Shown in pieces: positions 1 through 64,000 of a stretch of DNA of 64,000 nt. The translations under genes and the position numbers were made by a program. How positions within the stretch are numbered: position 1 is the stretch's first letter; every line of letters starts with the position of its first letter. Below the pieces are notes generated by a model. The model was given only the letters and a program-made list of their open reading frames with translations. It searched no databases and was not told the origin of the DNA. The stretch is taken from the IMG/VR virus record IMGVR_UViG_3300024339_000005; one strand, written 5' to 3'. This stretch comes from a virus.

Positions 1-204
1 TTCTGTGGTATCGGCGCCCACTGGCTAAAAAATTTAGTTGCTGTATTCACCCTAGTAAAGTTTAACGGGATGCCAATTTACAGTTTTCTTCTGCATTCTA
101 ATTTTTTCCAGTGGTTAGACTTCCACCCAGTCCCATATTTCAGAGACATTCTGATTTGTTTTAGTTGCTGAAATCATCCCTAATTTCGTAATCTTCATTA
201 TCTT

Positions 205-234
205 GATCATACTACGTTTTTTGTGTTTCGTCAA
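205..234 (-). promoter_or_regulatory. sigma70-type early promoter
   Basis: TTGACG-17-TATGAT(C). Confidence 0.75.
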
Positions 235-276
235 TACTTTTTTTGAGAAAATATTGACATACCTGTTTCAGAGAAT

Positions 277-351
277 TGGTACTCCCGGCTGGACTTGAAC
301 CAACATCATAACCGTTATGAGCGATAGGCTTTACCGTTAAGCTACGAGAGC
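277..351 (-). tRNA. tRNA CAT (Met or Ile2)
   Basis: Cloverleaf, loop CT-CAT-AA, T-loop TTCAAGT, CCA. Confidence 0.9.
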
Positions 352-356
352 AATCT

Positions 357-432
357 TGGAGCGGCCAGGGAGAATCGAACTCCACTCAGTACGGGTTGGA
401 AACCCGACGACTGATCCCGTCAGCTTGGCCGC
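357..432 (-). tRNA. tRNA-Gly(TCC)
   Basis: Loop TT-TCC-AA, TTCGATT, CCA. Confidence 0.9.
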
Positions 433-435
433 AAT

Positions 436-509
436 TGGTGCCGCTACGAGGAATCGAACCCCGAAATTCTGATTACAAAACAGACATTATGCCATTTAAT
501 TATAGCGGC
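436..509 (-). tRNA. tRNA-Thr(TGT)
   Basis: Loop TT-TGT-AA, CCA. Confidence 0.92.
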
Positions 510-517
510 GTTATTTC

Positions 518-772
518 TTATTTCTCGGCTGGTCCTTCAATTGCGTTGATAACTTGTTCAACAGGATCAAACCCCGCTTCAATCGCAGCGGCTTCGGCAA
601 TTAGGTCTTGACCTTTATCACCAAATACTTTTTGTGGTGCGAGCCAGCGAATGCTTCTTGCAAGACGGGTAGGGCATTTTGTAATTACGCCACCGTTTGC
701 TAGGAATTCGGCTGTCAGTCTTTCAATTTCTTTTCGTTGTTGAATTTTCTCAATTGAAGGCGATACCATCAT
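518..772 (-). CDS. small protein with SutA-like RNAP-binding motif
   Basis: AEFLANGGVITK resembles the SutA segment EEFLARGGKVQ; own promoter. Confidence 0.5.
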   Translation of the reverse strand: MMVSPSIEKIQQRKEIERLTAEFLANGGVITKCPTRLARSIRWLAPQKVFGDKGQDLIAEAAAIEAGFDPVEQVINAIEGPAEK

Positions 773-801
773 TGTCTCTCTCCGATGTTTCAGTATTTAT
801 T

Positions 802-831
802 GATCATAGTCTATTTGGGTCGAAATGTCAA
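802..831 (-). promoter_or_regulatory. sigma70-type early promoter
   Basis: TTGACA-17-TATGAT(C). Confidence 0.8.
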
Positions 832-837
832 TACTTT

Positions 838-1119
838 TTATCCGCCCATATAAATCTGGTCAAGCATTTCTTTGAAGGCAGATACCTTTTCAACACGATT
901 GGGCCACAAGATATATTCCTTTTCAGGGTTTTCACAGAGGTTCCGCAAGAGTGGTTGAATGGCATTATACAAATTATTCAACTTCTCGTCGGTCTCCTCT
1001 AAATCAAGTTGTGTTTCTGAGGCAGCCAGCGTCGCTGTTTCCGAGGCTGCGACCGCTTCTGTTACTACGGTCAGGTCATCGCCATCAACGAGTGAAAAAC
1101 CAAAATCAAATTCTTCCAT
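838..1119 (-). CDS. T4-like hypothetical protein
   Basis: FDFGFS N-terminus and NPEKEYILWPNR motif. Confidence 0.75.
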   Translation of the reverse strand: MEEFDFGFSLVDGDDLTVVTEAVAASETATLAASETQLDLEETDEKLNNLYNAIQPLLRNLCENPEKEYILWPNRVEKVSAFKEMLDQIYMGG

Positions 1120-1320
1120 CTAAATCTCCAAGTCTATTTTGTTGCCCATGTGGTCATACTTAGGCAATTTCTTTTCGTCTTTATTTATGTCATCAGGTGG
1201 CGTAGGTGGTTCGACTTTCCGCCTTTGCTCAATCCTTTCGTCATATTCAAATGTTGATCTTGTTTTGGCTAATTTCATTGTCTCTCTCAAATTGGTTACG
1301 ACAGGCACCGTCGCGCCCAT
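1120..1320 (-). CDS. hypothetical protein
   Basis: ORF abuts the next gene. Confidence 0.5.
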   Translation of the reverse strand: MGATVPVVTNLRETMKLAKTRSTFEYDERIEQRRKVEPPTPPDDINKDEKKLPKYDHMGNKIDLEI

Positions 1321-1364
1321 CGTCTTAGTATATCCTGCTCTTGGACCTACAGATATACCGTTAT

Positions 1365-1438
1365 TGGTGCCACTAGATAGAATCGAACTATCATCTATCC
1401 CGTACCAGGGGATTGCATTGCCATTGTGCTATAGCGGC
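1365..1438 (-). tRNA. tRNA-Thr(GGT)
   Basis: Loop CT-GGT-AC, CCA. Confidence 0.9.
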
Positions 1439-1761
1439 AGTAATTCTTGTGGTAAGTCGACCATATCAATCAATGTGATTTTATCGCCGTACAGACCTTG
1501 TATTTTATCCCATATCCCAGCCTGCGCCATTGACATTCTTTCAGCGCCAACATGACATTTATAAATGCTACCCGAATGACCGTGGAATAAATAACAATCA
1601 TCTTCTTCAAGGTAACTTGTGTAGGCGATACCAGAATTGATTCTCCATGAATCGCCGTCGAGATATCCACCACTCCAACCACCAAGAACTTTGTAAAGAA
1701 CCTCGTCGTCGTCGTTTTCAATCCGCATAATTTTCCAGTGGTGCGGGTAATATTCAGTCAT
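1429..1761 (-). CDS. conserved phage hypothetical protein
   Basis: YKVLGGWSGGYLDGDSWRINSGI; stop codon lies inside tRNA-Thr. Confidence 0.8.
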   Translation of the reverse strand: MTEYYPHHWKIMRIENDDDEVLYKVLGGWSGGYLDGDSWRINSGIAYTSYLEEDDCYLFHGHSGSIYKCHVGAERMSMAQAGIWDKIQGLYGDKITLIDMVDLPQELLPL

Positions 1762-2140
1762 TTTCGGCCTCCGATTTTTCTTTCCAGCCTGTATCACATG
1801 ATTTTTTTAAAATCCATATTACCGATAATGGCAACAAGACCAAAGACATTGAAAGAATTTCTGATTGAAAATATGTTAAACCAATTACCATTCCTATCAT
1901 AATAGACGCGCCGGCGACCAGCGGGCCAATCCCGATAACAATAAACGCCAATAAAATGAGAGGAATTGTGACAGCGCGTGCCAGCCATAAGAATAATTTG
2001 TTTCGGCAATATTCAGTTTTTGTTTTTGACTCATCTTCTAAATCAGAAAGATACTGCATAGGTATGGTCAAAAAATTGCCCACAGGTGTTATAAACGTAT
2101 CCACATAATCTTCGTAATCGTCAAATCCAAACATTTTCAT
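1754..2140 (-). CDS. membrane protein
   Basis: Several hydrophobic segments. Confidence 0.65.
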   Translation of the reverse strand: MKMFGFDDYEDYVDTFITPVGNFLTIPMQYLSDLEDESKTKTEYCRNKLFLWLARAVTIPLILLAFIVIGIGPLVAGASIMIGMVIGLTYFQSEILSMSLVLLPLSVIWILKKSCDTGWKEKSEAEND

Positions 2141-2152
2141 TCTCTCTCAAAT

Positions 2153-2237
2153 TGGCGAACCCTGAAGGAGTCGAACCTTATGCCATCCACCCAACTCTAA
2201 GGTCCGGTTTAGAAGACCGGTGTCGGGAACAGGGTCC
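2153..2237 (-). tRNA. non-canonical tRNA-Arg(TCT)-like RNA lacking a D-arm
   Basis: CCGGT-CTTCTAA-ACCGG arm, T-arm and CCA; no D hairpin; long variable region. Confidence 0.75.
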
Positions 2238-2254
2238 TAAAATTTATTCTGTGT

Positions 2255-2501
2255 CAGCCGTTTCAGAAACAACATGATCTTCACGGTGTGCCATTACAGC
2301 AATTTTGTATCGACGGCCAAATTCTTCAATTTTTTCAGCCAGCGCCAATTCAATTTCAGAATCTTCGCTATGCATCCAGCCGTTTCAGAAACAACATGAT
2401 CTTCACGGTGTGCCATTACAGCAATTTTGTATCGACGGCCAAATTCTTCAATTTTTTCAGCCAGCGCCAATTCAATTTCAGAATCTTCGCTATGCATCCA
2501 G
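2255..2501. repeat. 122-bp perfect tandem duplication
   Basis: 2255-2376 equals 2377-2498; CAG microhomology at the junction. Confidence 0.95.
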
Positions 2502-2743
2502 GCATTTTTCAGCCCTTCGCTTTCGATATAGTTAAGCAAGACTTCCTCAAGGTCGAGAGGCGGAACCTCAATCGACATTTGTTCGTCGTCGCCTTGTGCG
2601 GTCATGCAAATATACAGTTTGGGTTTTCCGGCAATGGAATCCATACCGATGGTCGCACTAACATCAAGTTCAAATTTCATAATCAATTCCTTAGTTGGCA
2701 GCCCCGCGTGGATTCGAGCCACGATTTCCTGTGTCAGAGACAA
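2294..2743 (-). CDS. hypothetical protein, C-terminus frameshifted by the duplication
   Basis: Without the duplication it would end ETADTE* near 2245. Confidence 0.6.
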   Translation of the reverse strand: MSLTQEIVARIHAGLPTKELIMKFELDVSATIGMDSIAGKPKLYICMTAQGDDEQMSIEVPPLDLEEVLLNYIESEGLKNAWMHSEDSEIELALAEKIEEFGRRYKIAVMAHREDHVVSETAGCIAKILKLNWRWLKKLKNLAVDTKLL

Positions 2744-2921
2744 GCGTTTTGCCGTTAAACTACAGGGCTAATTTCTAATGCAACAAATTTTCAAGGCTGA
2801 ATAATCAGCCCAAGGACAACAACCACGGCGACCCATAACTTGACTTGAAACATCAGCCAATAGGTATCATGCTCGTTCCATTTCATAATCAAATCTCTCT
2901 TTTGTTTCTCTATCTTAATTT

Positions 2922-2951
2922 GATCTTACGCTATTTTTCGGCAAATGTCAA
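2922..2951 (-). promoter_or_regulatory. sigma70-type early promoter
   Basis: TTGACA-17-TAAGAT(C); near-identical to 10055-10104. Confidence 0.8.
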
Positions 2952-2956
2952 TACTT

Positions 2957-3139
2957 TTAAGCGAGATAATTCATTTGGTCGAGAGGCATTTCGACAATTT
3001 CTGGTGAGTTGATTGGGTAGCGAGTTTTATCACGGGTAGCGAGTGCGTCTTTTGCTGCACCTTCGCTATGGAATACGCCGAAGACATATAAGCCTTCATG
3101 CTTGACATTTTCAGTCAGTAGGAATACGGTGACAGGCAT
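2957..3139 (-). CDS. hypothetical protein
   Basis: AGGAG RBS and upstream promoter. Confidence 0.65.
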   Translation of the reverse strand: MPVTVFLLTENVKHEGLYVFGVFHSEGAAKDALATRDKTRYPINSPEIVEMPLDQMNYLA

Positions 3140-3174
3140 CGGCTAACTCCTTTGTGCGGTATCTCTTATATAGT

Positions 3175-3204
3175 GATCTTCGCACAAAGCAAGGCAAATG
3201 TCAA
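3175..3204 (-). promoter_or_regulatory. sigma70-type promoter
   Basis: TTGACA-17-GAAGAT(C). Confidence 0.6.
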
Positions 3205-3221
3205 GTCTTTTTTTTGAGAAT

Positions 3222-3307
3222 TGGCGGATAGCGGAGTATTCGAAACTCAAACATTTCTGTTCCCTTCGGTTAGCAACCGAGCCTAGAACCTATCTAGTTC
3301 ACTATCC
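3222..3307 (-). tRNA. tRNA-Ser(GCT)
   Basis: Loop TT-GCT-AA, long variable arm, G73-CCA. Confidence 0.9.
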
Positions 3308-3627
3308 ATTTCTCTTTTCTTTACAGCTTTTCGGTATTCTATGTCATGGCGGAGCTTTTCAAGGATATGTTTCAAACCTTTGTTAGCATTACCAGGCATC
3401 TTATGCGTTTCAGAACTTTTGATGATTGTATGAATATCGAAAAAACTGATTTGACCACCAATGGAACATTCTTCAATCAACCCGGCTATTTGCCATGAGG
3501 TTCTACCCCAACAAACACCGCGTTTCTTTTCTTGTCGCAATGATTCATCATTGACCAGATTTTTCACGGCATCAGCATTAAACATAGTTTGCGCTAATTT
3601 TGATTTCGGGTCCATCATAAACTCCAT
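3283..3627 (-). CDS. hypothetical protein
   Basis: 114-aa ORF; stop codon lies inside tRNA-Ser. Confidence 0.6.
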   Translation of the reverse strand: MEFMMDPKSKLAQTMFNADAVKNLVNDESLRQEKKRGVCWGRTSWQIAGLIEECSIGGQISFFDIHTIIKSSETHKMPGNANKGLKHILEKLRHDIEYRKAVKKREMDSELDRF

Positions 3628-3636
3628 AAAAAGTTG

Positions 3637-3714
3637 CCGCAGTCGCGTACCTGCTCCCTTTCGGGTATGCGCCTTAGTGGTGTCTGGGCCTTACTATCGG
3701 AACCCCAAACTGCG
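3637..3714 (-). ncRNA. structured intergenic RNA with SRP helix-8-like hairpin
   Basis: Closing stem GCAGT/ACTGC; CCC-GAAA-GGG-AGCAG. Confidence 0.35.
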
Positions 3715-3722
3715 ATCTCTTA

Positions 3723-4280
3723 TTAAGCGGCTACTTCAACGCCGCCTGTCCATTCACCCAACCATGGTATCCATGATTCGTGGGCCACCTTCAATGGGTA
3801 CATACGACGAAGGTCGAGTAACTTCCAATATGAAGGCGTGTATGGCTTATGCTTTGGCTTCCAACGACCCTTAGGTGCGAAGTCGCTTTTTGCGTTGTTG
3901 CATGTTGCACAACAAGCCACTACGTTATCCCATACGTTGCGACCACCCTTTGATTGTGGGTGAACGTGGTCAACGGTGATGTTGGTCAAGGTCAGACCCT
4001 TCTCACAGTAGGCGCAGACGCCATGATCTCTGTAGTAAAGGTATTCAGACGTTAGACCAATGATACGTGGGATGTTGGTGTATTGCTTCCGCATGATAAC
4101 AGAAGGCCAAGCCATCTGTAGCGTTGGTGTTTGAATCATTCGGTCGTATTCTTCAACAACAGAACATGTACCATTAACGATTCTTGTCACAGCATCTTCA
4201 GCCGGAATCCATTCCGGTATCGGCAAAAGTTGGATGGGTGTCATATCCGCATTTAATACTAATGTTCTTAAACCAATCAT
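3723..4280 (-). CDS. HNH endonuclease (McrA-like)
   Basis: CAYC...TVDHVHPQSKGG...WDNVVACCATCNNAK. Confidence 0.92.
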   Translation of the reverse strand: MIGLRTLVLNADMTPIQLLPIPEWIPAEDAVTRIVNGTCSVVEEYDRMIQTPTLQMAWPSVIMRKQYTNIPRIIGLTSEYLYYRDHGVCAYCEKGLTLTNITVDHVHPQSKGGRNVWDNVVACCATCNNAKSDFAPKGRWKPKHKPYTPSYWKLLDLRRMYPLKVAHESWIPWLGEWTGGVEVAA

Positions 4281-4310
4281 GATAACCCCCTTTGCCGAAA
4301 TTTCCAGTGT

Positions 4311-4318
4311 TATAAATA
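4311..4318 (+). promoter_or_regulatory. T4-type late promoter
   Basis: TATAAATA upstream of the GIY-YIG remnant. Confidence 0.6.
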
Positions 4319-4378
4319 ATGTTAGTCGCGGTGTATCAAGCACCCACTAACCCTAATGCTTTATGGAGCAATCAGCAT

Positions 4379-4480
4379 ATGACTATTTATTACACCTACA
4401 GAATCACTTCCAAAACTACTGGTCAGCATTATTATGGCGTTCGCTATGCGAAAAATTGCCATCCTCATGGTTGGATTTGA
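4379..4480 (+). pseudogene. truncated GIY-YIG homing endonuclease
   Basis: MTIYYTYRITSKTTGQHYYGVRYAKNCHP, then runs into an antisense tRNA fragment; GGAG RBS. Confidence 0.75.
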
Positions 4481-4502
4481 ACCAACGACCTACGGCTTTC
4501 AA
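4463..4502 (-). pseudogene. tRNA 3'-half remnant
   Basis: GTTGG-TTCAAAT-CCAAC T-arm; no matching 5' acceptor strand, no CCA. Confidence 0.7.
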
Positions 4503-4535
4503 TGCAAAATTAGTGGCTGAAGGTATCCTAAAAAT

Positions 4536-4611
4536 TGGCAGCCCCTGTAGGATTCGAACCCACAACCACCTGACTCAAAATCAGGCGCACTACCAATTGT
4601 GCTAAGGAGCT
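4536..4611 (-). tRNA. tRNA-Gln(TTG)
   Basis: Loop TT-TTG-AG, CCA. Confidence 0.88.
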
Positions 4612-4617
4612 AGAATT

Positions 4618-4693
4618 TGGTGGACCCGGTCAGATTCGAACTGACAACCTTTTCCGTGCAAGGGAAATACACTCCCAATTGTGTTACGGGCCC
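4618..4693 (-). tRNA. tRNA-Ala(TGC)
   Basis: Loop CT-TGC-AC, G3:U70, CCA. Confidence 0.92.
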
Positions 4694-4699
4694 ATGAAT

Positions 4700-4773
4700 T
4701 GGAGCGACCGGTCGGATTCGAACCGACATATTCTTGTTGGCAACAAGAGATTCTACCTTTGAATTACGGCTGC
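4700..4773 (-). tRNA. tRNA-Gly(GCC)
   Basis: Loop TT-GCC-AA, U73-CCA. Confidence 0.92.
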
Positions 4774-4779
4774 ATTGTT

Positions 4780-4857
4780 TGGTACCCATAGTAGGATTCG
4801 AACCTACAAACACAAGTTTTTAAGACTGGCTGCGTTTCCTGGTTAGCATATACGGGC
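4780..4857 (-). tRNA. tRNA-Leu(TAA), short variable arm
   Basis: Loop CT-TAA-AA; 5-nt variable region. Confidence 0.85.
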
Positions 4858-4863
4858 AGAATT

Positions 4864-4939
4864 TGGTACCCATAGGCGGAGTCGAACCCCCAAACACCTG
4901 CTTTTGAAACAGGCCGCTTTGCCATTTGCGTATACGGGC
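4864..4939 (-). tRNA. tRNA-Leu(CAA), short variable arm
   Basis: Loop TT-CAA-AA. Confidence 0.85.
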
Positions 4940-4942
4940 ATA

Positions 4943-5269
4943 TTAAACGCTGAAGGATGAACCGCAACCGCACTGATTTTTGTGCATGGGATTATTGAAC
5001 ACAAATCCCGATTGAAGTAATTCCTCAACATAATCTATCTCTGTCCCGAACAGGAACAATTGAGATTTTGAATCTATCAATACTTTGATGCCATGCTGAT
5101 CTAAAACTTCATCGCCTTCCTCAATCTCGTTTGAGAATTCCATGAAATTTGAAAAGCCAGAACATCCACCCGATTTCACGCCCAAGCGAACAAACAAATA
5201 ATCCTTACCTTCTAGTAGGGATTTCATTCGGGTAGCGGCGTTCTCGGTTATCGTTGCTATGTCATTCAT
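4943..5269 (-). CDS. iscA: A-type Fe-S cluster carrier (IscA/HesB family)
   Basis: GGCSG and CGCGSSF motifs. Confidence 0.95.
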   Translation of the reverse strand: MNDIATITENAATRMKSLLEGKDYLFVRLGVKSGGCSGFSNFMEFSNEIEEGDEVLDQHGIKVLIDSKSQLFLFGTEIDYVEELLQSGFVFNNPMHKNQCGCGSSFSV

Positions 5270-5274
5270 ATTGG

Positions 5275-5282
5275 TATTTATA
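5275..5282 (-). promoter_or_regulatory. T4-type late promoter
   Basis: TATAAATA just upstream of iscA. Confidence 0.7.
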
Positions 5283-5289
5283 TGTCCTT

Positions 5290-5378
5290 CTTATAAACAT
5301 GCGGGCGTTCTACCATTAAACTAGCCAAGGTTTCCCCGGAGTGGGACTCGAACCCACATTTCCCGCTAACTCTATAAG
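5290..5378 (-). ncRNA. YrlA-like Y RNA (circularly permuted tRNA mimic)
   Basis: T-arm precedes D-arm; acceptor stem closed by a loop; anticodon stem GCGGG/CCCGC extended by CTTATA/TATAAG. Confidence 0.75.
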
Positions 5379-5466
5379 TTCTCCTAAAGCTGATTATCTA
5401 CCGCGTGTAGTCGCGTCCATAGGATAGGCGTGTATTGACGCCTCGTTTTACTTCTGACAAGTATTT

Positions 5467-5542
5467 TGGTGCTAGGAGAGAGATTCGAACTCCCACCGCA
5501 TGGTTCTTCAAACCATCGCTCTACCGTTGGAGCTACCCTAGC
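5467..5542 (-). tRNA. tRNA-Phe(GAA)
   Basis: Loop TT-GAA-GA, CCA. Confidence 0.9.
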
Positions 5543-6111
5543 GAATATTTTTCAAAATCTAAGTCTTCAATAATCAATATATTTTTATCTTTATGTTGTT
5601 TTTGAACTTCAATCATTTTTTCTTTATCGTTGCCCCACCAATATCCTTTTATTTCTATGAATAAATTTAATTCGGGTAAGAAAAAATCTGGAGTATAATG
5701 TTTTTCTTTATCTTTTATTGTATATTTCCAAGGCTTACACCGTTCCCATTCAATTTTTCTTTCTTCTAAAAACATAGCAAACTTTTGCTCCCATGTTCCT
5801 TGAACTTTTTTACCGGCGACTGTAAACCATTTAGAACGTCCGCCGCGATTATTTGTGGATTGAATTATTGATAGTCGTTTGTTCGCTTCGTCGTTGGGCC
5901 TATTAGGACCATATTTTTCCAAAGCAAGTTTTCCAGCTTCGCTTAAAGTTCTTGCCACAATAAAACCAAGTCTATTTGCTCTCATATGGTCACTTTGAGT
6001 CAAAGGCGAGACAGACGAGATTTCTCTCATAGATTTTCCCTGGTTGTAAAGAACAGCATAACGCTTTGCCCTTTCAATCCATTTTGTTTGTTCATCATAT
6101 TTTAATTTCAT
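5533..6111 (-). CDS. PD-(D/E)XK putative homing endonuclease
   Basis: WEQKFA...YTPDFFLP...FIEIKGYW; AT-rich insert in the tRNA array. Confidence 0.85.
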   Translation of the reverse strand: MKLKYDEQTKWIERAKRYAVLYNQGKSMREISSVSPLTQSDHMRANRLGFIVARTLSEAGKLALEKYGPNRPNDEANKRLSIIQSTNNRGGRSKWFTVAGKKVQGTWEQKFAMFLEERKIEWERCKPWKYTIKDKEKHYTPDFFLPELNLFIEIKGYWWGNDKEKMIEVQKQHKDKNILIIEDLDFEKYSLG

Positions 6112-6116
6112 ACAAG

Positions 6117-6124
6117 TATTTATA
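6117..6124 (-). promoter_or_regulatory. T4-type late promoter
   Basis: TATAAATA immediately before the endonuclease ATG. Confidence 0.75.
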
Positions 6125-6134
6125 TAAAACAGAA

Positions 6135-6174
6135 ATTACAAACCGGCGCATTAACCATAACTGCCTACAATGCA
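6135..6174 (-). pseudogene. tRNA 5'-half remnant cut in the anticodon loop
   Basis: GCATTG-TA-D arm-CCGGT-TTGT, followed by the endonuclease cassette. Confidence 0.6.
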
Positions 6175-6177
6175 AAT

Positions 6178-6252
6178 TGGTCGGAAACCCCGGAGTCGAA
6201 CCGGGTATTGCCTGCTCCCAAAGCAGGAGGATTACCGTCTTCCTCGTTTCCG
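6178..6252 (-). tRNA. tRNA-Pro(TGG)
   Basis: Loop TT-TGG-GA, CCA. Confidence 0.92.
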
Positions 6253-6258
6253 TTGATT

Positions 6259-6335
6259 TGGTACCCCTGGAGAGACTCGAACTCCCAACACCTCGGACCT
6301 AAACCGAGTGACTCTTCCAATTGGCCTACAGGGGC
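6259..6335 (-). tRNA. tRNA-Leu(TAG), short variable arm
   Basis: Loop TT-TAG-GT. Confidence 0.88.
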
Positions 6336-6342
6336 ATATGTT

Positions 6343-6429
6343 TGGTTGCGGAAACCCGATTTGAACGAGTGTCGTGAAGGTTATGAGCCTACCGCTGGGG
6401 CCTGATTACCACTCCAGCATCATTCCGCA
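6343..6429 (-). tRNA. tRNA-Met(CAT), initiator-like acceptor end, enlarged D-arm
   Basis: GCGG...CCGCAACCA; loop CT-CAT-AA. Confidence 0.8.
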
Positions 6430-6452
6430 TCATGTTGTATTTAGTTCTTGGT

Positions 6453-6523
6453 TGGTGCCGGAGCTAGGAATCGAACCTAGAACATATTCCGTATGAGAGA
6501 ATAGTGAATCCAATTCCACCGAC
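6453..6523 (-). tRNA. tRNA CAT with reduced D-arm
   Basis: Loop CT-CAT-AC, T-arm, CCA; about 71 nt. Confidence 0.75.
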
Positions 6524-6526
6524 ATA

Positions 6527-6795
6527 ATAGCTTCGGTCACTTTCGCAGACCGACAACGGATAGTTATTCAGGTGGTTCCCTTTTTTTGTATTGTCCATGG
6601 CTCATCAGGAAATCGTTATTCACTATCGACCCTAGAGGGATTAACCACCGTGGCCCGTTTTCTTAAATTGGCTTTGCGAGGTGTTCATTTAAGACCGACT
6701 ACTTTTGCGTTTCGAACCGCGCTTTCGTCACCCATACCCCGGCTCATTTCGCCGGTACTTTATCACTCGGGAGCTACCCGGGATTATTAAGCTAT
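6527..6795 (-). ncRNA. about 270-nt structured ncRNA of unknown family
   Basis: Terminal stem ATAGCTT/AAGCTAT, several internal hairpins, no credible ORF, flanked by tRNAs. Confidence 0.55.
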
Positions 6796-6803
6796 CGCAA
6801 ACT

Positions 6804-6881
6804 TGGCGATCTGGAAGGGACTCAAACCCTCATACACCCGGGAGACAACCGAGGACATTAGTTCATTTATGATACCAGACC
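6804..6881 (-). tRNA. tRNA-Asp(GTC)
   Basis: Loop TT-GTC-TC, G73-CCA. Confidence 0.88.
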
Positions 6882-6890
6882 ATGATTTTT

Positions 6891-6919
6891 GGGGACAGTT
6901 TAAAGACTTGCCCTGGTCT
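6891..6919 (-). ncRNA. small H-type pseudoknot
   Basis: AGAC-CAGGGCAA-GTCT-TTAAAC-TGTCCCC. Confidence 0.45.
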
Positions 6920-6953
6920 GTATTTGGACGGATTTTGCTCCGCCGGGCGTGTT

Positions 6954-7027
6954 TGGTACCCGCAGGAAGAATCGAACTTCCATATTTCGGTTATCAGCCG
7001 AATGTTCTACCGTTGAGCTATACGGGC
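6954..7027 (-). tRNA. tRNA-Ile(GAT)
   Basis: Loop CT-GAT-AA, CCA. Confidence 0.92.
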
Positions 7028-7032
7028 ATAAT

Positions 7033-7106
7033 TGGCGAAGGTGCGAGGAATCGAACCCCGGTCCGCAGGTTTGGAATCTGCTATTCTACCACTGAAATAC
7101 ACCAAC
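7033..7106 (-). tRNA. tRNA-Trp(CCA)
   Basis: Loop TT-CCA-AA; U.U mismatches at 2:71 and 3:70. Confidence 0.85.
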
Positions 7107-7112
7107 ATAAAT

Positions 7113-7187
7113 TGGCGAAGGTGAGAGGAATCGAACCCCCGACGCTCGGTTTTGGAGACCGACGCTCTACCACTGAGCTACACCAAC
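7113..7187 (-). tRNA. tRNA-Trp(CCA), second copy
   Basis: Loop CT-CCA-AA; same U.U mismatches. Confidence 0.85.
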
Positions 7188-7193
7188 ATGAAT

Positions 7194-7288
7194 TAGTTAT
7201 CCCCTTCGGAATCGAACCCACATCGCTCTCTAATCTGGAGACTGTGCGGTTTATAAAACCGGTGTTTTACCGTTAAACTATAGGGGTA
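7194..7288 (-). tRNA. tRNA with TAT anticodon and long variable arm; degenerate 3' end
   Basis: CCGGT-TT-TAT-AA-ACCGC; no CCA. Confidence 0.6.
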
Positions 7289-7292
7289 TTAT

Positions 7293-7363
7293 TGGTGGCT
7301 TGGAGGGAGTTTCACCCTATCTTTTCCCTTATTAGGGGACTGCTTTGATTAAGCTACCGCGCC
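7293..7363 (-). tRNA. atypical tRNA with AAT (Ile) anticodon
   Basis: Loop CT-AAT-AA; T-loop TGAAACT; A73-CCA; two acceptor mismatches. Confidence 0.6.
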
Positions 7364-7977
7364 ATAGTTCGACCTTTGCGCCATCCTTCTGGAATAACAT
7401 CGGTCTTTTTGATCTTCTTGGTTTCTTGGTTGTTTGTTATCCACATGGAACCGAACTGGGAACTTTGTTCACCTGTGTTTCTTCCTTTAAGGCATTTACT
7501 TATCTTCTTTTTAGTATCTTCTGTATGTTTTTTGCCTTTGAAATTATTATATTTTGCCAAGCCGTCTATATGAACATTAGCAAAATTTATTTTTGATGTT
7601 CTATGTCCCGCGGCCACTCTGGATGGATGATTTTTGACTTGACCAGAATTTCGTTTATGAAAGTTTTCAGACTTCGACCAATATTCTCTATTGAGATATG
7701 ACCAGCCACCATGACCACCAGAACATAAATTATAGGTGTCTTCTCGTTGGCAAAATTCTTCTGTAACCAGTTCCGCTTCCTTGGCATTCATTTCTTGTTC
7801 GGTATCAAATACATGAAGGATTTTCTTTTCAAGGACTTCTTTACCATGTTTTTCGATAACTCGTCTTATGAGTTTACCAGAACCCATATAGCCATCATCC
7901 AATTTTTTTGTTTGATGTTTACCGATATAGATTTTACCGGTTCTGGTATCGGTCGTTTGATAGATCGTATAGAACAT
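7354..7977 (-). CDS. GIY-YIG homing endonuclease (Seg-like, NUMOD3)
   Basis: TIYQTT...IYIGKH...YMGSG; GKKHTEDTKKKIS. Confidence 0.92.
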   Translation of the reverse strand: MFYTIYQTTDTRTGKIYIGKHQTKKLDDGYMGSGKLIRRVIEKHGKEVLEKKILHVFDTEQEMNAKEAELVTEEFCQREDTYNLCSGGHGGWSYLNREYWSKSENFHKRNSGQVKNHPSRVAAGHRTSKINFANVHIDGLAKYNNFKGKKHTEDTKKKISKCLKGRNTGEQSSQFGSMWITNNQETKKIKKTDVIPEGWRKGRTMAR

Positions 7978-7982
7978 AAGAT

Positions 7983-8031
7983 ACCTCGTTTGTCTAATAG
8001 TCTTACATATGGCTATTTAGACAAACGAGGT
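7983..8031 (-). promoter_or_regulatory. RBS-sequestering hairpin with embedded late promoter
   Basis: 15-bp inverted repeat covering GAGG; TCTAAATA at 8014-8021. Confidence 0.8.
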
Positions 8032-8040
8032 TCTCTATGT

Positions 8041-8113
8041 CGACCCGACGAGACTCAAACTCGCATTATCCACATTGAAAGTGTGGTTTCCTATTTCATT
8101 TAGAAGACGGGTC
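8041..8113 (-). tRNA. tRNA-Glu(TTC), no encoded CCA
   Basis: Loop CT-TTC-AA. Confidence 0.85.
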
Positions 8114-8118
8114 GGTAT

Positions 8119-8206
8119 TGGAGGAGAACAATGTAATCGAAACATCGGGGCTACTAACCACCGGCACGGTATTCAACACCGCTTTGCCACCTTGGCGCTG
8201 CTCTCC
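8119..8206 (-). tRNA. tRNA-Ser(TGA)
   Basis: Loop GT-TGA-AT, long variable arm, CCA. Confidence 0.82.
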
Positions 8207-8213
8207 ATGAATT

Positions 8214-8290
8214 TGGCTCCTGTGACACGGCTCGAACGTGTAACTTCCGGCTTAACAGGCCGACTCCCCTCCCAATAGGGACCCACAGGA
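8214..8290 (-). tRNA. tRNA-Asn(GTT)
   Basis: Loop CT-GTT-AA, G73-CCA. Confidence 0.9.
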
Positions 8291-8298
8291 AAAAACTT

Positions 8299-8375
8299 TG
8301 GTACCCGGGATAGGATTCGAACCTACATAAATCACACCGTGTAAAGGTGCTGCTTCCCCATCAAGCCAACCGGGC
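8299..8375 (-). tRNA. tRNA-Val(TAC)
   Basis: Loop TT-TAC-AC, CCA. Confidence 0.88.
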
Positions 8376-8381
8376 AAAGTG

Positions 8382-8473
8382 TTTGTTATTACTACCGCCT
8401 ACTAGCATTTTGTTGGATACCGCACCATCGGCGTCCAGAATGTTGGTGCCTAGTAGACAGTAGAAATAACAAA
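8382..8473 (-). ncRNA. long imperfect hairpin RNA
   Basis: TTTGTTATT/AATAACAAA and CTACTGTCTACTAG/CTAGTAGGCGGTAG; G.U pairs favour the minus strand. Confidence 0.55.
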
Positions 8474-8552
8474 TTTATCACAAACATTGCGCGACTGGAG
8501 GCAGGCGAAATCCTCTGGCTACCACACGTCCCTTGTGGATGGTCGCTAACTT

Positions 8553-8631
8553 TGGAGGATACGGAGGGAATCAAACCCTCGAATACACGGTTTAAGAGAC
8601 CGTTGGTATAGTCACCACTACCTTCGTATCC
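8553..8631 (-). tRNA. tRNA-Lys(CTT)
   Basis: Loop CT-CTT-AA, CCA. Confidence 0.85.
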
Positions 8632-8640
8632 ATATATGTG

Positions 8641-8704
8641 CTGTAATCCTTGTTGTTTATTCGCTATTATTTTATAATAGTTCGATATTCAACAAGGATT
8701 ACAG
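8641..8704. repeat. inverted repeat with 15-bp perfect arms
   Basis: CTGTAATCCTTGTTG...CAACAAGGATTACAG. Confidence 0.85.
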
Positions 8705-8706
8705 AA

Positions 8707-8784
8707 TGAGGACCGCCTGGGAATCGAACCCAGATCTAACAAACTTAAAAGGATTGCCCTATAGCCACTACTAGGAAGCGGTCC
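8707..8784 (-). tRNA. tRNA-Lys(TTT)
   Basis: Loop CT-TTT-AA; no CCA. Confidence 0.8.
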
Positions 8785-8866
8785 ATTAATTTTTGGGGCG
8801 GGAGGTTTAATGCACCGTTCCCCGTAAGTGCAACGTTTGAAGCTAGGCCACAACGCCATCTCTTTT

Positions 8867-8940
8867 TGGGGCGGAGCCGGGAATCGAACCCTGGTCTCTT
8901 GATTCACAGTCAAGAATTCTGCCACTGAACTAGCAACGCC
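8867..8940 (-). tRNA. tRNA-His(GTG)
   Basis: Loop CT-GTG-AA; G-1:C73; acceptor mismatches. Confidence 0.85.
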
Positions 8941-8950
8941 ATATTTGAAT

Positions 8951-9027
8951 TGGGGCTTCTGACAGGATTCGAACCTGCATTATGTCTCCTTCGTAGGGAG
9001 GTGCCAAATCCATTTGACTACAGAAGC
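8951..9027 (-). tRNA. tRNA-Arg(ACG)
   Basis: Loop CT-ACG-AA. Confidence 0.9.
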
Positions 9028-9032
9028 ATGAT

Positions 9033-9117
9033 TGGTGCATCGGGAAGGAATCGAACCTTCAAAGTAAAAAACGGGAGATTTACAGTCTCTTAGGCTCACC
9101 ACCTGCCTAACCAATGC
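9033..9117 (-). tRNA. tRNA-Tyr(GTA)
   Basis: Loop CT-GTA-AA, long variable arm. Confidence 0.9.
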
Positions 9118-9125
9118 ATATAAAA

Positions 9126-9227
9126 TAAACGCTAGAACGGAATCGAACCGTTTCTATTCCCAACTTTACACCAGTAGCCTACACATTCCCTTGGGAAAGT
9201 TTTGTTGTGTAGAACATCAAGCGTTTA
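9126..9227 (-). ncRNA. tRNA-like RNA with greatly enlarged D-arm, no CCA
   Basis: TAAACGCT/AGCGTTTA closing stem; AACGG-TTCGATT-CCGTT T-arm; CTACACA/TGTGTAG arm. Confidence 0.55.
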
Positions 9228-9385
9228 TAAAAAGGGGGAACTCGACGCTTCGCCAAAAGCGGAATTCAACCCAGTAATTTTCAGAGAAAGGGGAGTTGAA
9301 CCCCTTTGATAGAAATTAGTTCGGTGTCGACCCCTTACTAACTTCCGAAACATTCAAGTTTCTTAACACGCCCGCACCCTTAATT

Positions 9386-9486
9386 TGGCAGCCATAACAG
9401 GAATCGAACCTGTATTCGGTATTCGCAAGATATACCGGACTTTCTTACTTGCGGCTTAAAAGTCAGCCCCCAATGGGCATAGGCTA
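9386..9486 (-). tRNA. non-canonical tRNA-like RNA, anticodon unclear
   Basis: T-arm, G73-CCA, long variable arm, elongated anticodon arm, irregular acceptor stem. Confidence 0.55.
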
Positions 9487-9491
9487 TAATT

Positions 9492-9567
9492 TGGAGAGCA
9501 TGGTCGGAATCGAACCGACTTCAATTTCGCTTTGCAGGCGAAGACCTTACCATTCGGCATCACGCTC
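9492..9567 (-). tRNA. tRNA-Cys(GCA)
   Basis: Loop CT-GCA-AA, U73-CCA. Confidence 0.9.
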
Positions 9568-9571
9568 ATTG

Positions 9572-9776
9572 TAAACAGTTTTGAAGAAAGGTGATCCGGG
9601 GCTCCGCACCCTCCATATGTCTAGTAATTACTCTCCGCCGTTTGCAACCGACTTTGAATTCTAATCATATGCCCTCTAGTGACCCTCATATGTAAACCTC
9701 TGGAAACATACTTGTTACGGACTCTAGCAGTTTATTCCTCGTAGATTGTGGAACCACATTTCATCAAAAATGTTTA
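9572..9776 (-). ncRNA. about 200-nt RNA with long terminal stem (6S-like size)
   Basis: TAAACATTTTTGATGAAATGTGGTTCC pairs with GGATCACCTTTCTTCAAAACTGTTTA. Confidence 0.55.
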
Positions 9777-10074
9777 TTTAACCAATTCTCTGCTATCGGT
9801 GTCCACATCAAAGATGCTTCGTTGCCCTCCAGACAGGCCCTACCTCACTCACAGCCGCAGGTCGCTGTACTCGTTTACTTCTGGGTTTTTTACGTCTTTG
9901 CTGACTGCTACATGAAACCCCAGGATTCTGATTTCATAATCGTTCTCTATTTATTTTCTGTGTCCATAACTATCAGCCGAACGATTTGCTTCTAGTAGTT
10001 TTAACGGACTAACTCTTGACCAATCTCTTTCGTTCTCTCCTCTAACTCTCTCGTTTGTTTCTCTATCTTAATTT

Positions 10075-10104
10075 GATCATACGCTATTTTTCGGCAAATG
10101 TCAA
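10075..10104 (-). promoter_or_regulatory. sigma70-type promoter at the head of the RNA array
   Basis: TTGACA-17-TATGAT(C). Confidence 0.8.
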
Positions 10105-10122
10105 GCACTAATTTCACTTTTT

Positions 10123-10332
10123 TCAAATAAACTTTTCACAAAAGATTATCGAATTACCAGGAAAAACCAAACTCACATTCTCAAGAAATTCTTCTTCGGT
10201 TCTAGCGGATTTCACGCGAACCCAGTTATTACTCTTTTTTAATCCACCATCATTCCAAACGTCACTCATCAAGGCTGCATCACCAGAGAACCAGGCTCCT
10301 GTTTTTCCGAATTGCGCTACAATCTTTTTCAT
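10123..10332 (-). CDS. small early hypothetical protein
   Basis: Starts after the promoter repeat and its GA-rich RBS. Confidence 0.6.
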   Translation of the reverse strand: MKKIVAQFGKTGAWFSGDAALMSDVWNDGGLKKSNNWVRVKSARTEEEFLENVSLVFPGNSIIFCEKFI

Positions 10333-10335
10333 AAT

Positions 10336-10394
10336 CTCTCTCTTGGTTCTTGATCTTACTATCTGATCATGCACTATTTCTGACCAAATGTCAA
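10336..10394 (-). promoter_or_regulatory. conserved early promoter/leader repeat
   Basis: TTGACA-17-CATGAT-CAGATAGTAAGATC-AGAGAG; 7 copies in the window. Confidence 0.9.
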
Positions 10395-10415
10395 CCCCTA
10401 AATGCAATAAAACTC

Positions 10416-10453
10416 AAAAAAAATGCCCCATCCTATATTCTAGGGTGGGGCAT
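10416..10453 (-). terminator. intrinsic terminator (attenuator)
   Basis: ATGCCCCACCCTA-gaata-TAGGATGGGGCAT followed by U7. Confidence 0.9.
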
Positions 10454-10497
10454 GAAAGTTACTACTTTTACTACTTAAACTTTCATCATCCCATCCC
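10443..10497 (-). promoter_or_regulatory. putative antiterminator hairpin
   Basis: GGGATGGGATGATGAAAGTT pairs with AACTTTCATGCCCCACCC, overlapping the terminator 5' arm. Confidence 0.7.
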
Positions 10498-10599
10498 GGT
10501 TCCGCCAATATTATCTTGGCGTTTCGCCCAGGCGCAACTCACCATCGGAAATGATTCCGACAATAGATATGACGTATGGGCGAGTAATATGGAAGTCAT
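10486..10599 (-). CDS. putative 37-aa leader peptide containing all 20 amino acids
   Basis: MTSILLAHTSYLLSESFPMVSCAWAKRQDNIGGTGMG; 32 distinct codons; stop lies in the antiterminator arm. Confidence 0.7.
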   Translation of the reverse strand: MTSILLAHTSYLLSESFPMVSCAWAKRQDNIGGTGMG

Positions 10600-10647
10600 G
10601 GTCTTTTCTTTATTTGTAGCCAGTAACGAAGGCTTGTTGTTCACTTT

Positions 10648-10655
10648 TATTTATA
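10648..10655 (-). promoter_or_regulatory. T4-type late promoter
   Basis: TATAAATA about 50 nt upstream of the leader ORF. Confidence 0.7.
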
Positions 10656-10683
10656 CGTTTGGTACCAGGGATTTGAAAAAAGA

Positions 10684-10899
10684 TCAACCTTTTTTATCCA
10701 TGATGTAGGGCGCCATGTTCTTGGTTTCGTCTTTACCAAGGCTGGTGTTCTTGCGCTCTTTATGCGCTTCCATCTGGTTCAAAACCCGACGGATAGGATT
10801 CTTGTTAGCAATCCGAACCGACTTCAAGGTCTTCTTCGATACGTTGCGACCGGTACCTTTCGATACCTGCTTGGTGCGCTTGTTCCTTACTGACGACAT
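10684..10899 (-). CDS. small basic protein
   Basis: K/R-rich; AGGAG RBS; promoter at 10925-10954. Confidence 0.7.
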   Translation of the reverse strand: MSSVRNKRTKQVSKGTGRNVSKKTLKSVRIANKNPIRRVLNQMEAHKERKNTSLGKDETKNMAPYIMDKKG

Positions 10900-10924
10900 T
10901 TTTTCTCTCCTGTTTCTATTTTAC

Positions 10925-10954
10925 GATCATACTCTGTCTGACCGCTTTTGTCAA
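10925..10954 (-). promoter_or_regulatory. sigma70-type promoter
   Basis: TTGACA-17-TATGAT(C). Confidence 0.8.
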
Positions 10955-10961
10955 TACTTTT

Positions 10962-11558
10962 TTAGGCTTCTTCTATATAAACAACACCGATGCCTAGCAT
11001 GGCTGGTTTGTTTTTGAATATCTCCAAACAATCGGCGTCGTGGGTATGGGTCATTTCCTGGTATTCATCCAGAGACTCTGGTCGGTCCATGACTTGCTTC
11101 AGGTCTTTCCAGAATCTATGAACACCGAAGTTGGCGTTTGATATATCATGGATACCGACCATAACATTGGCCATAGGTGAGTATTCGTTCCAATCTTTCA
11201 AAGCCCCGTCGTAACTGTGGTCACCATCAATGTAAACCAAATCGAATGGACCCCGGGCTTCTGCGATTGATTTGATACTCTCGTCATGTGAATTACCAAA
11301 AATCAACTTAACATCATAGCCTTTGGCTGTCAACGCCTTCGCTATATTCTCGAGGCTTTCTTTCGAATCTTCAAAGCCATCTGAGGCGTTCGGCCAATCA
11401 ATCGCTGTAATCTTTGAACCCACGGGCAGGCAATTAGCCATATGCCAAAGGTTCTGCCCATACAGACTACCAATCTCAAGGAGAGAATCGACCTCTTTCT
11501 CCTTGATTAGTTTCTGGAATCTGTCGCTTTCTACCAAGCAGCCGTTATGAGAAATCAT
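10962..11558 (-). CDS. class I SAM methyltransferase (Methyltransf_24-like)
   Basis: LLEIGSLYG; FDLVYIDGDHSY; IHD. Confidence 0.85.
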   Translation of the reverse strand: MISHNGCLVESDRFQKLIKEKEVDSLLEIGSLYGQNLWHMANCLPVGSKITAIDWPNASDGFEDSKESLENIAKALTAKGYDVKLIFGNSHDESIKSIAEARGPFDLVYIDGDHSYDGALKDWNEYSPMANVMVGIHDISNANFGVHRFWKDLKQVMDRPESLDEYQEMTHTHDADCLEIFKNKPAMLGIGVVYIEEA

Positions 11559-11893
11559 CAAGCCACCCGATATTCGTTGTTGCTGAAACCTTCGCGGTCC
11601 TTGCGTTCGGTATTCTTCAGGAACGTATGAACGGTCCATGCGTGGGGTGGATAATCCTCGAGGTAATCACAGATTTTTTCAAGGGCTTTATAGCCAATAT
11701 CAAAACCGATATATTGCCAGACGGGTTCCATGGCTTTGAAGTCTTTCTGGTTGCAGTCCATTGAGATCGAACCAGCGAATTCAATATCTCCCAGGAAATC
11801 ATAAAGATACATTTCCGTAAGAGCCTTGAATTCTTCTGTGTCGTTCACTTCGAACCCGGGCTTGGCTTCAAACATAATTCTAAGATTCATCAT
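11558..11893 (-). CDS. hypothetical protein
   Basis: Coupled ORF. Confidence 0.6.
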   Translation of the reverse strand: MMNLRIMFEAKPGFEVNDTEEFKALTEMYLYDFLGDIEFAGSISMDCNQKDFKAMEPVWQYIGFDIGYKALEKICDYLEDYPPHAWTVHTFLKNTERKDREGFSNNEYRVA

Positions 11894-12269
11894 GGCAAAT
11901 TTCCTTCATTTGTGTAATGTGTTGGCACTTCCGATATTTGAAAAACGGAAAGCAAGAACAAGACCAATAACCGAAGATACGGGCTACCGTATCGGGACCA
12001 TCGACCCACTTGTTGTAGTTATCCATATCCCACATAAAGCGGTAAGCCGGTTTTGGCTCAGGCTCACAGTAGGCCTTACAGGAAAGAACTCGTTCGCGGT
12101 CTATGACACGCTCGGTAAATTCACCCCTGCCTTCAACAGACAGACGAACTTTGGCTGCACCCTCGGGTGACAGCAATTCACCCACGAACTTGTAGGTCTC
12201 CGCGATAGGCTTGACATAAGCCTTACGGTTTTTCCAGTTCGGGTTCAGGACCGTCAGTTCAACTTTCAT
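11880..12269 (-). CDS. SWIM zinc-finger protein
   Basis: CSCFPFFKYRKCQH. Confidence 0.7.
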   Translation of the reverse strand: MKVELTVLNPNWKNRKAYVKPIAETYKFVGELLSPEGAAKVRLSVEGRGEFTERVIDRERVLSCKAYCEPEPKPAYRFMWDMDNYNKWVDGPDTVARIFGYWSCSCFPFFKYRKCQHITQMKEICHDES

Positions 12270-12481
12270 TTCAGGAAGTCCCTTGTTTTATGGCTTGCTT
12301 TAATCATTGCGTCGGCCCATTGATAGCGCAATTCGCATTTCATTTGGAGCCATTGTTCGTCGCTGCCATACTGGCCCTCCACTCTATCACCGAAATGGAT
12401 TTTGATAGCGCCGAGTGTCAAATCTTTATAGACTTCTTTTGGGGCGTGACAGGCGAAATAATCTCTGGTGCTGATACTCAT
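12266..12481 (-). CDS. phage hypothetical protein
   Basis: RDYFA...YQWADAMI motif. Confidence 0.7.
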   Translation of the reverse strand: MSISTRDYFACHAPKEVYKDLTLGAIKIHFGDRVEGQYGSDEQWLQMKCELRYQWADAMIKASHKTRDFLK

Positions 12482-12606
12482 TCAATTTTCAGGTTCTTTC
12501 TGCTATACTTACGTTTCAAAGGTACGACACGCTTGCGGAATAATGGTGACGCAAGAGCCATAGCCATAGCACAACGGCGCTTTGGTATTTTGTTCTTGCG
12601 TTTCAT
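12478..12606 (-). CDS. ArfA-like small basic protein (42 aa)
   Basis: MALASPLFRKRVVPLKRKYSRK versus ArfA [25 protein letters not shown]; fills the intergenic gap; GGAG RBS. Confidence 0.55.
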   Translation of the reverse strand: MKRKNKIPKRRCAMAMALASPLFRKRVVPLKRKYSRKNLKIE

Positions 12607-12609
12607 CGG

Positions 12610-13305
12610 TCACACTCCTATAAGGGCACGGTCTGCTTTTGACAGTTTGGCCAGGACGGCTTTCTTTTTAGCAGCCTGAGCAGTACGGGCGGCGGCAAAT
12701 TCAGCCTCCTGCTTTTTCCACATTGCGCGATCGTTGCGGTCTGCTTCTTTATACATTTCAAGATTGCCCTGGGCAACAGAAATTTCTATCAGCCCGATGT
12801 TATCAGGCAGGGAAGGAACGACCAACATTTCGATGGTGTTGCTAACATGACTCACATGGCCGTTATTGTATTTATTCAGCCACAAAACAGAGACAGACTT
12901 TTTGGAAACTTTAGTAACAACGCCCCACTGACCAGAATAGAAAATTTTGTCGTTTTCTTTTATGACAACGCCAGCGCCGTCTTTCAGGACAGGCATGGCT
13001 TCTTCTTCAGCTTTGACAACCGCGTTTGCGTCAACGATAATAACGTCAGTGGTTTGGGGAACAACATTGACAAGACAGCGATCGAACCATTGTTTGCGCC
13101 CATTGATTTTTGTCAAGAACTGGTCGCGGCGGTTATACACTCGCGTTTCAGTCACTTCAACAACAGACCCAGACCACTTTGTGGTTTGTTTCGCATGATA
13201 CGAATTTGAGTAATAACTGGTGGAAAAGTAGTTTGAAATCTTGACTATCAAGGAGCCCTTTTCGGCGATTTTGGCTGCTGACGCTTTGAATGTTTCTTTT
13301 TTCAT
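12610..13305 (-). CDS. hypothetical protein
   Basis: 231-aa ORF in an early operon. Confidence 0.7.
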   Translation of the reverse strand: MKKETFKASAAKIAEKGSLIVKISNYFSTSYYSNSYHAKQTTKWSGSVVEVTETRVYNRRDQFLTKINGRKQWFDRCLVNVVPQTTDVIIVDANAVVKAEEEAMPVLKDGAGVVIKENDKIFYSGQWGVVTKVSKKSVSVLWLNKYNNGHVSHVSNTIEMLVVPSLPDNIGLIEISVAQGNLEMYKEADRNDRAMWKKQEAEFAAARTAQAAKKKAVLAKLSKADRALIGV

Positions 13306-13307
13306 GT

Positions 13308-13676
13308 TCAGCCCCCAAACTCGACGGTGCGTTCATTGACTTTGAACTTGCCATTGGCAGTTTCGACAATGAAAGGATACTTGGAAGCGCGTTTGTTCCA
13401 GCCGACAACTTTGCCGGACAGCCCGTTGTTGAGGTTGACAGTCTTGTCAGCCCAACCAGGGTAGAATGCTTCTAAGGCAACACGGTATTTATCTTGCGCG
13501 TTACCAGTTGAATTCAGAACGGACAATTCAACTTTGAATGTGACGTTGGTAGCCGTGAAACGAGCGTTCCCAACATCAATTTTTACACCCAAATTTGCTT
13601 CAACAACAGCGAGGGCCGCCGCTAACTCGTCGCGGGTGGACTTCACTGTGGCGCGGTCAAAAGTCTTAATAGTCAT
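13308..13676 (-). CDS. phage early hypothetical protein
   Basis: First gene after the promoter repeat; GWNKRASKYP motif. Confidence 0.7.
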   Translation of the reverse strand: MTIKTFDRATVKSTRDELAAALAVVEANLGVKIDVGNARFTATNVTFKVELSVLNSTGNAQDKYRVALEAFYPGWADKTVNLNNGLSGKVVGWNKRASKYPFIVETANGKFKVNERTVEFGG

Positions 13677-13687
13677 TTCTTTTCTTT

Positions 13688-13741
13688 CTCTCTCTGTTGA
13701 TCTTACTATTTGATCATGCACCATTTTCGACCAAATGTCAA
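13688..13741 (-). promoter_or_regulatory. conserved early promoter repeat
   Basis: TTGACA-17-CATGAT(C). Confidence 0.9.
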
Positions 13742-13755
13742 GAGAAAAATGAAAA

Positions 13756-14346
13756 TTAATAGCGTTTTGGAGAGATTTTTTTCAGGTAGAGTGCATCACC
13801 AGTTTTCTCTAATAATACGAGAGTATGACCATCATAAAATGGCGGCAATTCATCCATAACAAATTGTTGAAATTGTGCGCGGTTATGCTCTCGTAAGTAA
13901 AGGAACATATAGCCACCATCTTTGAGGCAATTCGTCATATCGTTCATGGCGTCTGTGAAAACTTGACCCGACAAATGTTCAAGGACAGCCAGAGACAGGA
14001 CATAATCAAACTGTTGGTCTGGGATATCATTGGTGATCTCAAGGTTGGCTTTTAGGTGGTCGTTTTTCAAATCGTCTTTGATTATGGTGCCGACCCTGAC
14101 ACAATCCTGGTTGGGGTCATAGGAAACTGTCGGTGTGTTGTAGTAAAGGCAGAGGTACATTGAGACACGCCCAGTACCACCACCGAAATCAAGAATCGTT
14201 TGTTTCTCATCACGAATTTTCTGATTATCCACAATTTCCATAAAGGAGAAAGCAGGGCGAAACGCTGCGAATAAATGCGTCATGTGGGTTCCGCGCCCGT
14301 ACATTGATTGAATTGGGTCGTCCCAGTGGTTCAGTTCGAAGGTCAT
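13756..14346 (-). CDS. class I SAM methyltransferase
   Basis: ILDFGGGTG; FDYVLSLAVLEH; LKDGG. Confidence 0.85.
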   Translation of the reverse strand: MTFELNHWDDPIQSMYGRGTHMTHLFAAFRPAFSFMEIVDNQKIRDEKQTILDFGGGTGRVSMYLCLYYNTPTVSYDPNQDCVRVGTIIKDDLKNDHLKANLEITNDIPDQQFDYVLSLAVLEHLSGQVFTDAMNDMTNCLKDGGYMFLYLREHNRAQFQQFVMDELPPFYDGHTLVLLEKTGDALYLKKISPKRY

Positions 14347-15134
14347 AATATGAATTCCTTGATTGCTTTCATCACCATATCTGGTGTTATATCGTTCATC
14401 GCATCGCGGCAGTGTGGGCATGATTTATATAGCGTACCGCATGGTTCTCCGCCAGATGAAATATTCACATGACAATCATAGCCAGTACTATCCGGCGAGA
14501 TAAAGCCACCGAATATCACAACACCCGGGATGTTCAAGGCTGCAGCGGCATGATGCATTCCACCTTCACCCGAAACGAAAAGTTCTGCCAATGAGAGAAT
14601 CGCAAAGGCTTCCCTTGCGCTTTCAGTGCGTATAATATAGGCGTTACTCAATTTGTCTTGTGATGGCGTAACTGTTCCCGATACATCGGTGTAATCATCC
14701 ACAGGAACCAACTGAACAACTCGGCGACCCTCTTCGGTTAACATATCTGTCAGTGGTTGATACTTTTCAAAACCCCAGTCTTTGTTGTCAGCCGAAGTGG
14801 TGCCTTTGAAATCTGGGTTGAGAATAATAAACGGTTCGTCTGGTATCCTAGAATAGGCGACTTCCATTTCCTCGTCTGTGAATTTCAGAACGCCCGGGAT
14901 CGCTTTCCAATCGGTGTATTCAATATGGTCAGTCCATGATTCAACGTACCATCGTTTGCCGTTGGGTTTTGTTTCGACAATAGTACCATGCTCATTAGAC
15001 AAAAAGTCGATGTTATCCCACATTGACGACCAGACGGGTCTGCCGTTTAACGTTGGTCGAATTAGTCCATCGGTCTGTCTTACATCAAGGTTCTTTGCGA
15101 TCCCTGAAAACATAATATCGTCACCGACTCCCAT
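14343..15134 (-). CDS. GT9 (heptosyltransferase-like) glycosyltransferase
   Basis: GVGDDIM; KDW; FVSGEGGMHHAAAALNIPGVVIFG. Confidence 0.85.
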   Translation of the reverse strand: MGVGDDIMFSGIAKNLDVRQTDGLIRPTLNGRPVWSSMWDNIDFLSNEHGTIVETKPNGKRWYVESWTDHIEYTDWKAIPGVLKFTDEEMEVAYSRIPDEPFIILNPDFKGTTSADNKDWGFEKYQPLTDMLTEEGRRVVQLVPVDDYTDVSGTVTPSQDKLSNAYIIRTESAREAFAILSLAELFVSGEGGMHHAAAALNIPGVVIFGGFISPDSTGYDCHVNISSGGEPCGTLYKSCPHCRDAMNDITPDMVMKAIKEFIL

Positions 15135-15787
15135 CAGATATAACCGTGTTGCTGGGAGAAGTTGTTGTTGGCTTCATTTATCCTTCTGCGGATATCAGGC
15201 TCCATGGTGTTGACATTACCAGGCCGAACTATCTGGTTGGCATGTTCGATGATATATGGCTTGTTGTAATCTTCGCCGCACTGGTCGAGGATTTTTATCA
15301 TATCGTCGGCTAGGTTTTCTTGTTTGCCCACAATAATATTTGGGTATTTACCAATGTAATGGTCGTAGTATTCAGCGACGCCATTTTCACAGTTGGCACA
15401 GTTTTCCAAAAAGGCATCATAGTCTTCTGACTTACATTCACTTTCAAGCCGCAGATATTCCTGCCAGTTCCATTTATGACCTCGGTTGTTGTTTTTGACC
15501 TTGGCGCGTTGGTGCCACAGACTACGGGCGAAAGTGGCTGGCTCTCTTATAAACGCAAACACATGTTCCTTGGCGGTGTCGGGGCTTGCGTGTCCGTCAT
15601 AAACCGGATCACCTATTGTTTTATAACCGATGACCGCTTGTGTAATCATTTGAACGGCCCAGGTGCCACCCGTTTTAGGTATATGAACAAACATACTATT
15701 TTTCAATTCAATCGCCAAGTCACCTCTCCATAAACAAAAAATCGCCGTCATGTAATTTATGATGGTTCGCAACAGCGTGTTCACCAT
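15134..15787 (-). CDS. sulfotransferase-family protein (true start probably near 15718)
   Basis: FVHIPKTGGTW; FAFIREP. Confidence 0.75.
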   Translation of the reverse strand: MVNTLLRTIINYMTAIFCLWRGDLAIELKNSMFVHIPKTGGTWAVQMITQAVIGYKTIGDPVYDGHASPDTAKEHVFAFIREPATFARSLWHQRAKVKNNNRGHKWNWQEYLRLESECKSEDYDAFLENCANCENGVAEYYDHYIGKYPNIIVGKQENLADDMIKILDQCGEDYNKPYIIEHANQIVRPGNVNTMEPDIRRRINEANNNFSQQHGYI

Positions 15788-16430
15788 CTTCGGCTGTATT
15801 TATACTGACCAATTCATCAGAACCGTCGTAATAAAAGGCCGTATATCCCCTGTCGAATAGGAATTTGAAATATTCACCACTGGGAGTATTCGTCTTTTTA
15901 CACCAAGGCTCATAGATTTCAACCATCAAGGACGGGCGGTCGCGCATTAAAATATTTTCCGCGCCCCTAAGAACATCTAACTCATATCCTTCAACATCAA
16001 TTTTTATAAAACCGACGTTGTTATGATCTTGCAGGTCAAGAGCAACACAAGGCACAATGATTTCCTTGACGTTGCTAACCAGTGGCGTCTGTGAAGTCAT
16101 AGATAACCGGTCGGTATCAACATAAAGGGTAATGTCGTGGTCGGTCGCACCCACAGCGGCGTTGATAAATTCAACTTTGTGGGGAGGATTTTTACCGATG
16201 ATGTTCTGTTTCAGGACTTGAAACAATTCAGGCACAGGTTCGTAAGTAACCACCTCATTTATTTGAGAATGGAAATAGGTTTGATATCCTGTATTTCCAC
16301 CAACGTCAATGGTCAGTCTATCCTTTTGAACAAAAGGTTCTAACACCCGCAAGATCGATTTCGTCATTAGTTGTTGGTAAAGGTCGTCTTTCCATTGACG
16401 CCGGACCAAAACTTCATTTGATAGTTCCAT
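15720..16430 (-). CDS. FkbM-family methyltransferase
   Basis: IDVGGNTG; YEP; FIKIDVEGYELDVLRGA. Confidence 0.9.
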   Translation of the reverse strand: MELSNEVLVRRQWKDDLYQQLMTKSILRVLEPFVQKDRLTIDVGGNTGYQTYFHSQINEVVTYEPVPELFQVLKQNIIGKNPPHKVEFINAAVGATDHDITLYVDTDRLSMTSQTPLVSNVKEIIVPCVALDLQDHNNVGFIKIDVEGYELDVLRGAENILMRDRPSLMVEIYEPWCKKTNTPSGEYFKFLFDRGYTAFYYDGSDELVSINTAEDGEHAVANHHKLHDGDFLFMER

Positions 16431-16432
16431 GA

Positions 16433-17494
16433 TTACCTCATTAAGATTTGTAAAGCAATTCTTCTTTTAGATTTACAAATTCCGCCCATGTGGGCTGTTT
16501 TCACCGGGTCGAATACCATACAATTGGATTCTTCGCTTATATGCTCGACCATGTTTTTCAAAATCTCATCACTTTCGCCAGAACCATCGGCATAATATCC
16601 ACCGAAGATAGCGTTTCCCCGCATCTGGTCAGGAAACATCTTCATCACATTTCTATGAGCCGGAGACAATAGATAATTTCCAATCGAATTACCAGAGGCG
16701 ATAATAAAATCTAAATCGTCTTGCTTCCAGTGAAATGATTCTGGAACCGTGATTAATGGGCCTGATTCCGAATCCACATTGTTTAGATATATAATGGACT
16801 TCATCAAGTTTCGTTTTGGGTCTTTGTGTAGATTACCCAATTTGGTTTTCGAAGCGGGCAAATCTCGCATGACTCTTTCATGGTGGGTATCCGTCGGTTC
16901 AGAGATATGCAGATTTATCGAAGTCATTGTTAGATTTTTATGCGTACCATTAGACTTAGATAAAGCCTCAAGTATTTTATGCTCGTCAAACGCTTTCAAA
17001 AACAATTCAAATAATTCAGGCTCAGCACCGGGCGAAATTGCTAATGCACGATCCATTTGATGCGGCGCTGCCACATGGTCAGTAAGATTCAATAGTGAAT
17101 CAATGCGACCGCTCAAGATTTCCGTTGCGCGTGAAATCACATCTTCGCCAATGGTAAAACTATGAACGCCCTTGTATTTCAAATCATCATATACTGGCGA
17201 CGAAGGCAAATCAAGGCGGACTGTCTGGTCTTTTTTCCATGACAAATGGGTATTGACGCACATTTGAACGATACCCCTCTGATACTCCAAAATCTTAGAT
17301 TCCTCGGGCGTCAAGATATTATGCTCTTTAATTTTCCTTACTATGCCATCATAGCCAGACATAAACCCGGCGAGGTAAGCCATATCAATAGCCACCCTCA
17401 TAGAATCATAATACGGCGACGGGTCAACGCTTTCAGGGAACATTGATTCTCCGACGCCGGGAATGTCGCACAAATCAGGATATTTGAAAAACAT
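16433..17494 (-). CDS. putative 2OG-Fe(II) oxygenase
   Basis: LHKD...IIYLNNV...GP...HMGG...RIAL. Confidence 0.65.
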   Translation of the reverse strand: MFFKYPDLCDIPGVGESMFPESVDPSPYYDSMRVAIDMAYLAGFMSGYDGIVRKIKEHNILTPEESKILEYQRGIVQMCVNTHLSWKKDQTVRLDLPSSPVYDDLKYKGVHSFTIGEDVISRATEILSGRIDSLLNLTDHVAAPHQMDRALAISPGAEPELFELFLKAFDEHKILEALSKSNGTHKNLTMTSINLHISEPTDTHHERVMRDLPASKTKLGNLHKDPKRNLMKSIIYLNNVDSESGPLITVPESFHWKQDDLDFIIASGNSIGNYLLSPAHRNVMKMFPDQMRGNAIFGGYYADGSGESDEILKNMVEHISEESNCMVFDPVKTAHMGGICKSKRRIALQILMR

Positions 17495-17495
17495 T

Positions 17496-18056
17496 TTAGT
17501 CGTTCCTTTTATAGAACATACCGCGTTCTTTTATGAAAGGTTTGCCCATGGTCGAAGCGGAACGAATTCGTTCGGTAACTTCCTCGTCGTATTCAAAACC
17601 ATAACTCGCAAACTTGTCAACCCAATATTCATGCGGCTGACAGTTTACATGGTGGTGACCAGGGAAGCCGGGGGGAGCATAGGTGCATACGACATATTTA
17701 CAGCGCCGGAACAAATCCATATAGTTGACCATATATTTTTCTTCAACATGCTCCAAGAATTCAACAGACCAACCGAGGTCAAAAGTTTCATCCATGTAAT
17801 CCGGCTTTCCGTCTTGAAAATCAAATAGAGAAACCCTGTCAAAAATATCGTCGTCCCAAGTCAGGGTAAAATCGCCGTCGATACCGTAACTGTCGATACC
17901 CAAAGCCAACCCCTCGCGGATTTGCCAGCCCATACTACAACCAATGTCCATCATAGATTTTATGCCGAAATTCTTCTGCATGAACTCTAATGAACCAATG
18001 TCAATATGTGTATAATTCACATGCCCACCAAGGTGGTCTGGAAGTTTGTCTGTCAT
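17496..18056 (-). CDS. SAM methyltransferase
   Basis: MDIGCSMG; FDLGWSVEFLEHV; GHHHVNCQ. Confidence 0.85.
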   Translation of the reverse strand: MTDKLPDHLGGHVNYTHIDIGSLEFMQKNFGIKSMMDIGCSMGWQIREGLALGIDSYGIDGDFTLTWDDDIFDRVSLFDFQDGKPDYMDETFDLGWSVEFLEHVEEKYMVNYMDLFRRCKYVVCTYAPPGFPGHHHVNCQPHEYWVDKFASYGFEYDEEVTERIRSASTMGKPFIKERGMFYKRND

Positions 18057-18949
18057 AATTTACTCCTAATATATTTCCAACATTCGCCGTTTAATAATTC
18101 CTCTTGCGACCACTGACAATAACACATATCATGAATCCATTGGCGGCGGTCGGTAGGTGTAAATGTTTCAAGCCATTGAATTCGATTGGGCACGATACCA
18201 TAAACCATCGAAGCCGAATTATACGCAACAGTAGGTGTACCGTTGATAACAGCGTCCGTACCTACGCCGCTTGAATACGTCACAAAACAACTGGCATGAT
18301 CCATGGTTGATTGAAGATTTTCAGCCGTGCCTTCTTGGTATAGAACACCATCGGGCATTCCAGAGAAATCGAATTGTCTAGGCAATTGAGGTGTTCTGAT
18401 CAGAATTTGCTTGTCTGTGTAATGCTTGGCTTCGTGGGCCATCATGGTTGCCCACTGGCTGATATCAGCGCCGCGCAATGAAGCATCACCAGGCAACTGA
18501 AGACAAATCACAATTGGTCCACCAGAGGTTTTCCATGGCTTGTAAGCAATGTCTAACTCTTCCGACATTTTCAGATAGCGATCGCCGGGCGACCCGACCG
18601 TATGATGAAAACCTGTATCACCCAGAAAGCCATTAATACCAACGCGGTACCACGTATCGTCCATAACATCCTTGACTGGCTTGCGCCCCATTACAGGGGT
18701 TTCAAGGACCAAGAAAGGCGTGTCTTCTGCGACAACAGCCCGCTTGACTTCATGCCATGGTGTGTTTCTATCTTTCCATGAACCCCAAATGATATTGAGG
18801 TCAGCACCATCGCGGCACCATGGAGTGATTTGTTCGCCATAGACAACATCAACCGTATCTTCAACGGTAGCAATTGCATTACCAAAGTCGTGCAATAAAG
18901 TTTCAAACTTCGGATGGTTGGCCGATGCTGCGTAAATCACAACTCTCAT
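18053..18949 (-). CDS. capsule-biosynthesis-like glycosyltransferase
   Basis: LQLPGDASL; VTYSSGVGTDAVINGTP; YCQWS. Confidence 0.7.
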   Translation of the reverse strand: MRVVIYAASANHPKFETLLHDFGNAIATVEDTVDVVYGEQITPWCRDGADLNIIWGSWKDRNTPWHEVKRAVVAEDTPFLVLETPVMGRKPVKDVMDDTWYRVGINGFLGDTGFHHTVGSPGDRYLKMSEELDIAYKPWKTSGGPIVICLQLPGDASLRGADISQWATMMAHEAKHYTDKQILIRTPQLPRQFDFSGMPDGVLYQEGTAENLQSTMDHASCFVTYSSGVGTDAVINGTPTVAYNSASMVYGIVPNRIQWLETFTPTDRRQWIHDMCYCQWSQEELLNGECWKYIRSKL

Positions 18950-19355
18950 TATAAATTCTCGCTTCCATAATATGCTGTGGCTTTCTGTGCCACTTACCGT
19001 TGATATTTTCGTTGTACCAACCATCAGTTTCAAGGACGTTATGCAAAAACTGTTGCTTCACTTCTTCATAATTTACGTCGCCATTTGTCGTGTGTATTGA
19101 AAGAATTTCACGTTTGAAGATTTCTTTACCATACATGGCGAGATCTTCAAGTAAAGGTTTTGAACTACCATAGTATTGCCGCCAATTAGACTCGGTACGC
19201 TGGCGTCTTGACTTGCCTTTTACTTTACGAACACTCCAGAAATACTTTCGCCCGATATATTTCATACCGGTTTGAGTGTTGGTAATCAGATAGACAAATC
19301 CCGCATAGCCCTTAGGTGCTTCTTCGATCTCTTTATTCCCAAGGGTCCAGTTCAT
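18903..19355 (-). CDS. GIY-YIG endonuclease (T4 endonuclease II-like)
   Basis: GFVYLIT...YIGRK...WRQYYGSS...WYNENI. Confidence 0.85.
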   Translation of the reverse strand: MNWTLGNKEIEEAPKGYAGFVYLITNTQTGMKYIGRKYFWSVRKVKGKSRRQRTESNWRQYYGSSKPLLEDLAMYGKEIFKREILSIHTTNGDVNYEEVKQQFLHNVLETDGWYNENINGKWHRKPQHIMEARIYNESCDLRSIGQPSEV

Positions 19356-19512
19356 CACCGAACTCCTCTGCGAAACCTTCAACTTCTTCAGCATAGACAA
19401 TATCATGCCCGCAATATGGGCAATGTCTTACTTCTTCATTTTCGCAATTCTTGCCAGCAATGATAGTAAATTCACTGCCGCAAGAATCGCATTCAATTTT
19501 TTCTTCGCTCAT
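19333..19512 (-). CDS. small zinc-ribbon protein (59 aa)
   Basis: MSEEKIECDSC...HCPYCG with an acidic tail; not in the ORF track. Confidence 0.7.
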   Translation of the reverse strand: MSEEKIECDSCGSEFTIIAGKNCENEEVRHCPYCGHDIVYAEEVEGFAEEFGDELDPWE

Positions 19513-19555
19513 AATTGCAACTCATATTGTTATCGTTGCAACTATGTATATGTCC

Positions 19556-21499
19556 CTAGACGTTACCACCAATATCAACGATTTCACAGGCGCCGCCGGC
19601 GGCAGAACACGCCAATTCTTGGCTACCACTTGTGTTATCCATTTGTTCATAGTCAGAGAGTTTTGACCAATCAACACCGGTTGGCATTTCGCCCTCCATT
19701 TGAATAAAGTCCATGGCTGAAATATCTTCATACGGGGCTTGCCGATAAGTGTGTTCGCTATGCGGCAAGAACGAAACACCACCAACGTCGTCAAAGTTTT
19801 CATAAACCCAAGCGCCAACATCCATCCATTCATGTTCCCTTACAGAAACGGTGATAGATGGGTTATGCTCTGTCCAATGGTTGCGATAAACGAACCACAA
19901 CCGAAGTTGGTCGAGCGCGGTCATTTCGTCACGGGTAATAGCACCCTTAGGGGATTGTTGTGGGAATGAAAAGACGGTTGTTGAATCTGCTTTCGTAACG
20001 TCATCCTCATGGGGAAAGCCGGCTTCCATCATCATTTGGGTAAGTGGGTCTTTCTTATCACCACGAACACGACGAATGAAATGGGTGCTGTGACGGCTGT
20101 GAATACCAGAAGAAGAATTGACCAACTGTGAGGCTGTACCAGATGGCTTGACCGTAGTGATCGCAACCGACTGGTTGATTTTCAATTTCTTACACCATTC
20201 GGCATTGACTTCAACAGCAACCAGACGCAACTCGTCAAGCAAGGCTTCTAGTTTTGCCATGCCCATCTTACCGTTAGTCAATTCGTTATCCATGATGCCA
20301 GTCATAGACACGCCCAACAGGCGTTCTTCTTCTGCGTTCTCTTTCCATTTCTTCGTAAGGTATTTGAAGTTGGTCAGGGTAGATTGGAATGTACCAAGGA
20401 TAACAGCAAGACGAACTTTCTCTTTTAGGCTTTCAGCCGTATCAGTAGCACGAACCACGATTTCAGAGAGGTTACAGAAACCACGTGGGCGCATGATGAT
20501 TTCACCACAAGGATTTACACCCCATTCATGACCAGCCTCACGGCGACCATATTTGATGGCTTGTCTTTCAGCAGCGGCTCTATTGAAGATGCCTCGTTCT
20601 CCGGACTTTGAATTATAGAGCGACAGCCATTCTTCCATAAAGATACCAATGTCTGGCTTCTCTGTGTAAGCGGCTGAATTATTAGCAAGAGCCCTTTGAA
20701 CGTCATTCTCCCACCACTGACCAGATTTTGCATGGCGCATACGGTCGTCAGAAAGGTTAGACAATGAAATTAGTGCAGAACGACGAACACCACCAACGAC
20801 CACAATCTCTGCGATCTTGCAAACGATATCATGGCATTCAAGGGAATTCAGTTTGCGCCCTTTAGCGGCCTGAAAAGTGGCAACAACGAAACGGAACAAA
20901 TCCTCAAGAGGTTCTGGACCAGATGCACGACCACCGAAAGTTTTCAATACAGTGCCTGCTGGTCTTACTTTGTCAGTGTTCCAACTAGGAATAGCCCCAG
21001 AATACAAAAGGCTGATAAGTTCCTTGAGTGATTTAGCCCAGCCCATTTTGGAATCAGCCACGACTATCACGGTGTCTGTAGGATAAATTTCTTCTGGCAC
21101 TTCAGGTAGTTTGTTTACGTCTTGGCGTTCAACAGTAAAACCAACACCAGTACCGTTCATAAGAATGTAAAGGATTTCATCAAACGAACGGACGTTATCA
21201 ATAGGAACGAACGAACAATTGTACCCAGCCACATTTTCACGTTTCAGTGCTTCACCAGCCGTCATAAGACAGCGCATAGATGGCAACACTTTTTGTTCAA
21301 GAACAGAAAACATCAACTCGTCACGCATAGGCTTGGTCAGACGAAATTTATGGTTCTCATAAAGATGCTCTTGAAAAAAGTCAAAGTATCGCTCGACAGT
21401 TTCCATCCAAGTTTCACGGCGGTTCAACAGGGGCAGCCATCTTGAGTAACGACTTAGGTGGATAAATTCTTGGTAAGGGGTGGCTAGGTAGTTATTCAT
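19556..21499 (-). CDS. nrdJ: class II (B12-dependent) ribonucleotide reductase
   Basis: PSMR, YNC, RRSALISL, NPCGEI, CNLSE, TTVKPSGT; C-terminal Cys pair. Confidence 0.93.
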   Translation of the reverse strand: MNNYLATPYQEFIHLSRYSRWLPLLNRRETWMETVERYFDFFQEHLYENHKFRLTKPMRDELMFSVLEQKVLPSMRCLMTAGEALKRENVAGYNCSFVPIDNVRSFDEILYILMNGTGVGFTVERQDVNKLPEVPEEIYPTDTVIVVADSKMGWAKSLKELISLLYSGAIPSWNTDKVRPAGTVLKTFGGRASGPEPLEDLFRFVVATFQAAKGRKLNSLECHDIVCKIAEIVVVGGVRRSALISLSNLSDDRMRHAKSGQWWENDVQRALANNSAAYTEKPDIGIFMEEWLSLYNSKSGERGIFNRAAAERQAIKYGRREAGHEWGVNPCGEIIMRPRGFCNLSEIVVRATDTAESLKEKVRLAVILGTFQSTLTNFKYLTKKWKENAEEERLLGVSMTGIMDNELTNGKMGMAKLEALLDELRLVAVEVNAEWCKKLKINQSVAITTVKPSGTASQLVNSSSGIHSRHSTHFIRRVRGDKKDPLTQMMMEAGFPHEDDVTKADSTTVFSFPQQSPKGAITRDEMTALDQLRLWFVYRNHWTEHNPSITVSVREHEWMDVGAWVYENFDDVGGVSFLPHSEHTYRQAPYEDISAMDFIQMEGEMPTGVDWSKLSDYEQMDNTSGSQELACSAAGGACEIVDIGGNV

Positions 21500-21744
21500 T
21501 TGTTTTTTCGTTCCTCTGCAATCCGCTTGTTATTTTTTTTTAGAAAGTCGTTCAATTTGGCATCGCAAGTGACGCCTTGATAATGCCACCCTGCAACTTT
21601 GTCTATTTGATATATGGCGCAATCACGGAAGCCTTGTTTCTTTTTGTATTTTTTATCGGTGACAAAACCCCGATATTGGGTTCGTTGTGGACCAACAAAA
21701 ACAATCACTTCATCGCCTATATCATTCTCAATCGGCATCAACAA
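21496..21744 (-). CDS. hypothetical protein
   Basis: Coupled ORF. Confidence 0.55.
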   Translation of the reverse strand: MLMPIENDIGDEVIVFVGPQRTQYRGFVTDKKYKKKQGFRDCAIYQIDKVAGWHYQGVTCDAKLNDFLKKNNKRIAEERKNK

Positions 21745-22396
21745 ATTCCTTCATCAACGGAAAGATACTAGCGATTTCGGTAGCACAAGCCACAGCGATT
21801 TCACGGTGTTCTTTCTGCGTTCCGTTACCAGAGCGCAAGGATATATAGTGAATCCATGACCGGATAGATCCTTTCATATACATTGTGGTCGTCGTAAGCC
21901 CCTCGGGTAGAATCTTTCTCGCTTGTTCTTTTGCTATGCCATTTTCAATAGCCCATGTGTATATTACTTTCGACGCCTCAATGTGTAGTTCTTGCATTTT
22001 TACCCAGGCTTGGCTCAATATTTTATCATCAACCTCAATACTGTTCTGACGGTTCTTGGTGTCTTGTAGTCTAGCCTCACTAATCTCAAAACCCATTCCG
22101 GTCGGGTCAGCATAGCGTTGGCTAAATTCCTGAAACACGAAAGAACGGTGGCGCAAAACCTGCCGACCGATATCTCTCGTCGTTTGAATCTCAATCGTTG
22201 CATCAGCCATTTCAAGTGGTGACCAGTGCTGGTGTTTGACGAGGTACTTGATAAGTTTAGCCGATGTTTCTTTGTTGATTTGATTGGCAGGATTAGAAAC
22301 CCTCGCACAGTACGCCACAAGATCTTCAACCGAAGTCAAGCCTTCTAGCATCAACTCCTCACTCGGCATTGTGTAAGATTTTAGTGTTACTTTCAT
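21728..22396 (-). CDS. thyX: FAD-dependent thymidylate synthase
   Basis: HWSPLE; RHRSFVFQEFSQRY; QKEHR. Confidence 0.96.
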   Translation of the reverse strand: MKVTLKSYTMPSEELMLEGLTSVEDLVAYCARVSNPANQINKETSAKLIKYLVKHQHWSPLEMADATIEIQTTRDIGRQVLRHRSFVFQEFSQRYADPTGMGFEISEARLQDTKNRQNSIEVDDKILSQAWVKMQELHIEASKVIYTWAIENGIAKEQARKILPEGLTTTTMYMKGSIRSWIHYISLRSGNGTQKEHREIAVACATEIASIFPLMKEFVDAD

Positions 22397-22584
22397 CGGC
22401 CTATTCCTCCCAAGCCATATAATTCACGCAATTCTTCTTCGGTGTATTCGTCATAGGTTTTATCCCCTGTCGAATAACCACCAGAACAGGTACAGCCGGC
22501 GTATTGTTTACCCGGATTATCCTGGTGAAACTGACAAACCGAGCGGGTTGTTGTAACGACCTGTGGCTTTTGTTCAACTATCAT
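22393..22584 (-). CDS. hypothetical protein
   Basis: Coupled ORF. Confidence 0.55.
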   Translation of the reverse strand: MIVEQKPQVVTTTRSVCQFHQDNPGKQYAGCTCSGGYSTGDKTYDEYTEEELRELYGLGGIGR

Positions 22585-23618
22585 AATTTACTCCATTCAT
22601 TAATTGCAAGATGGGCCGCTGCGCCTGTTTTGGATCTCGCTTCGATATTGTCCATCATCAATTCTTTCGTGGCTCCTGCCTGAACCCACTCGTTGATATC
22701 TTTTGCGACGACAGCATCAGGCCAAATGAATACTTTGAAGCCTGCGTTAGCAGAACCCCGCATCTGGTTGATTACATCTTTGTTTCTTGGCTGATTGTCA
22801 AGAATCATGGTCGTGCTTTCGGGCGACAAGAGTTTGCGAATCTTCTTAAAGTCAGAGCCAGCGACAGCCAGACAGTTATCAAGGAACAGAGAATCAATCG
22901 GTCCTTCGACAACGTACATAGGCATTTTTGGGTCGATAGTTTCTGAACCGTAAATCAAAGGAATATTTTCATCAATGCGAAGCATCAAGTACCGAACTTT
23001 GGCCTCGTCTTCATATGACCGACAAGTAAGTGCGAACATATGTTCACCATTATGATTTTTATGCCAGAACGGAATCGCTAATCGTGGCTCGTTGCCGATG
23101 ATACGGTCTTTATAGCCGTCAGACAATTGGTGCAAGTCTTGAACGTCGTTGATATGATACAAACGACTCCAAGCGGCCTTTGGGATTTGACGGCCCCTGA
23201 CAAACTGTACCGCCATGTGGTCTTCGGGTAATTTGTCTACCCTGTCCATCAATGTGTCGATAAGTGATTTTTTAGCGAAGACCGGGGCATCACCTTTGTA
23301 TTCAACCTTGGCATGGGGTTTAGCATGTTTACCATGACCCTCACCAGACTTGTATCTTTCCATGACGTATTGCTGGTAGAGTGTTGGGTCGAGAGACTTA
23401 ATGACGTTGCCAAGGCTGTGACCTATTTCGCAGTTATGACATTTGAATGCCATCCCCGATTTCTTGGTGAAGAAATAACCTCGGGCTTTGTATTTGTTTT
23501 TCTGACTGTCACCACAGAAAGGGCACCGACAGTTGGCAATAGTGTTTGATTTCCACTTGAAACGATCAAGACGGGCCGATAGTATATTCAGAAAATTCTT
23601 GTCTACCCACAATGACAT
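22581..23618 (-). CDS. 61: DNA primase (T4 gp61)
   Basis: CPFCGDS...CHNC; VVEGPIDSLF; DNQPRN; KDINE. Confidence 0.95.
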   Translation of the reverse strand: MSLWVDKNFLNILSARLDRFKWKSNTIANCRCPFCGDSQKNKYKARGYFFTKKSGMAFKCHNCEIGHSLGNVIKSLDPTLYQQYVMERYKSGEGHGKHAKPHAKVEYKGDAPVFAKKSLIDTLMDRVDKLPEDHMAVQFVRGRQIPKAAWSRLYHINDVQDLHQLSDGYKDRIIGNEPRLAIPFWHKNHNGEHMFALTCRSYEDEAKVRYLMLRIDENIPLIYGSETIDPKMPMYVVEGPIDSLFLDNCLAVAGSDFKKIRKLLSPESTTMILDNQPRNKDVINQMRGSANAGFKVFIWPDAVVAKDINEWVQAGATKELMMDNIEARSKTGAAAHLAINEWSKL

Positions 23619-24055
23619 TATTCATAAACTCCTAAAAGTTGATTGGCGATATCAACGCCCTCATCAAGTGTTTTCACAATCCAACCACAGCCGTATGCGA
23701 ACAACGGGTGATTAGAAATATCGGGATTGTCTGTGACGAGAATAATTGGCTTATTCATAAACATGAACCAAGCGCATTCCATTGTCGTGCCATAGTTTCC
23801 GCGACCTTCAGACATTTCAGACGGCAGATAAGCGAACAACAGATCGCAGCGTTTTGAGTCCATCAGGTTTTTATGATAGATTTCCTTGACGCCACGTTGG
23901 CTGTAAGGCTCGTCTGGTTCACAGCGGTTAGGGGTGATGCCGACAATCGTTCGTCCATCCATTTCCCATTCTTTCGAAACAGCCCAGCGCCAATCATCAA
24001 TCTGTTTTTGGTTCATGCCCTCCATTGGGCCGCCCAAATAAACATATTTTTTCAT
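23618..24055 (-). CDS. nucleoside 2-deoxyribosyltransferase-like protein
   Basis: VYLGGP; WR; CDLL; GTTME; KPII. Confidence 0.8.
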   Translation of the reverse strand: MKKYVYLGGPMEGMNQKQIDDWRWAVSKEWEMDGRTIVGITPNRCEPDEPYSQRGVKEIYHKNLMDSKRCDLLFAYLPSEMSEGRGNYGTTMECAWFMFMNKPIILVTDNPDISNHPLFAYGCGWIVKTLDEGVDIANQLLGVYE

Positions 24056-24291
24056 TTTGAAACTTGTGTGGGTTTGAAGAATGCAGCAAAGAAAGCCAAA
24101 GCAGCGCCTACTTCAGCAAGTGAAAAATCGGGCATACCAAGAAGTACCAAAAACTTATCTGTCGTTTCAACAAACGCCCATTCAACCATCCAGCCTGCTA
24201 CCCAACCGGAAGCGGCTGAAATGATAGGCAAGAATAATCCAAGGACAAGACCGACGGTGCCAGCACCAAATGCAATTCCAAGTTTTTCCAT
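24052..24291 (-). CDS. small membrane protein
   Basis: Hydrophobic; AGGAG RBS. Confidence 0.65.
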   Translation of the reverse strand: MEKLGIAFGAGTVGLVLGLFLPIISAASGWVAGWMVEWAFVETTDKFLVLLGMPDFSLAEVGAALAFFAAFFKPTQVSK

Positions 24292-24301
24292 AATATATCT
24301 C

Positions 24302-24589
24302 CTAAAAGAGGGTTTTAGTATTAGCGATTTCAAAAAGCACATCACCATGACAGGCTTTTGGTTTACAATGACAAAGCAAATCTTTACCACATAACTCGTT
24401 TTTGATTTCCTGTTCAAATTCAGGCGTAATTGATTGGCGGAATTTCTCTATAACCTGCCGTCGATTCCCGTCTTTACCGATTTCAAAAGGGTTTCCCCAT
24501 TTGGTTCTTCGGTCAACGAGAGTGCCATTCGATGGGTGAATGCTGTGGAGGTTCCAAACGGCGTGGTCTGTTGTGTAATTTTTTATCAT
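24302..24589 (-). CDS. DUF4326-family protein
   Basis: KWGNPF; GKDLLCHCKPKACHGDVL. Confidence 0.85.
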   Translation of the reverse strand: MIKNYTTDHAVWNLHSIHPSNGTLVDRRTKWGNPFEIGKDGNRRQVIEKFRQSITPEFEQEIKNELCGKDLLCHCKPKACHGDVLFEIANTKTLF

Positions 24590-24593
24590 ACTA

Positions 24594-24623
24594 GATCATA
24601 GCATGATAAGACCGGAGAGTCAA
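24594..24623 (-). promoter_or_regulatory. sigma70-type promoter
   Basis: TTGACT-17-TATGAT(C). Confidence 0.7.
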
Positions 24624-24985
24624 TCTTTTTTTGGTTCTTTTTTCTTATCGTACAGGAATTTTTCGTAGTAGATAATAATACTTTTTTGCTCTCGTAGGTA
24701 GCGTTGTAGCTCTTTGAGGTTCAGGGACATATTCTCATATCCCTTCGGCGTGAATGCCATTACAACAAATTCACCCTGGTGTTTTTTGACCAAAGCAATT
24801 ACGTCTTGTAGGTTTTCCTCGTTGACCACATAGAATTCCACATGGTTCATGGATACTGGTCTTGGTGAGCCAGCTTTGGCTATCGTCGCGTTTTTTGTGG
24901 TAACGTCAAGTTCCAGAACCTTTGTGGCCCATGAACAACTGGCCAACGCCAATGAGAGACTAATTAGAAGGAACAGCGGTTTCAT
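24620..24985 (-). CDS. putative o-spanin lipoprotein
   Basis: Lipobox LASC; YENMSLN...IIIYY; overlaps the i-spanin. Confidence 0.75.
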   Translation of the reverse strand: MKPLFLLISLSLALASCSWATKVLELDVTTKNATIAKAGSPRPVSMNHVEFYVVNEENLQDVIALVKKHQGEFVVMAFTPKGYENMSLNLKELQRYLREQKSIIIYYEKFLYDKKKEPKKD

Positions 24986-25337
24986 TTTCCAACTCCTTAA
25001 ATATTTTCATTGTGCCTGCGTTGATAATCTTTTTGATGCGCTCAGGCTTTTTAAGGGCTAGATTTGTTAGGTCATGATTGCGGTAGAGTTTGCGGAGACC
25101 AGCAACTTCTTCATCGGCTTTGATCATTTCCTTGTTCAATGCGGCAATCAAAACTTCCTGCTTCGCTTGCGCCTCGGCCATAGCCTTGATTTCACTCTTG
25201 GCTAGTTTAGTCGCAACTTCGGCCTTCGCCACGTTGCCCTGCAAGATCCCTATCGTTTTTTGGGAGTCTTTATAGTAAAGGCCGCCTATACCAGCCATCA
25301 TTGCTATAATAATGGCCATGATTAAATATCCTTGCAT
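24960..25337 (-). CDS. putative i-spanin
   Basis: N-terminal TM, coiled coil, ALKKP...IINAGT. Confidence 0.7.
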   Translation of the reverse strand: MQGYLIMAIIIAMMAGIGGLYYKDSQKTIGILQGNVAKAEVATKLAKSEIKAMAEAQAKQEVLIAALNKEMIKADEEVAGLRKLYRNHDLTNLALKKPERIKKIINAGTMKIFKELENETAVPSN

Positions 25338-25340
25338 TAT

Positions 25341-25880
25341 TCAAAATCCTAATTCTTTCAATGCGTCAAGAGTTTTCTTGGCACTGGTATGTAGGATTCC
25401 GATACCACCGGCTGCTTCCCATTCCTTGATATTCTTGTTGAAATCATCAATGAGAATATTGGGTGTACCGTTAGTGACAGCAAACTTGATTTTGTCTTTA
25501 CGTCTGACAATGTTGATTTTGCCAGAGACGGTTCCTATCTTGCTCAAGAACCATTTTTTCTTTTGCGCTTCCGCAGTGGGGTCACCATCAGGGGCTGCGC
25601 TCAAAACATTCAAGCGATACTTTTTGACGTACTTATATACGCGAACGCCGTCGGCTAAGACGGGTAGGGTTAACCAAAAATCAGGAGTAGCGAGAATGAT
25701 TTTCCATTCGTCGTTGGTGATTTTGTTGTTGTCAAGACGACCGCCGAATTTGCGGTCCATTGCTCTTGCAGCGCCATGGTTAAAATCAGCCACAACGCCA
25801 TCCATATCCAAAAATATTTCAGGCATTGAGCCGCGGTCAGACGCTTCCGACAATATTGCTTGTTCTATAAATCGTTTCAT
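25341..25880 (-). CDS. HAD 5'(3')-deoxyribonucleotidase-like protein
   Basis: FLDMDGVVADF; ILIDD...WEAAGGIGI. Confidence 0.85.
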   Translation of the reverse strand: MKRFIEQAILSEASDRGSMPEIFLDMDGVVADFNHGAARAMDRKFGGRLDNNKITNDEWKIILATPDFWLTLPVLADGVRVYKYVKKYRLNVLSAAPDGDPTAEAQKKKWFLSKIGTVSGKINIVRRKDKIKFAVTNGTPNILIDDFNKNIKEWEAAGGIGILHTSAKKTLDALKELGF

Positions 25881-26084
25881 CTATTTCCTTAATTCATCCA
25901 GGCGTGGGAACCACAACAACAACATTTCAATATCATTATCCGATGATATTGGTATCAGTCGACCAGACGATAATTCTACAACATATGGAATCTGGCTATA
26001 TGCTGAACCCGAGTCATAGCCTCGACCTACAGAAGCAATCTGGTCCATATTTATTATTACGGCACTTGTTTGCATTATGTTCAT
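25881..26084 (-). CDS. hypothetical protein
   Basis: ORF abuts the next gene. Confidence 0.5.
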   Translation of the reverse strand: MNIMQTSAVIINMDQIASVGRGYDSGSAYSQIPYVVELSSGRLIPISSDNDIEMLLLWFPRLDELRK

Positions 26085-26291
26085 ATCAATAATCCGAATT
26101 CAAATCTATCATGCCCAACAGAGAATCTTCTGACGTTTCAGGATCATAATCCCAATCGTTCTTTTCGTCAATACCGTTGAATTCTGGTGTGTAAGCACCG
26201 TCTTTACGGTTGTAACGCTGTGAACGTGTTTTTGCGTTTACATCATGGGAACCGTCGGTCCAACCTTTTTTTCTTCAATCGCACTACCATT

Positions 26292-26352
26292 TCTCTCCCC
26301 TTGGTTTCTGATCTTACTATCTGATCATGCACCATTTTCGACCAAATGTCAA
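26292..26352 (-). promoter_or_regulatory. conserved early promoter repeat
   Basis: TTGACA-17-CATGAT(C). Confidence 0.9.
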
Positions 26353-26356
26353 GCGT

Positions 26357-27898
26357 TTATTGCCATTTTTCTGACATTTTTTTGAGAGAGGTTTCCAAAC
26401 GAGTTTCGGTATAGATATCTTTATAGGTTGTGCCCGGGAAGGCTTTCACAAGTGCCAGTAATTTTCTGACTGGTACATTGACGCGAATAACCGGAATCTT
26501 TTTCTTGGGTTTCGTGTTGATAACGGAAAGCCATCTGTGGTGACCGTCAATGATATAGCCGTCAGACGACATAATCAGAGGCTTTTGTTCCAACGACAAA
26601 CCCTTACCAATACTCTTGGTCACGCCCTGATCGGAAAATTCCTTTTGAATAGGCTTCAGTTCATGGGCGGCTACCATCTTGTTAGACAATTTCGCCCCTG
26701 CTTTTTGCAAGAATATGAACAATTCAGGGTAATCTTTTGAGGCTACTTGAGGCATATACTCACGGCGGATGCCTAGGGTATCTTTCGCTTGGGGCTTCTG
26801 AACCCGCAATTCCTCAAGGTCTTGCTCGACGGTGAATTTCTTCTGGTCTTTACCAATACGGAAATTCTTCTTACGCATGACCGTCTTCATGGTCATATCA
26901 AGCCAGCCCTTGTCGCGGTCTAGTTTGAGAACAAACGGTGAATTGATATCGGTATTCAGAGAATTGATAATATGCTCCGCCTTGTCACCAAGCATACGGA
27001 TTTTACCAGCATGTTTCTTGGCCACTTTACCGAACAACATCTTTAGTTCATCGGCTGTAATCTGTTTCTTGTTGCGGGCGTCGTTCACACGGTCCAAAAA
27101 GTGGCGGGTGAATTCAACATCAATTTTCATCTTAGCGAAAGCCATGTCTGCGAACTTTTCAACGTCATCTAGGTCTGCCTTGGTCAGCTTACGAGCGCCA
27201 TCGGCTTCCTCTTTGACAAAGGACTTGAACCCACGGCGTAGTACCACACCGTCTTTTTTCTTTTTCTTTTTGACGGGTGGATCTTCTCCGGGTGCAGTAC
27301 CAGCGACGTTACCACCACCAACTGCGTTGGCGATTTCTTCTTTCAAATTGTCGATATGGGCTTTGGCTTCTTTTTTCGTGCGGAACCGTTCTTTGCCACT
27401 ATTACTGGTTCTTGATGAAATCCAATAAGATGCTCTGCCACCACCTTCGCCACGGCGCATACCACCAGTGTCGGTACTGATTATTACACCCTTGTATTTT
27501 TCAGAGGCTTCATTGACCAGAATTTCTTCGGTCAGTTCTTGTAGTGATTCGGGGTTGTTCTCAAATTCGTCTATAGCACCCTCAAAAGCCTCGGCGAGTA
27601 GACCACCTTGATAACTTGGATTCTGGTGTTCGCGGATAAGCAATAGTGCGGCTGCATAGGTCGCAATGCGAGTTTTACCAAAGGGTACCTTTTCGATCAA
27701 TTTCTTGAGATTGAAAACCATCTTATCGAAAATTCGATATGAGTCTTTTTCTTCTTTGGTTGAGATTTTCTTGTCTGTACGCTTACCGCGCTCGTCAATG
27801 ATACCCTGCTTATATGCATCGGTTTCATCAAATGGCTGTACCAGTCGCTTCAGAAACTGGTAGACCAGAAAAATGTCTAATACTGCTCCGGCCATCAA
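26357..27898 (-). CDS. multidomain late protein with C-terminal ParB/Srx-like domain
   Basis: DAYKQGIIDERG N-domain; EFTRHFLDRVND; YIIDGHHRW; LxE linkers. Confidence 0.75.
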   Translation of the reverse strand: MMAGAVLDIFLVYQFLKRLVQPFDETDAYKQGIIDERGKRTDKKISTKEEKDSYRIFDKMVFNLKKLIEKVPFGKTRIATYAAALLLIREHQNPSYQGGLLAEAFEGAIDEFENNPESLQELTEEILVNEASEKYKGVIISTDTGGMRRGEGGGRASYWISSRTSNSGKERFRTKKEAKAHIDNLKEEIANAVGGGNVAGTAPGEDPPVKKKKKKDGVVLRRGFKSFVKEEADGARKLTKADLDDVEKFADMAFAKMKIDVEFTRHFLDRVNDARNKKQITADELKMLFGKVAKKHAGKIRMLGDKAEHIINSLNTDINSPFVLKLDRDKGWLDMTMKTVMRKKNFRIGKDQKKFTVEQDLEELRVQKPQAKDTLGIRREYMPQVASKDYPELFIFLQKAGAKLSNKMVAAHELKPIQKEFSDQGVTKSIGKGLSLEQKPLIMSSDGYIIDGHHRWLSVINTKPKKKIPVIRVNVPVRKLLALVKAFPGTTYKDIYTETRLETSLKKMSEKWQ

Positions 27899-28245
27899 AT
27901 TTTCCTTAAAGCATCAATGATTTTGGTATCCATTGGTGTTGTGTCGTTTGCGTCGTTCCAATAATTCAGGTAGAATAGAAACGTCTTCAGATAACTATCG
28001 TATTCTGATAACTTGAGTTTGAGCATTTCTGTCAGACTCTCGCTTTCAAAAACATTATACAAGACAACGAGGTGGTTAAGTATAAGTCTTTCCCTTAACT
28101 CACCGTCGTTGCTGTATTTCTTGAATAGCCGCTTGATATACTTGATCTTTTTCAAGTCATCGTGAAACTCATCTACACTCTCACAGTAATCGTTGGTGTA
28201 GTTTCTTGCGGCAAATAATAAAAAGTTGTTCGCTGTCAAATCCAT
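27895..28245 (-). CDS. conserved T4-like hypothetical protein
   Basis: EFHDDLKKIKYIKRL...ERLILNH. Confidence 0.8.
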   Translation of the reverse strand: MDLTANNFLLFAARNYTNDYCESVDEFHDDLKKIKYIKRLFKKYSNDGELRERLILNHLVVLYNVFESESLTEMLKLKLSEYDSYLKTFLFYLNYWNDANDTTPMDTKIIDALRKI

Positions 28246-28251
28246 GATATA

Positions 28252-28572
28252 TTAAAAACTCGTCAAAGTGATCCTTTTCCAGGTATCGGTTGCGGTACAA
28301 ACGTAGACATAACTGGTATCCCATTGGACACTGCCTGCAACACCAACCGCAGTAGAATTGGCTGGGGTTGCTGTTGTTAAAATCTGAAGGTTCGCACCTG
28401 CGACCGCCACACTTCCACTAAACACGGTGTTTGCTGGGACCGCTGCGAAGATCTCGTTGATGGTGATTTTCTTGTTCGTTGGTGTACCACTAGGGTCATC
28501 AACAAAACCAAGAACGTCTTCACCAGCAATCGAGGACGCCGCAGTAAGGTCTGTTATTTTTTGGTCAGCCAT
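28252..28572 (-). CDS. virion structural protein
   Basis: MADQKITDL; WDTSYVYVCTATDTWKR. Confidence 0.7.
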   Translation of the reverse strand: MADQKITDLTAASSIAGEDVLGFVDDPSGTPTNKKITINEIFAAVPANTVFSGSVAVAGANLQILTTATPANSTAVGVAGSVQWDTSYVYVCTATDTWKRITLTSF

Positions 28573-28581
28573 GATTTACCC

Positions 28582-29196
28582 TTATGTGTTAGAGTACATA
28601 ACGCCGAGAACAGAGTTAGCACCAGCCAGTGCGGCAGGAATAGTCAAGTCAGAGTTGGCTGTAAATGTCAACTTGTCCTTGATAGTACCACCAGCAAGCA
28701 CAACAGGATTTTCACCGATTGTATAGAATGCTTGGTTAGCATCCATAGTACCAGAGAATGTCAGTCGGTTAGTACCGTTACCAGACGCATAAGTGTATGT
28801 AACACTAATCGGTGACGTGTTGGCTGAAGTTGCTGTGGCGGCAATAGCAAGTGTTGGGTTGCCAGTAACATAAACTTCTTCGTTATACGTCACGATAAGG
28901 TTAGATGTTCCACCAGCTGCGACTTGCAAACCAGTGAATCGAACATCAACGATGGTCGCAGCGGCAAGGCCTTCTGTACCAGCGTCTGTAATGTTTTCAG
29001 CACCAGCAAGACGGTTGATAGCAACCAAAACTTCGTTTTTCTCACGGGCTTTTGAGTGCATATCGGTGTAAGTACGGCGATGTACCCAACCTTCGTTGGT
29101 TGCGATCACGTTTAGTGTATTAACGTGTGGGTCACCCGCTACAAATAGAGGCTTGGCTCCATCGGTGTCGGTGTCTCTATTTTTCCACAAGGGCAT
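28582..29196 (-). CDS. virion structural protein (Ig-like)
   Basis: MPLW...GWV...EVLVA; TYASGNGTNRLTF; late promoter. Confidence 0.7.
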   Translation of the reverse strand: MPLWKNRDTDTDGAKPLFVAGDPHVNTLNVIATNEGWVHRRTYTDMHSKAREKNEVLVAINRLAGAENITDAGTEGLAAATIVDVRFTGLQVAAGGTSNLIVTYNEEVYVTGNPTLAIAATATSANTSPISVTYTYASGNGTNRLTFSGTMDANQAFYTIGENPVVLAGGTIKDKLTFTANSDLTIPAALAGANSVLGVMYSNT

Positions 29197-29226
29197 AGTG
29201 TTCTCCTTTAGATATATCCATATCTC

Positions 29227-29234
29227 TATTTATA
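29227..29234 (-). promoter_or_regulatory. T4-type late promoter
   Basis: TATAAATA. Confidence 0.75.
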
Positions 29235-29484
29235 ATTTCTGTTGATTGTCATATGCTTCTTTTTGCAACGGCGACAGCGAATATCGTGGTTTGTACCCCA
29301 TATCAACTAACTCTAAGCTGGTTGGGGCTTGAACTTCGACCCTACCTCGTACCATATTACAGGTATTTTGACAGGGTTGGAAGTTCACTATTTCACTGGG
29401 CTTTACGACATATCCTAACTTATTGGCATTCTTCAAAAAACTGTACCACAAACGCTCCAACTTATCTGGGTTGGGTGCTGGCAT
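29230..29484 (-). CDS. hypothetical protein
   Basis: AGGAG RBS. Confidence 0.6.
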   Translation of the reverse strand: MPAPNPDKLERLWYSFLKNANKLGYVVKPSEIVNFQPCQNTCNMVRGRVEVQAPTSLELVDMGYKPRYSLSPLQKEAYDNQQKL

Positions 29485-29496
29485 TACGTTCTCCTG

Positions 29497-31896
29497 TTAT
29501 CGTTTCGACATAACCTCGCGGATTGAAGATTCAAGCGACTTCTTTTTCGGCTTGGTTTCTTCACGAATCACGGTTTCATTTTCATGGTCATTGTGTTCGA
29601 TATACATGTTCAATTCATATTTACCACTTGGCATACCGAAGACTTGCATAGACAAGGCTTTTTTGGTTGGCTTGCCTGCTTTGCTTACTGGAATGCGAAT
29701 GGAATTTGTCTTACCTTCGCTTGGCTTCTTAGGTCCGGTGGAAACTTTATGCCACCAATCATCTTCACTGACCTCAAACCCTTGCTTTTCAGCATGTTCG
29801 CGACCGTGTTGAACAGCCGAAGAATATGAATTATGATAGATTTGATAATTCTGCTTTCTTTCGGTAACCATTTCTGTTTCTTCTGTGGTTTCAACTTCGG
29901 TGTTGCAAGAGCATTTGCAATCGGCTGGGCACTTGCATTCACCAACAACGTGACCACATGAACAGGTATCTTCTGACCCCTCGTCATTTTCTTTGAGACC
30001 ACGCTTTTTCATTTCGTCGCGGAGTTGCTTGGTTCTACCAGCAAGAATTTTATTACCCTTGTTCTTAGGGTTCATTGCAAGGCTTTTGGCAGTTGCCATA
30101 AGACTTCTAAGGGTATCGTCTGTTTGGTCAGGAACCTTGTTGCCTTCATCAAGCACAATTCCCTCAAGGTCAACTTCTTCTTTCATCTTCTTACTTTTGA
30201 TGGTCTTCGCGGCTTTTGTTTTGCCCTTCTTACGATCTTTCATGGCTTTAGCAATCTTACTTACAGCAAAAGCTGTGCCTACTGTGAGGAGAGGTACGGC
30301 GGCGCCAAGTGCCGCGTGCATTGCGCCTTCTTCAATAACCGAATGGAACATCACCCGACGGGTTGTCGTTTCGTATTTTTTGATGATTTTCTGTTCGGCT
30401 TCTCTTTTAGTTTTTGCTGTGACCTTTTCTTTTTTCTCTGTAGGATCAACAGAACCCAATTCAACATGAATTTTGAATTTTGCTTCAAAGATGATTTCAC
30501 CCTCGAGGTCAGTTTCTTCAGCCTGGACATAGCCTTGCTTTTCCAACTTTTTCCATTCGGAGGCTTTCACACGCTGTACCTTTTGAGTACCACGCTTGAC
30601 GACAAGAATGGTATCCTTATCATCTTTGACTGGCTCTTGCTTGGTGCGCTCTGTAATTGTAATAGCCTCAAGGAAAATATCCATTTCTTCTGGCGTCAAG
30701 TCAACTTCCTCTTGAACAGCCTTCTGCAAAGCGGAATGGGAAGCCCAGATTTTCTTCATAAACGCTTCTTTACGATCTGCGCCTCGGAGAGAGTTGAACA
30801 TATCCATTGCTTGTTGTGCTAGTGCAGAATTCACTTTGACTTTCTTACCGTCACGGAATTTAACAGGCTTCTGGACGTTGCGGAGTGAAACAGCCTTGCG
30901 GAGTTGCATGATGATATTGTCTTCTTTACCATCAATGGCTTCTTCTGAATCATTGTCCTGGTCAGCCTTATCACGCTTCGATAGCATACCAGATGCTTTC
31001 ATGCCACGGCGGGCGTCACGGAAAGCACGACTAGCAGAATCTTCTGTCATTTCGTCGGCGGGTGTTTCTGTTGTTTTCATGGAATGAACGTCCTGTTTTC
31101 CAAGGCCTTCTTTGCGACGGACCTTATAGTGTGCTTCTTTTTCTGTGCGGGCTGTGACTTTATGTGTACCACGGGTGCCCAATGTGCCCATCATATCTAT
31201 GTCATACTGTGTGGCTTCACCCAATTCTTTTCTTTTATCCTTGGCGAATTTCTTTGCTTCTTTTTCGTCATTGAATGATTTTACATGGGCTGACCTAGGT
31301 GTGTCTGCGGGCCATGTAACATTCCATTTGTTTATCAGGCGGGCTTTACTTATTTTTACAGCACCCTCATTGATACTTTCACCAAGACCAGCAGACCCTG
31401 CGTCGTCACGGTGTCTAGGCTCAGAGCGATTGACCGCTTGTGTCTGTACGGCTAAGTTCTTTGAGTCGTTGTTCTCTGGGTTGTTGTCTTTGTGGTGAAC
31501 ATCCATTTTGTCACCGCGCTTGACTTTACCAAGTTTCTCCATAGCATAGCGGGCGCGCTTTCTTGCACGGTTCTTGGCCATTTGTTCTGGCGTACCATGA
31601 TAGTTCTTGCGCTCAAGGGCATAGTTGCGTTCGTCAAGAGTTTCTTCTTCTAACTTTGGGTTCAGTTCGATAGGCTCTTTTTTAGCCTTCTTTTTCTTAT
31701 CGCCCTTGTCGCCTTCGATCTCTGGATTTTGGGTGTCAACAGAGGTGTCGTCGTCGGTAGTCTTCTTTTTACCAACAGGGGCTTTCGCACCTTCTTTTTC
31801 GCTGTTGACGCCCTCAGCCAGTTCCCAACCCTTTTTGAGCCAGATACTTGCAAGGGTTACTTCCTTGACGATACCATTCTTGGTGACTTTAATCAT
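29497..31896 (-). CDS. large modular internal head protein (HNH-like and Cys-rich modules)
   Basis: Many hydrophobic-x-E sites; DVHHKDNNPENN...NL...NRS; CSCGH...CKCPADCKCSC. Confidence 0.65.
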   Translation of the reverse strand: MIKVTKNGIVKEVTLASIWLKKGWELAEGVNSEKEGAKAPVGKKKTTDDDTSVDTQNPEIEGDKGDKKKKAKKEPIELNPKLEEETLDERNYALERKNYHGTPEQMAKNRARKRARYAMEKLGKVKRGDKMDVHHKDNNPENNDSKNLAVQTQAVNRSEPRHRDDAGSAGLGESINEGAVKISKARLINKWNVTWPADTPRSAHVKSFNDEKEAKKFAKDKRKELGEATQYDIDMMGTLGTRGTHKVTARTEKEAHYKVRRKEGLGKQDVHSMKTTETPADEMTEDSASRAFRDARRGMKASGMLSKRDKADQDNDSEEAIDGKEDNIIMQLRKAVSLRNVQKPVKFRDGKKVKVNSALAQQAMDMFNSLRGADRKEAFMKKIWASHSALQKAVQEEVDLTPEEMDIFLEAITITERTKQEPVKDDKDTILVVKRGTQKVQRVKASEWKKLEKQGYVQAEETDLEGEIIFEAKFKIHVELGSVDPTEKKEKVTAKTKREAEQKIIKKYETTTRRVMFHSVIEEGAMHAALGAAVPLLTVGTAFAVSKIAKAMKDRKKGKTKAAKTIKSKKMKEEVDLEGIVLDEGNKVPDQTDDTLRSLMATAKSLAMNPKNKGNKILAGRTKQLRDEMKKRGLKENDEGSEDTCSCGHVVGECKCPADCKCSCNTEVETTEETEMVTERKQNYQIYHNSYSSAVQHGREHAEKQGFEVSEDDWWHKVSTGPKKPSEGKTNSIRIPVSKAGKPTKKALSMQVFGMPSGKYELNMYIEHNDHENETVIREETKPKKKSLESSIREVMSKR

Positions 31897-32107
31897 CTTT
31901 AGTTCCTAGTGCGGTTTGGACTTCCATAGGCGTTGCATGTAACGCTTCTAAGGCTTTCAAACCCTGGATGCGTTCCGTTGTGCCTGCATTCATAGCAGCC
32001 CCGATTTCATTCATATCAGCTTCACGTTTTACCATGCCTTTTTGTACCACGTCGCGTACTGCGTTTACAAGTGGGTCGTTTTTGTTGTTGTGCCATGGGT
32101 TAGTCAT
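31889..32107 (-). CDS. hypothetical protein
   Basis: Coupled ORF. Confidence 0.55.
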   Translation of the reverse strand: MTNPWHNNKNDPLVNAVRDVVQKGMVKREADMNEIGAAMNAGTTERIQGLKALEALHATPMEVQTALGTKDD

Positions 32108-32295
32108 TATGTAGTTCCTTTGAAAAATTTCGCTTGTTTTGTGTCTAGTAGTCCCTTAGGTAGATTGCCTTCTTTGTCTTGTTGGTGAAGCCACTCTAAA
32201 AATTCCTTTGGTCCAAGGTTCGTCGCCTTTGCAGCCATTGCCGCTTGGGCGCCGATAGTTTTCGTTGTACTGGTTTTCCGAATCTTGATGAACAT
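32107..32295 (-). CDS. hypothetical protein
   Basis: Coupled ORF. Confidence 0.5.
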   Translation of the reverse strand: MFIKIRKTSTTKTIGAQAAMAAKATNLGPKEFLEWLHQQDKEGNLPKGLLDTKQAKFFKGTT

Positions 32296-32327
32296 TTCAA
32301 GTGATTTCTGAAAACTAGACGGATAGT

Positions 32328-33077
32328 TTATTTTTTTTTTAAACCTTTGATAGTCTGCATAAGATTGAAGCCCTCGGTCTGGTTCAAATATGTGTCAACA
32401 GGCTCAGGTTTGTCAGCCGAATACATATGCTCCATAGAAGCGTGTGGTGTATCCTTGAGGTATTTATCACGCAACTTTTTAGTGCCGAATTCTCCTGCGC
32501 CACCTTCTTCAACCAAATCTATGTCTTCTTGTAATGCTGCCCCACCGGCTAGAAAAGAATTCACTCTTGCGAAGGCATATTGCTCGGCTGTCAAGTGATC
32601 GATTTCCAATTCATGGTGCTTGTCTAGACCACGGCTGAAAACTTGCTCCAGGATCTCAAACGAGATATCCCACTTAGCCGACTTGGCTTCAAGTGCTTCG
32701 TTGGTCTTCTTCTTATGGCGGGATTGGATAAGTTCACGGCGAACGATACGCTTGCCCTTCTTGGCTTCGCGGTCGATGCGTTTCTTAATGGCTGTGGATT
32801 TGCTGATACGGTTTGAAATGCGAACGCGGTCGGCTAATGACTGGTCTGCTTTCTTCTTACCACCAGATAGACGTTCAGCCGCTGCGTTTCTTGCATGACG
32901 TTTGGCCAGTTTCTCGGAACGAGCGGCTATGTTTCTTACGGGATTGCGGGCTGCTTTTTTAGCGCCACGTTTGATTTTTGCTTTATTGACGCCCTTGAAT
33001 CTACGGCGCATTTTCAGAAGGTCACCTACTTTTAAGGTACGGACTTCTTCAATTTCTGTTTCGTTATCGTCTGCCAT
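32328..33077 (-). CDS. basic late protein, probably head-associated
   Basis: K/R-rich; QYAFARVNSF; YLKDTP; late promoter. Confidence 0.7.
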   Translation of the reverse strand: MADDNETEIEEVRTLKVGDLLKMRRRFKGVNKAKIKRGAKKAARNPVRNIAARSEKLAKRHARNAAAERLSGGKKKADQSLADRVRISNRISKSTAIKKRIDREAKKGKRIVRRELIQSRHKKKTNEALEAKSAKWDISFEILEQVFSRGLDKHHELEIDHLTAEQYAFARVNSFLAGGAALQEDIDLVEEGGAGEFGTKKLRDKYLKDTPHASMEHMYSADKPEPVDTYLNQTEGFNLMQTIKGLKKK

Positions 33078-33146
33078 CGGTAATCCTCTTATATCATGGG
33101 TACGGTGGCATCAATATCGAACCGGTTTGGCGTACCCTAACGTGTT

Positions 33147-33851
33147 CTATCTCTTATTTATAAACAAAACGATCTTGCGGAGTAGCTTTTTTATGACCGT
33201 ATGCTTGGTATCGTAGCCAAAGGCTGCTAGATATGCGAACATATTCACGCTTTCGTTGGGCTTGATACTCTTGATATTGCGGAGTTTATTGAGTGCGCCG
33301 TCTTTTCCATAGAAAGAGACCAGTTCTCTTGATATGTTTAGGGCGAATGCTTCTATCTCGTCGTCGTTTCCAAGGTACTTCTGGGCTTTCATGACCTTAG
33401 GAATTTCACTGGAAAATTTGGTGAAGTCTTTTTGATGCTTGAATCCCCTTAACCGAAACTGGTTTTGGTGGAGTAGTTCATGCTGAAGGGCGGCAACCGT
33501 GGCGTTCATAAGGAATTCCCAGCCTTCTTTACCAATCGTCAATTTCTTGTCAGCGGCGCTAAACATGAATTCTAGTTCGATCGCGGTGTCGCCGTCCTCG
33601 TCGTCTGCCCATGAATAGAAGGCGTTTATGTTCATATCGCCTTGGTCCATGCCTTGTCCGAGTTGTACTGTGCGGAAGGTCGCCTCTATATCGAACTTCG
33701 TTTTGAGGGCTTTGCCCATCGCTTGCGCGATTTGTCTCGGTGAAAGTTCATTCCCAACAATAGCCTTACGTGCTTTCTGCACGGTAGAAACGATAGTGTT
33801 TCTTGGTACTGGTTTTGTGATACCCTCGGCTATGTCGGTGAATGTTTTCAT
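33147..33851 (-). CDS. HEXXH metalloprotein with capsid-targeting-like N-terminus
   Basis: MKTFTDIAEG; HELLHQNQ; YL...EIEAFA. Confidence 0.7.
   Translation of the reverse strand: MKTFTDIAEGITKPVPRNTIVSTVQKARKAIVGNELSPRQIAQAMGKALKTKFDIEATFRTVQLGQGMDQGDMNINAFYSWADDEDGDTAIELEFMFSAADKKLTIGKEGWEFLMNATVAALQHELLHQNQFRLRGFKHQKDFTKFSSEIPKVMKAQKYLGNDDEIEAFALNISRELVSFYGKDGALNKLRNIKSIKPNESVNMFAYLAAFGYDTKHTVIKKLLRKIVLFINKR
33155..33162 (-). promoter_or_regulatory. T4-type late promoter
   Basis: TATAAATA. Confidence 0.65.
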
Positions 33852-33991
33852 TTTTCTTTATTCCACAAGTCGAACAGGGTTTTTACCTTGTCCTTCAGTA
33901 TATCAATGTCGGTCTTCATTCTCGCTAGTACAATAACAACCATAACAAAGGCCGTAAGCTGAGGCCAATATTGTGTTACGATATTTTCCAT
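33848..33991 (-). CDS. small single-TM protein (47 aa)
   Basis: MENIVTQYWPQLTAFVMVVIVLARMK...; ATGA coupling. Confidence 0.6.
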   Translation of the reverse strand: MENIVTQYWPQLTAFVMVVIVLARMKTDIDILKDKVKTLFDLWNKEK

Positions 33992-34008
33992 TTATTTCTC
34001 TTTTTGTA

Positions 34009-34038
34009 TTGACAACTACTTGACAGCGTGTTATGATC
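34009..34038 (+). promoter_or_regulatory. antisense sigma70-type promoter
   Basis: TTGACA-17-TATGAT(C) on the plus strand. Confidence 0.75.
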
Positions 34039-34053
34039 GCTGTGTAGGGTTGT

Positions 34054-34266
34054 TCAATGACTTGTTAAGTGATTACGTATTTTGGTAGTGTAATCACCAA
34101 TTGCATGTGTTAAAGTTTTCGCTGTTTCTACATTGACCTTTCTGAAGCCCATTAGATACTCTTTCACAAAATCATCCCTAATGTACATGGCGAGAAAAAC
34201 ATCGGAGACTTTTTCATAGGCTGCCAAGCCTTGAAACATAGATGTTTTATATGCGAAACTATTCAT
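34054..34266 (-). CDS. hypothetical protein
   Basis: GGAGG RBS. Confidence 0.55.
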   Translation of the reverse strand: MNSFAYKTSMFQGLAAYEKVSDVFLAMYIRDDFVKEYLMGFRKVNVETAKTLTHAIGDYTTKIRNHLTSH

Positions 34267-34430
34267 GGTTTGAAACCTCCCGAGCCGTCAATATGACTGT
34301 TTACGCCAGACCGTTCGGTACCTTCAATAACACCATGACCGCCGCCGCCGATAAAGCCACGGGAGCCGTCAATCCATTGGTCAGCACCGAATAAGCCCCA
34401 GCCGTCAATAAAACCAAAATCTTTTTCCAT
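34263..34430 (-). CDS. Gly-rich 55-aa peptide with IDG repeats
   Basis: AGGAG RBS; ATTGACGGCT three times; ATGA coupling. Confidence 0.55.
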   Translation of the reverse strand: MEKDFGFIDGWGLFGADQWIDGSRGFIGGGGHGVIEGTERSGVNSHIDGSGGFKP

Positions 34431-34439
34431 AGTAATCTC

Positions 34440-35192
34440 CTATTTCTTCATCCAGGTTTGGATGGTTTTCTTCGTTTTGGCGATATTCTTACGAGGATCG
34501 CCATCGGTAGTATCTATCAGCAATTGATTTCGGCTGAAGATAGGTAGTAACTGGTCACGAACTTTGATTTGTTGGCGCAATGAAGACTCAAGGATTTTAG
34601 GATCGAGTCCACGACCACCGCCTTTGAGCCGCTTATTACCACGCTCTTTCAGTGTATTTAGAACAACTTGAAACTCTTTCTCGTTGCTTAAATTCTTTTT
34701 AGGGTGAACGCCCACATAGACGACGAAGGTTTTGTATCCGAGGTCTTCTAAGTCTTTCTTTTTGTTTTTGATAGCACCGATTTGACCACCGGTTTCCACA
34801 AAGCAAATATTCTTTTTAGCCGCCATCACACTTTCGTTTTTACGTTTGGTGATTTCGCGGGCTACCGCAGACGCACCAAGAGTGCTGGGTTTCTTGCCAT
34901 TGAAGAAATCCATAGGGTCTTTTAGATCAGACATTGTAACTTTGGGTTTTAGTTTGTCGGCAGCCTTTTGCGCGGCTGTCTTAGCGGGAGGCTTTTCGAT
35001 AACGGGCGATAGCTTGAATTTCTTCAGCATAGCCTCGAAGGGCTGGTCAACATCAATCAATTCAAAACCGAGTTGCTTTACGATAGCGTCTTCGGCTATC
35101 GTTGATTTACCAGAAGCAGCACCACCTACAACCCATACAGCCGAGGGCTTGGGAGTCTTGGCTTCCTCTAGGTGGATTTTGAATGATTTCAT
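34440..35192 (-). CDS. zeta-toxin-like P-loop kinase with capsid-targeting-like N-terminus
   Basis: MKSFKIHLEEA; VGGAASGKST; ETGG; RGNKR. Confidence 0.7.
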   Translation of the reverse strand: MKSFKIHLEEAKTPKPSAVWVVGGAASGKSTIAEDAIVKQLGFELIDVDQPFEAMLKKFKLSPVIEKPPAKTAAQKAADKLKPKVTMSDLKDPMDFFNGKKPSTLGASAVAREITKRKNESVMAAKKNICFVETGGQIGAIKNKKKDLEDLGYKTFVVYVGVHPKKNLSNEKEFQVVLNTLKERGNKRLKGGGRGLDPKILESSLRQQIKVRDQLLPIFSRNQLLIDTTDGDPRKNIAKTKKTIQTWMKK

Positions 35193-35542
35193 TTCTTCTT
35201 TTTCCTCTGGTCAATTATATCAAAATGCTTTTTTGCAACTTTGTTGTATTTTTCAAAATCTTTATCCGTTCCACGATACGTCGGTGGTAATACAGCCAAG
35301 ACCTTCAGAATATCATCTTGATTAATTCTCCAATATACAGGCCCCATGAACGCATATCCACGATCATCACGAATGACCAAGTTGTTTATCAATCGCACAT
35401 CAATCATACCCCTGTTGGGACCTTGGCTAATTACTTTCGATACGATACCTTTTTCTTTTTTACCATCGTCTGTAAAAGATATAATGTCGCCATCGCCGTG
35501 ATGCGGTAGTCCTTCTATTAGATATTCTTTGAACGATTTCAT
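35189..35542 (-). CDS. putative internal head protein
   Basis: MKSFKEYLIEG; late promoter. Confidence 0.65.
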   Translation of the reverse strand: MKSFKEYLIEGLPHHGDGDIISFTDDGKKEKGIVSKVISQGPNRGMIDVRLINNLVIRDDRGYAFMGPVYWRINQDDILKVLAVLPPTYRGTDKDFEKYNKVAKKHFDIIDQRKKKK

Positions 35543-35558
35543 ATGCTTCTCCTCTCTC

Positions 35559-35566
35559 TATTTATA
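35559..35566 (-). promoter_or_regulatory. T4-type late promoter
   Basis: TATAAATA. Confidence 0.75.
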
Positions 35567-36356
35567 AGAACGAGGCAAGCGTTGCTCCCTGCGCCTTATG
35601 GGCTGTTATGTTTCTACCATTATATTCGACCTGTGTCAAGTCAAATTCAGGCATATCGCAAATTTCGTATTGTTTAGGACCGACCATTTTACGCCACACC
35701 AAGTCTTTATCTTTCGGGTATGGTTGCTCCCAATTCAATGGTGAGGTCTTCAGTAACTTCTTATCACGTTTGGTCATGGGTAAAATATAGCGGAACATCA
35801 GCCCATCGTATTTTGCGATCCCTTTTGCCTCCATAAAATCTGGTGTTAGCCAAAACATTTTCTCTTTACCAAGGAATTCTGCGTTTTCCGCCAACAAGTG
35901 TCTTGCGGCAAGGGGGTGTATCTTTTCGCCCTTGTCGCTCCTATAGACTTGAGTGCGGAACGAGCCACCATATTTGAAATTGAAAGCCTGATAGACATAT
36001 CCACACTTGCCCATGATACCATCGGCTAGCGTATAGAGCAACCGGATGTTGGTGTTGTCTCTGCACCATTTCATTACAGCCGATAGCATTTGGGTTTCAG
36101 AGTTTTTAGGCTCGTCGTCACGCATACACATTTTGCCGATTTCATAATAATCAGCCGAGGTCAACCCAGGAAACATTTTGTTGATTGTCTGTAAAGGCTG
36201 CGTTCCCCAACCCAGGGTGATAACGCCAACAAGAATACCCTCCCGATATACGCCTAACCATTTCTTGGTCAAGTGGGGCATAACAGGAGAGTAATGGTAT
36301 TCTTGCACAAAATCGGTGCATGTGTTCTTATGAGTCTCTTTTATTTCATATTTCAT
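35562..36356 (-). CDS. Mom-like (GNAT-fold) DNA modification protein
   Basis: YHYS; EIGKMC; NSETQ; TLADG; GYVYQAFNFKYGG. Confidence 0.8.
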   Translation of the reverse strand: MKYEIKETHKNTCTDFVQEYHYSPVMPHLTKKWLGVYREGILVGVITLGWGTQPLQTINKMFPGLTSADYYEIGKMCMRDDEPKNSETQMLSAVMKWCRDNTNIRLLYTLADGIMGKCGYVYQAFNFKYGGSFRTQVYRSDKGEKIHPLAARHLLAENAEFLGKEKMFWLTPDFMEAKGIAKYDGLMFRYILPMTKRDKKLLKTSPLNWEQPYPKDKDLVWRKMVGPKQYEICDMPEFDLTQVEYNGRNITAHKAQGATLASFL

Positions 36357-36362
36357 GGTACC

Positions 36363-36392
36363 ATTATATCATAATAAAGGGTTGTTTGTCAA
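36363..36392 (-). promoter_or_regulatory. sigma70-type promoter without GATC
   Basis: TTGACA-18-TATAAT with TGn extension. Confidence 0.75.
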
Positions 36393-36393
36393 G

Positions 36394-37452
36394 TCATATT
36401 TTCAATTCAATTCCGGTAGAGGGTATTTTATCTGTTATCACCAAGCGGAAATTATTTTTGCCTGTTCTGGCTGATTGAAAAATGATAGGGTAGCCATCTT
36501 TATTTGTTCTTTTCAATGCGATTTCCATCTGGTTATCAGAATCAAGATCCCTCTTACGGATTCTGAAATAGAAGTCTGGAACCTTTTTCATATATTGGGC
36601 GACACTATAGAACGATCCGTTGACTGTGATTTCACCGGATTTGGGGTTGGCTTTACCAACAACATCCATTTTTCCGATATACATGTAATCAATGGGTCCG
36701 CCCATTTTGGCATTACCCGTAAGAATCTTTTTGACGAATTGGTCTGGTATACGGATGAAAATATCAGGCACAGAATTTGCGTCTACAACGTCGCCATCCT
36801 TCAGTTTGATTTTCTTGATGTATTTTTTGACGGCTATATACAATTTGTCAAGCAATTCTGGTGCGATAGTCTGAATGCCTACAAGTCCACCACCAGCCAG
36901 TGACGGTGCTGTTTCACCCTTGTTTGATATACCGAGTTTCTTACCGGCTTGGGTCAATATATAAACGTCAATGTATGGCTCTTGGCCAACAGACGATAGA
37001 CCCTCATTTTTTTCAGCCTTCAACATTTTGTGTTTTGTGCCGAGGGTCTTGAAATAAAAATTTGAAGACTTTTTGGCAGCCTTGTTTATCAGATTTATCA
37101 AACCCAATTCTTGTCTTTCAGATCCACCACCGGAGGATTTACCAGCGACGCCACCGAAATCTTTATCTTTGAAAAAGAAGGTGGGTCTCATCCACTTTTT
37201 ACTTTTCTTGTCCATGACCTCTATCTCAAGATAGTCAGAACCCTTCTTTTCGTTCAGAAATAATCTCATTGTCCCATCTGTTAATTTAACAGCGGAAGTT
37301 TTGTTATTCATTTTCATTCGGGCTTTGCCCGTGCAGACCAAGGCGTTACCGTCTTCTGTTTTCAGAAGGAAGGAACCCTTGTTTTTAACCCTAGCGGCAA
37401 ATACAGCCGGATTGTCTCGCTTCAGCAAGTCATTATAACTGATAACAGCCAT
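36394..37452 (-). CDS. putative restriction-like PD-(D/E)XK nuclease
   Basis: ERQE...IDVYI...GISNK; CCTAAATA late-like promoter at 37473-37480. Confidence 0.5.
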   Translation of the reverse strand: MAVISYNDLLKRDNPAVFAARVKNKGSFLLKTEDGNALVCTGKARMKMNNKTSAVKLTDGTMRLFLNEKKGSDYLEIEVMDKKSKKWMRPTFFFKDKDFGGVAGKSSGGGSERQELGLINLINKAAKKSSNFYFKTLGTKHKMLKAEKNEGLSSVGQEPYIDVYILTQAGKKLGISNKGETAPSLAGGGLVGIQTIAPELLDKLYIAVKKYIKKIKLKDGDVVDANSVPDIFIRIPDQFVKKILTGNAKMGGPIDYMYIGKMDVVGKANPKSGEITVNGSFYSVAQYMKKVPDFYFRIRKRDLDSDNQMEIALKRTNKDGYPIIFQSARTGKNNFRLVITDKIPSTGIELKI

Positions 37453-37475
37453 CGAAAATACTCCTTATGGAGTAT

Positions 37476-37685
37476 TTAGGATTCCCAGGTGATGGTCTCA
37501 CCAGGGTTGATGGTCTCATGGCCATTATCAACGATAACGTCATTAGACACATTTGTCCAAACGATATCACGATCGCCCATGCGATTCATCACTGAATATT
37601 TGGTTAGGATACCTTCCGCAACCAAATCACCCATGGCTTTGCCACGGGAAGAACCACTGGCTGCGATAACTGTTTCTATTCTCAT
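37476..37685 (-). CDS. hypothetical protein
   Basis: ORF in an early operon. Confidence 0.55.
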   Translation of the reverse strand: MRIETVIAASGSSRGKAMGDLVAEGILTKYSVMNRMGDRDIVWTNVSNDVIVDNGHETINPGETITWES

Positions 37686-37823
37686 AATTTACTACTCTTT
37701 TCTAAGCGGTTAACAGGACAAAATCGTAACCGAACTCGGCTACTGCATTGCTAAAATATTTTCTGGCGCCATCTTCATCATCGGTGAAAACAACGGATTC
37801 GACAGGGGTAGAAACGATAATAA

Positions 37824-38021
37824 TCATATTGCAAAAACTCCAACAGGCATTGTTTTACTGACGAAAGCGGGCTGAACTTCAAACTGGCCGAGGGTATCGT
37901 CGTCCCAAATTATCTGGGCTAAAGATTTGCCACCAACAAGTTTGAAACCTTGAATTTCACCATATGAGGTTGGAACTCCAAAGCCCCATTTTCCGAAAAC
38001 TTTTGTTCCTGCTTGAATCAT
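37824..38021 (-). CDS. small early hypothetical protein
   Basis: Follows the promoter repeat. Confidence 0.6.
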   Translation of the reverse strand: MIQAGTKVFGKWGFGVPTSYGEIQGFKLVGGKSLAQIIWDDDTLGQFEVQPAFVSKTMPVGVFAI

Positions 38022-38035
38022 TTTTCTCTCGCTTT

Positions 38036-38089
38036 TCTCTCTAATTGATCTTACTATTTGATCATGCACTATTTCTGACCAAATGTCAA
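38036..38089 (-). promoter_or_regulatory. conserved early promoter repeat
   Basis: TTGACA-17-CATGAT(C). Confidence 0.9.
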
Positions 38090-38168
38090 CCCCGGAATCG
38101 CTTTTTTTAGCGATACCAGGGCGTTTTATTCATTTATTGTGTTGTGTTGCTTATTTACAACATTAGAC

Positions 38169-38921
38169 TTATTTGAAAGGATTTTTCTTTTTCGTCCCCG
38201 GCAAAAGCGAATATTTACTGGTTTTCATAGCGTGTATTTTTATTTCGCCTTGCACCTCATAGTATTCACTGCGAGTACCAACACGCATTTTGAAAGAACC
38301 TTTGCCCGCAAGAAGCGGCACGTCAGACGGAACACCCAGCGGATTTGCCCGACCAATCATATAAAAATCATCGCCAGCTTGCATATAGAAAGCGGGCTCT
38401 GTTTTACCGTTAATATAATGGTCAGTCACAATGCCTCCGAGATCAACATCAGGGTCACTTAGAACGTATCTATTGAAACCAGGCTGGCTTACATATTCTT
38501 TCATAGTCTTGAGAGATATAACATTTTTTTCTTTTTTCAATTGACCTTTGTTGGTCGCAATGAAAGGTTTTTTGATGCCTGAATAATCCGCCAGACCCTT
38601 GATGAATGCCTTAGTCATTTTTGACTTGTTCATTCTTGTGACGGCCTCTTGTGCAGCCCTGGTAGTGTAAGTGGTTTGCCAAGTCGTGCCGTTATAGAAA
38701 ACTCTTGGGTTTGATAACTGGTCGCTGTGATTCATTTTCACTTCCAACCAAGTTGAAGCGCCGTTGTTTCTTGTCAGACGAATATCTGAAAAGCCAGTGC
38801 CAACGGATGGTCGTTCAGCTTCCATGCCCGGGGTCTTACTGATATGTTTAGCCAAGTCCTTTTCAAATTTGTCAGACTTAGCAGATTCTATCAAGGTGAA
38901 GTATTCGTTAAATGTTTGCAT
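38169..38921 (-). CDS. PD-(D/E)XK nuclease-like protein with capsid-targeting-like N-terminus
   Basis: MQTFNEYFTLIES; KFEKD...SDIRL...WLEVK. Confidence 0.6.
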   Translation of the reverse strand: MQTFNEYFTLIESAKSDKFEKDLAKHISKTPGMEAERPSVGTGFSDIRLTRNNGASTWLEVKMNHSDQLSNPRVFYNGTTWQTTYTTRAAQEAVTRMNKSKMTKAFIKGLADYSGIKKPFIATNKGQLKKEKNVISLKTMKEYVSQPGFNRYVLSDPDVDLGGIVTDHYINGKTEPAFYMQAGDDFYMIGRANPLGVPSDVPLLAGKGSFKMRVGTRSEYYEVQGEIKIHAMKTSKYSLLPGTKKKNPFK

Positions 38922-39742
38922 TAGAATAGTGTCACTTCATTTTCTATTTGTTCATTGTATTTATAAATTCGGTTAGCTGCAAACTCAATATATTCTTCTT
39001 TGGCATCAATACCAATCAGTTTGCGTTTGGTTTTCATCGCAGCCACTGCACTAGAACCAGACCCCACGAAAGGATCAAGAATAGTCTCGCCCTCCAACGA
39101 AGCCAATTTAATCATCCATTCAGCCAGTTTAGGTGGATATGTAGCTGGGTGATTTGTTTTTTCATTAGAGCTAACCGTCACTTCGACATAATCTTTACAC
39201 CTACTCATACCTTCCGTAAATCCATCTGAATAACCTGCACCCCATTGCTGGGTATTTTTACCGGCTTGACCCTTTGGTAAACCTATTCGCTTCGATGGTT
39301 TTCCATTATGCTTTGGATACACGATTGGTTGGTTCACTTTAGAAAACCAACAAATCCGTTCCCACGATCTTCGGGGTCTTTTGTTATTCCCAACAGGCAT
39401 TGAATCTGGTTTAATCCAAATCAATTCATCGGGCTCGATCCAACCATTATCTCTTAGGTGCAACTTGGTCCGCAACACATAATCAGACAGAATACCGTTG
39501 TTGATATTCTCCCTGATATTAATGAAAATGTTACCAGTCTCTCTAAGGCTGACAGCGTTCATCCAATCCAGGGTAAATTGTGGATAATCAGCCTCTGCGA
39601 TACTGTCATATAAATCTTTTCTCTGGGTGCCATACGGCGGCGAAGTAACAACACCATCAACGATGCTGTCGATACTATTCAAAACATCAACACAATTACC
39701 ATGATAAAGGGTCACATAATCATTCTGAAAATAAGGTTTCAT
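38921..39742 (-). CDS. N4/N6 DNA methyltransferase, beta class
   Basis: VTSPPY precedes HPATYP and ILDPFVGSGS. Confidence 0.92.
   Translation of the reverse strand: MKPYFQNDYVTLYHGNCVDVLNSIDSIVDGVVTSPPYGTQRKDLYDSIAEADYPQFTLDWMNAVSLRETGNIFINIRENINNGILSDYVLRTKLHLRDNGWIEPDELIWIKPDSMPVGNNKRPRRSWERICWFSKVNQPIVYPKHNGKPSKRIGLPKGQAGKNTQQWGAGYSDGFTEGMSRCKDYVEVTVSSNEKTNHPATYPPKLAEWMIKLASLEGETILDPFVGSGSSAVAAMKTKRKLIGIDAKEEYIEFAANRIYKYNEQIENEVTLF
38958..38965 (-). promoter_or_regulatory. T4-type late promoter inside the MTase gene
   Basis: TATAAATA. Confidence 0.65.
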
Positions 39743-40191
39743 TTTCTCTCCATATATCTCGTATATAATCCTATTTGGCGACCATACGCTTCAATTTCCC
39801 ATGGGTAATCCCAATACTCCTGGTCGTCACCGAAGGTGTATTTCTGGCTATTAAATCGTATCAGGGGTTGTACTGTGCGGATGTATTCCATAAACTCACC
39901 TTTGGCCATTTGCTTCAGGTGAACCATTTCGTGGGCTACTGTCGAGAGTGTATCAGCCATGGTCATACCGGCGTCAATATGCAAAGTGAACTCTCTGGGT
40001 CGATCGTTCGTATCCTCCCATTCACAAAGGCCCTGGACCTCATGTTCCGCGACAAGTCGTGGGTCTAGCTTGATGGTTACATGAATCAAATCAGAAAGTC
40101 GCCGTGACATAAGCAGAGAACCAAAGAAGATCGTCGCAGGTGGAATTGCGGCTATCTTCTTTTTGTTGGTTCCAATAACATCGACTAACAC
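39739..40191 (-). CDS. HEXXH metallopeptidase-like protein
   Basis: AHEMVHLKQ; YWDYPWEIEA. Confidence 0.8.
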   Translation of the reverse strand: MLVDVIGTNKKKIAAIPPATIFFGSLLMSRRLSDLIHVTIKLDPRLVAEHEVQGLCEWEDTNDRPREFTLHIDAGMTMADTLSTVAHEMVHLKQMAKGEFMEYIRTVQPLIRFNSQKYTFGDDQEYWDYPWEIEAYGRQIGLYTRYMERK

Positions 40192-40373
40192 GGCATGACC
40201 ATAGGGATGATAAAGAAGGCTGGTGTGAATCCATTGAAGCCAGCTCCACCCTCCCTCTGTCTCTTGAACTTGGTCGCGTCTTTACGATCTTTGAATGAAG
40301 CGAGTTTCAATTGCGTCGTGATTTCAAGGACAATCCATTCACCAAGTTTCTTTTTCACTTCATAGTTTTTCAT
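40185..40373 (-). CDS. small conserved protein
   Basis: GAGFNGFTPAFF. Confidence 0.65.
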   Translation of the reverse strand: MKNYEVKKKLGEWIVLEITTQLKLASFKDRKDATKFKRQREGGAGFNGFTPAFFIIPMVMPC

Positions 40374-41788
40374 ACCTTGAACCCCTCAAACTTTTTGCGG
40401 CCCATCTTCTTTGTCGCCCATTTCATGCTGTCTTCCTCTTTTGCTCTTTCACCATATTCGGTGCTGTCCATGACAGGTTTATCTTCATCATCTTGAGCGG
40501 TTTGCTCAACATCGTAAAGGCGCATCTTAGGTCTATCTACACCAACAACAAACTTGGTGTAATTGTTTACATCGGCGTATCGGTTTTTGAGTTGCTTGAC
40601 CATAATCTGATTCGCAGCGGCCAACTCCTCATTAGTGATAAGTGCCACCATAAAATCCACTGTCGCTGGCAAACCAAAACTTTCTGACGTATCTTCAAGG
40701 CCAGGGTCTGAATTAGTGAAGCCTGATCTTGTTGTTTGTGTTGCAGAAATAATAGGTACGTTTCTTTCAACAGCAAGTCCCCTAATTTCTTCTGCAATGG
40801 ACTTGATAAGGGTGTATGAATTGACATTGTTTCCCGCTTTCACTCTGTTCGAAATACAGATATTGATATAGTCAATGAATATCACCTTCGGCACAAAATC
40901 ACGCTTCAATTTCAACTCATTCAACAAGTGACGGAACTGACCCACACCAGCACAGGCCGTTGGGTACTCATGGATAATCAATTTGCCATTTGTCTTGGCT
41001 TTGATTTTATCCACCTTGTTCATGAAGGTTTCCTTGTGAACACCTTCGATATCGTCTAATGCTATATTTAGGAGATTCGCATCTATGCGTTCGGCAATGC
41101 GTTCTTCTGCCATTTCCAGGGTGATATAGAGAACATCATGGCCACTCTCAAGGTATTTCGCTGCCATATGGCACATGACCAAAGTTTTACCAACACCAGT
41201 ACCAGCCAAGAAGACATTCAAGGATTTATTTGGTAATCCACCCTTGGTGATCTTGTTGAAATACTCAAGGTCAAACGGAATGCGGGATTCTTTTTTCCGA
41301 TAGAAGTCAAACCGGTTCTCGGCGTCTTCTAGGAAATCGTGACCAATATGATTGTCGAAACAGACAGACAAAGCCTTGGTCATAATTTCGGGGATAGAAC
41401 CCGAACCAACGCCATCCACATTGCCATCAATGATAGAAATGGATTCCATGACGCCGTTATAAACAGCCTTCTCCTGACAGAATTTCTCTGTATTCACCAA
41501 GAGCCATTCGTCGGACACAGTTTCATGTTCCACCGCAACAATCTCTAACAGTTTGTTAGAATTATCAAAGAGGTTCTCATTCAGATTGGCGTCGTTATCT
41601 AGTTCGATAGCAATCGCGGCTTTGGATGGTGGTGCGTTGTATTCTTCAAAGAATTCTTTTACTTTGGTGAATACGGTGCGTTCGGTCTCATCTTGGAAAT
41701 ATGCTTCATCAATAAACGGTAGAACTTTCCTGTTGTATTCTTCATCAAAAAATAGGCTATTTAGGATCGTCGTTTCGATTCGGCTCAT
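40370..41788 (-). CDS. 41: replicative helicase (T4 gp41)
   Basis: AGTGVGKT; LEMAEE; IDYINIC; SATQTTR; KQLKNRY. Confidence 0.96.
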   Translation of the reverse strand: MSRIETTILNSLFFDEEYNRKVLPFIDEAYFQDETERTVFTKVKEFFEEYNAPPSKAAIAIELDNDANLNENLFDNSNKLLEIVAVEHETVSDEWLLVNTEKFCQEKAVYNGVMESISIIDGNVDGVGSGSIPEIMTKALSVCFDNHIGHDFLEDAENRFDFYRKKESRIPFDLEYFNKITKGGLPNKSLNVFLAGTGVGKTLVMCHMAAKYLESGHDVLYITLEMAEERIAERIDANLLNIALDDIEGVHKETFMNKVDKIKAKTNGKLIIHEYPTACAGVGQFRHLLNELKLKRDFVPKVIFIDYINICISNRVKAGNNVNSYTLIKSIAEEIRGLAVERNVPIISATQTTRSGFTNSDPGLEDTSESFGLPATVDFMVALITNEELAAANQIMVKQLKNRYADVNNYTKFVVGVDRPKMRLYDVEQTAQDDEDKPVMDSTEYGERAKEEDSMKWATKKMGRKKFEGFKV

Positions 41789-42182
41789 GGTCTCTCCTGG
41801 TCATTTCTTGTTCGATAATGTCACAAAGGATATGGAAAATTTGCTCCTCAAAAGCCTGAGGTTCAAATTCGACATTGTTGGTATCGACTACATCATACGA
41901 GAACTTGAATGGTAAACTATTATCCTCGTCTGGGTTGACATTTTGTGGGATTGAAACCCAGTTATACTTGTAGACAATGCCTTGGTATTTACCCTCTTGA
42001 ATAATCACATTGTACCATGCGTCCTCGTCTGGTCCTGTCTCAAGTAATTCATATTGTAACATTAAAACCACTCCATTATAAATGCGCCAATCAGAATGCC
42101 AAGAGACAGGCACATCCAAATGGCGGTTGCGCCTGCGGCGACATAGAACATCCACAGACCAAATTTCTTGATCTCTTTCCAT
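41757..42182 (-). CDS. hypothetical protein between uvsX and 41 (start probably near 42060)
   Basis: EGKYQGIVYKY motif and position. Confidence 0.6.
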   Translation of the reverse strand: MERDQEIWSVDVLCRRRRNRHLDVPVSWHSDWRIYNGVVLMLQYELLETGPDEDAWYNVIIQEGKYQGIVYKYNWVSIPQNVNPDEDNSLPFKFSYDVVDTNNVEFEPQAFEEQIFHILCDIIEQEMTRRDHEPNRNDDPK

Positions 42183-42195
42183 TCAAGGGTGAACA

Positions 42196-43251
42196 TTATT
42201 CGCTCTCCTCGCCATCTTCACTGTTCAGTGAATCTTCGATTTCTTGGGCTGAACCATACATGAACATCTTGCCCACTTGGTCGTCACAGGCTTGCATGAC
42301 TTCTTCGGTGAAATATTTCTCTGGGTTACGGTAGACTTCCTTTTCCCAAACCTTCGAACCGTCTTGCAATTCGATACGACCAGCCTTTTTCCAAATGCCA
42401 GACGCAACAGCCACATCGGGAAGACCATGCCAACGAGACAAACCCTCGGCGTAAGTCAATAGAACTTTGACCACAGATTTTTCTTTAGTCAAGCGAGACT
42501 TGACAAGACGACAACCGATTTGGTTACCGATGAAATCCTTACCGTCTTTTTCAGCAGCCTTCGACAGAAACACAATGGTTGACGCTGAATATTTCAATCC
42601 AGAACCACCACCCATTACCTTACCGCCATACATGCTTATTGAATCATATGTGTGGTTAGTAACCAAAAGCGGGATGCCCATCTTGCCGAGTTTCAGGGTG
42701 AGAACACGGAAGGTCGCTTTGGCAATAGCCGAGCGTGTCATATCTTTTGTTTCAGAACCTTCCATGGTGTCTTCGATTTCTTTGGTCGTTGATAGCATAC
42801 CAAACGAATCAAGAGCCATGACCATTGGGCGTTTTTCTTCACCCTTTTCATAGTTGTCCAGAATCTTCAGAACCTGGGTACGGAATTCTTGAATGGTTGT
42901 GACAGGCACAATCATCACTCGGCTGGAATCAATGCCACGATCCTCTAACATATTTTTAGAGATAGCAGATTCAGATTCGAAGAAAACACAAACGGCTTCT
43001 GGGTTACCATCGAGAAACGACTTGATAACACCGAGAATGAAAAAGGTTTTACCCGTTGCTTCTTCACCAGCAATGGCGGTAATCTTGTTGTCTGGAATAC
43101 CACCCCAAATGCTACCACTCATAAGAGCGTTAAACATATAAGAGCCGGTGTCGATATATCCGCCAACGTCACCAGCAAGAATGCCGGAGGAAGCAAGCGC
43201 GGCATATTCGTTGTTTATGCCCTTGGTTACTGTCTTGAAAAAATCAGCCAT
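42196..43251 (-). CDS. uvsX: RecA-like recombinase
   Basis: AGEEATGKT; DSFGML; DMTR; NHTY; GGGSGLKY. Confidence 0.95.
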   Translation of the reverse strand: MADFFKTVTKGINNEYAALASSGILAGDVGGYIDTGSYMFNALMSGSIWGGIPDNKITAIAGEEATGKTFFILGVIKSFLDGNPEAVCVFFESESAISKNMLEDRGIDSSRVMIVPVTTIQEFRTQVLKILDNYEKGEEKRPMVMALDSFGMLSTTKEIEDTMEGSETKDMTRSAIAKATFRVLTLKLGKMGIPLLVTNHTYDSISMYGGKVMGGGSGLKYSASTIVFLSKAAEKDGKDFIGNQIGCRLVKSRLTKEKSVVKVLLTYAEGLSRWHGLPDVAVASGIWKKAGRIELQDGSKVWEKEVYRNPEKYFTEEVMQACDDQVGKMFMYGSAQEIEDSLNSEDGEESE

Positions 43252-43391
43252 CTTTATTCTTTTCCTTCATTTTCGATTCGTCGCAGGGATAAGCAAGGTC
43301 ACCCCATGAAAACATTCTATCTCTTGCGCCACATTTTACACAATATTCGTCGTAACTTGAGGCATCTATTGAAATCCTGGTATCATGGCTA

Positions 43392-43610
43392 TCATGTGTC
43401 TCTATCATCCTCAATTTCTGTGTAATTCATTGTTGCGCTTTCATCTTTCCCGACGGCATAGAAAAATCCATCCCATTGTGAAGCCTGATGGCGTTCTGCT
43501 ATCATGGCATTAGAGCCATATGAATAGGTATCCAAATGCCCAACAATCGTTATTGTCTCGCCAGCATTGTGGTGGTAAGTTTTGCCTACCTCAAATATCA
43601 TTTTTTTCAA
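43392..43610 (-). CDS. hypothetical protein
   Basis: ORF. Confidence 0.55.
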   Translation of the reverse strand: MKKMIFEVGKTYHHNAGETITIVGHLDTYSYGSNAMIAERHQASQWDGFFYAVGKDESATMNYTEIEDDRDT

Positions 43611-43929
43611 CCTTCTTATAGACTTCGGTCATTCTTACGTCTGCGCCATACATCGGGCAAACATGAATATATTGGGGAAGTAAACCATCGATCCGCTCCT
43701 CGTCGGAAGCACCACAAATGAATGGTCCGGCTTGTTTCCAATTGGCAATTTTATTGATTTGACTTAGTAAGCGCCGAACTTCTAAAATTTCCTTTTTAGC
43801 CTCGGTGATAATCCATGCTTCGGTAGAACTATGAATTTCATAATCACCCATCATTTCGACTATATCACCTTCGACAACTTCGCCCTGTTTCATTATCATT
43901 TCAAATCTCCTATTATGATCATACACCAC
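43591..43929 (-). CDS. hypothetical protein (start probably near 43899)
   Basis: AGGAG RBS; upstream promoter. Confidence 0.6.
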   Translation of the reverse strand: MVYDHNRRFEMIMKQGEVVEGDIVEMMGDYEIHSSTEAWIITEAKKEILEVRRLLSQINKIANWKQAGPFICGASDEERIDGLLPQYIHVCPMYGADVRMTEVYKKVEKNDI

Positions 43930-43946
43930 TTCTAGCGTTTTGTCAA
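43917..43946 (-). promoter_or_regulatory. sigma70-type promoter
   Basis: TTGACA-17-TATGAT(C). Confidence 0.8.
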
Positions 43947-46423
43947 GAGAAAAAATCTTCTAATGTCGCGGAGTTATCGGTCTTCCAACCAATCACTTCG
44001 GCAATGTTTTTCACCGGGTCGAGAAATGTTTTGGTGAACTGCAATTCGTAATCAATATATTTCTCAATCCCAAACTCGGGTGGTAGAATATCCACCACAG
44101 AAAGAACTGGTGATTGAATGGTATTCGGCATTTTCAAATAACAGCATTTGATTTTCTCGCCCTCTTTGACCTTATCGTATTGCTTGGTCAGTTTCTTGGC
44201 TTTCAACAGAGCATTGAATACCAAAGCACCCTTTACATGAAACGGCGTTCCTTTGGTGAAAATCTCTTTTCCGCCATCGTACTTTGCGATTCCATTCACG
44301 CCACTCGGTTTAGCCACATCCATGAAATCCATTGCATAGAATTTTTCACGGAAATCTTCAATGTGGGCAACCAACTCTTTTTGTGTCCCTGTCAGCATAA
44401 GGCCGATACAGGCTTTGATAGCCGTCCGGCAAGATTGTGGTGTTGACGATCTGACAACCTCCAACCCCATCACTTTCATTTTGGGTTCTGAATACCGAAC
44501 ACCCTCGTCGTCTAAGACGTTTAGGGCATAACGCTTTTTGTTGGTCCAGATTCCAACGGGCGCAATAATCTCGCGCTTCATTTTCATCTTGTGTTTGCCG
44601 TTCAGAGTTTTAGTAAGGTCCTGGTAACACCTATCAATATACGGTTCAATTTTCTCTTTACCGGTTCGGGATAGAAATTCGACAATTTTTTCATCCGGCG
44701 TTCCTTCTTCAAAGACTTGATTAACAAGTTCGTCAAGCCTAAGGTAAACGGAGTCGGTATCAGACGCAATGACATAATCTTTCCCTTCGGTCTTCAGGAG
44801 TTTGTTTAGGTATTTATTCAACTTGTCTTCAATGAATCGAATAATCACCTGCCCCGACATTGTGATAGCCTCTGCATTCCGCAAGTCATAGAAACGGAAA
44901 TACTGGCTGCCCATAGCGCCGTATGCACTGTTGAGGGTAACCTTCAAAGCGTTCTGGTAGTTATTCCATCGGGCGATTTCTTTTTCATCACTTGGGTCTT
45001 TGGTCTTTTCAAATCGCCTTTTCGCATCCAACATTTTACCCTTGGCTATCGTGCGACCATCATAAAACTCTTGCATAAGTTCTGACAGAATTCCGGTGAA
45101 CTCTTTGGTATACAGAGAGCCGTTACAAGCCACAGAAAATTCGTCGTGCATAGGTTCGGTGATTCGACTGTAAATCAAATCCTCAATACGGATATCCATA
45201 TTGATTTGTTGAATGGTGTCGGGACCGATGTTGAACATCATAATAATGTGTGGGTACATACTGGCAAGATCGAAAGACATAATCCACCGATGCTTACCGA
45301 TAAGTGGCGCTTTCACATATGCGCCCTCAAAGGTATCGCTCTTGTCATGGTGTCTCTTGGGTGGAACGACCACGCCTTTATCAAGCAAGTGATTGTGGGT
45401 AATCGCATCCCACATTCTTACTTGCTTATGAACGTCCGGTAAATTCACCTTGGTCAAATACGCAACAGACAGAGCCTGTTCGATAAGTTTCATCTTATCA
45501 TCAATCCGGCGAACCAACGCAACGTCTTTGATGTTGTATTCGATAAATTTCTGGTAGTCGTTTAGGTAGAGTTTGTGAAGGGTGCCATGCTCGGCATAGT
45601 CAAGTTTCTTTTCACCCAATTCGACAAACGAGATATGGTCCAGTTTATAGGACTCCTGCATTGCGCCAGAGTATCGCTTGTATAGGTCGAGGTAATCCAA
45701 TTCGGCAATGCCCACGATTTCATAAGCCTGCTTTTTCGTACCATAGCCCATGTTTATGGTTCGTTCATAGATACGACCCCATGGCGAAAGCCTGTTAGCC
45801 ATCTTTTCACTAAAGAGTTTTGTGATCCGGTTGACGAGATAGGGGATATCGAAAAGTTGAATGTACCATCCGGTGATAATGTCGGGATAGTTTGACGACC
45901 AGAAGTCCAGAAAGTTCAAAAGCAAATCTTTCTCGCCCTTGCATTTCATGTAATTGACATTTGGGTCTTCGTTCTCAAAGTCGCCACAGCCCCAAACGAA
46001 ATATCGGTTCTTGACTTCCATGGTGATAGATACAACCTCCTCGTCTGCGGCTTCCGGTTGTGGAAAGCCGTTTTCAGAGGCGACCTCAATATCAATGTTG
46101 GCAACTCTTAGAACGGAACTGTCATAGTCAATAACGCCTGGCCACTGTTCGTGGATGTAAGTATAATTGAAAAGGTTAGAACCATAAACGGTAAGATTAG
46201 CAACATCTTGGTAACTCTTGTAAAATTCTTTTGCTTCGCGGATAGTGTCAAATTCTACATCACCAACAGTTTGCCCGTCGATAGTTTTGAAATTACCCTC
46301 TCGTCCAGAGACATAGAGGGTTGGTTGGTACGGAACCTTCTTAGAGTACCGAGTGCCATTTTTCACTCCTCTAAGAAGAATACTATTTCCGTATACTTGA
46401 ACGTCGGTATAAAAGTCCATCAT
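43943..46423 (-). CDS. 43: family B DNA polymerase (T4 gp43)
   Basis: DIEV exonuclease; SFDLASMYP; KVTLNSAYG; SDTDS; KKRY. Confidence 0.97.
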   Translation of the reverse strand: MMDFYTDVQVYGNSILLRGVKNGTRYSKKVPYQPTLYVSGREGNFKTIDGQTVGDVEFDTIREAKEFYKSYQDVANLTVYGSNLFNYTYIHEQWPGVIDYDSSVLRVANIDIEVASENGFPQPEAADEEVVSITMEVKNRYFVWGCGDFENEDPNVNYMKCKGEKDLLLNFLDFWSSNYPDIITGWYIQLFDIPYLVNRITKLFSEKMANRLSPWGRIYERTINMGYGTKKQAYEIVGIAELDYLDLYKRYSGAMQESYKLDHISFVELGEKKLDYAEHGTLHKLYLNDYQKFIEYNIKDVALVRRIDDKMKLIEQALSVAYLTKVNLPDVHKQVRMWDAITHNHLLDKGVVVPPKRHHDKSDTFEGAYVKAPLIGKHRWIMSFDLASMYPHIIMMFNIGPDTIQQINMDIRIEDLIYSRITEPMHDEFSVACNGSLYTKEFTGILSELMQEFYDGRTIAKGKMLDAKRRFEKTKDPSDEKEIARWNNYQNALKVTLNSAYGAMGSQYFRFYDLRNAEAITMSGQVIIRFIEDKLNKYLNKLLKTEGKDYVIASDTDSVYLRLDELVNQVFEEGTPDEKIVEFLSRTGKEKIEPYIDRCYQDLTKTLNGKHKMKMKREIIAPVGIWTNKKRYALNVLDDEGVRYSEPKMKVMGLEVVRSSTPQSCRTAIKACIGLMLTGTQKELVAHIEDFREKFYAMDFMDVAKPSGVNGIAKYDGGKEIFTKGTPFHVKGALVFNALLKAKKLTKQYDKVKEGEKIKCCYLKMPNTIQSPVLSVVDILPPEFGIEKYIDYELQFTKTFLDPVKNIAEVIGWKTDNSATLEDFFS

Positions 46424-46444
46424 AATTCCTTGATTATATCTACC

Positions 46445-46474
46445 AGTATATCATACTTTTGGTCGATCTGTCAA
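46445..46474 (-). promoter_or_regulatory. sigma70-type promoter of gene 43
   Basis: TTGACA-18-TATACT with TGn extension. Confidence 0.7.
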
Positions 46475-46478
46475 GACT

Positions 46479-46802
46479 TTATGGTAGAATAATTCCCGGC
46501 GTGTTAGGCATAGCAATTGGGCTGGACGCTTGTTTATAGTTGTCGATAATGCCTTGAACTGGCTCATACATAAACATGATTTTGTCGTGGGCGATAGTCA
46601 ATTCATCTTTTACAGCCAGTGGCAGCATCGGCGATAATCCCATATGAGGGTTACCTTTTTCGTCGGTTTGAACGTGAAGTTGCCAAGGTTTACTCAAGAC
46701 CCAATTTGCCGGCGGAATATAATCTACCATCGGGCCTGCACCTCTATTTACGTCTGCCACCAATTCTTCACCACTGATAAGTCGTACTACATTAATTGTC
46801 AT
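46479..46802 (-). CDS. Sm-like-fold T4-like conserved protein
   Basis: VVRLISGEELVA. Confidence 0.7.
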   Translation of the reverse strand: MTINVVRLISGEELVADVNRGAGPMVDYIPPANWVLSKPWQLHVQTDEKGNPHMGLSPMLPLAVKDELTIAHDKIMFMYEPVQGIIDNYKQASSPIAMPNTPGIILP

Positions 46803-47267
46803 TATCTAATCTCGCTTTCAATTCGTCGGCTTTTAAAACCAAGCCGAGTATTCCAAAATAAATTATTACGCCTACCGTTACACCGACAAACATCCAATCC
46901 ATTTAATTATCCCTGTAATCTCCGCTTTGCTTCTGCGGTACGTCCAGCTACAAATGCATCAAAGAAGGTAGAGGTAAATCTTACCTGCATCAACGCCTTA
47001 AAAAAGTTTTTCAACATTCTTACCACCTATATGCGTTATGGTCAAACGGGCGACAAGCGGGATTCGCATTGCAGCGTTCTTGATACATGTATGGGTGTTC
47101 TGACCTTAGATAGTCCATATAGTCACGGTAGTTCTGTTTCGCTTGTTGGCGCTCTTTGATTCGAGCCACCAATTTCTTCAAGATTTTCATCTTCTTTATC
47201 TTTCTGATATTCAGGGGGTACACGCCCGTATCCTACGGCACGGTCCCACTGTCTTTGGGTATAGGTA

Positions 47268-47738
47268 TTATAATTCGATTTTGGTATAGACTGTTTTTCC
47301 ATCAATCTTCTCCGCCTTCAAAATTTCTTTTCTGTTGATGCCGTCTTCCCATGGACCAACATATGAACAGTGAATCCACCCAGCGTGGGGATCATCGTCG
47401 TCAAGATATTCAAGTATCAACTGGTCGAAATCCAAAATCTGGGAAATCCACACAGCAAGACCGTAGTTATCTTTTTCAACACATTCAAAATCAGCGGCTT
47501 CGCCTTTAGAATGTTGGCTCGTTGTCGATCCGCCGATTGCTTCGTTCAAGTCTTCTGACCGATAACCAGAAGATATTGTGGTAGAACCAAACTTGTTTCG
47601 AACTGGCTGCAAAACATGAACGCACAGTAGGCGCATATTTTCAATGTGTTCGTCGGTGGCGTCGTTAGAAATTCCCTTGCGGGTGGCTATCTGACTTTTG
47701 GTCATTTCAGCCAAAGTGAAGTTGTTTGATAGTTTCAT
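47268..47738 (-). CDS. peptidase M15A (endolysin-like)
   Basis: SSGYRS; SQHSKGEAAD; WIHCS. Confidence 0.9.
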   Translation of the reverse strand: MKLSNNFTLAEMTKSQIATRKGISNDATDEHIENMRLLCVHVLQPVRNKFGSTTISSGYRSEDLNEAIGGSTTSQHSKGEAADFECVEKDNYGLAVWISQILDFDQLILEYLDDDDPHAGWIHCSYVGPWEDGINRKEILKAEKIDGKTVYTKIEL

Positions 47739-47754
47739 TATTTACACCTCAAAA

Positions 47755-47790
47755 GATATGCTGTGGTACGTCATTGCACCACAGCATATC
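47755..47790 (-). terminator. intrinsic terminator after hsp20
   Basis: GATATGCTGTGGT inverted repeat followed by a T run. Confidence 0.75.
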
Positions 47791-47795
47791 TATGC

Positions 47796-48215
47796 TTATT
47801 TGATTTCGATGGTGCGGGTTTTCTTTTCTTCTGGAACAATTCTTTCCAGAGTGATAATCAGAAGACCGTTTTCCAATTCGGAACCCATCACTTCAATGTC
47901 ATCGGATAGGGTAAACTTCTTTGTGAAGTCACGGCTTGAAATTCCTTTGTGTAGGAATTCAACCTGGTCGCCCGCGGGGCAACATTTGCCATCAATCGTA
48001 AGGACATTATCCTCAAGGGTGACAACCAGTTCTTCGTTCTCGAATCCAGCCACAGCCAATTCAATGGCATAGGCGTTGTCGTCGTAACGGCAAACATTGT
48101 GGGGAGGGTAGGTGTTTTGAGCTTTGCCGGTAAAGCCTTCGACCATTTCAAAAAATGGATCAAAGCCGATGCCGAATTGTTCAAAACCCTGTGGGAGTGT
48201 TAGTGTTCTTACCAT
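47796..48215 (-). CDS. hsp20: small heat shock protein (IbpA-like)
   Basis: YPPHNV; IELAVAGF; FLHKGISSR; LENGLL. Confidence 0.95.
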   Translation of the reverse strand: MVRTLTLPQGFEQFGIGFDPFFEMVEGFTGKAQNTYPPHNVCRYDDNAYAIELAVAGFENEELVVTLEDNVLTIDGKCCPAGDQVEFLHKGISSRDFTKKFTLSDDIEVMGSELENGLLIITLERIVPEEKKTRTIEIK

Positions 48216-48270
48216 GTGTTTTCTCCTGTAAAGCAAGAAATTATATGCAACCCATTATTGGCATTGCACT
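48216..48270 (-). promoter_or_regulatory. ROSE-like RNA thermometer
   Basis: TTCTTGCT-ttac-AGGAGAA hairpin plus upstream TGCAA/TTGCA stem. Confidence 0.65.
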
Positions 48271-48271
48271 T

Positions 48272-48454
48272 CTATTTAGTCTGTTCTAACTGCTCATTTG
48301 CACAATCTAAACAAACTATTGCTCTTTTATCTGCGATATGAGCATCACCGCATGTTGAACATTTTTGGCAATACCAGCCAGGAGCCCAACCAACAGACCG
48401 TAATTCTTCTGTGAATTCTTGGTCTGGCATCTTGTGGTCAAGAAGATCAACCAT
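48272..48454 (-). CDS. small Zn-finger protein
   Basis: CSTC...CLDC. Confidence 0.6.
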   Translation of the reverse strand: MVDLLDHKMPDQEFTEELRSVGWAPGWYCQKCSTCGDAHIADKRAIVCLDCANEQLEQTK

Positions 48455-48906
48455 CAGTTTGTGCCTGTAGACCCAAAACCACCTTCACCGCGCTCGGTGT
48501 CATCAAGCATATCAACCGCTATCAGATCGACGCCCGGAATTCTTTGGATAACCATTTGTGCGATCCGGTCGCCCCGGGTCACATTAAAATTTACATCGCC
48601 GTGGTTGATAAGAATCACACCGACCGTACCACGATAATCGCTATCAATTGTGCCTGGGGAATTCAATACGGTAATGCCGTGCTTGAATGCTAGTCCAGAC
48701 CGAGGGCGAATCTGCGCCTCATAACCTCTAGGCATTTCCATAGAGAAGCCACACTGAATTAGTTTTGAGCGCCCGGGCGCGATACCATCCACACCATCGA
48801 CATAGGCGTACAAATCCATACCCGCAGCCTCTTGACTGCCGTATGAAGGCATCTTACCACCTGGCTCTAATTTGATTTTAACAGGGCACACTAACATATT
48901 CGTCAT
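48454..48906 (-). CDS. dut: trimeric dUTPase
   Basis: AGMDL; RSG; GTIDSDYRG; RGEGGFGSTG. Confidence 0.96.
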   Translation of the reverse strand: MTNMLVCPVKIKLEPGGKMPSYGSQEAAGMDLYAYVDGVDGIAPGRSKLIQCGFSMEMPRGYEAQIRPRSGLAFKHGITVLNSPGTIDSDYRGTVGVILINHGDVNFNVTRGDRIAQMVIQRIPGVDLIAVDMLDDTERGEGGFGSTGTN

Positions 48907-48922
48907 AACAAAACTCCATCAT

Positions 48923-49321
48923 TTAGTATTTGCGACCGATATTGTATTTGGTCTTCAACTCCCAATTCTTCTTTTCGGCGAACGGGAGAATTTTCATTGC
49001 GCTTAGTAGGGCGACTGGTTGGGCACTCTTGTCTGGTTCAGCCAGTTCAAGTAATCCCCAATCGTCTAATAGATTCGCTATCGTATTCCTGCGGCCTTGA
49101 TCGTCGGTTCCGAAATCTGTTGGCTTACCATCCAGGGCAAAAAGTTCTTTGAAGTGAACTATCGCATAACAACCTTGTTTATGTAGTATATGACACGACT
49201 GATATAAAATTTTGTCTTTTCTGGATGCGATACCAATTCGCGTTAGTGTTTCTTTTACCTTAAGGAAATCATCATCTTCTTTTAGAATAATTTCAACACC
49301 ATAATTACCAAACACACTCAT
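48923..49321 (-). CDS. regA: translational repressor RegA
   Basis: FLKVKETLTRIG; YQSCHILHKQG; HFKELF. Confidence 0.96.
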   Translation of the reverse strand: MSVFGNYGVEIILKEDDDFLKVKETLTRIGIASRKDKILYQSCHILHKQGCYAIVHFKELFALDGKPTDFGTDDQGRRNTIANLLDDWGLLELAEPDKSAQPVALLSAMKILPFAEKKNWELKTKYNIGRKY

Positions 49322-49905
49322 TATACCACCCCTCTTTTTAAATTTTCTTCCCAGGGTATAAACTGTAAATTACTAATTGACGCGCATATTTCTGGAGTGA
49401 TACCCTCACGAAAACAATTGATAACAGGATTGATATGGTCTACTTGATATCCGCCAGATACCCCGCATAAAGTTCTTGGTTTGTTATCTGGATTAAGTAT
49501 GGCAATGTTTTCAGCATAAATTTTTTCTGTTAGGTAGTAAACTTTAGTAATATATTTTTGCCGTTCGGTTTTATTATAATTTCTGGTAATGGAAAACTTC
49601 TTTAACAATCTTGTTATATTTGAAATCGAACAACCAAATTTTTCTGCTATCTGGCGGTTCGTAATTTTATTATGCGCTACTAATTTTTGTAATGTTTCTT
49701 TGTTTATTTCGAATTGTTTATTATTACCGCCGCCCGGTGGACGAATCGCAATATCATAATGTTTCAGCCATTTCCTTACTCTGGTTTTATAGGTACCGAA
49801 TAGATCTGCAATCTCCTGTTGGGTGTATTTAGAATATAATTCTTCAATTTTTTCTTTTTCTGGGATACAATTATAACCATATTCCTGTTGATATAATTTC
49901 ATCAA
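49321..49905 (-). CDS. HTH plus HNH homing endonuclease
   Basis: Two HTH-like repeats; YQVDHI...NLQFIPWEEN; AT-rich. Confidence 0.8.
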   Translation of the reverse strand: MMKLYQQEYGYNCIPEKEKIEELYSKYTQQEIADLFGTYKTRVRKWLKHYDIAIRPPGGGNNKQFEINKETLQKLVAHNKITNRQIAEKFGCSISNITRLLKKFSITRNYNKTERQKYITKVYYLTEKIYAENIAILNPDNKPRTLCGVSGGYQVDHINPVINCFREGITPEICASISNLQFIPWEENLKRGVV

Positions 49906-49907
49906 AT

Positions 49908-49936
49908 CACTCCTTTATTATATTTATAAAAAAGTG
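49908..49936 (-). promoter_or_regulatory. RBS-sequestering hairpin with late promoter
   Basis: CACTTTTTTAT/ATAAAGGAGTG; TATAAATA at 49921-49928. Confidence 0.75.
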
Positions 49937-49949
49937 GCATTACAAAGAG

Positions 49950-50345
49950 TTATTTCATGGCACCACCCTTATACAACTTTGCTCTTATTGCTTCAATATC
50001 ATCGCCTGTCATAATCAAAAGGGCTTCTCTTGCTCTTTCATTGTTGTAGCCGTAGTATTCTTGAACCACATCAATGTCTTTTATTTTATCAGGCTTTGCC
50101 CATGGAACAAACTTTCGTTTCTTGGGCACGATAGTATTTATAAGATAGTCGTGTTGCATAAAGGTAGGTGTGTTAGGTCTGAAATTCAATTCATTGACCC
50201 TAAGGGTGGTGTCGGGGTAACGAGAATAGGCTCTATTGATAATGAACGCATTGTAATCCTTCAGCACCACTTCTGGATTATCAGAGGTACGAACGATATC
50301 AACGCCTTTATCAATGGCTTTTGTGAAGTCAAATGGTGAACTCAT
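49950..50345 (-). CDS. 62: clamp loader small subunit (gp62)
   Basis: YNAFIINR; EYYGY; synteny with regA and 44. Confidence 0.92.
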   Translation of the reverse strand: MSSPFDFTKAIDKGVDIVRTSDNPEVVLKDYNAFIINRAYSRYPDTTLRVNELNFRPNTPTFMQHDYLINTIVPKKRKFVPWAKPDKIKDIDVVQEYYGYNNERAREALLIMTGDDIEAIRAKLYKGGAMK

Positions 50346-50350
50346 AATAT

Positions 50351-50380
50351 GATCTTATCACTTTTTCAGAGTTATGTCAA
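50351..50380 (-). promoter_or_regulatory. sigma70-type promoter
   Basis: TTGACA-17-TAAGAT(C). Confidence 0.75.
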
Positions 50381-50735
50381 TCTAATTTCTCCTCTTTTTT
50401 GAACAAAGTACCCGTTACTTTGCAAGAGGTGAATGGCACCGTCAACCCGTTGTCTTTTGACTTTGGCTCGGCGATGTTTGGCGCGCTCTTTACGAGGCGT
50501 CGATTCTTTCTTAGGCAGTTTTAGCTGGTGAAACATTTGTCTCCTTTCGCTGTTACTACCTATTTAGTCTATTACTCTTTTTACAGTTTTTCTGTCCATT
50601 TCTTTTGGCATAAACCACAGGTGATTGTCGAACCTGTTACAACCTTTACCGATTCAGGGTGACTACATTCGTTTTGAATCTTCGTAATTTTTTCCTGGGC
50701 GTACCGAATTTCTCGTTTCAAATAATCTACGGTGT

Positions 50736-51674
50736 TCATTTGAAATCCGCCGATGCCATAATTTCTACCAACAAGGCCATGGTGTTAACCTCCTTGTCAG
50801 CCACAAAGGCATCCTTATATTGGTAATCTGCCATAAGCACCACCAATTCGGGAATGTCATGCGGTTCAATATATTCGTGGGCTGTGTCATAGAGTTGGCG
50901 CATAAGGGTGTTGAAATCGTTGTCAAGGTTTTGGGCTACCCACTTACGAGCGACCGTAAATTCCTTATTCTTCAGAGCGACCATCAATTCCTTCATTTTG
51001 ACTTCTGACAAATTGGCTAGAAGACCCGAATCAATCTTGCCGTTAGCCGCAGAGTACCGTTGAAGTTCATTCAAGACCCGGCGATAATCGGGAAAATGTT
51101 TCTGAATAATTTCAGCCACAACCTTCTTGTCATACTCAACATTCTCGGTGTCAAGAATAGTCATGACCCGTTTCATAAAGCCCATTGCCATTTCTGGCTT
51201 GTCTTTATTCGTCATTTTGAAATCAATGATCGACATACGGGATTGAATGGGTTCGATAAGCCTGTTCACATAATTACAGGTCAGGATGAAGCCACAGTTT
51301 TTTGAGAATGCTTCGACAAAGCCACGCAGTCCTGGCTGTACCCAGTTAGGGTCAAGATAATCCGCCTCATCAATGATAACGAATTTCTTGCCACCCATCA
51401 AAGAGACAGAAGACGCATAAGAAGAAATGTCGGTGCGGAGTTTGTCTTTGTTTACATCAAGCGAACCGTTGACCAAATAACTGTCGGCACCCATTTCCTT
51501 CAACATAGCCTTAGCAACGGTTGTCTTACCGCAGCCAGGACCACCAGTCAATAGGAGATTAGGTACATCTTGTTTATCGACAAAGGCTTGAAATGTGTCC
51601 TTCAACCTTTGCGGAAGGATACAATCAGCTATTTTTTGTGGTCTGTAGGCTTCCACCCATAGAGTTTCTTGCAT
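50736..51674 (-). CDS. 44: clamp loader large subunit (gp44)
   Basis: WVEAYRP; GCGKTT; IIDEAD; PDYRR. Confidence 0.96.
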   Translation of the reverse strand: MQETLWVEAYRPQKIADCILPQRLKDTFQAFVDKQDVPNLLLTGGPGCGKTTVAKAMLKEMGADSYLVNGSLDVNKDKLRTDISSYASSVSLMGGKKFVIIDEADYLDPNWVQPGLRGFVEAFSKNCGFILTCNYVNRLIEPIQSRMSIIDFKMTNKDKPEMAMGFMKRVMTILDTENVEYDKKVVAEIIQKHFPDYRRVLNELQRYSAANGKIDSGLLANLSEVKMKELMVALKNKEFTVARKWVAQNLDNDFNTLMRQLYDTAHEYIEPHDIPELVVLMADYQYKDAFVADKEVNTMALLVEIMASADFK

Positions 51675-51784
51675 GGCGTTTTCCTAATTCTGATTCTGGG
51701 TCAATTGTGTATTCAGAGATCGTGTTAGATGTTTCCACCTTTACGATGGTGGAAACACCTTCATCACGAACGGTCAAAATCATT

Positions 51785-52441
51785 TTATCCATCAAATGTA
51801 GAACCAGATTCCACGGCAACGAAGTATTCAACATCGGTTGCGGTAAATTGTGCGATACCTTTGGAAGTCATTTTGATCGCATAATCACGTGGCAAGAACT
51901 TCCAATTTTCCATTTTGAAAATCATACGGAAGGTCGACTTAGTAGAACCAACGCCAATCTGAAAAGTATCAGAGCCGTCGTTCTTAGCGTCAAGCGCGGT
52001 TACATAGATGGTTGAACCATCACCGATAACACCGATATCGGGAAGCTGGGTTACTGAAGCAGCCTTTAGGATTTCGCCAAGTGTAGCCGACGACATATCA
52101 AAAACGACTTCAGGGTCAACAGAAAGTTCTTTCTTGGGTGGCGCGGTGATAAGCGAAGCGTCTGCAAAGGCATATCGCCCCGAGGCTTTGCCGTTTTTGA
52201 TTTGAACAGAGCCAACATCAAAATCAAATGTAGGGTCATCAAAGAGGTTGATGAAACCTAGGAACCTGTTTAGGTCATAGATGGCAAAATCAGCCGGAAT
52301 ATCATCAGCAATCTTGGCTTTTGCCATAATCGTCTTTTGAGGTGAAACGGTAGCCAACGATTTGCCTTCTTCAAACAAAATCGACTGGTTGATTTGGGAG
52401 AAGTTTTTCAGAACCTCAAGGGTATCGGGAGAGAATTTCAT
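51785..52441 (-). CDS. 45: sliding clamp (gp45)
   Basis: LKNFSQINQSI; FAIYDLNRFL; YFVAVE. Confidence 0.95.
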   Translation of the reverse strand: MKFSPDTLEVLKNFSQINQSILFEEGKSLATVSPQKTIMAKAKIADDIPADFAIYDLNRFLGFINLFDDPTFDFDVGSVQIKNGKASGRYAFADASLITAPPKKELSVDPEVVFDMSSATLGEILKAASVTQLPDIGVIGDGSTIYVTALDAKNDGSDTFQIGVGSTKSTFRMIFKMENWKFLPRDYAIKMTSKGIAQFTATDVEYFVAVESGSTFDG

Positions 52442-52469
52442 TACAAAGTTTCCTTTTCAAAGTATAGTT

Positions 52470-52499
52470 GATCATATCACGCGGTTAGGATTTTGTCAA
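52470..52499 (-). promoter_or_regulatory. sigma70-type promoter
   Basis: TTGACA-17-TATGAT(C). Confidence 0.8.
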
Positions 52500-53079
52500 T
52501 ACTATTTCGCAAATCTTCTTTGGTGCTTTGATTATAAATTTCACGATCAAAATCACCAGATACCCATGACCATTCAGAAGCATGAACATTAGGATACATG
52601 CCCGGCATATGCTCTGGTTCATACATAGCGATTTCCCACCAATCGGGGAAAGTTCTACCATGAATACACCAGATTTCTCCACCCAGATCACCGATAAGTT
52701 TCATTTCGTTTGGAAATCTTACGTCGGTAATCACAATGTTTTGGCCTTCAGTGGGTAATCTGTTTTGCATCGCCGCAAGCCAAATATCTGGATGAAAACC
52801 ATCCCGCATAACTTCGGTGCCCATTAATTGCAGAGCCAAGCGTGGTGTAAAGCCAGGCTTTTTCAATTTCAATGACCACCATTCGTCTACTTCCTCGCGG
52901 AATAAACGGCTTTCTTCGGTGTCGCCTTCCAATAAAGACCTTTCCCAGCCGAACAAAGCCGCGGTCATATCCTTGAGAGGAGCGGCAAACGAATCGGCTT
53001 CGAAATCATGCCAATCCGTCAACCAGTTTCCGACGGTTCCTTTACCAGAACCGATTAGCCCTACAAGACCAATAATCAT
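52477..53079 (-). CDS. dNMP kinase (T4 gp1-like)
   Basis: GLIGSGKGT; TPRLALQLMGTE; ITDVRFPNE; HASE. Confidence 0.92.
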   Translation of the reverse strand: MIIGLVGLIGSGKGTVGNWLTDWHDFEADSFAAPLKDMTAALFGWERSLLEGDTEESRLFREEVDEWWSLKLKKPGFTPRLALQLMGTEVMRDGFHPDIWLAAMQNRLPTEGQNIVITDVRFPNEMKLIGDLGGEIWCIHGRTFPDWWEIAMYEPEHMPGMYPNVHASEWSWVSGDFDREIYNQSTKEDLRNSIDKILTA

Positions 53080-54110
53080 GTTGTGGCTTTCAGGCGCTTC
53101 TTTTTCCTTACAGGTGGTTCGATAACAGGACCAGTTTTGGCTGAATTGGCCAAATCTTTCCGCTGTTGAACGACTCTTGTATCAATCGTTGCGGCTGCGC
53201 CAATCTCTGCGAGGTCAGCAAGAGAACCACCAAAAGTATACGAACCACAATGCTGTAAGCGCATCCATGGGCAGAGCCAGACTTTGATATCGGCTTTTCT
53301 AGCCCACTGACAGAACATGTAATCTTCTGACAGGTAGCGTTTCGAATAACCTTCGTCGTCTTTATAGTCAACCAACTTCTCAAGGTCAGCCACAATATCT
53401 TCTTTCGGCAAATCAGCATCAATCAAGTTGCGGAGCCGTTGGTGCATTTGGGTATTCTTGTCGTCAATGACGCAATCAAAGAAAGCCATGATTTCACGGG
53501 TGCCATCGAAAGCGTCTGTACGAACGTGGTCTGGTCGGTACATGAATTCTGGATATGCAGCCGCATATTTTTCAAGAGCCGAACGGTGGATCATCATAAA
53601 GCCTGTTCCACCCTCCATAACCTCAACAGGAATATCAATCTGAATTTCTTCAGAGCCACCGACTGGGTTGAAAACATAGTCGCCGACATATTTCTCAAGG
53701 TTGTTTGGGTTCTTGTCTGCAAAGCCACGGTCGACCGCATGTTTAATCTTTTCCCATGCGATGGTTTTCTTTGGATAAGGACCACAGATAATTTCTTTGT
53801 CGTCGGCTGGGTCCAATAGTGCGGCCAGTGTCAGAACATCATTCGGGTCGAATCCAATATCCGAATCAATGAACATCAGGTAATCAAAATCACTTCGCAA
53901 AAATTCATCAACCAGATAGTTACGGGCGCGGGTGATTAGGGATTCATTGAACAGGTAAAAGAACTTTACCTCAATGCCATACTTTGTCGAAAGCATAGCC
54001 AAGTCGGCTGTGGATTTGGTATACATGCCATGGCAGTTTCCACCGTACATCGGTGTTGCGACGAATATTCGGCGTTTTCTTAGTTCTTCAACGTCAATAG
54101 ATACTTCCAT
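53076..54110 (-). CDS. GT-A-fold glycosyltransferase-like protein
   Basis: ATPMYGG; ESLITRARN; MFIDSDI; GTGFMMI; LSEDYMFC. Confidence 0.8.
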   Translation of the reverse strand: MEVSIDVEELRKRRIFVATPMYGGNCHGMYTKSTADLAMLSTKYGIEVKFFYLFNESLITRARNYLVDEFLRSDFDYLMFIDSDIGFDPNDVLTLAALLDPADDKEIICGPYPKKTIAWEKIKHAVDRGFADKNPNNLEKYVGDYVFNPVGGSEEIQIDIPVEVMEGGTGFMMIHRSALEKYAAAYPEFMYRPDHVRTDAFDGTREIMAFFDCVIDDKNTQMHQRLRNLIDADLPKEDIVADLEKLVDYKDDEGYSKRYLSEDYMFCQWARKADIKVWLCPWMRLQHCGSYTFGGSLADLAEIGAAATIDTRVVQQRKDLANSAKTGPVIEPPVRKKKRLKATT

Positions 54111-54142
54111 TATATTTCCTCATTATTTACATTTCACTTACC

Positions 54143-54171
54143 ATTATATAGTAAAACTCACAGTATGTCAA
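54143..54171 (-). promoter_or_regulatory. sigma70-type promoter without GATC
   Basis: TTGACA-17-TATAAT. Confidence 0.8.
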
Positions 54172-54201
54172 TACAAAAATACCAACAAAGTGGGTATTTT
54201 C

Positions 54202-55926
54202 CTATGATATGTAATCGCCGTTTTCATAAGATTTCAACTTATGCTGTGGTGAACAAATGGTCCAAAGATTAGATGGAACCATATTATCCCTGTCACCATC
54301 AATATGGTCAACATCAAGAATTGCCTTATAAACATGCAGGCGTTCATTGAAACGCATTTCTGAAAATGATGGCTCATCAGGACTAGAAACATATCGCTCG
54401 TAACAATCACAACCAGGAATCTCACAACGATTCTTTTTGTACTTCTGATAGATGGTATCTCGGTCTGTAGAGGAGCCCGAGGTTGACGAACCAACCAAAT
54501 TTGAACCCACATCATTTAAGGAATTTAGAGTTATCCAAACAGCATCCGATGGCACATTCTTATCAACAAAAGTTTTGACCCCTTCGATTGACCCAGAAGA
54601 AGTTATCCCAATAGGCTGAACGCAGTTGGTTGCCATGAAATAATTGTAAATCGTTTCGCGGTCTTCGGCTGAAGCCTCTGAAAATTCACCGGCTGTAAAA
54701 TAGAAATCTCGTTCACAACGGTTCAAGCGACCGTAATATTGAATCGAGTTATTATATACACTTGCAGAATTTTCAATACGTCTTGCCAAGGCAACCGCAC
54801 CTAGATTTGGTACATTGATACCCACACTGCCAAGTTCAACAACAATAGCAAATAACAAATCGGATTTGTTGTCAGCCAGATCACAAAAAACTTCCCTTGA
54901 TGTATCATAGCCCTTACTACGCTCGTTATGGTTATTTACAGCGAAGTTGCCACCCTCAAGGTTTAATGTGACTCCATCATATTCTATGGTGGTGTTTTGA
55001 TATTGGTTTATGAATTTTTTCATATCTCTTCTGGCATGCCATATGTTGTATGGCATAGCTTTCGAACCAACTTTCAGAATACCAGTGACCTTTGTTTGGT
55101 GGAAATTCTTAAGGGCTTCGGGCTTCTCCTCTTTCAAATATTTCACAATAGCGTTTTTGACCAAGATTGTTTTGACCAGTTCTTCTGTACTATCTGAATA
55201 GGTCGTGGTAAAAATCGGGTCAAAGACGGCGGGCTTCGAATATGATGCCGACGGCATATCATTGGATACCATCACATATTTTTCTTTGCTTTCAATATGA
55301 CTGGTCATCGGGGTGCCAGAGAAACCGAAACGGTATTCCACATCGCCATCTATAACAGAATTATACCACCGGGCTTCATAGTTTGAGTGCCCCCCGGCGC
55401 TACCATGCCCCAAGTCGAAATAATACAACAAGTCACTAGGACAACCACCATGATGGATTTCATCCCAAAACAATCCAGTGAAACTAGCGTTCAAGTTGGC
55501 ATAGTTATTGAGCCATGTCTGAATCGTTGTCACAACAATGTTGATACCTGTCTTTTTGATACCGATGAAATTGTTGAAAACATCTACTCGCCCAGGAGAA
55601 CTAATGTTGTATTCATGTGAGGTATAGGTTTCATATACCGTCTCGTAAATTTCATCAACTAATTCGGTCGACGGCGCAAGAATAATAAAATTCAGGCTCT
55701 CTTTCTTAAGGTCAACACCTGCGTTGATCTTCTTGACTACTATTGCGGGGATGATGCCATTAATAACGGTATATGTTTTACCATTGCCGGTATCGGCGCT
55801 AAGGATTCCAATCTGGCCATCAGATTCATTGCTATCAATAAATCTAAGGGCGGGTTCAACGAGATATTTTTGTTGGTTAACCCGAAGAATATCAGGAATG
55901 TCCCAGGCGTTTTTCAAATAAGTCAT
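54202..55926 (-). CDS. SF2 helicase-like ATPase fused to C-terminal HNH nuclease
   Basis: TGNGKT; DEIHH; FSGTP; GINVPNL; QYYGRLNR; DVDHIDGDRDN...NLWTIC...H. Confidence 0.8.
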   Translation of the reverse strand: MTYLKNAWDIPDILRVNQQKYLVEPALRFIDSNESDGQIGILSADTGNGKTYTVINGIIPAIVVKKINAGVDLKKESLNFIILAPSTELVDEIYETVYETYTSHEYNISSPGRVDVFNNFIGIKKTGINIVVTTIQTWLNNYANLNASFTGLFWDEIHHGGCPSDLLYYFDLGHGSAGGHSNYEARWYNSVIDGDVEYRFGFSGTPMTSHIESKEKYVMVSNDMPSASYSKPAVFDPIFTTTYSDSTEELVKTILVKNAIVKYLKEEKPEALKNFHQTKVTGILKVGSKAMPYNIWHARRDMKKFINQYQNTTIEYDGVTLNLEGGNFAVNNHNERSKGYDTSREVFCDLADNKSDLLFAIVVELGSVGINVPNLGAVALARRIENSASVYNNSIQYYGRLNRCERDFYFTAGEFSEASAEDRETIYNYFMATNCVQPIGITSSGSIEGVKTFVDKNVPSDAVWITLNSLNDVGSNLVGSSTSGSSTDRDTIYQKYKKNRCEIPGCDCYERYVSSPDEPSFSEMRFNERLHVYKAILDVDHIDGDRDNMVPSNLWTICSPQHKLKSYENGDYIS

Positions 55927-55986
55927 TCTCTCTCTTGGTTTTCGATCTTACTATTTGATCATGCACTATTTCTGACCAAATGTCAA
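55927..55986 (-). promoter_or_regulatory. conserved early promoter repeat
   Basis: TTGACA-17-CATGAT(C). Confidence 0.9.
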
Positions 55987-56000
55987 TACTAAAAATTGAT

Positions 56001-56034
56001 AAAATGCTGCCGGAAGCGAGAAACTTCCGGCAGC
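56001..56034 (-). terminator. intrinsic terminator after cobS
   Basis: GCTGCCGGAAG/CTTCCGGCAGC followed by ATTTT. Confidence 0.8.
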
Positions 56035-56065
56035 GCCCTTCTAGGGAGAGAAATGTAAGAGAGAC

Positions 56066-57274
56066 CTAGAAGGGTGTAAGGTCGTCGCCATTATGCAAGC
56101 CGCTGGCATCATCCGGTTCGGTAACCGCAACGGCTTCCTCGTCGGTAGCGGAGTAAAGCGACAGGAACGATTCCTTGGTCGCATCATCAAACCGGTTCAG
56201 GCAAAGTTCGACTGCCTCGTAACGGTCACCGAAGACGGCGAAGGTGTTCGCAATGTGAACAAGACGACGGGTTGAAATAATTTCATCAACACCACCAGCG
56301 TAAAAAGTTTTACGGATGGTCTCGGCCCACATTGTCAATTTGTCAATGAAGGTTGAGTCGCCAGGGAGGTCAAGAGATTCGAAAACCTTCGAAAGGATTT
56401 TCTTTTCAACGGCCAGGGCAGGGTATTCCTGCTCGACAGTAACGGTGAACCGCTCAAGAAAGGCTTCGTTCAAAACGTTGGTGCCGATGAAGCGACCGTC
56501 TTCTGAACCCTTACCTTTGGTATTCGCAGTACCGACAATCGTGAATCCCTTTGCAGGGGCTACGGTCTCACCAGTCTTTTTGATGAAATACGAAGCGCCC
56601 TCAAGAATCGACTGAAGACACATGATCTTCGAAGGGTGACCAAGGTCGATTTCATCCAACAGGAGAATCGCGCCTTCTTCCATGGCTTTGATAACTGGGC
56701 CTTTGAAAAACATTGTCTCGCCATTGACAAGACGGAAGCCGCCAATCAAATCATCCTCGTCGGTTTCGACGGTGATGTTGGTACGAATCAACTTCCGACC
56801 AAGTTTGGCAGCGACCTGTTCAATCATATAGGTCTTGCCGTTACCGGACAAACCAGTGATAAACGTAGGGAAGAACCTTCCAGACTTGAAAATTTTCTCA
56901 AGTTGTTTTGCGAAGCCGAAGGGCACAAAAAGTGCGTCACGTTTAGGAATCAAATTTTGAACCACTTTCAAAACGGAGGGCGCAGGCTTGGCTGCTTCTT
57001 CAATCGAAACAACATTTTCGATTACGGTGGATTCCGTATTCGCAATGGCGACTGTTGCGTTAGGAACAACAAGTGCGGCTGGGCCCTCAAGGACTCCAGC
57101 CTCAGCCAAAGGCAATTTACGAGTGTTCCGGCCTGCGGAATACTTTTTCATCCAGTTATATGAAGACTTCTGGCCGAGGGCCTCGGAGACTTCATCGGCC
57201 TGGGCGATACTAATGTATTCACCAAAGCGTTTGTAGGCTTCTTGAACGAAATCGGTACGGACTTGATTTAACAT
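56066..57274 (-). CDS. cobS: CobS-like (MoxR) AAA+ ATPase
   Basis: GLSGNGKT; LLDEIDL; ANTKGKGS; NEAFLERF; ISTRRL. Confidence 0.92.
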   Translation of the reverse strand: MLNQVRTDFVQEAYKRFGEYISIAQADEVSEALGQKSSYNWMKKYSAGRNTRKLPLAEAGVLEGPAALVVPNATVAIANTESTVIENVVSIEEAAKPAPSVLKVVQNLIPKRDALFVPFGFAKQLEKIFKSGRFFPTFITGLSGNGKTYMIEQVAAKLGRKLIRTNITVETDEDDLIGGFRLVNGETMFFKGPVIKAMEEGAILLLDEIDLGHPSKIMCLQSILEGASYFIKKTGETVAPAKGFTIVGTANTKGKGSEDGRFIGTNVLNEAFLERFTVTVEQEYPALAVEKKILSKVFESLDLPGDSTFIDKLTMWAETIRKTFYAGGVDEIISTRRLVHIANTFAVFGDRYEAVELCLNRFDDATKESFLSLYSATDEEAVAVTEPDDASGLHNGDDLTPF

Positions 57275-57283
57275 ATTTTCTTT

Positions 57284-57345
57284 TCTCTCTCTCTTGGTTT
57301 CTGATCTTACTATCTGATCATGCACTATTTTCGACCAAATGTCAA
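57284..57345 (-). promoter_or_regulatory. conserved early promoter repeat
   Basis: TTGACA-17-CATGAT(C). Confidence 0.9.
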
Positions 57346-57381
57346 GCGAAATCGACATAAAAGGTGCACATTTCTCACCTT

Positions 57382-59619
57382 TTATGCGATTTTTTCAACG
57401 AACCGGGTCAGAAGAACACGCTTTTCTTTCAAACCTTTAGTTGAATCCATGAACGCTTTCCGAACTTGCCCTTTAGTTGACTGGGCAGTAACGCCGGTCA
57501 GGTCAGTATTTCCAGAACGAAGCGAATCGCCATCGGCAATGAAATACAATTCAGAGTAGCCTTGGTCCTTTACGATAGTAAAGTTGGCGCTACGGAATTC
57601 CTGGTAAGACTCTTGACCGCCAGGTGTTTGGAACTGGTTCCGACGACCGGTATAGGCACAGCCGTGCCGAGAATCGAAGGCATCAATAAAAGACTTTTTG
57701 TTTTTATTGGTCAGGAAAAAGCCCATAACTTCATTTCCAGAAACAGCCCGGAAATAATCAAGGAACTGCCGAGTAGGGTTTTGGTCAACCAACTCATTGA
57801 TATAACCACGCTTCTTATCGGTCAGAACCAACGTCTTGTTACGAAAACTGTAACTAGAAGCGATAACGTGATCCTTGTGTTCACCGTTCATGAAGCCGCC
57901 GTACATGCTATCGCCATCCGTCAAGAAAACGGTGTTGACAACTTGAACATTGTTCCGCTTGGTGAACCGCTCGACAACATCAGCCGCAGCAATAATGGTA
58001 TCATTCAAAGGCGTTCCGCCAAGTTGAACTGCACCACCAGCACGACGCGCCAGCATCATCATTGTTTTCATCATCTGGCGAAAATCGTTTCCAGACATTT
58101 TGCTTGAAAACATATTCATCAACCGGAAAGATTCATCAAACACATATTCACCGTCTTTGGGTGAAGGCTGCATCAGGTTGAAAGGTTGACCATCTATGTC
58201 GTTCCGTCCGCCAGTCAACTTTTCCATTTCAGGACGGTCGGTGAAGGCATAAACTTCAAAAGGAATTGAAACACGACGACAAAAAGTCACGAGGTTCAAA
58301 AGTTGCTCGATGGTGCCACGCATGTTGGTTGTCATTGAGCCAGACCAATCAATGAACATAACAAGTCCGTGGTTCTTGCCACCAACAACGGTTTCGGCTT
58401 TCGCAAAAATGTCGTCATTGAACTGGTAAGAATGCAACTTGAGTGGGTCAAGAATTCCAGACTTAGAAGAACGAGTCCGCGAAAGTTCGTCAGCCGCTTT
58501 CTTCATTTCGAATTCTTTAACCATCCAATTAATGGCTTTGTTATTGTCAGCACGCCACTGAATCAAATCCTGGTCAACTTTTCCCCATACATCCTCGGCG
58601 TAATATGCTTCAACATATTTGTTGGTTTCCTCAATAACAACATTCCAAGGCACGGTAATCAAATCGGTGTTGATATCAGGAACAGAAACATACTTAATTT
58701 CTGAAGCATTGGTATCAGCCATTTGCTCAACAGCATCCGTGAAAAGTTCGTCGGTTTCAGCAATAGGATCGTCGTCAGATTCTTCAACATCTTTTTCTAC
58801 AACAGAGTCTTCACCCTCTTCAGATTTTCCACCGGAAGATTCTTTAGGCTCGTCGTCGTCTTCTTCTTCTGAATCGTCGTCACCTTCTTCATCGGTAGAA
58901 CCGCTGGTTTCGGTGTCGTCTTCATCTTCTGAATCATCTTCTTCAGACTCTTCAGGCTCACCCTCTTCAGGCTCGCCCGCTTCTTCACCGGAAGAATCCG
59001 TTTCGGGAGAATCGTCTTCTTGGTCGTTCTCGTTTTCTTCTTTTTGCTTTTCAAAAAGTTCGTCAGCAAGAGCGACGGCTTGGTCAAAAGTTTCCAGTTT
59101 CATCAACCGGTCCCAATAAACGGCTTCATCACCCTCAAAAGAAATATCAAGGTTGGCTCCGGCCTTTGCAGCCACATTGAACCGGTCAATCAACTTCATT
59201 GTTTCAAGACGACCGACAATATTTTCACCGAAGAAATTTTGTTCGATCATCCACTTGTAGCCAAGATGATAAGAACGCTTCAGACCGGGAAAATGACGTT
59301 TTGTCAATTTCTCAATACGAGCATCTTCAACAATGTTCAGAAAGGATTTGTAGCCCTTGCCTTTGTATTTACCGGCGGGCATAATTGCGTCATGCAATCC
59401 TTCGGCCGGAGTATTGATTCCGTGACCGTAGGCTTCATGGGAAGTCAAAACATCCATTGTCTCAGGCGGGCAATCTTTCCAAACTGGAAGAGTCACAACG
59501 CGATCCTTGAGATTAATGGAGGCTGTTTTACAACCGGGAACATGACGAACCGTCATATTTTCGGAGGCAAACAGGTTGGTCAGACGACTTACTGACTCGA
59601 TTGATTTTTGAACTGACAT
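57382..59619 (-). CDS. CobT-like peptidase/VWA protein
   Basis: HEAYGH; NIVEDARIE; acidic linker; DWSGSM; GGTPL; LTDGD. Confidence 0.88.
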   Translation of the reverse strand: MSVQKSIESVSRLTNLFASENMTVRHVPGCKTASINLKDRVVTLPVWKDCPPETMDVLTSHEAYGHGINTPAEGLHDAIMPAGKYKGKGYKSFLNIVEDARIEKLTKRHFPGLKRSYHLGYKWMIEQNFFGENIVGRLETMKLIDRFNVAAKAGANLDISFEGDEAVYWDRLMKLETFDQAVALADELFEKQKEENENDQEDDSPETDSSGEEAGEPEEGEPEESEEDDSEDEDDTETSGSTDEEGDDDSEEEDDDEPKESSGGKSEEGEDSVVEKDVEESDDDPIAETDELFTDAVEQMADTNASEIKYVSVPDINTDLITVPWNVVIEETNKYVEAYYAEDVWGKVDQDLIQWRADNNKAINWMVKEFEMKKAADELSRTRSSKSGILDPLKLHSYQFNDDIFAKAETVVGGKNHGLVMFIDWSGSMTTNMRGTIEQLLNLVTFCRRVSIPFEVYAFTDRPEMEKLTGGRNDIDGQPFNLMQPSPKDGEYVFDESFRLMNMFSSKMSGNDFRQMMKTMMMLARRAGGAVQLGGTPLNDTIIAAADVVERFTKRNNVQVVNTVFLTDGDSMYGGFMNGEHKDHVIASSYSFRNKTLVLTDKKRGYINELVDQNPTRQFLDYFRAVSGNEVMGFFLTNKNKKSFIDAFDSRHGCAYTGRRNQFQTPGGQESYQEFRSANFTIVKDQGYSELYFIADGDSLRSGNTDLTGVTAQSTKGQVRKAFMDSTKGLKEKRVLLTRFVEKIA

Positions 59620-59630
59620 ATACATATATT

Positions 59631-59687
59631 CTCTCTTGGTTCTTGATCTTACTATTTGATCATGCACTATTTCTGACCAAATGTCAA
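59631..59687 (-). promoter_or_regulatory. conserved early promoter repeat
   Basis: TTGACA-17-CATGAT(C). Confidence 0.9.
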
Positions 59688-59773
59688 CCAAAAAGCAGGG
59701 TTAGAATGTCGATTTATGAAGAAAAAGCGAATTAATGAGAGTTAGTGCCTACTGTGTGACATTTATGCAACAC

Positions 59774-60637
59774 TTACCGCTGCCAGTTGGAAATAAGTTT
59801 CAAACCATAGTTATTCACCTCGTTGGTCAGGCTTTCCTCTACCCCAGGCTTGAACCGGGGCTTGTTCCGTTTAGCGAATCCGCTGTAATCCACATGGTGG
59901 TGCCAGCGACCATATTTCCATGACAGCCGGCAAACGTCCGGGTGCATATCCACCAACATTTGAGATTTATTCATGGTGCCTTCGGCGTCATAAAACTCCG
60001 CAGAGTTACCGCCCTTGACGGTTTGGGTTTTGTCTTTGCCCTGCAAGAAAATATTGAACTGACAGGTCACGTCGCCGTCTTTCATCACGTTAAGCGATAG
60101 GTCGGTATCTTCATTATAGCGACCACGCCACCTATGCCTGCAATCGTTCAAGATGTATAGGCAAGAATAAATCCTGGTGTTGAAAAGGAATGGTGGTCTG
60201 TCACTATCAGGCGGAACAAAGAACCGATAATTGAAACCAGAGACAGGGATATTTTCATATCGGTCAATGAAGTCTTCGGCAATTTTGAAAATTACACCAC
60301 TCTCTACCCGAATGCGTTTGTTCTTATGCAGCCGATAGAAATCTGAAATGTTATCATCTAGTACCCAATGACCAATGAAGTCGTTTGCGATCGAATGGTC
60401 CCAACACCAGTTTCTTGCCCGCCCGGGTCCGTCGCCATGATTTGAGAATGGCAATATCAACAGCGTCACATGGTCACGTAACCCAAATTCATCCAGGGCG
60501 TTTTCATAATTTTCTTCATCCTGTGGCTCAATGGCGATATAGTGGTCGACGCCCATTCGGTTCAATGACCGAGAGGTATGCATAGATTCATGGCGACCCT
60601 TAGACACAATGTAAACCGGTTGGGTAGGATTAGTCAT
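59774..60637 (-). CDS. TAGT/GREB1-like GT-A glycosyltransferase (DNA base modification type)
   Basis: YIVSKGR; EPQD; ARNW; LDDNI; NTRIYSC; YNEDTDL; KGGN. Confidence 0.75.
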   Translation of the reverse strand: MTNPTQPVYIVSKGRHESMHTSRSLNRMGVDHYIAIEPQDEENYENALDEFGLRDHVTLLILPFSNHGDGPGRARNWCWDHSIANDFIGHWVLDDNISDFYRLHKNKRIRVESGVIFKIAEDFIDRYENIPVSGFNYRFFVPPDSDRPPFLFNTRIYSCLYILNDCRHRWRGRYNEDTDLSLNVMKDGDVTCQFNIFLQGKDKTQTVKGGNSAEFYDAEGTMNKSQMLVDMHPDVCRLSWKYGRWHHHVDYSGFAKRNKPRFKPGVEESLTNEVNNYGLKLISNWQR

Positions 60638-61709
60638 TGAAAAAATTCTCCAAAGAATTGGTGTTGGTTTTTCTGGCAGTGGCGGTAGACCGAATTTCAA
60701 ACGCTTTATCAAATTGGGTTTTCCAATTTTCAAACGAGTGCTTTTCTCTCGTCCGGTCGGCTATCTCTTTACGAAGGCTGTCGGGCATTTCCCGCAATCT
60801 TTCGTATGCTTCAATAAACTCTTGTCTGGTCGCGCTCTTAGGCACTTTGATATAATGAAATGGTGCTGGCGCAATGCCCTCGCTTGAATGCATTCCGGTT
60901 TTATCCGTGGCTAGTATCAATGGTACTCCGCAGCCCAATGCTTCCATCGCTGTAATACCCCAGGACTCGATAGGGCATGTTGAAAAATAAACTCTCGACT
61001 CTGAAATCATTCGCATGACAATATGGTGTGGTTCACCAAAGAGTGTCATTTGTGGTGTAGTCCAATCGCGGTTCTTTTCCACATATCGGTTATGGTCAGC
61101 GCCATGATAGACAGGATTATTGGTGATTACCATGCTATCGTATTGGCTATCTTTCATAATCCTATGTAGGTGGAACGGATCTTTGTCTGGGCTATTCCGC
61201 CCTACGGTGATGCTATCGAACCTCTTGTCTTCGGTGTATGGCATATTTCCACAATAGGATGTAGTGACAAAGCCAGCAATATCGCTTTCAGCCAAATCAA
61301 TGTCGTCAATGCGTTTGATTTGCTCTTGGTAGTGAAGGAACTGGCGACGACTCACAAAATACAAGTGGTCACCGTTCTCTATCATTTCTTTGATGATTTT
61401 GCCATAGCCCAACAGGCGGATACTCCGGTCCACTGGCTCATGGCAAACCATGATAGTCCTGATACCGAATTGCTTGATATGATTGTAATGACCAAATTCA
61501 TTTATCAGAATCATATCGGGTGCTGAATTCAATATATGGTTCTCTGTGATTTTCTTAGCAAGCCGGGCTGTTCTGTCAGCCTTTGTAACTTGCACCACTT
61601 CAACCTCGTCGTAGGTGTCATAAAGCAAAGACGCAAACTTTTCAATACCACCACTTATCACAGCCGATTCGATATCGGTATCAGAGTGAAAGGGTATCAG
61701 GATTTTCAT
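60630..61709 (-). CDS. GT-B (GT4-like) glycosyltransferase
   Basis: GGIE; VGR...KDP; ESWGITAMEALGCGVP. Confidence 0.85.
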   Translation of the reverse strand: MKILIPFHSDTDIESAVISGGIEKFASLLYDTYDEVEVVQVTKADRTARLAKKITENHILNSAPDMILINEFGHYNHIKQFGIRTIMVCHEPVDRSIRLLGYGKIIKEMIENGDHLYFVSRRQFLHYQEQIKRIDDIDLAESDIAGFVTTSYCGNMPYTEDKRFDSITVGRNSPDKDPFHLHRIMKDSQYDSMVITNNPVYHGADHNRYVEKNRDWTTPQMTLFGEPHHIVMRMISESRVYFSTCPIESWGITAMEALGCGVPLILATDKTGMHSSEGIAPAPFHYIKVPKSATRQEFIEAYERLREMPDSLRKEIADRTREKHSFENWKTQFDKAFEIRSTATARKTNTNSLENFFND

Positions 61710-62044
61710 TATTCTTCAATCCACCGCTTCAGGGTATTTTCGTCCCGCAAGAGTTTTGGGTGCCATGCGCTTTTGGTTTTGACAGTCATTTTCTGACCAA
61801 TCAGATCCTGAAATTCTTTGTAGTCTTCTTCGGTTCTGAAATGGAACATGACAGACTTGAAAGATGGGTTGGCATTGTTCTCAAATTCTGGCATATTGCG
61901 CCAGTGCTTTTTCCATGCGTCTTCATCGGTCAGATCTTCCTCAAGACCCAAGAAATCAGAGAGGTCTTTTGGTCCCTCGGTTTCATTCTTCTGACCAATA
62001 TAGTTGTCATATTCGGCTGATTCTTCTACTTCATTTGGCATCAT
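61709..62044 (-). CDS. small acidic partner of the TAGT module
   Basis: WRNMPEF...HFRTEED...KSAWHP. Confidence 0.6.
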   Translation of the reverse strand: MMPNEVEESAEYDNYIGQKNETEGPKDLSDFLGLEEDLTDEDAWKKHWRNMPEFENNANPSFKSVMFHFRTEEDYKEFQDLIGQKMTVKTKSAWHPKLLRDENTLKRWIEE

Positions 62045-62403
62045 TCAATCACTTTCACAAATACACCGGCTTTTTCAGCAATCTTTATCATATCATAGGT
62101 GCCTATGGATGCTGGCAAAGGGAATGCAAGGACAACATCCGCACCAAGTTTCAACATTTCACGGTTCCGAATAGGACCAGCAGCCTTCGGGTGTTTATCC
62201 CAATCAGCCGGATGGTCTTCATATTCAACACCTCGGTCGATAGCCCATTTTTTTGCCATGCGGTCAGCACCTCGTGCGTCACCATGTACAATGATCATAT
62301 CATCTTCAGGCAGAAATGTCAATAGATATTTGTCTAATGCACCCCACATTTTTTCTTGGTCGAACCAATCTCGGCTGCCAGTTATCAGGATGCGCTTTTT
62401 CAT
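62041..62403 (-). CDS. SLOG/YspA-like (DUF2493) protein
   Basis: ITGSRDW; HGDARGAD; ADW...AGPIRN; GT..M. Confidence 0.85.
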   Translation of the reverse strand: MKKRILITGSRDWFDQEKMWGALDKYLLTFLPEDDMIIVHGDARGADRMAKKWAIDRGVEYEDHPADWDKHPKAAGPIRNREMLKLGADVVLAFPLPASIGTYDMIKIAEKAGVFVKVIE

Positions 62404-62642
62404 TTCAATATGAATCCCACGGTTCTTTCGGTGGTTGGCTCTGGTTCATGGAGGTAGACCGCAGCGATTTCACCATTCTTTATCTCAATCAGGTCATCCA
62501 GGCGAATCATAGTCTCAGGTTTACGCATTCGCATTTCGCCCTGAAAAGTATGTAATGCTTCGTTCGCTTCCTGGGCTGTCTCAAAACCTTTGAAAAAATA
62601 GGATTGAGTGCCACGGAGATAGACAAAGATTTGATAGTTCAT
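62400..62642 (-). CDS. hypothetical protein
   Basis: Coupled ORF. Confidence 0.55.
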   Translation of the reverse strand: MNYQIFVYLRGTQSYFFKGFETAQEANEALHTFQGEMRMRKPETMIRLDDLIEIKNGEIAAVYLHEPEPTTERTVGFILK

Positions 62643-63175
62643 TATGCTACCCTGATTTCCTCGCGGGCTTTTGCTTCTTCACGCTTGCGACGGCGGTTCA
62701 ACAGTTTCAGGTTTTTCTTGGCTACACCCATATGGTAACGGTTCGCTCGGTCGGTCATAACGTAACCGTCGAGGTGATCCATTTCATGTAGAAAGATACG
62801 GGCTGACATACCATCGAATTTGATGGCGTCTGTGATACCCTCTTGTGTGGCATAACGAACACGAATCATTGAAGGGCGTTTGACTTTGACAAACAAGCCG
62901 GGAAAGCTAAGGCAGCCTTCTTCCATAACCACGTCGTCACCGTCAGCCGCAAGGACTTCTGGGTTGAACACACCAACGATATTATCAGGGTCTTGAAAAT
63001 GACCCAAGAGGAATACCCGTTTGTTTACACCAATCTGTGGTGCAGCAATACCAACGCCTCGTCCGGCAATCATCGCTGTTTTCAATTCATTGAAAAGCAA
63101 TTCCTGGTCGTCATTTTCCATATCGAATGGTAGGGCGGCTTCGGTGCTTAGTTGTTTAGCTGGTAGAATGTTCAT
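62642..63175 (-). CDS. def: peptide deformylase
   Basis: GVGIAAPQ; EGCLS; HEMDH. Confidence 0.95.
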   Translation of the reverse strand: MNILPAKQLSTEAALPFDMENDDQELLFNELKTAMIAGRGVGIAAPQIGVNKRVFLLGHFQDPDNIVGVFNPEVLAADGDDVVMEEGCLSFPGLFVKVKRPSMIRVRYATQEGITDAIKFDGMSARIFLHEMDHLDGYVMTDRANRYHMGVAKKNLKLLNRRRKREEAKAREEIRVA

Positions 63176-63350
63176 TTTGTAAATCCTCAATAATTTTTTC
63201 AAGACGGTCAACATCGGCGGCGATCCATTCCGCTACCTGATTAGGGAATTGAACCCGTTCCCAATTGGTATGGCGCAACATAGCAGACGGACCATATTCT
63301 TCATATTTCAGGTTATGCTTTTCTATTCGTTGCCTGAGGGTATGAGTCAT
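63156..63350 (-). CDS. hypothetical protein
   Basis: Coupled ORF. Confidence 0.5.
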   Translation of the reverse strand: MTHTLRQRIEKHNLKYEEYGPSAMLRHTNWERVQFPNQVAEWIAADVDRLEKIIEDLQNEHSTS

Positions 63351-63532
63351 TTCATATCCCTCTTGTAATAGTAGTCAATCATTCTGGTACTCGCGGCTTC
63401 TCTGGTTGGAAATGTTGTCGCTTCCGCAAGAACATATTTACCCGGAGTCTTGGTGATACCGTTTATCATTTCAATAATCTGGACGTTGGATTCATTACCA
63501 TCTGGATGAACCAAATAAAATTCACTTTTCAT
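63347..63532 (-). CDS. hypothetical protein
   Basis: Coupled ORF; GGAGG RBS. Confidence 0.5.
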   Translation of the reverse strand: MKSEFYLVHPDGNESNVQIIEMINGITKTPGKYVLAEATTFPTREAASTRMIDYYYKRDMK

Positions 63533-63903
63533 CCGTAACCTCCCATAGTGGTTTTGACAACTGATTTTTCATGGCAATAAGAGCATTCGTACCAAACGTC
63601 TTCATAACCCTTATCGTAATAAGTGCCCTCGACATTGTACCGTTTCTTTTCAACTTCAATATGTGGGCAGTTTGCTTTCAGCCAGACGGCGTCCTTGTTC
63701 AGGGTATCCATAAGAGACTGATATTTTTTATCAAACTTGCGTTTGGCAATGGCTCTTTGTTTTCTGTATTCGGCTTCCTGTTTATCCTGACGGGTCAGTC
63801 TGCCTTTCCAATATGCTTGGTTCATTTTGGTCCCGTTCCTGACGGATTGCATAAAAAGGTTAAACCGATGATGATGGTGACAACAATGCCGAGACCCCAC
63901 CAA
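63529..63903 (-). CDS. hypothetical protein (start probably near 63825)
   Basis: CPH...CSYC. Confidence 0.55.
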   Translation of the reverse strand: MVGSRHCCHHHHRFNLFMQSVRNGTKMNQAYWKGRLTRQDKQEAEYRKQRAIAKRKFDKKYQSLMDTLNKDAVWLKANCPHIEVEKKRYNVEGTYYDKGYEDVWYECSYCHEKSVVKTTMGGYG

Positions 63904-63962
63904 CTGATACCAAGAATTTCCATAAAATGTTCCATTTGAAATCTCCTATCTTACGATCATAT

Positions 63963-64000
63963 CACACTGAATCGAATTTGTACAAATTCGATTCAGTGTG
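63963..64000. repeat. perfect palindrome of at least 38 bp, running off the window end
   Basis: CACACTGAATCGAATTTGT|ACAAATTCGATTCAGTGTG. Confidence 0.95.

Follow-up and report, generated by a model that had tools for sequence, protein, structure and literature searches.

The window analysed here is a 64,000-nt stretch of DNA from an uncultured marine T4-like phage (IMG/VR record IMGVR_UViG_3300024339_000005), and the features of interest sit within its tRNA gene cluster (Table 1). An earlier note on this sequence described four ORFs that end inside the next tRNA, and direct reading of the sequence confirmed the coordinates of all four. Three of them are real genes whose stop codon is supplied by the next tRNA, within its first ten bases: ORFs 1761-1429, 6111-5533 and 7977-7354 each stop on a TAG at positions 8-10 of that tRNA, and two of the three are homing nucleases. 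These are CDS-tRNA overlaps of the T5 type, in which a protein gene stops within the next tRNA gene on the same strand. The four tRNAs reported at these junctions are not of equal quality, since Thr(GGU) and Phe are canonical, whereas the Ile-AAU-like and Ser-GCU-like elements fall under default detection thresholds. Of the four ORF/tRNA junctions, two are therefore textbook cases, one involves a degenerate tRNA and one is weak.

Table 1. Coordinates of the protein genes, tRNAs and tRNA-like elements discussed in the text
Feature	Coordinates	Strand	Remarks
84-aa gene	518..772	-	Own stop 8 nt ahead of tRNA-Thr(UGU) 509-436
tRNA-Thr(GGU), canonical	1365..1438	-	ARAGORN default; Rfam 62.7 bits
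110-aa gene, conserved phage family of unknown function	1429..1761	-	Stop TAG 1431-1429 = U8-A9-G10 of tRNA-Thr(GGU)
tRNA-Ser(GCU)-like cloverleaf, long variable arm, G73, CCA	3222..3307	-	Minimum-free-energy fold = cloverleaf, -27.9 kcal/mol
Orphan ORF, 110-114 aa	3283..3627	-	Terminates within the Ser(GCU)-like cloverleaf, 25 nt in
IscA-like gene	4943..5269	-	Own stop 3 nt ahead of tRNA-Leu(CAA) 4939-4864; tight packing without overlap
tRNA-Phe(GAA), canonical	5467..5542	-	ARAGORN default; Rfam 57.2 bits
192-aa endonuclease-I-like (PD-(D/E)XK) putative homing nuclease	5533..6111	-	Stop TAG 5535-5533 = U8-A9-G10 of tRNA-Phe
Degenerate tRNA-like element, anticodon AAU	7296..7363	-	Rfam 37.1 bits; ARAGORN only at 80% threshold
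207-aa SegB-like GIY-YIG homing endonuclease	7354..7977	-	Stop TAG 7356-7354 at positions 8-10 of next tRNA-like element
5' untranslated hairpin in which the SegB-like gene's GAGG ribosome-binding site is paired	7978..8038	-	-27 kcal/mol, z = -5.4

The gene that runs into tRNA-Thr(GGU) is preceded by a GGAGG ribosome-binding site ahead of its ATG at 1761 and ends on the codons CCG CTA TAG, the last of which forms positions 8-10 of the tRNA (1438-1365). A protein database search returned 408 homologues, in which the core GGWSGGYLDGD is invariant, whereas a peptide-pattern search of IMG/VR had yielded no relatives. The tRNA overlap is not conserved across this family. Homologues at 51-54% identity either stop 75 nt ahead of a tRNA-Thr or form an ATGA overlap with the next gene, and the overlap with the tRNA is kept only by a 99%-identical variant. 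The endonuclease-I-like gene ends on CTA GGG TAG, again with TAG at positions 8-10 of the tRNA (tRNA-Phe, 5542-5467). It matches Pfam Phage_endo_I (37.6 bits) and PHROG 15137 (E=1.9e-18), and its homologues likewise lie within tRNA arrays, where one of them stops 2 nt ahead of a tRNA-Leu. An exact 25-mer of the tRNA-Phe was absent from IMG/VR.

The third gene ends on GCG CGG TAG, at positions 8-10 of the element 7363-7296. It is 40% identical to T4 SegB over its full length (BLASTP, E=9e-45), with the two C-termini aligned, and it matches PHROG 314 (E=3e-42); among Pfam families, the GIY-YIG matches remained under the cut-offs and NUMOD3 was over the cut-off. By sequence it belongs to the SegB-type free-standing GIY-YIG homing endonucleases, and it has the tRNA-cluster location of that group, with tRNA-Glu 8114-8039 on one side and the tRNA-like element on the other. 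The group is further defined by site-specific cleavage at a tRNA T-arm motif and by preferential inheritance in crosses. The downstream element has an AAU anticodon, two acceptor-stem mismatches and a non-canonical T loop (UGAAACU), and it scores over the Rfam gathering threshold but under the ARAGORN default. The acceptor mismatches and the lost T-loop motif were considered as possible traces of a chimeric junction or, alternatively, of self-immunity to the T-arm-recognising SegB.

The observation is thus only partly confirmed, the fourth case being the weak one. ORF 3627-3283 does terminate inside a cloverleaf with the anticodon GCU, at positions 23-25 of 3307-3222, but the cloverleaf is weak: it gave no Rfam match even at E<=10 and was called by ARAGORN only at the 80% threshold. 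The homologue search for the ORF returned nothing but itself, and a GGAG motif lies 6 nt ahead of an internal ATG. Relatives of the locus at the nucleotide level were also sought, and megablast of window positions 1-10000 against 50,697 phage records gave no match. No endonuclease-free relative (empty site) was found. The loci of IscA-like homologues in metagenomes did not provide one either, since these homologues are mostly outside tRNA arrays (15 tRNAs in 62 loci). Outside the window, the phage genome encodes its own permuted tmRNA, with a tag ending in AIAA; such a tmRNA would suit a lifestyle rich in stop-less messages.

The earlier note had proposed the overlap frequency as a check, and we compared it with a baseline of 135 ORF-to-tRNA junctions from 112 unselected viral contigs. 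Junctions at -10 account for 3/7 in the window and 3/135 in the baseline (Fisher p = 0.0014; p = 0.01 with default-called tRNAs only), an enrichment in a window that was chosen after the stop-in-tRNA feature had been noticed. The frequency is thus above that of unselected contigs but does not look exceptional in a plain comparison of rates with the gene-gene junctions of the phage itself, 21/67 of which overlap within the window. The TAG at positions 8-10 was present in 332 of 625 sampled phage tRNAs. Pfam-supported genes that end inside tRNAs in the 112 unselected contigs comprise those for CpeT, a carbamoyltransferase, UvdE and a PQ-loop protein, together with one HNH and one GIY-YIG gene.

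Further analysis of SegB-like genes in IMG/VR demonstrated that the best 80 loci are nearly all in tRNA arrays, with starts 25-66 nt past one tRNA. They give 45 distinct junctions, 29 of which end -40 to +20 nt from the next tRNA, while 12 overlap it. Such overlap is more frequent than among generic ORFs (11/135; p=0.002), as is the -10 position (5/45 vs 3/135; p=0.02), and of the SegB-like genes whose reading frame enters a TAG-bearing tRNA, 5/7 have the TAG in frame, where 1/3 is expected (p=0.045). The short overlap, or what follows from it, may therefore have been under some selection. The five junctions that use the tRNA TAG at 8-10 as stop (~11%) involve five different tRNAs; many other SegB-like genes have their own stop 0-17 nt upstream of the tRNA, some of them facing TAG-bearing tRNAs. 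The same junction recurs in Rhizobium phage RHph_TM3_3_6 and six independent IMG/VR lineages; L074, a contig of the random sample, carries it. The SegB homologue of RHph_TM3_3_6 lacks annotation, an example of the real genes that are lost by annotation pipelines barring CDS-tRNA overlap. T4 segB has a hairpin like that at 7978-8038 over its ribosome-binding site (PMC2330249), as have 39 of the 61 distinct members of the family. What is conserved across the SegB-like family is this hairpin hiding the ribosome-binding site, rather than the stop in the tRNA.

The best reading of the locus, to which we assign a probability of about 0.6, is compaction together with homing-endonuclease cassettes wedged between tRNAs, an ordinary outcome of extreme packing in a cluster that would be co-transcribed. 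It is favoured because the ORF 1761 homologues at ~50% identity have their own stops and because gene-gene overlaps are common in this phage; the earlier note had named compaction through the common TAG at 8-10 as its alternative, and this fits best. Free-standing cassettes, each consisting of a short leader with the hairpin that hides the ribosome-binding site, then the ORF and nothing beyond, would wedge into the few bases that separate neighbouring tRNA genes. The ORF could then reach right up to the next tRNA's first base, where an in-frame T8-A9-G10, very common in tRNAs, would serve as its stop. A stop at +8 to +10 leaves no room for a terminator or spacer between ORF and tRNA, and an RNase P cut at +1 must separate it from the message. 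This loss is a logical consequence predicted from the geometry: maturation of the tRNA would strip the stop codon from the upstream message, and normal product would come only from ribosomes that finish before the cut. Later ribosomes would be expected to reach the 3' end, stall there and need rescue by host or phage tmRNA, their product being tagged for degradation. Stop loss would probably trim a nuclease output that is already strongly repressed, as a by-product and not as an evolved switch.

The arrangement may instead have been selected, with RNase P limiting the nuclease to the first ribosomes or tying its output to tmRNA/ArfA capacity. The earlier note had advanced this idea, and its logic is sound: the hypothesis has been published for T4 segB and T5 endonucleases (PMC2330249), arfA, with its RNase III-cut mRNA, and the truncated lacI message offer precedents (PMC3985003), and tight repression is a known property of homing endonucleases (PMC2988022). 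The enrichment of SegB-like genes in overlaps and in the TAG frame, as well as the permuted tmRNA encoded by the phage, would also agree with it. Nothing at this locus, however, shows selection to throttle nucleases or to sense rescue status. The arrangement is conserved neither among the ORF 1761 homologues, which lack the overlap, nor among SegB-like genes, and of the three solid cases only two are nucleases. Housekeeping-type genes elsewhere overlap tRNAs likewise, and the p-values for enrichment are modest and post hoc. We accordingly consider programmed non-stop control unlikely. In its most general form, the idea would make the homing endonucleases of tRNA arrays, SegB-like ones above all, stop-less cassettes for which the near-universal U8-A9-G10 is a portable stop, RNase P a timer that makes their messages stop-less and the phage tmRNA the means of disposing of late products. 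Such a general processing-coupled throttle on selfish nucleases is a rather doubtful proposition. If tRNA maturation does strip the stops from genes embedded in the arrays, RNA processing, ribosome rescue and the control of selfish nucleases would be naturally linked in phage tRNA clusters.

The coupling might also run in reverse. The size of the ribosome footprint implies that the acceptor and D arms are covered at termination, so ribosomes terminating at +8 to +10 would unfold the 5' part of the tRNA and lower or delay its maturation, and tRNA yield would be tuned instead of protein. The hairpin that lowers SegB-like translation would then protect tRNA maturation as well, and a similar argument has been made for intron splicing and I-TevI translation (PMC2988022). 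The SegB-like gene, however, is followed by a degenerate tRNA that may not matter as a tRNA, and we consider this reading very unlikely. That the overlaps are annotation artefacts, with unreal ORFs or tRNAs, is extremely improbable: the fourth ORF without homologues, its tRNA missed by Rfam and the degenerate Ile(AAU) element would fit, but the other three ORFs have strong full-length homology with C-termini aligned to their relatives, and the canonical tRNA-Thr and tRNA-Phe refute it for those two junctions.

The junctions have parallels in several known systems. In animal mitochondria, tRNA punctuation lets tRNA excision set where mRNAs end, at the stop codon or within it, and the likeness to the present junctions lies in this definition of mRNA 3' ends by tRNA excision. 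Mitochondria finish the partial stops by polyadenylation; we know of no such stop repair in bacteria. For arfA (RNase III) and lacI, it has been shown experimentally that the stop is removed by an endonuclease or by truncation, after which tmRNA tagging determines how much protein is made (PMC3985003). At the present junctions that role would fall to RNase P, with a tRNA as its substrate, to judge from the stop position at +8 to +10.

The arrangement of an ORF running into a tRNA is not new and is already visible in phages T5 and T4, so the locus adds a well-documented case to a known packing habit and is not a new mechanism; a dedicated control switch is not shown. The T5 RefSeq record (NC_005859) annotates hegC, hegD, T5.057 and T5.069 as ending 14, 23, 6 and 24 nt inside tRNAs. 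These are likewise same-strand CDSs ending in the next tRNA gene, and two of them (hegC and hegD) are HNH homing endonucleases. They differ from the present genes in phage and nuclease family, and instead of positions 8-10 their stops occupy tRNA positions 4-6, 12-14, 21-23 and 22-24.

Explicit reports of a stop codon within a phage tRNA gene were sought in the literature, and nothing turned up beyond the 2008 SegB paper by Brok-Volchanskaya et al., in which processing of the tRNA precursor was proposed to cut segB mRNA after its last sense codon but ahead of the stop and so to lower expression (PMC2330249). T4 segB and the SegB-like gene are both flanked by tRNAs in a T4-like phage, and they share the ribosome-binding-site hairpin and an ORF that ends at the next tRNA's 5' edge. 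In T4, however, segB has its own TAA 5 nt upstream of a tRNA-Arg with TGG at positions 8-10, whereas here the downstream element is a degenerate tRNA and the stop lies within its body. Here, unlike in T4, 5' maturation would therefore necessarily remove the stop, and the 2008 hypothesis could be tested more cleanly at this locus, since the stop lies inside the tRNA.

The window is part of the genome of an uncultured T4-like phage. The phage's DNA polymerase is less than 50% identical to every phage-collection record, with cyanomyoviruses as the top matches, known phages gave zero nucleotide matches to the window, and a 139.7-kb JGI metagenome contig represents the same genome (99.98% identity). 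A tRNA array was found on the minus strand (277-9567), with 27 default ARAGORN calls and further ones at relaxed thresholds; small ORFs and HNH, endonuclease-I-like and GIY-YIG genes lie between the tRNAs. The earlier note had claimed that four ORFs end inside the next tRNA. These overlaps are read directly from the sequence and are real, with caveats for two of the four tRNAs and for one ORF.

Overlapping ORFs and other features of the array and phage contig (window positions unless a database locus is named)
Feature	Position (strand)	3' end	Element entered or remark
110-aa family gene	1761-1429 (-)	CCG CTA TAG	TAG at positions 8-10 of tRNA-Thr(GGU) 1438-1365
Endonuclease-I-like gene	6111-5533 (-)	CTA GGG TAG	TAG at positions 8-10 of tRNA-Phe 5542-5467
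SegB-like GIY-YIG gene	7977-7354 (-)	GCG CGG TAG	TAG at positions 8-10 of element 7363-7296
Orphan ORF	3627-3283 (-)	TAG	nt 23-25 of cloverleaf starting at 3307
T4 late-promoter-like TATAAATA	6117-6124 (-)		ends 5 nt 5' of the endonuclease-I-like gene's ATG
tRNA-Ile(UAU)	7196-7288 (-)		93 nt; variable region with 22-nt insert
tRNA-Ser(UGA)	8119-8206 (-)		ARAGORN call only at 90% threshold
YrlA (Y RNA-like) match	5273-5389 (-)		between tRNA-Phe and IscA-like gene; weak Rfam match, 25.2 bits, far under gathering score
Tandem duplication	2255-2507		period 122 nt; also in loci L212 and L214; single-copy in variant L213
Permuted tmRNA	L216:16880-17239 (+)		same phage contig, ~26 kb beyond window start

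The tRNA-Thr(GGU) and tRNA-Phe are both canonical. The element behind the SegB-like gene scored 37.1 bits in Rfam and was called by ARAGORN only at the 80% threshold; it has anticodon AAU, mismatches G4.A69 and C5.A68, T loop UGAAACU and a D loop without GG. It is also without the conserved T-loop motif recognised by T4 SegB and, judged from its sequence, could be a decayed target, a self-immunity form or a chimeric junction. The cloverleaf behind the orphan ORF shows a type-II fold with anticodon GCU, G73 and CCA, but was likewise called only at the 80% threshold and gave no Rfam match even at E<=10.

The family of the 110-aa gene counts 408 members in the database, with lengths of ~105-115 aa and GGWSGGYLDGD as their invariant core. 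The endonuclease-I-like product matched Pfam Phage_endo_I above cut-off and several endonuclease PHROGs; its gene has no obvious Shine-Dalgarno sequence and could be expressed from a near-leaderless late message. The SegB-like product aligned with T4 SegB over its full length (40% identity, E=9e-45), and the C-termini match up residue by residue (...PEGWRKGRTMAR versus ...PEGWFKGRKMKF). The orphan has GGAG as a plausible ribosome-binding site and no database homologues beyond itself. Three gene-tRNA cases are solid and one is weak.

Background frequencies were obtained from 112 IMG/VR contigs (577 tRNAs) sampled with an 18-nt tRNA D-arm motif as the sole criterion, counting junctions where a same-strand ORF of >=80 aa ends <=300 nt before a tRNA (n=135). 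The tRNA was overlapped at 11 of these junctions, and at three the ORF ended exactly on TAG 8-10. Among the overlapping ORFs are ordinary genes with Pfam support, namely CpeT (on TAG 8-10 of tRNA-Thr), a carbamoyltransferase, UvdE and a PQ-loop protein, as well as an HNH/NUMOD1 gene and a SegB-like gene. Compared with this background, the window is enriched, with three of seven junctions at -10 (Fisher p=0.0014; p=0.01 with default-called tRNAs only), but the presence of the feature is the reason the window was picked. Packing is tight throughout this phage: in the window, genes of >=100 aa overlap their neighbours at 21 of 67 gene-gene junctions, the overlap being the classic 1 or 4 nt in at least 12, and two further array genes have stop codons 3 and 8 nt 5' of their tRNAs. 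TAG is the rarest stop codon in the phage (12/68, the four array ORFs accounting for four of the 12), in keeping with stops supplied by the tRNAs.

Homologues of the 110-aa gene at 51-54% identity have stop codons of their own, such as TAA TAA 75 nt 5' of tRNA-Thr(UGU) in L007, or a TGA overlapping the ATG of the following gene in L010. The overlap is shared only by L011, a variant with 99% identity, and is therefore recent and lineage-specific for this gene. Endonuclease-I-like homologues also lie in tRNA arrays, one ending 2 nt before tRNA-Leu and another 241 nt before tRNA-Glu. Nearly all of the 80 best SegB-like loci in IMG/VR (L132-L211) are in tRNA arrays, where most of the genes begin 25-66 nt past an upstream tRNA. 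A tRNA follows within 300 nt at 45 distinct junctions; at 29 of the 45 the gene ends -40 to +20 nt from this tRNA, at 12 it overlaps the tRNA, and at five it uses TAG 8-10 as stop, each time in a different tRNA (Ile, Pro, Asp, Val, Ala). A sixth case (L074, tRNA-Leu) came from the random sample, and a seventh from the cultured Rhizobium phage RHph_TM3_3_6, whose intact 195-aa SegB homologue (L130:1501-2088; MN988524.1 135101-135688) ends ATG GGC TTG TAG on positions 8-10 of tRNA-Ala. It is without GenBank annotation, possibly on account of the tRNA overlap. Overlap with the following tRNA occurs in 27% of SegB-like junctions versus 8% for generic ORFs (p=0.002), and 5/7 of those entering a TAG-bearing tRNA are in the TAG frame (p=0.045); both excesses are suggestive, not compelling.

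Upstream of the SegB-like ORF, the 61-nt leader is predicted to form a hairpin (-27 kcal/mol, z=-5.4) with a GAGG ribosome-binding site in its 3' arm. Folded as 77-nt segments, 61 distinct leaders of the family had a median energy of -19.3 kcal/mol; z fell below -2 in 39 (mononucleotide shuffles), and the ribosome-binding zone was mostly paired in 45. On these predicted folds, the conserved control of the family is the leader hairpin, not the stop in the tRNA. Instead of a hairpin, several SegB-like genes (L132-L211) carry TATAAATA 5-6 nt 5' of the ATG.

By geometry, with a stop at +8 to +10, no single message can keep its ORF whole and also yield the mature tRNA behind it. As for the T4 array, transcription would give long precursors, and no minus-strand terminators were found between the ORFs and their tRNAs. 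RNase P would cleave at +1; ribosomes close behind the polymerase would terminate normally, and later ones would reach the new 3' end and be rescued by tmRNA, giving a tagged product. The net effect would be reduced expression of genes already poorly translated. The phage tmRNA is of the two-piece alpha type (89.1 bits on RF01849, 91.9 bits on RF04321; tag ANDNRFAFEAFAIAA, ARAGORN, 95% threshold) and points to an alphaproteobacterial host. Another IMG/VR phage (L004:4750-5119) has a permuted tmRNA with tag ANDSEYRLAA, 1.3 kb 3' of a GIY-YIG homologue.

We favour the reading that compaction and the wedging-in of cassettes produced the overlaps as a by-product (probability about 0.6), because they are sporadic in homologues, occur on non-nuclease genes too and match the general packing. 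A selected non-stop throttle would suit the phage tmRNA and the TAG-frame excess, but is unlikely given that sporadic occurrence. A reverse coupling onto tRNA maturation is more doubtful still. An artefact, which would concern only the two weak elements and leave the canonical tRNAs untouched, is highly improbable.

The stop-less-mRNA interpretation is a logical hypothesis, previously published for T4 and T5. No description of U8-A9-G10 as a recurrent stop codon was found in the literature collection searched. Established examples of control via stop-less messages are arfA (through RNase III) and lacI (PMC3985003), and homing endonucleases are restrained in several layers, processing among them (PMC2988022). 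T4 segB lies within a tRNA precursor of ~1.75 kb, and its translation start is occluded by a stable hairpin (PMC2330249). The T4 tRNA-Arg has TGG at positions 8-10, and segB has its own TAA 5 nt upstream. In the T5 RefSeq record the annotated ends of hegC, hegD, T5.057 and T5.069 lie 14, 23, 6 and 24 nt into the next tRNA.

Follow-up and report, generated by a model that had tools for sequence, protein, structure and literature searches.

The window analysed here, a stretch of 64,000 nucleotides, is on its sequence that of an uncultured T4-like myovirus, whose family-B DNA polymerase shares no more than 48% identity with its Synechococcus phage homologues. Its genes are oriented on the minus strand, and the features described below lie on that strand unless stated otherwise. 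A tRNA island occupies positions 277–9567 and begins with tRNA-Cys (9567–9492), which lies 848 nt past an intrinsic terminator at 10416–10453; no further terminator was found between 10416 and tRNA-Cys. Upstream of the terminator is a leader ORF of 37 codons (10486–10599 including its first UGA; coding part 10599–10489), and 48 nt upstream of the leader ATG is a T4-type late promoter box, TATAAATA (10648–10655). The initial annotation described the array as covering all 20 amino acids. With its default threshold, ARAGORN reports 27 tRNAs covering 19 amino acids, and serine is added only at a relaxed threshold, by two tRNA-Ser genes (3222–3307 and 8119–8206); overall we refer to a 30-tRNA island. 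None of the internal sub-arrays of the island has a leader of this kind. Some phages carry near-complete tRNA sets.

The leader ORF samples all 20 amino acids in 32 distinct codons and ends in a double stop, UGA at 10488–10486 and UGA at 10485–10483. This content had been pointed out before, and our recount agrees with it. A random 37-codon ORF starting with ATG holds 20 amino acids with P of about 0.003–0.005, and 20 amino acids together with at least 32 distinct codons with P of about 0.0004–0.0007. Counted per window the property is less exceptional, as 0.45 ORFs of this kind, 30–45 codons in length, are expected in a shuffled 64-kb window, and given the leader peptide, 32 distinct codons would arise with P = 0.12 under uniform synonymous choice. 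ORF diversity is weak evidence on its own. The only other such ORF in the window (6882–7016) is on the plus strand, antisense to tRNA genes. The leader composition of 20 amino acids and 32 codons mirrors the island, which covers 17–20 amino-acid types. A 106-codon ORF that crosses the region on the plus strand was also considered and looks spurious, with a coding score of 0.01 like that of other antisense ORFs.

The terminator is as annotated (10453–10416), with the refinement that its 13 stem positions include one C·A mismatch. Its 5′ arm (10453–10441), 5-nt loop (10440–10436) and 3′ arm (10435–10423) are followed by a T run to 10416; 12 of the 13 stem positions are paired, with a hairpin energy of −19.1 kcal/mol and pair probabilities of about 1. 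The body of the ORF is itself strongly folded. An irregular 60-nt hairpin of 23 pairs (10524–10583) spans codons 6–26 and a second hairpin of 6 pairs (10503–10521) spans codons 27–33. Jointly these reach −39 kcal/mol (z = −5.3), and the folded ORF body ranks 7th of 1279 100-nt windows. The codon 6–26 hairpin is possibly a pause or timing hairpin.

The strand that would compete with the terminator lies in the last codons of the leader. The G-rich strand GGGAUGGG (10490–10497, codons 35–37) is a near copy of the terminator 3′ arm; in the antiterminator it supplies the 5′ strand. Between the ORF and the terminator is a spacer hairpin of 9 bp with a 17-nt loop (10452–10486), the 5′ strand of which overlaps both stops; it is compatible with the terminator and is also the apex of the antiterminator. 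In the alternative pairing, GGG·UGGG (10497–10490) pairs with CCCACCC (10449–10443), stacked on the 9-bp hairpin (10486–10478/10460–10452). This antiterminator is the lowest-energy fold while the terminator 3′ arm is still untranscribed, whereas at equilibrium the terminator state (−26.4 kcal/mol) is favoured over the antiterminator (−18.9 kcal/mol) by 7.5 kcal/mol. Folding of both states therefore bears out the proposed mutually exclusive pairing, in that both exist. Sequestering of the terminator 5′ arm has a shuffle P of 0.024 when 50 nt of upstream sequence are included and of 0.27 with 80 nt, and the antiterminator evidence taken alone is marginal. No stable pairing between the codon 6–26 hairpin region and the antiterminator strand was found in the window, although segment 1 of the phage locus L158, described below, pairs with its G-rich strand. 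The leader stop codon is 32 nt upstream of the terminator hairpin.

The late promoter box is at 10655–10648, where the initial annotation had placed it. TATAAATA occurs 11 times in the window against 2.4 expected, 10 of these on the gene strand, and most copies are 5–77 nt upstream of long ORFs with good ribosome-binding sites. Closer to the leader is a near-consensus box with one mismatch, TACAAATA (10611–10618), read from the sequence at 11 nt upstream of the leader ATG. In L158, a perfect TATAAATA is likewise 11 nt away from the ATG of its leader, and TACAAATA is a possible second, near-leaderless late start.

Downstream of the terminator the two sigma70 promoters that had been raised as a caveat are both present. 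A sigma70-type early promoter cassette (10364–10394) is directly 3′ of the terminator and drives a 69-codon ORF (10332–10123). The second (10074–10104) precedes an ORF-free stretch of about 500 nt that leads up to tRNA-Cys. The window holds 10 copies of this cassette where none is expected by chance, and four of them, at 10394, 10104, 2951 and 831, are at or inside the island. These supply tRNAs independently of the leader gate, and the suspicion that the gate would be limited to late or read-through transcripts is upheld. Attenuator anatomy is present, with an ORF between promoter and terminator. An attenuator is directly followed by its genes without an intervening promoter, whereas here two early cassettes and the 69-codon ORF come before tRNA-Cys.

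The locus itself is found in one other place, an identical copy on the ENA contig L001. Searching GenBank phage DNA for the locus gave no match, nor did exact-pattern scans of IMG/VR for the terminator and the hairpin tip. No relatives of the neighbouring methyltransferase came up in IMG/VR or metagenome contigs; its best homologue is on an identical 2.7-kb contig, and the next share at most 41% identity and are in unrelated contexts. The search for relatives with the DNA polymerase returned an identical fragment only, and in 80 RNR relatives (63–78% identical) the island and neighbouring genes are absent. Synteny with relatives is lacking for the genes beside the locus. The early-cassette pattern is found in two small related contigs, where the locus is not present, and has no match in prokaryote genomes. 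The expectation that like elements would precede the tRNA arrays of other phages is borne out for the design, which recurs in L156, L158 and the class described below, but not for the locus, which is in no relative beyond the identical L001.

Among alternative explanations the best supported, if an unlikely one, is a structured, non-coding RNA that ends in an ordinary terminator. The region would then be the folded 3′ tail of the transcript of an early 71-codon gene, and the ORF, its 20 amino acids and the G-rich complement would be coincidental. Late in infection a discrete RNA of about 225 nt may also be made from TATAAATA, and the terminator would do no more than insulate it from the next early cassette. 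Codon use favours this explanation, as the codon log-likelihood of the leader (−0.35 per codon) is below that of every 37-codon chunk of real genes and below that of 98.8% of spurious ORFs. So does initiation. The Shine-Dalgarno pairing of the leader amounts to −0.9 kcal/mol against a gene median of −5.6 and is weaker than that of 92% of phage genes; the site earlier called weak is no Shine-Dalgarno sequence. The leader ATG, on the other hand, is unpaired in an A-rich stretch, a point for the attenuator. The gene caller passed over the leader frame in L001. Homologues of the peptide number zero among 5.8 billion proteins and zero in cultured phages, Pfam and PHROGs give no match and the Protein Atlas no usable match, and a protein language model shows low recognition of the peptide. 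It is further in keeping with a non-coding RNA that few other segments of the window fold as strongly, that the arrangement of a terminator followed by an early cassette is found elsewhere in the window too, and that all-20 ORFs are to be expected in shuffled windows at the rate given above. A non-coding RNA requires three coincidences, however: all 20 amino acids in one short frame, a frame that stops 32 nt ahead of a terminator, and last codons that repeat the terminator 3′ arm. It also has to account for the surroundings of similar elements in other phages.

These surroundings were surveyed in about 175 IMG/VR loci with tRNA arrays, retrieved by tRNA patterns. The composite build was defined as an ATG ORF of 20–60 codons whose stop is 10–45 nt before a terminator of −10 kcal/mol or lower, with a duplex between the ORF end and the terminator 5′ arm of −9 kcal/mol or lower. 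With these thresholds, which were chosen in the course of the analysis and not in advance, and with some of the loci mutually related, the blind scan returned 100 matches over 3.4 Mb of strand, and their distinct peptides number 85. The window element is one of the 100, with a duplex of −12.5 kcal/mol, and its stop falls in the 12–40 nt range ahead of a strong terminator that defines the class. Per 100 kb of strand, distinct leaders number 42.9 within 40 nt of a tRNA, 7.8 at 41–1200 nt upstream and 1.1 elsewhere, so that the build is 39 times denser beside tRNA genes than elsewhere. At the background rate, one composite match in the 1160 nt upstream of the array has P = 0.013, and this is independent of the all-20 property (P of about 0.003).

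The surveyed leaders also match the tRNAs that they precede. Among heads in which the terminator abuts the tRNA, the leader/tRNA amino-acid match is 0.313, compared with 0.193 ± 0.027 when leaders are permuted among heads, and the observed value is not attained in any of 5000 permutations. L195, for instance, has a leader enriched in Asn, Thr, Val and Cys ahead of tRNAs for Asn, Asn, Val, Val, Cys, Cys, Thr and Thr. Leaders with Ser, Cys, Trp and Pro precede tRNAs for Trp, Pro, Ser and Cys in L104, L138, L141 and L162. Elements of the same build are seen in these five loci and in L156, L158, L170 and L176. The surveyed leaders carry a G-rich copy of the terminator 3′ arm in their last codons and a small hairpin in the spacer, and before the 3′ arm is made the region is one extended hairpin. 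Their stop-to-hairpin distance is 20–29 nt, compared with 32 nt in the window.

Several properties that had seemed to speak for an untranslated RNA are shared by this class. Most surveyed leaders, with frames of 30–54 codons, have no Shine-Dalgarno sequence. Strongly folded ORF bodies are found in L156, L176 and L158 (z = −3.2 to −3.7), and a low coding score is common among class members whose composition matches their tRNAs. The missing Shine-Dalgarno sequence and the folded ORF body, which we had at first counted against an attenuator, are typical of the class, but the weak Shine-Dalgarno pairing remains a point against it. A non-coding RNA leaves unexplained why the design recurs beside tRNA genes and at the island of L158. 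Our own initial reading, a chance ORF in a structured spacer under which an attenuator appeared very improbable, was dropped after this survey.

The window element differs from most of the class in its distance to the tRNAs. From terminator to first tRNA, most members have a gap of 6–24 nt, whereas the gap in the window is 848 nt (855 nt from the hairpin in the survey script) and that in L158 is 450 nt; the window element accordingly lies outside the adjacency of 40 nt or less between terminator and tRNA that characterises the class. Plain all-20 ORFs show no general enrichment at array heads, being found at 2 of 106 heads, where the antisense control gives 2 and shuffled sequence 1.6. Composite leaders with all 20 amino acids stand before large islands in the window, L156 and L158, and of the other roughly 70 composite leaders one has all 20. 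That of L156 has 43 codons and is 12 nt before its island. Taken together, the sequences suggest that the window element most likely belongs to a recurring class of candidate phage switches that read decoding before making tRNAs. No published account of leader-peptide control of phage tRNA genes was found in the literature, and the class is apparently unpublished. The decoding-sensing attenuator put forward in the initial annotation stands in its anatomy and, at the level of the class, as an idea that has the 39-fold density, the composition match and the all-20 recurrence behind it, and is in this sense partly supported.

The closest parallel to the window is L158, from a T4-like phage with a DNA polymerase that shares 44% identity with that of the window phage. 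Its leader of 47 codons samples 20 amino acids in 40 distinct codons and precedes a 30-tRNA island. The order of parts is that of the window: late promoter, leader, terminator, sigma70-like promoters and island. A perfect TATAAATA serves as the late promoter box, the leader has no Shine-Dalgarno sequence, and its ORF body is folded with z = −3.7. Codons 37–40 carry the G-rich copy of the 3′ arm, after which come the spacer hairpin and the terminator, and three tandem sigma70-like promoters lie between the terminator and the tRNAs. In both L156 and L158 a hairpin inside the ORF is comparable to the codon 6–26 hairpin of the window. The residues MTSILL are found in both the window and the L158 peptides, with three synonymous codon differences, and this shared segment is suggestive. 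The alignment score between the window leader and its counterparts in L158 and L156 falls short of significance (P = 0.43 with correction for multiple testing). Searches with a covariance model built on the 94-nt core turned up neither a paralogue in the window nor a match in the class loci, L156 and L158 included. Sequence homology with the L156 and L158 leaders, which was considered, is thus not established by either method, and for this reason we claim a shared design rather than homology. The two-tier layout, in which early promoters would act unconditionally and a late promoter would be gated, appears common to both T4-like examples.

This layout bears on an improbable alternative, namely that the element is a former attenuator which was uncoupled by the insertion of the early cassettes and a mobile 69-codon gene and now acts as a terminator only. 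Homologues of the 69-codon ORF are found in unrelated marine phage contigs from which the leader is absent, as would fit a mobile insert, and class members usually abut their tRNA. The interposed sigma70-like promoters of L158 nonetheless suggest a selected layout and not an accident, and the frame, stops and pairings in the window are all intact. We give the same low probability to a switch made of RNA only, in which binding of a ligand, a protein or a tRNA, and not the ribosome, would choose between terminator and antiterminator. A promoter followed by a folded leader of about 230 nt and a terminator is a layout like that of riboswitch or T-box leaders, and the fold is strong and well defined. 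An Rfam search at E values up to 10, however, matched no family, the T-box and the Trp, His, Leu and Thr leaders included, and returned sub-threshold matches only, all driven by the terminator hairpin, and neither the open frames of the class nor their match to the tRNAs would be explained. A late-expressed micro-protein of 37 residues with a function of its own, its gene simply ended by the terminator, is very improbable: a late promoter box stands upstream as for other late genes and the ATG is accessible, but codon use is like that of non-coding DNA, a Shine-Dalgarno sequence is lacking and the protein and cultured-phage searches returned no homologue.

Our results are consistent with a molecular model in which ribosome position on the leader would decide late transcription into the island. 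In this model, late RNA polymerase would initiate from TATAAATA or from the near-consensus box that lies 11 nt upstream of the ATG, and the 37-codon frame, with its 20 amino acids and 32 codons, would be read by a ribosome. A ribosome that decodes without delay would arrive at the double UGA with the polymerase 35–70 nt ahead, and would there mask the G-rich strand together with the 5′ half of the spacer hairpin. This would leave the C-rich 5′ arm available to the 3′ arm, and transcription would end at 10416. A stall at any codon, or the absence of a ribosome, would instead allow the G-rich strand to capture the 5′ arm first and so delay the terminator, and the polymerase would then continue across the 69-codon gene to reach the tRNAs. 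The downstream sigma70-type cassettes would supply tRNAs early in infection whatever the state of the switch, which would therefore set the late tRNA supply only. With no Shine-Dalgarno sequence, the switch would be predicted to have a restricted dynamic range, unless late transcription yields a nearly leaderless RNA.

That the element is a ribosome-mediated, leader-peptide transcription attenuator gating only late or read-through transcription has, in our estimate, about an even chance of being correct. Somewhat short of that we place the proposal that the leader senses overall decoding capacity, such that loss or shortage of almost any tRNA would open late transcription into the replacement set; the element may then represent the all-amino-acid extreme of the codon-matched leader attenuators that would control phage tRNA genes. 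Translation of the frame, its coupling to transcription, the switching and the biological purpose are matters that we infer by analogy with known leaders. As to motive, one may speculate on a host anticodon nuclease of the PrrC type that depletes tRNAs during infection. If the proposal is true, it would constitute a direct feedback loop in which tRNAs are made when ribosomes run short of them, and would tie the tRNA islands of phages to tRNA-depleting defences of the host. To the class, this instance adds an example from a T4-like marine phage, a late-promoter context and a two-tier layout that recurs in the distant T4-like L158. The parts of the element are short and self-contained.

In the enterobacterial attenuators trpL, hisL, leuL, thrL and pheL and the multivalent ilv leaders, ribosome position selects between two folds. 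The window element resembles these in having a short leader ORF, a terminator 5′ arm that can pair with a strand at the 3′ end of the ORF, and a span of about 70 nt between stop codon and terminator end. Unlike them, it has no run of a single codon and samples all 20 amino acids, its putative targets are tRNAs and not biosynthetic enzymes, and promoters lie between switch and target. It also differs in having no clear 1:2 anti-antiterminator, no Shine-Dalgarno sequence and no match to an Rfam leader family. As there is no clear 1:2 anti-antiterminator, an untranslated window leader would be expected to read through rather than to terminate. The nearest published logic is that of the mycobacterial whiB7 uORF, which responds to many amino-acid or tRNA limitations. 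Stalling on this uORF causes antitermination and its coding sequence sets what is sensed, with whiB7 being activated by deprivation of many amino acids or by inhibition of tRNAs or tRNA synthetases (PMC10274678). While the whiB7 uORF is enriched in alanine and controls a transcription factor, the window leader is evenly diverse and stands before phage tRNA genes. A second comparison concerns the terminated product. The terminated trp attenuator RNA of Sinorhizobium meliloti, rnTrpL, is reported to work as a trans-acting sRNA (10.1101/606483, PMC7968998). By analogy with rnTrpL, the terminated window leader could possibly have a second role as a small RNA, which, if true, would reconcile the attenuator and small-RNA readings of this locus.

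The tRNA island downstream of the switch, the proposed attenuator formed by a 37-codon leader ORF and its terminator, carries two further copies of the T4-type late promoter box TATAAATA on the minus strand (5275-5282 and 6117-6124). An ORF start lies 5 nt after each, which means that late promoters also exist within the island itself, past the switch. Two minus-strand tRNA-Ser genes (3222-3307 and 8119-8206) are called by ARAGORN at a relaxed threshold only, and two extra Rfam tRNA matches on the same strand (6456-6523 and 7296-7363) are uncalled by ARAGORN at its default threshold. Both pairs may represent atypical tRNAs or tRNA-like RNAs.

The early promoter cassette, a sigma70-type unit of about 65 nt, occurs in 10 copies in the window, all on the minus strand (801-831, 2921-2951, 10074-10104, 10364-10394, 13711-13741, 26322-26352, 38059-38089, 55956-55986, 57315-57345 and 59657-59687). 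Its elements run in the order TTGACATTTG, 5 nt, AAATAG and ATGATCA, followed downstream by a conserved 5' UTR and a ribosome-binding site of the GAGAGAGA type. Two copies of the same cassette are present in a small metagenome contig (L012), which has no genes in common with the window. Immediately ahead of the copy at 55986 stand two hairpins, within the most strongly folded 100-nt window of the minus strand (56001-56100, z = -8.2); the pair is probably a double terminator.

Right behind the terminator of the switch, a 69-codon minus-strand ORF (10123-10332) resembles a small mobile gene: homologues with 41-53% identity occur in marine phage contigs that are unrelated and have different neighbouring genes. 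The following stretch of about 500 nt on the minus strand (9568-10067), bordered by the second early promoter and by tRNA-Cys, is devoid of ORFs; the initial annotation, working from sequence alone, had described a putative rod-like RNA here. Upstream of the leader, the minus-strand methyltransferase gene (10962-11639) probably uses an internal ATG (11558) as its start codon and would then encode 198 residues, and in the identical ENA contig it is called from the equivalent ATG with the same length.

Viral contig L195 contains three leader-plus-terminator units (3684-3828, 12566-12716 and about 2740-2840), each ahead of a different tRNA sub-array. In all three a TATA-rich box lies immediately 5' of the ATG, which suggests that their mRNAs may be leaderless. 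In L158, a distant T4-like phage with an all-20 leader, a promoter-like unit (TGTACA, 17 nt, TACAAT/TATAAT) is repeated three times in tandem (5254-5462, minus), with a small hairpin after each repeat, between the leader's terminator and a 30-tRNA island. Among cultured phages, Caulobacter phage phiCbK encodes the annotated 45-residue gp335 (10758-10895), in which Ser, Leu, Pro and Lys are abundant. Behind it come an annotated terminator (10963-10987) and then tRNAs for Pro (two), Lys (two), Leu (three) and Ser (two). This phage may carry a leader of the same kind.
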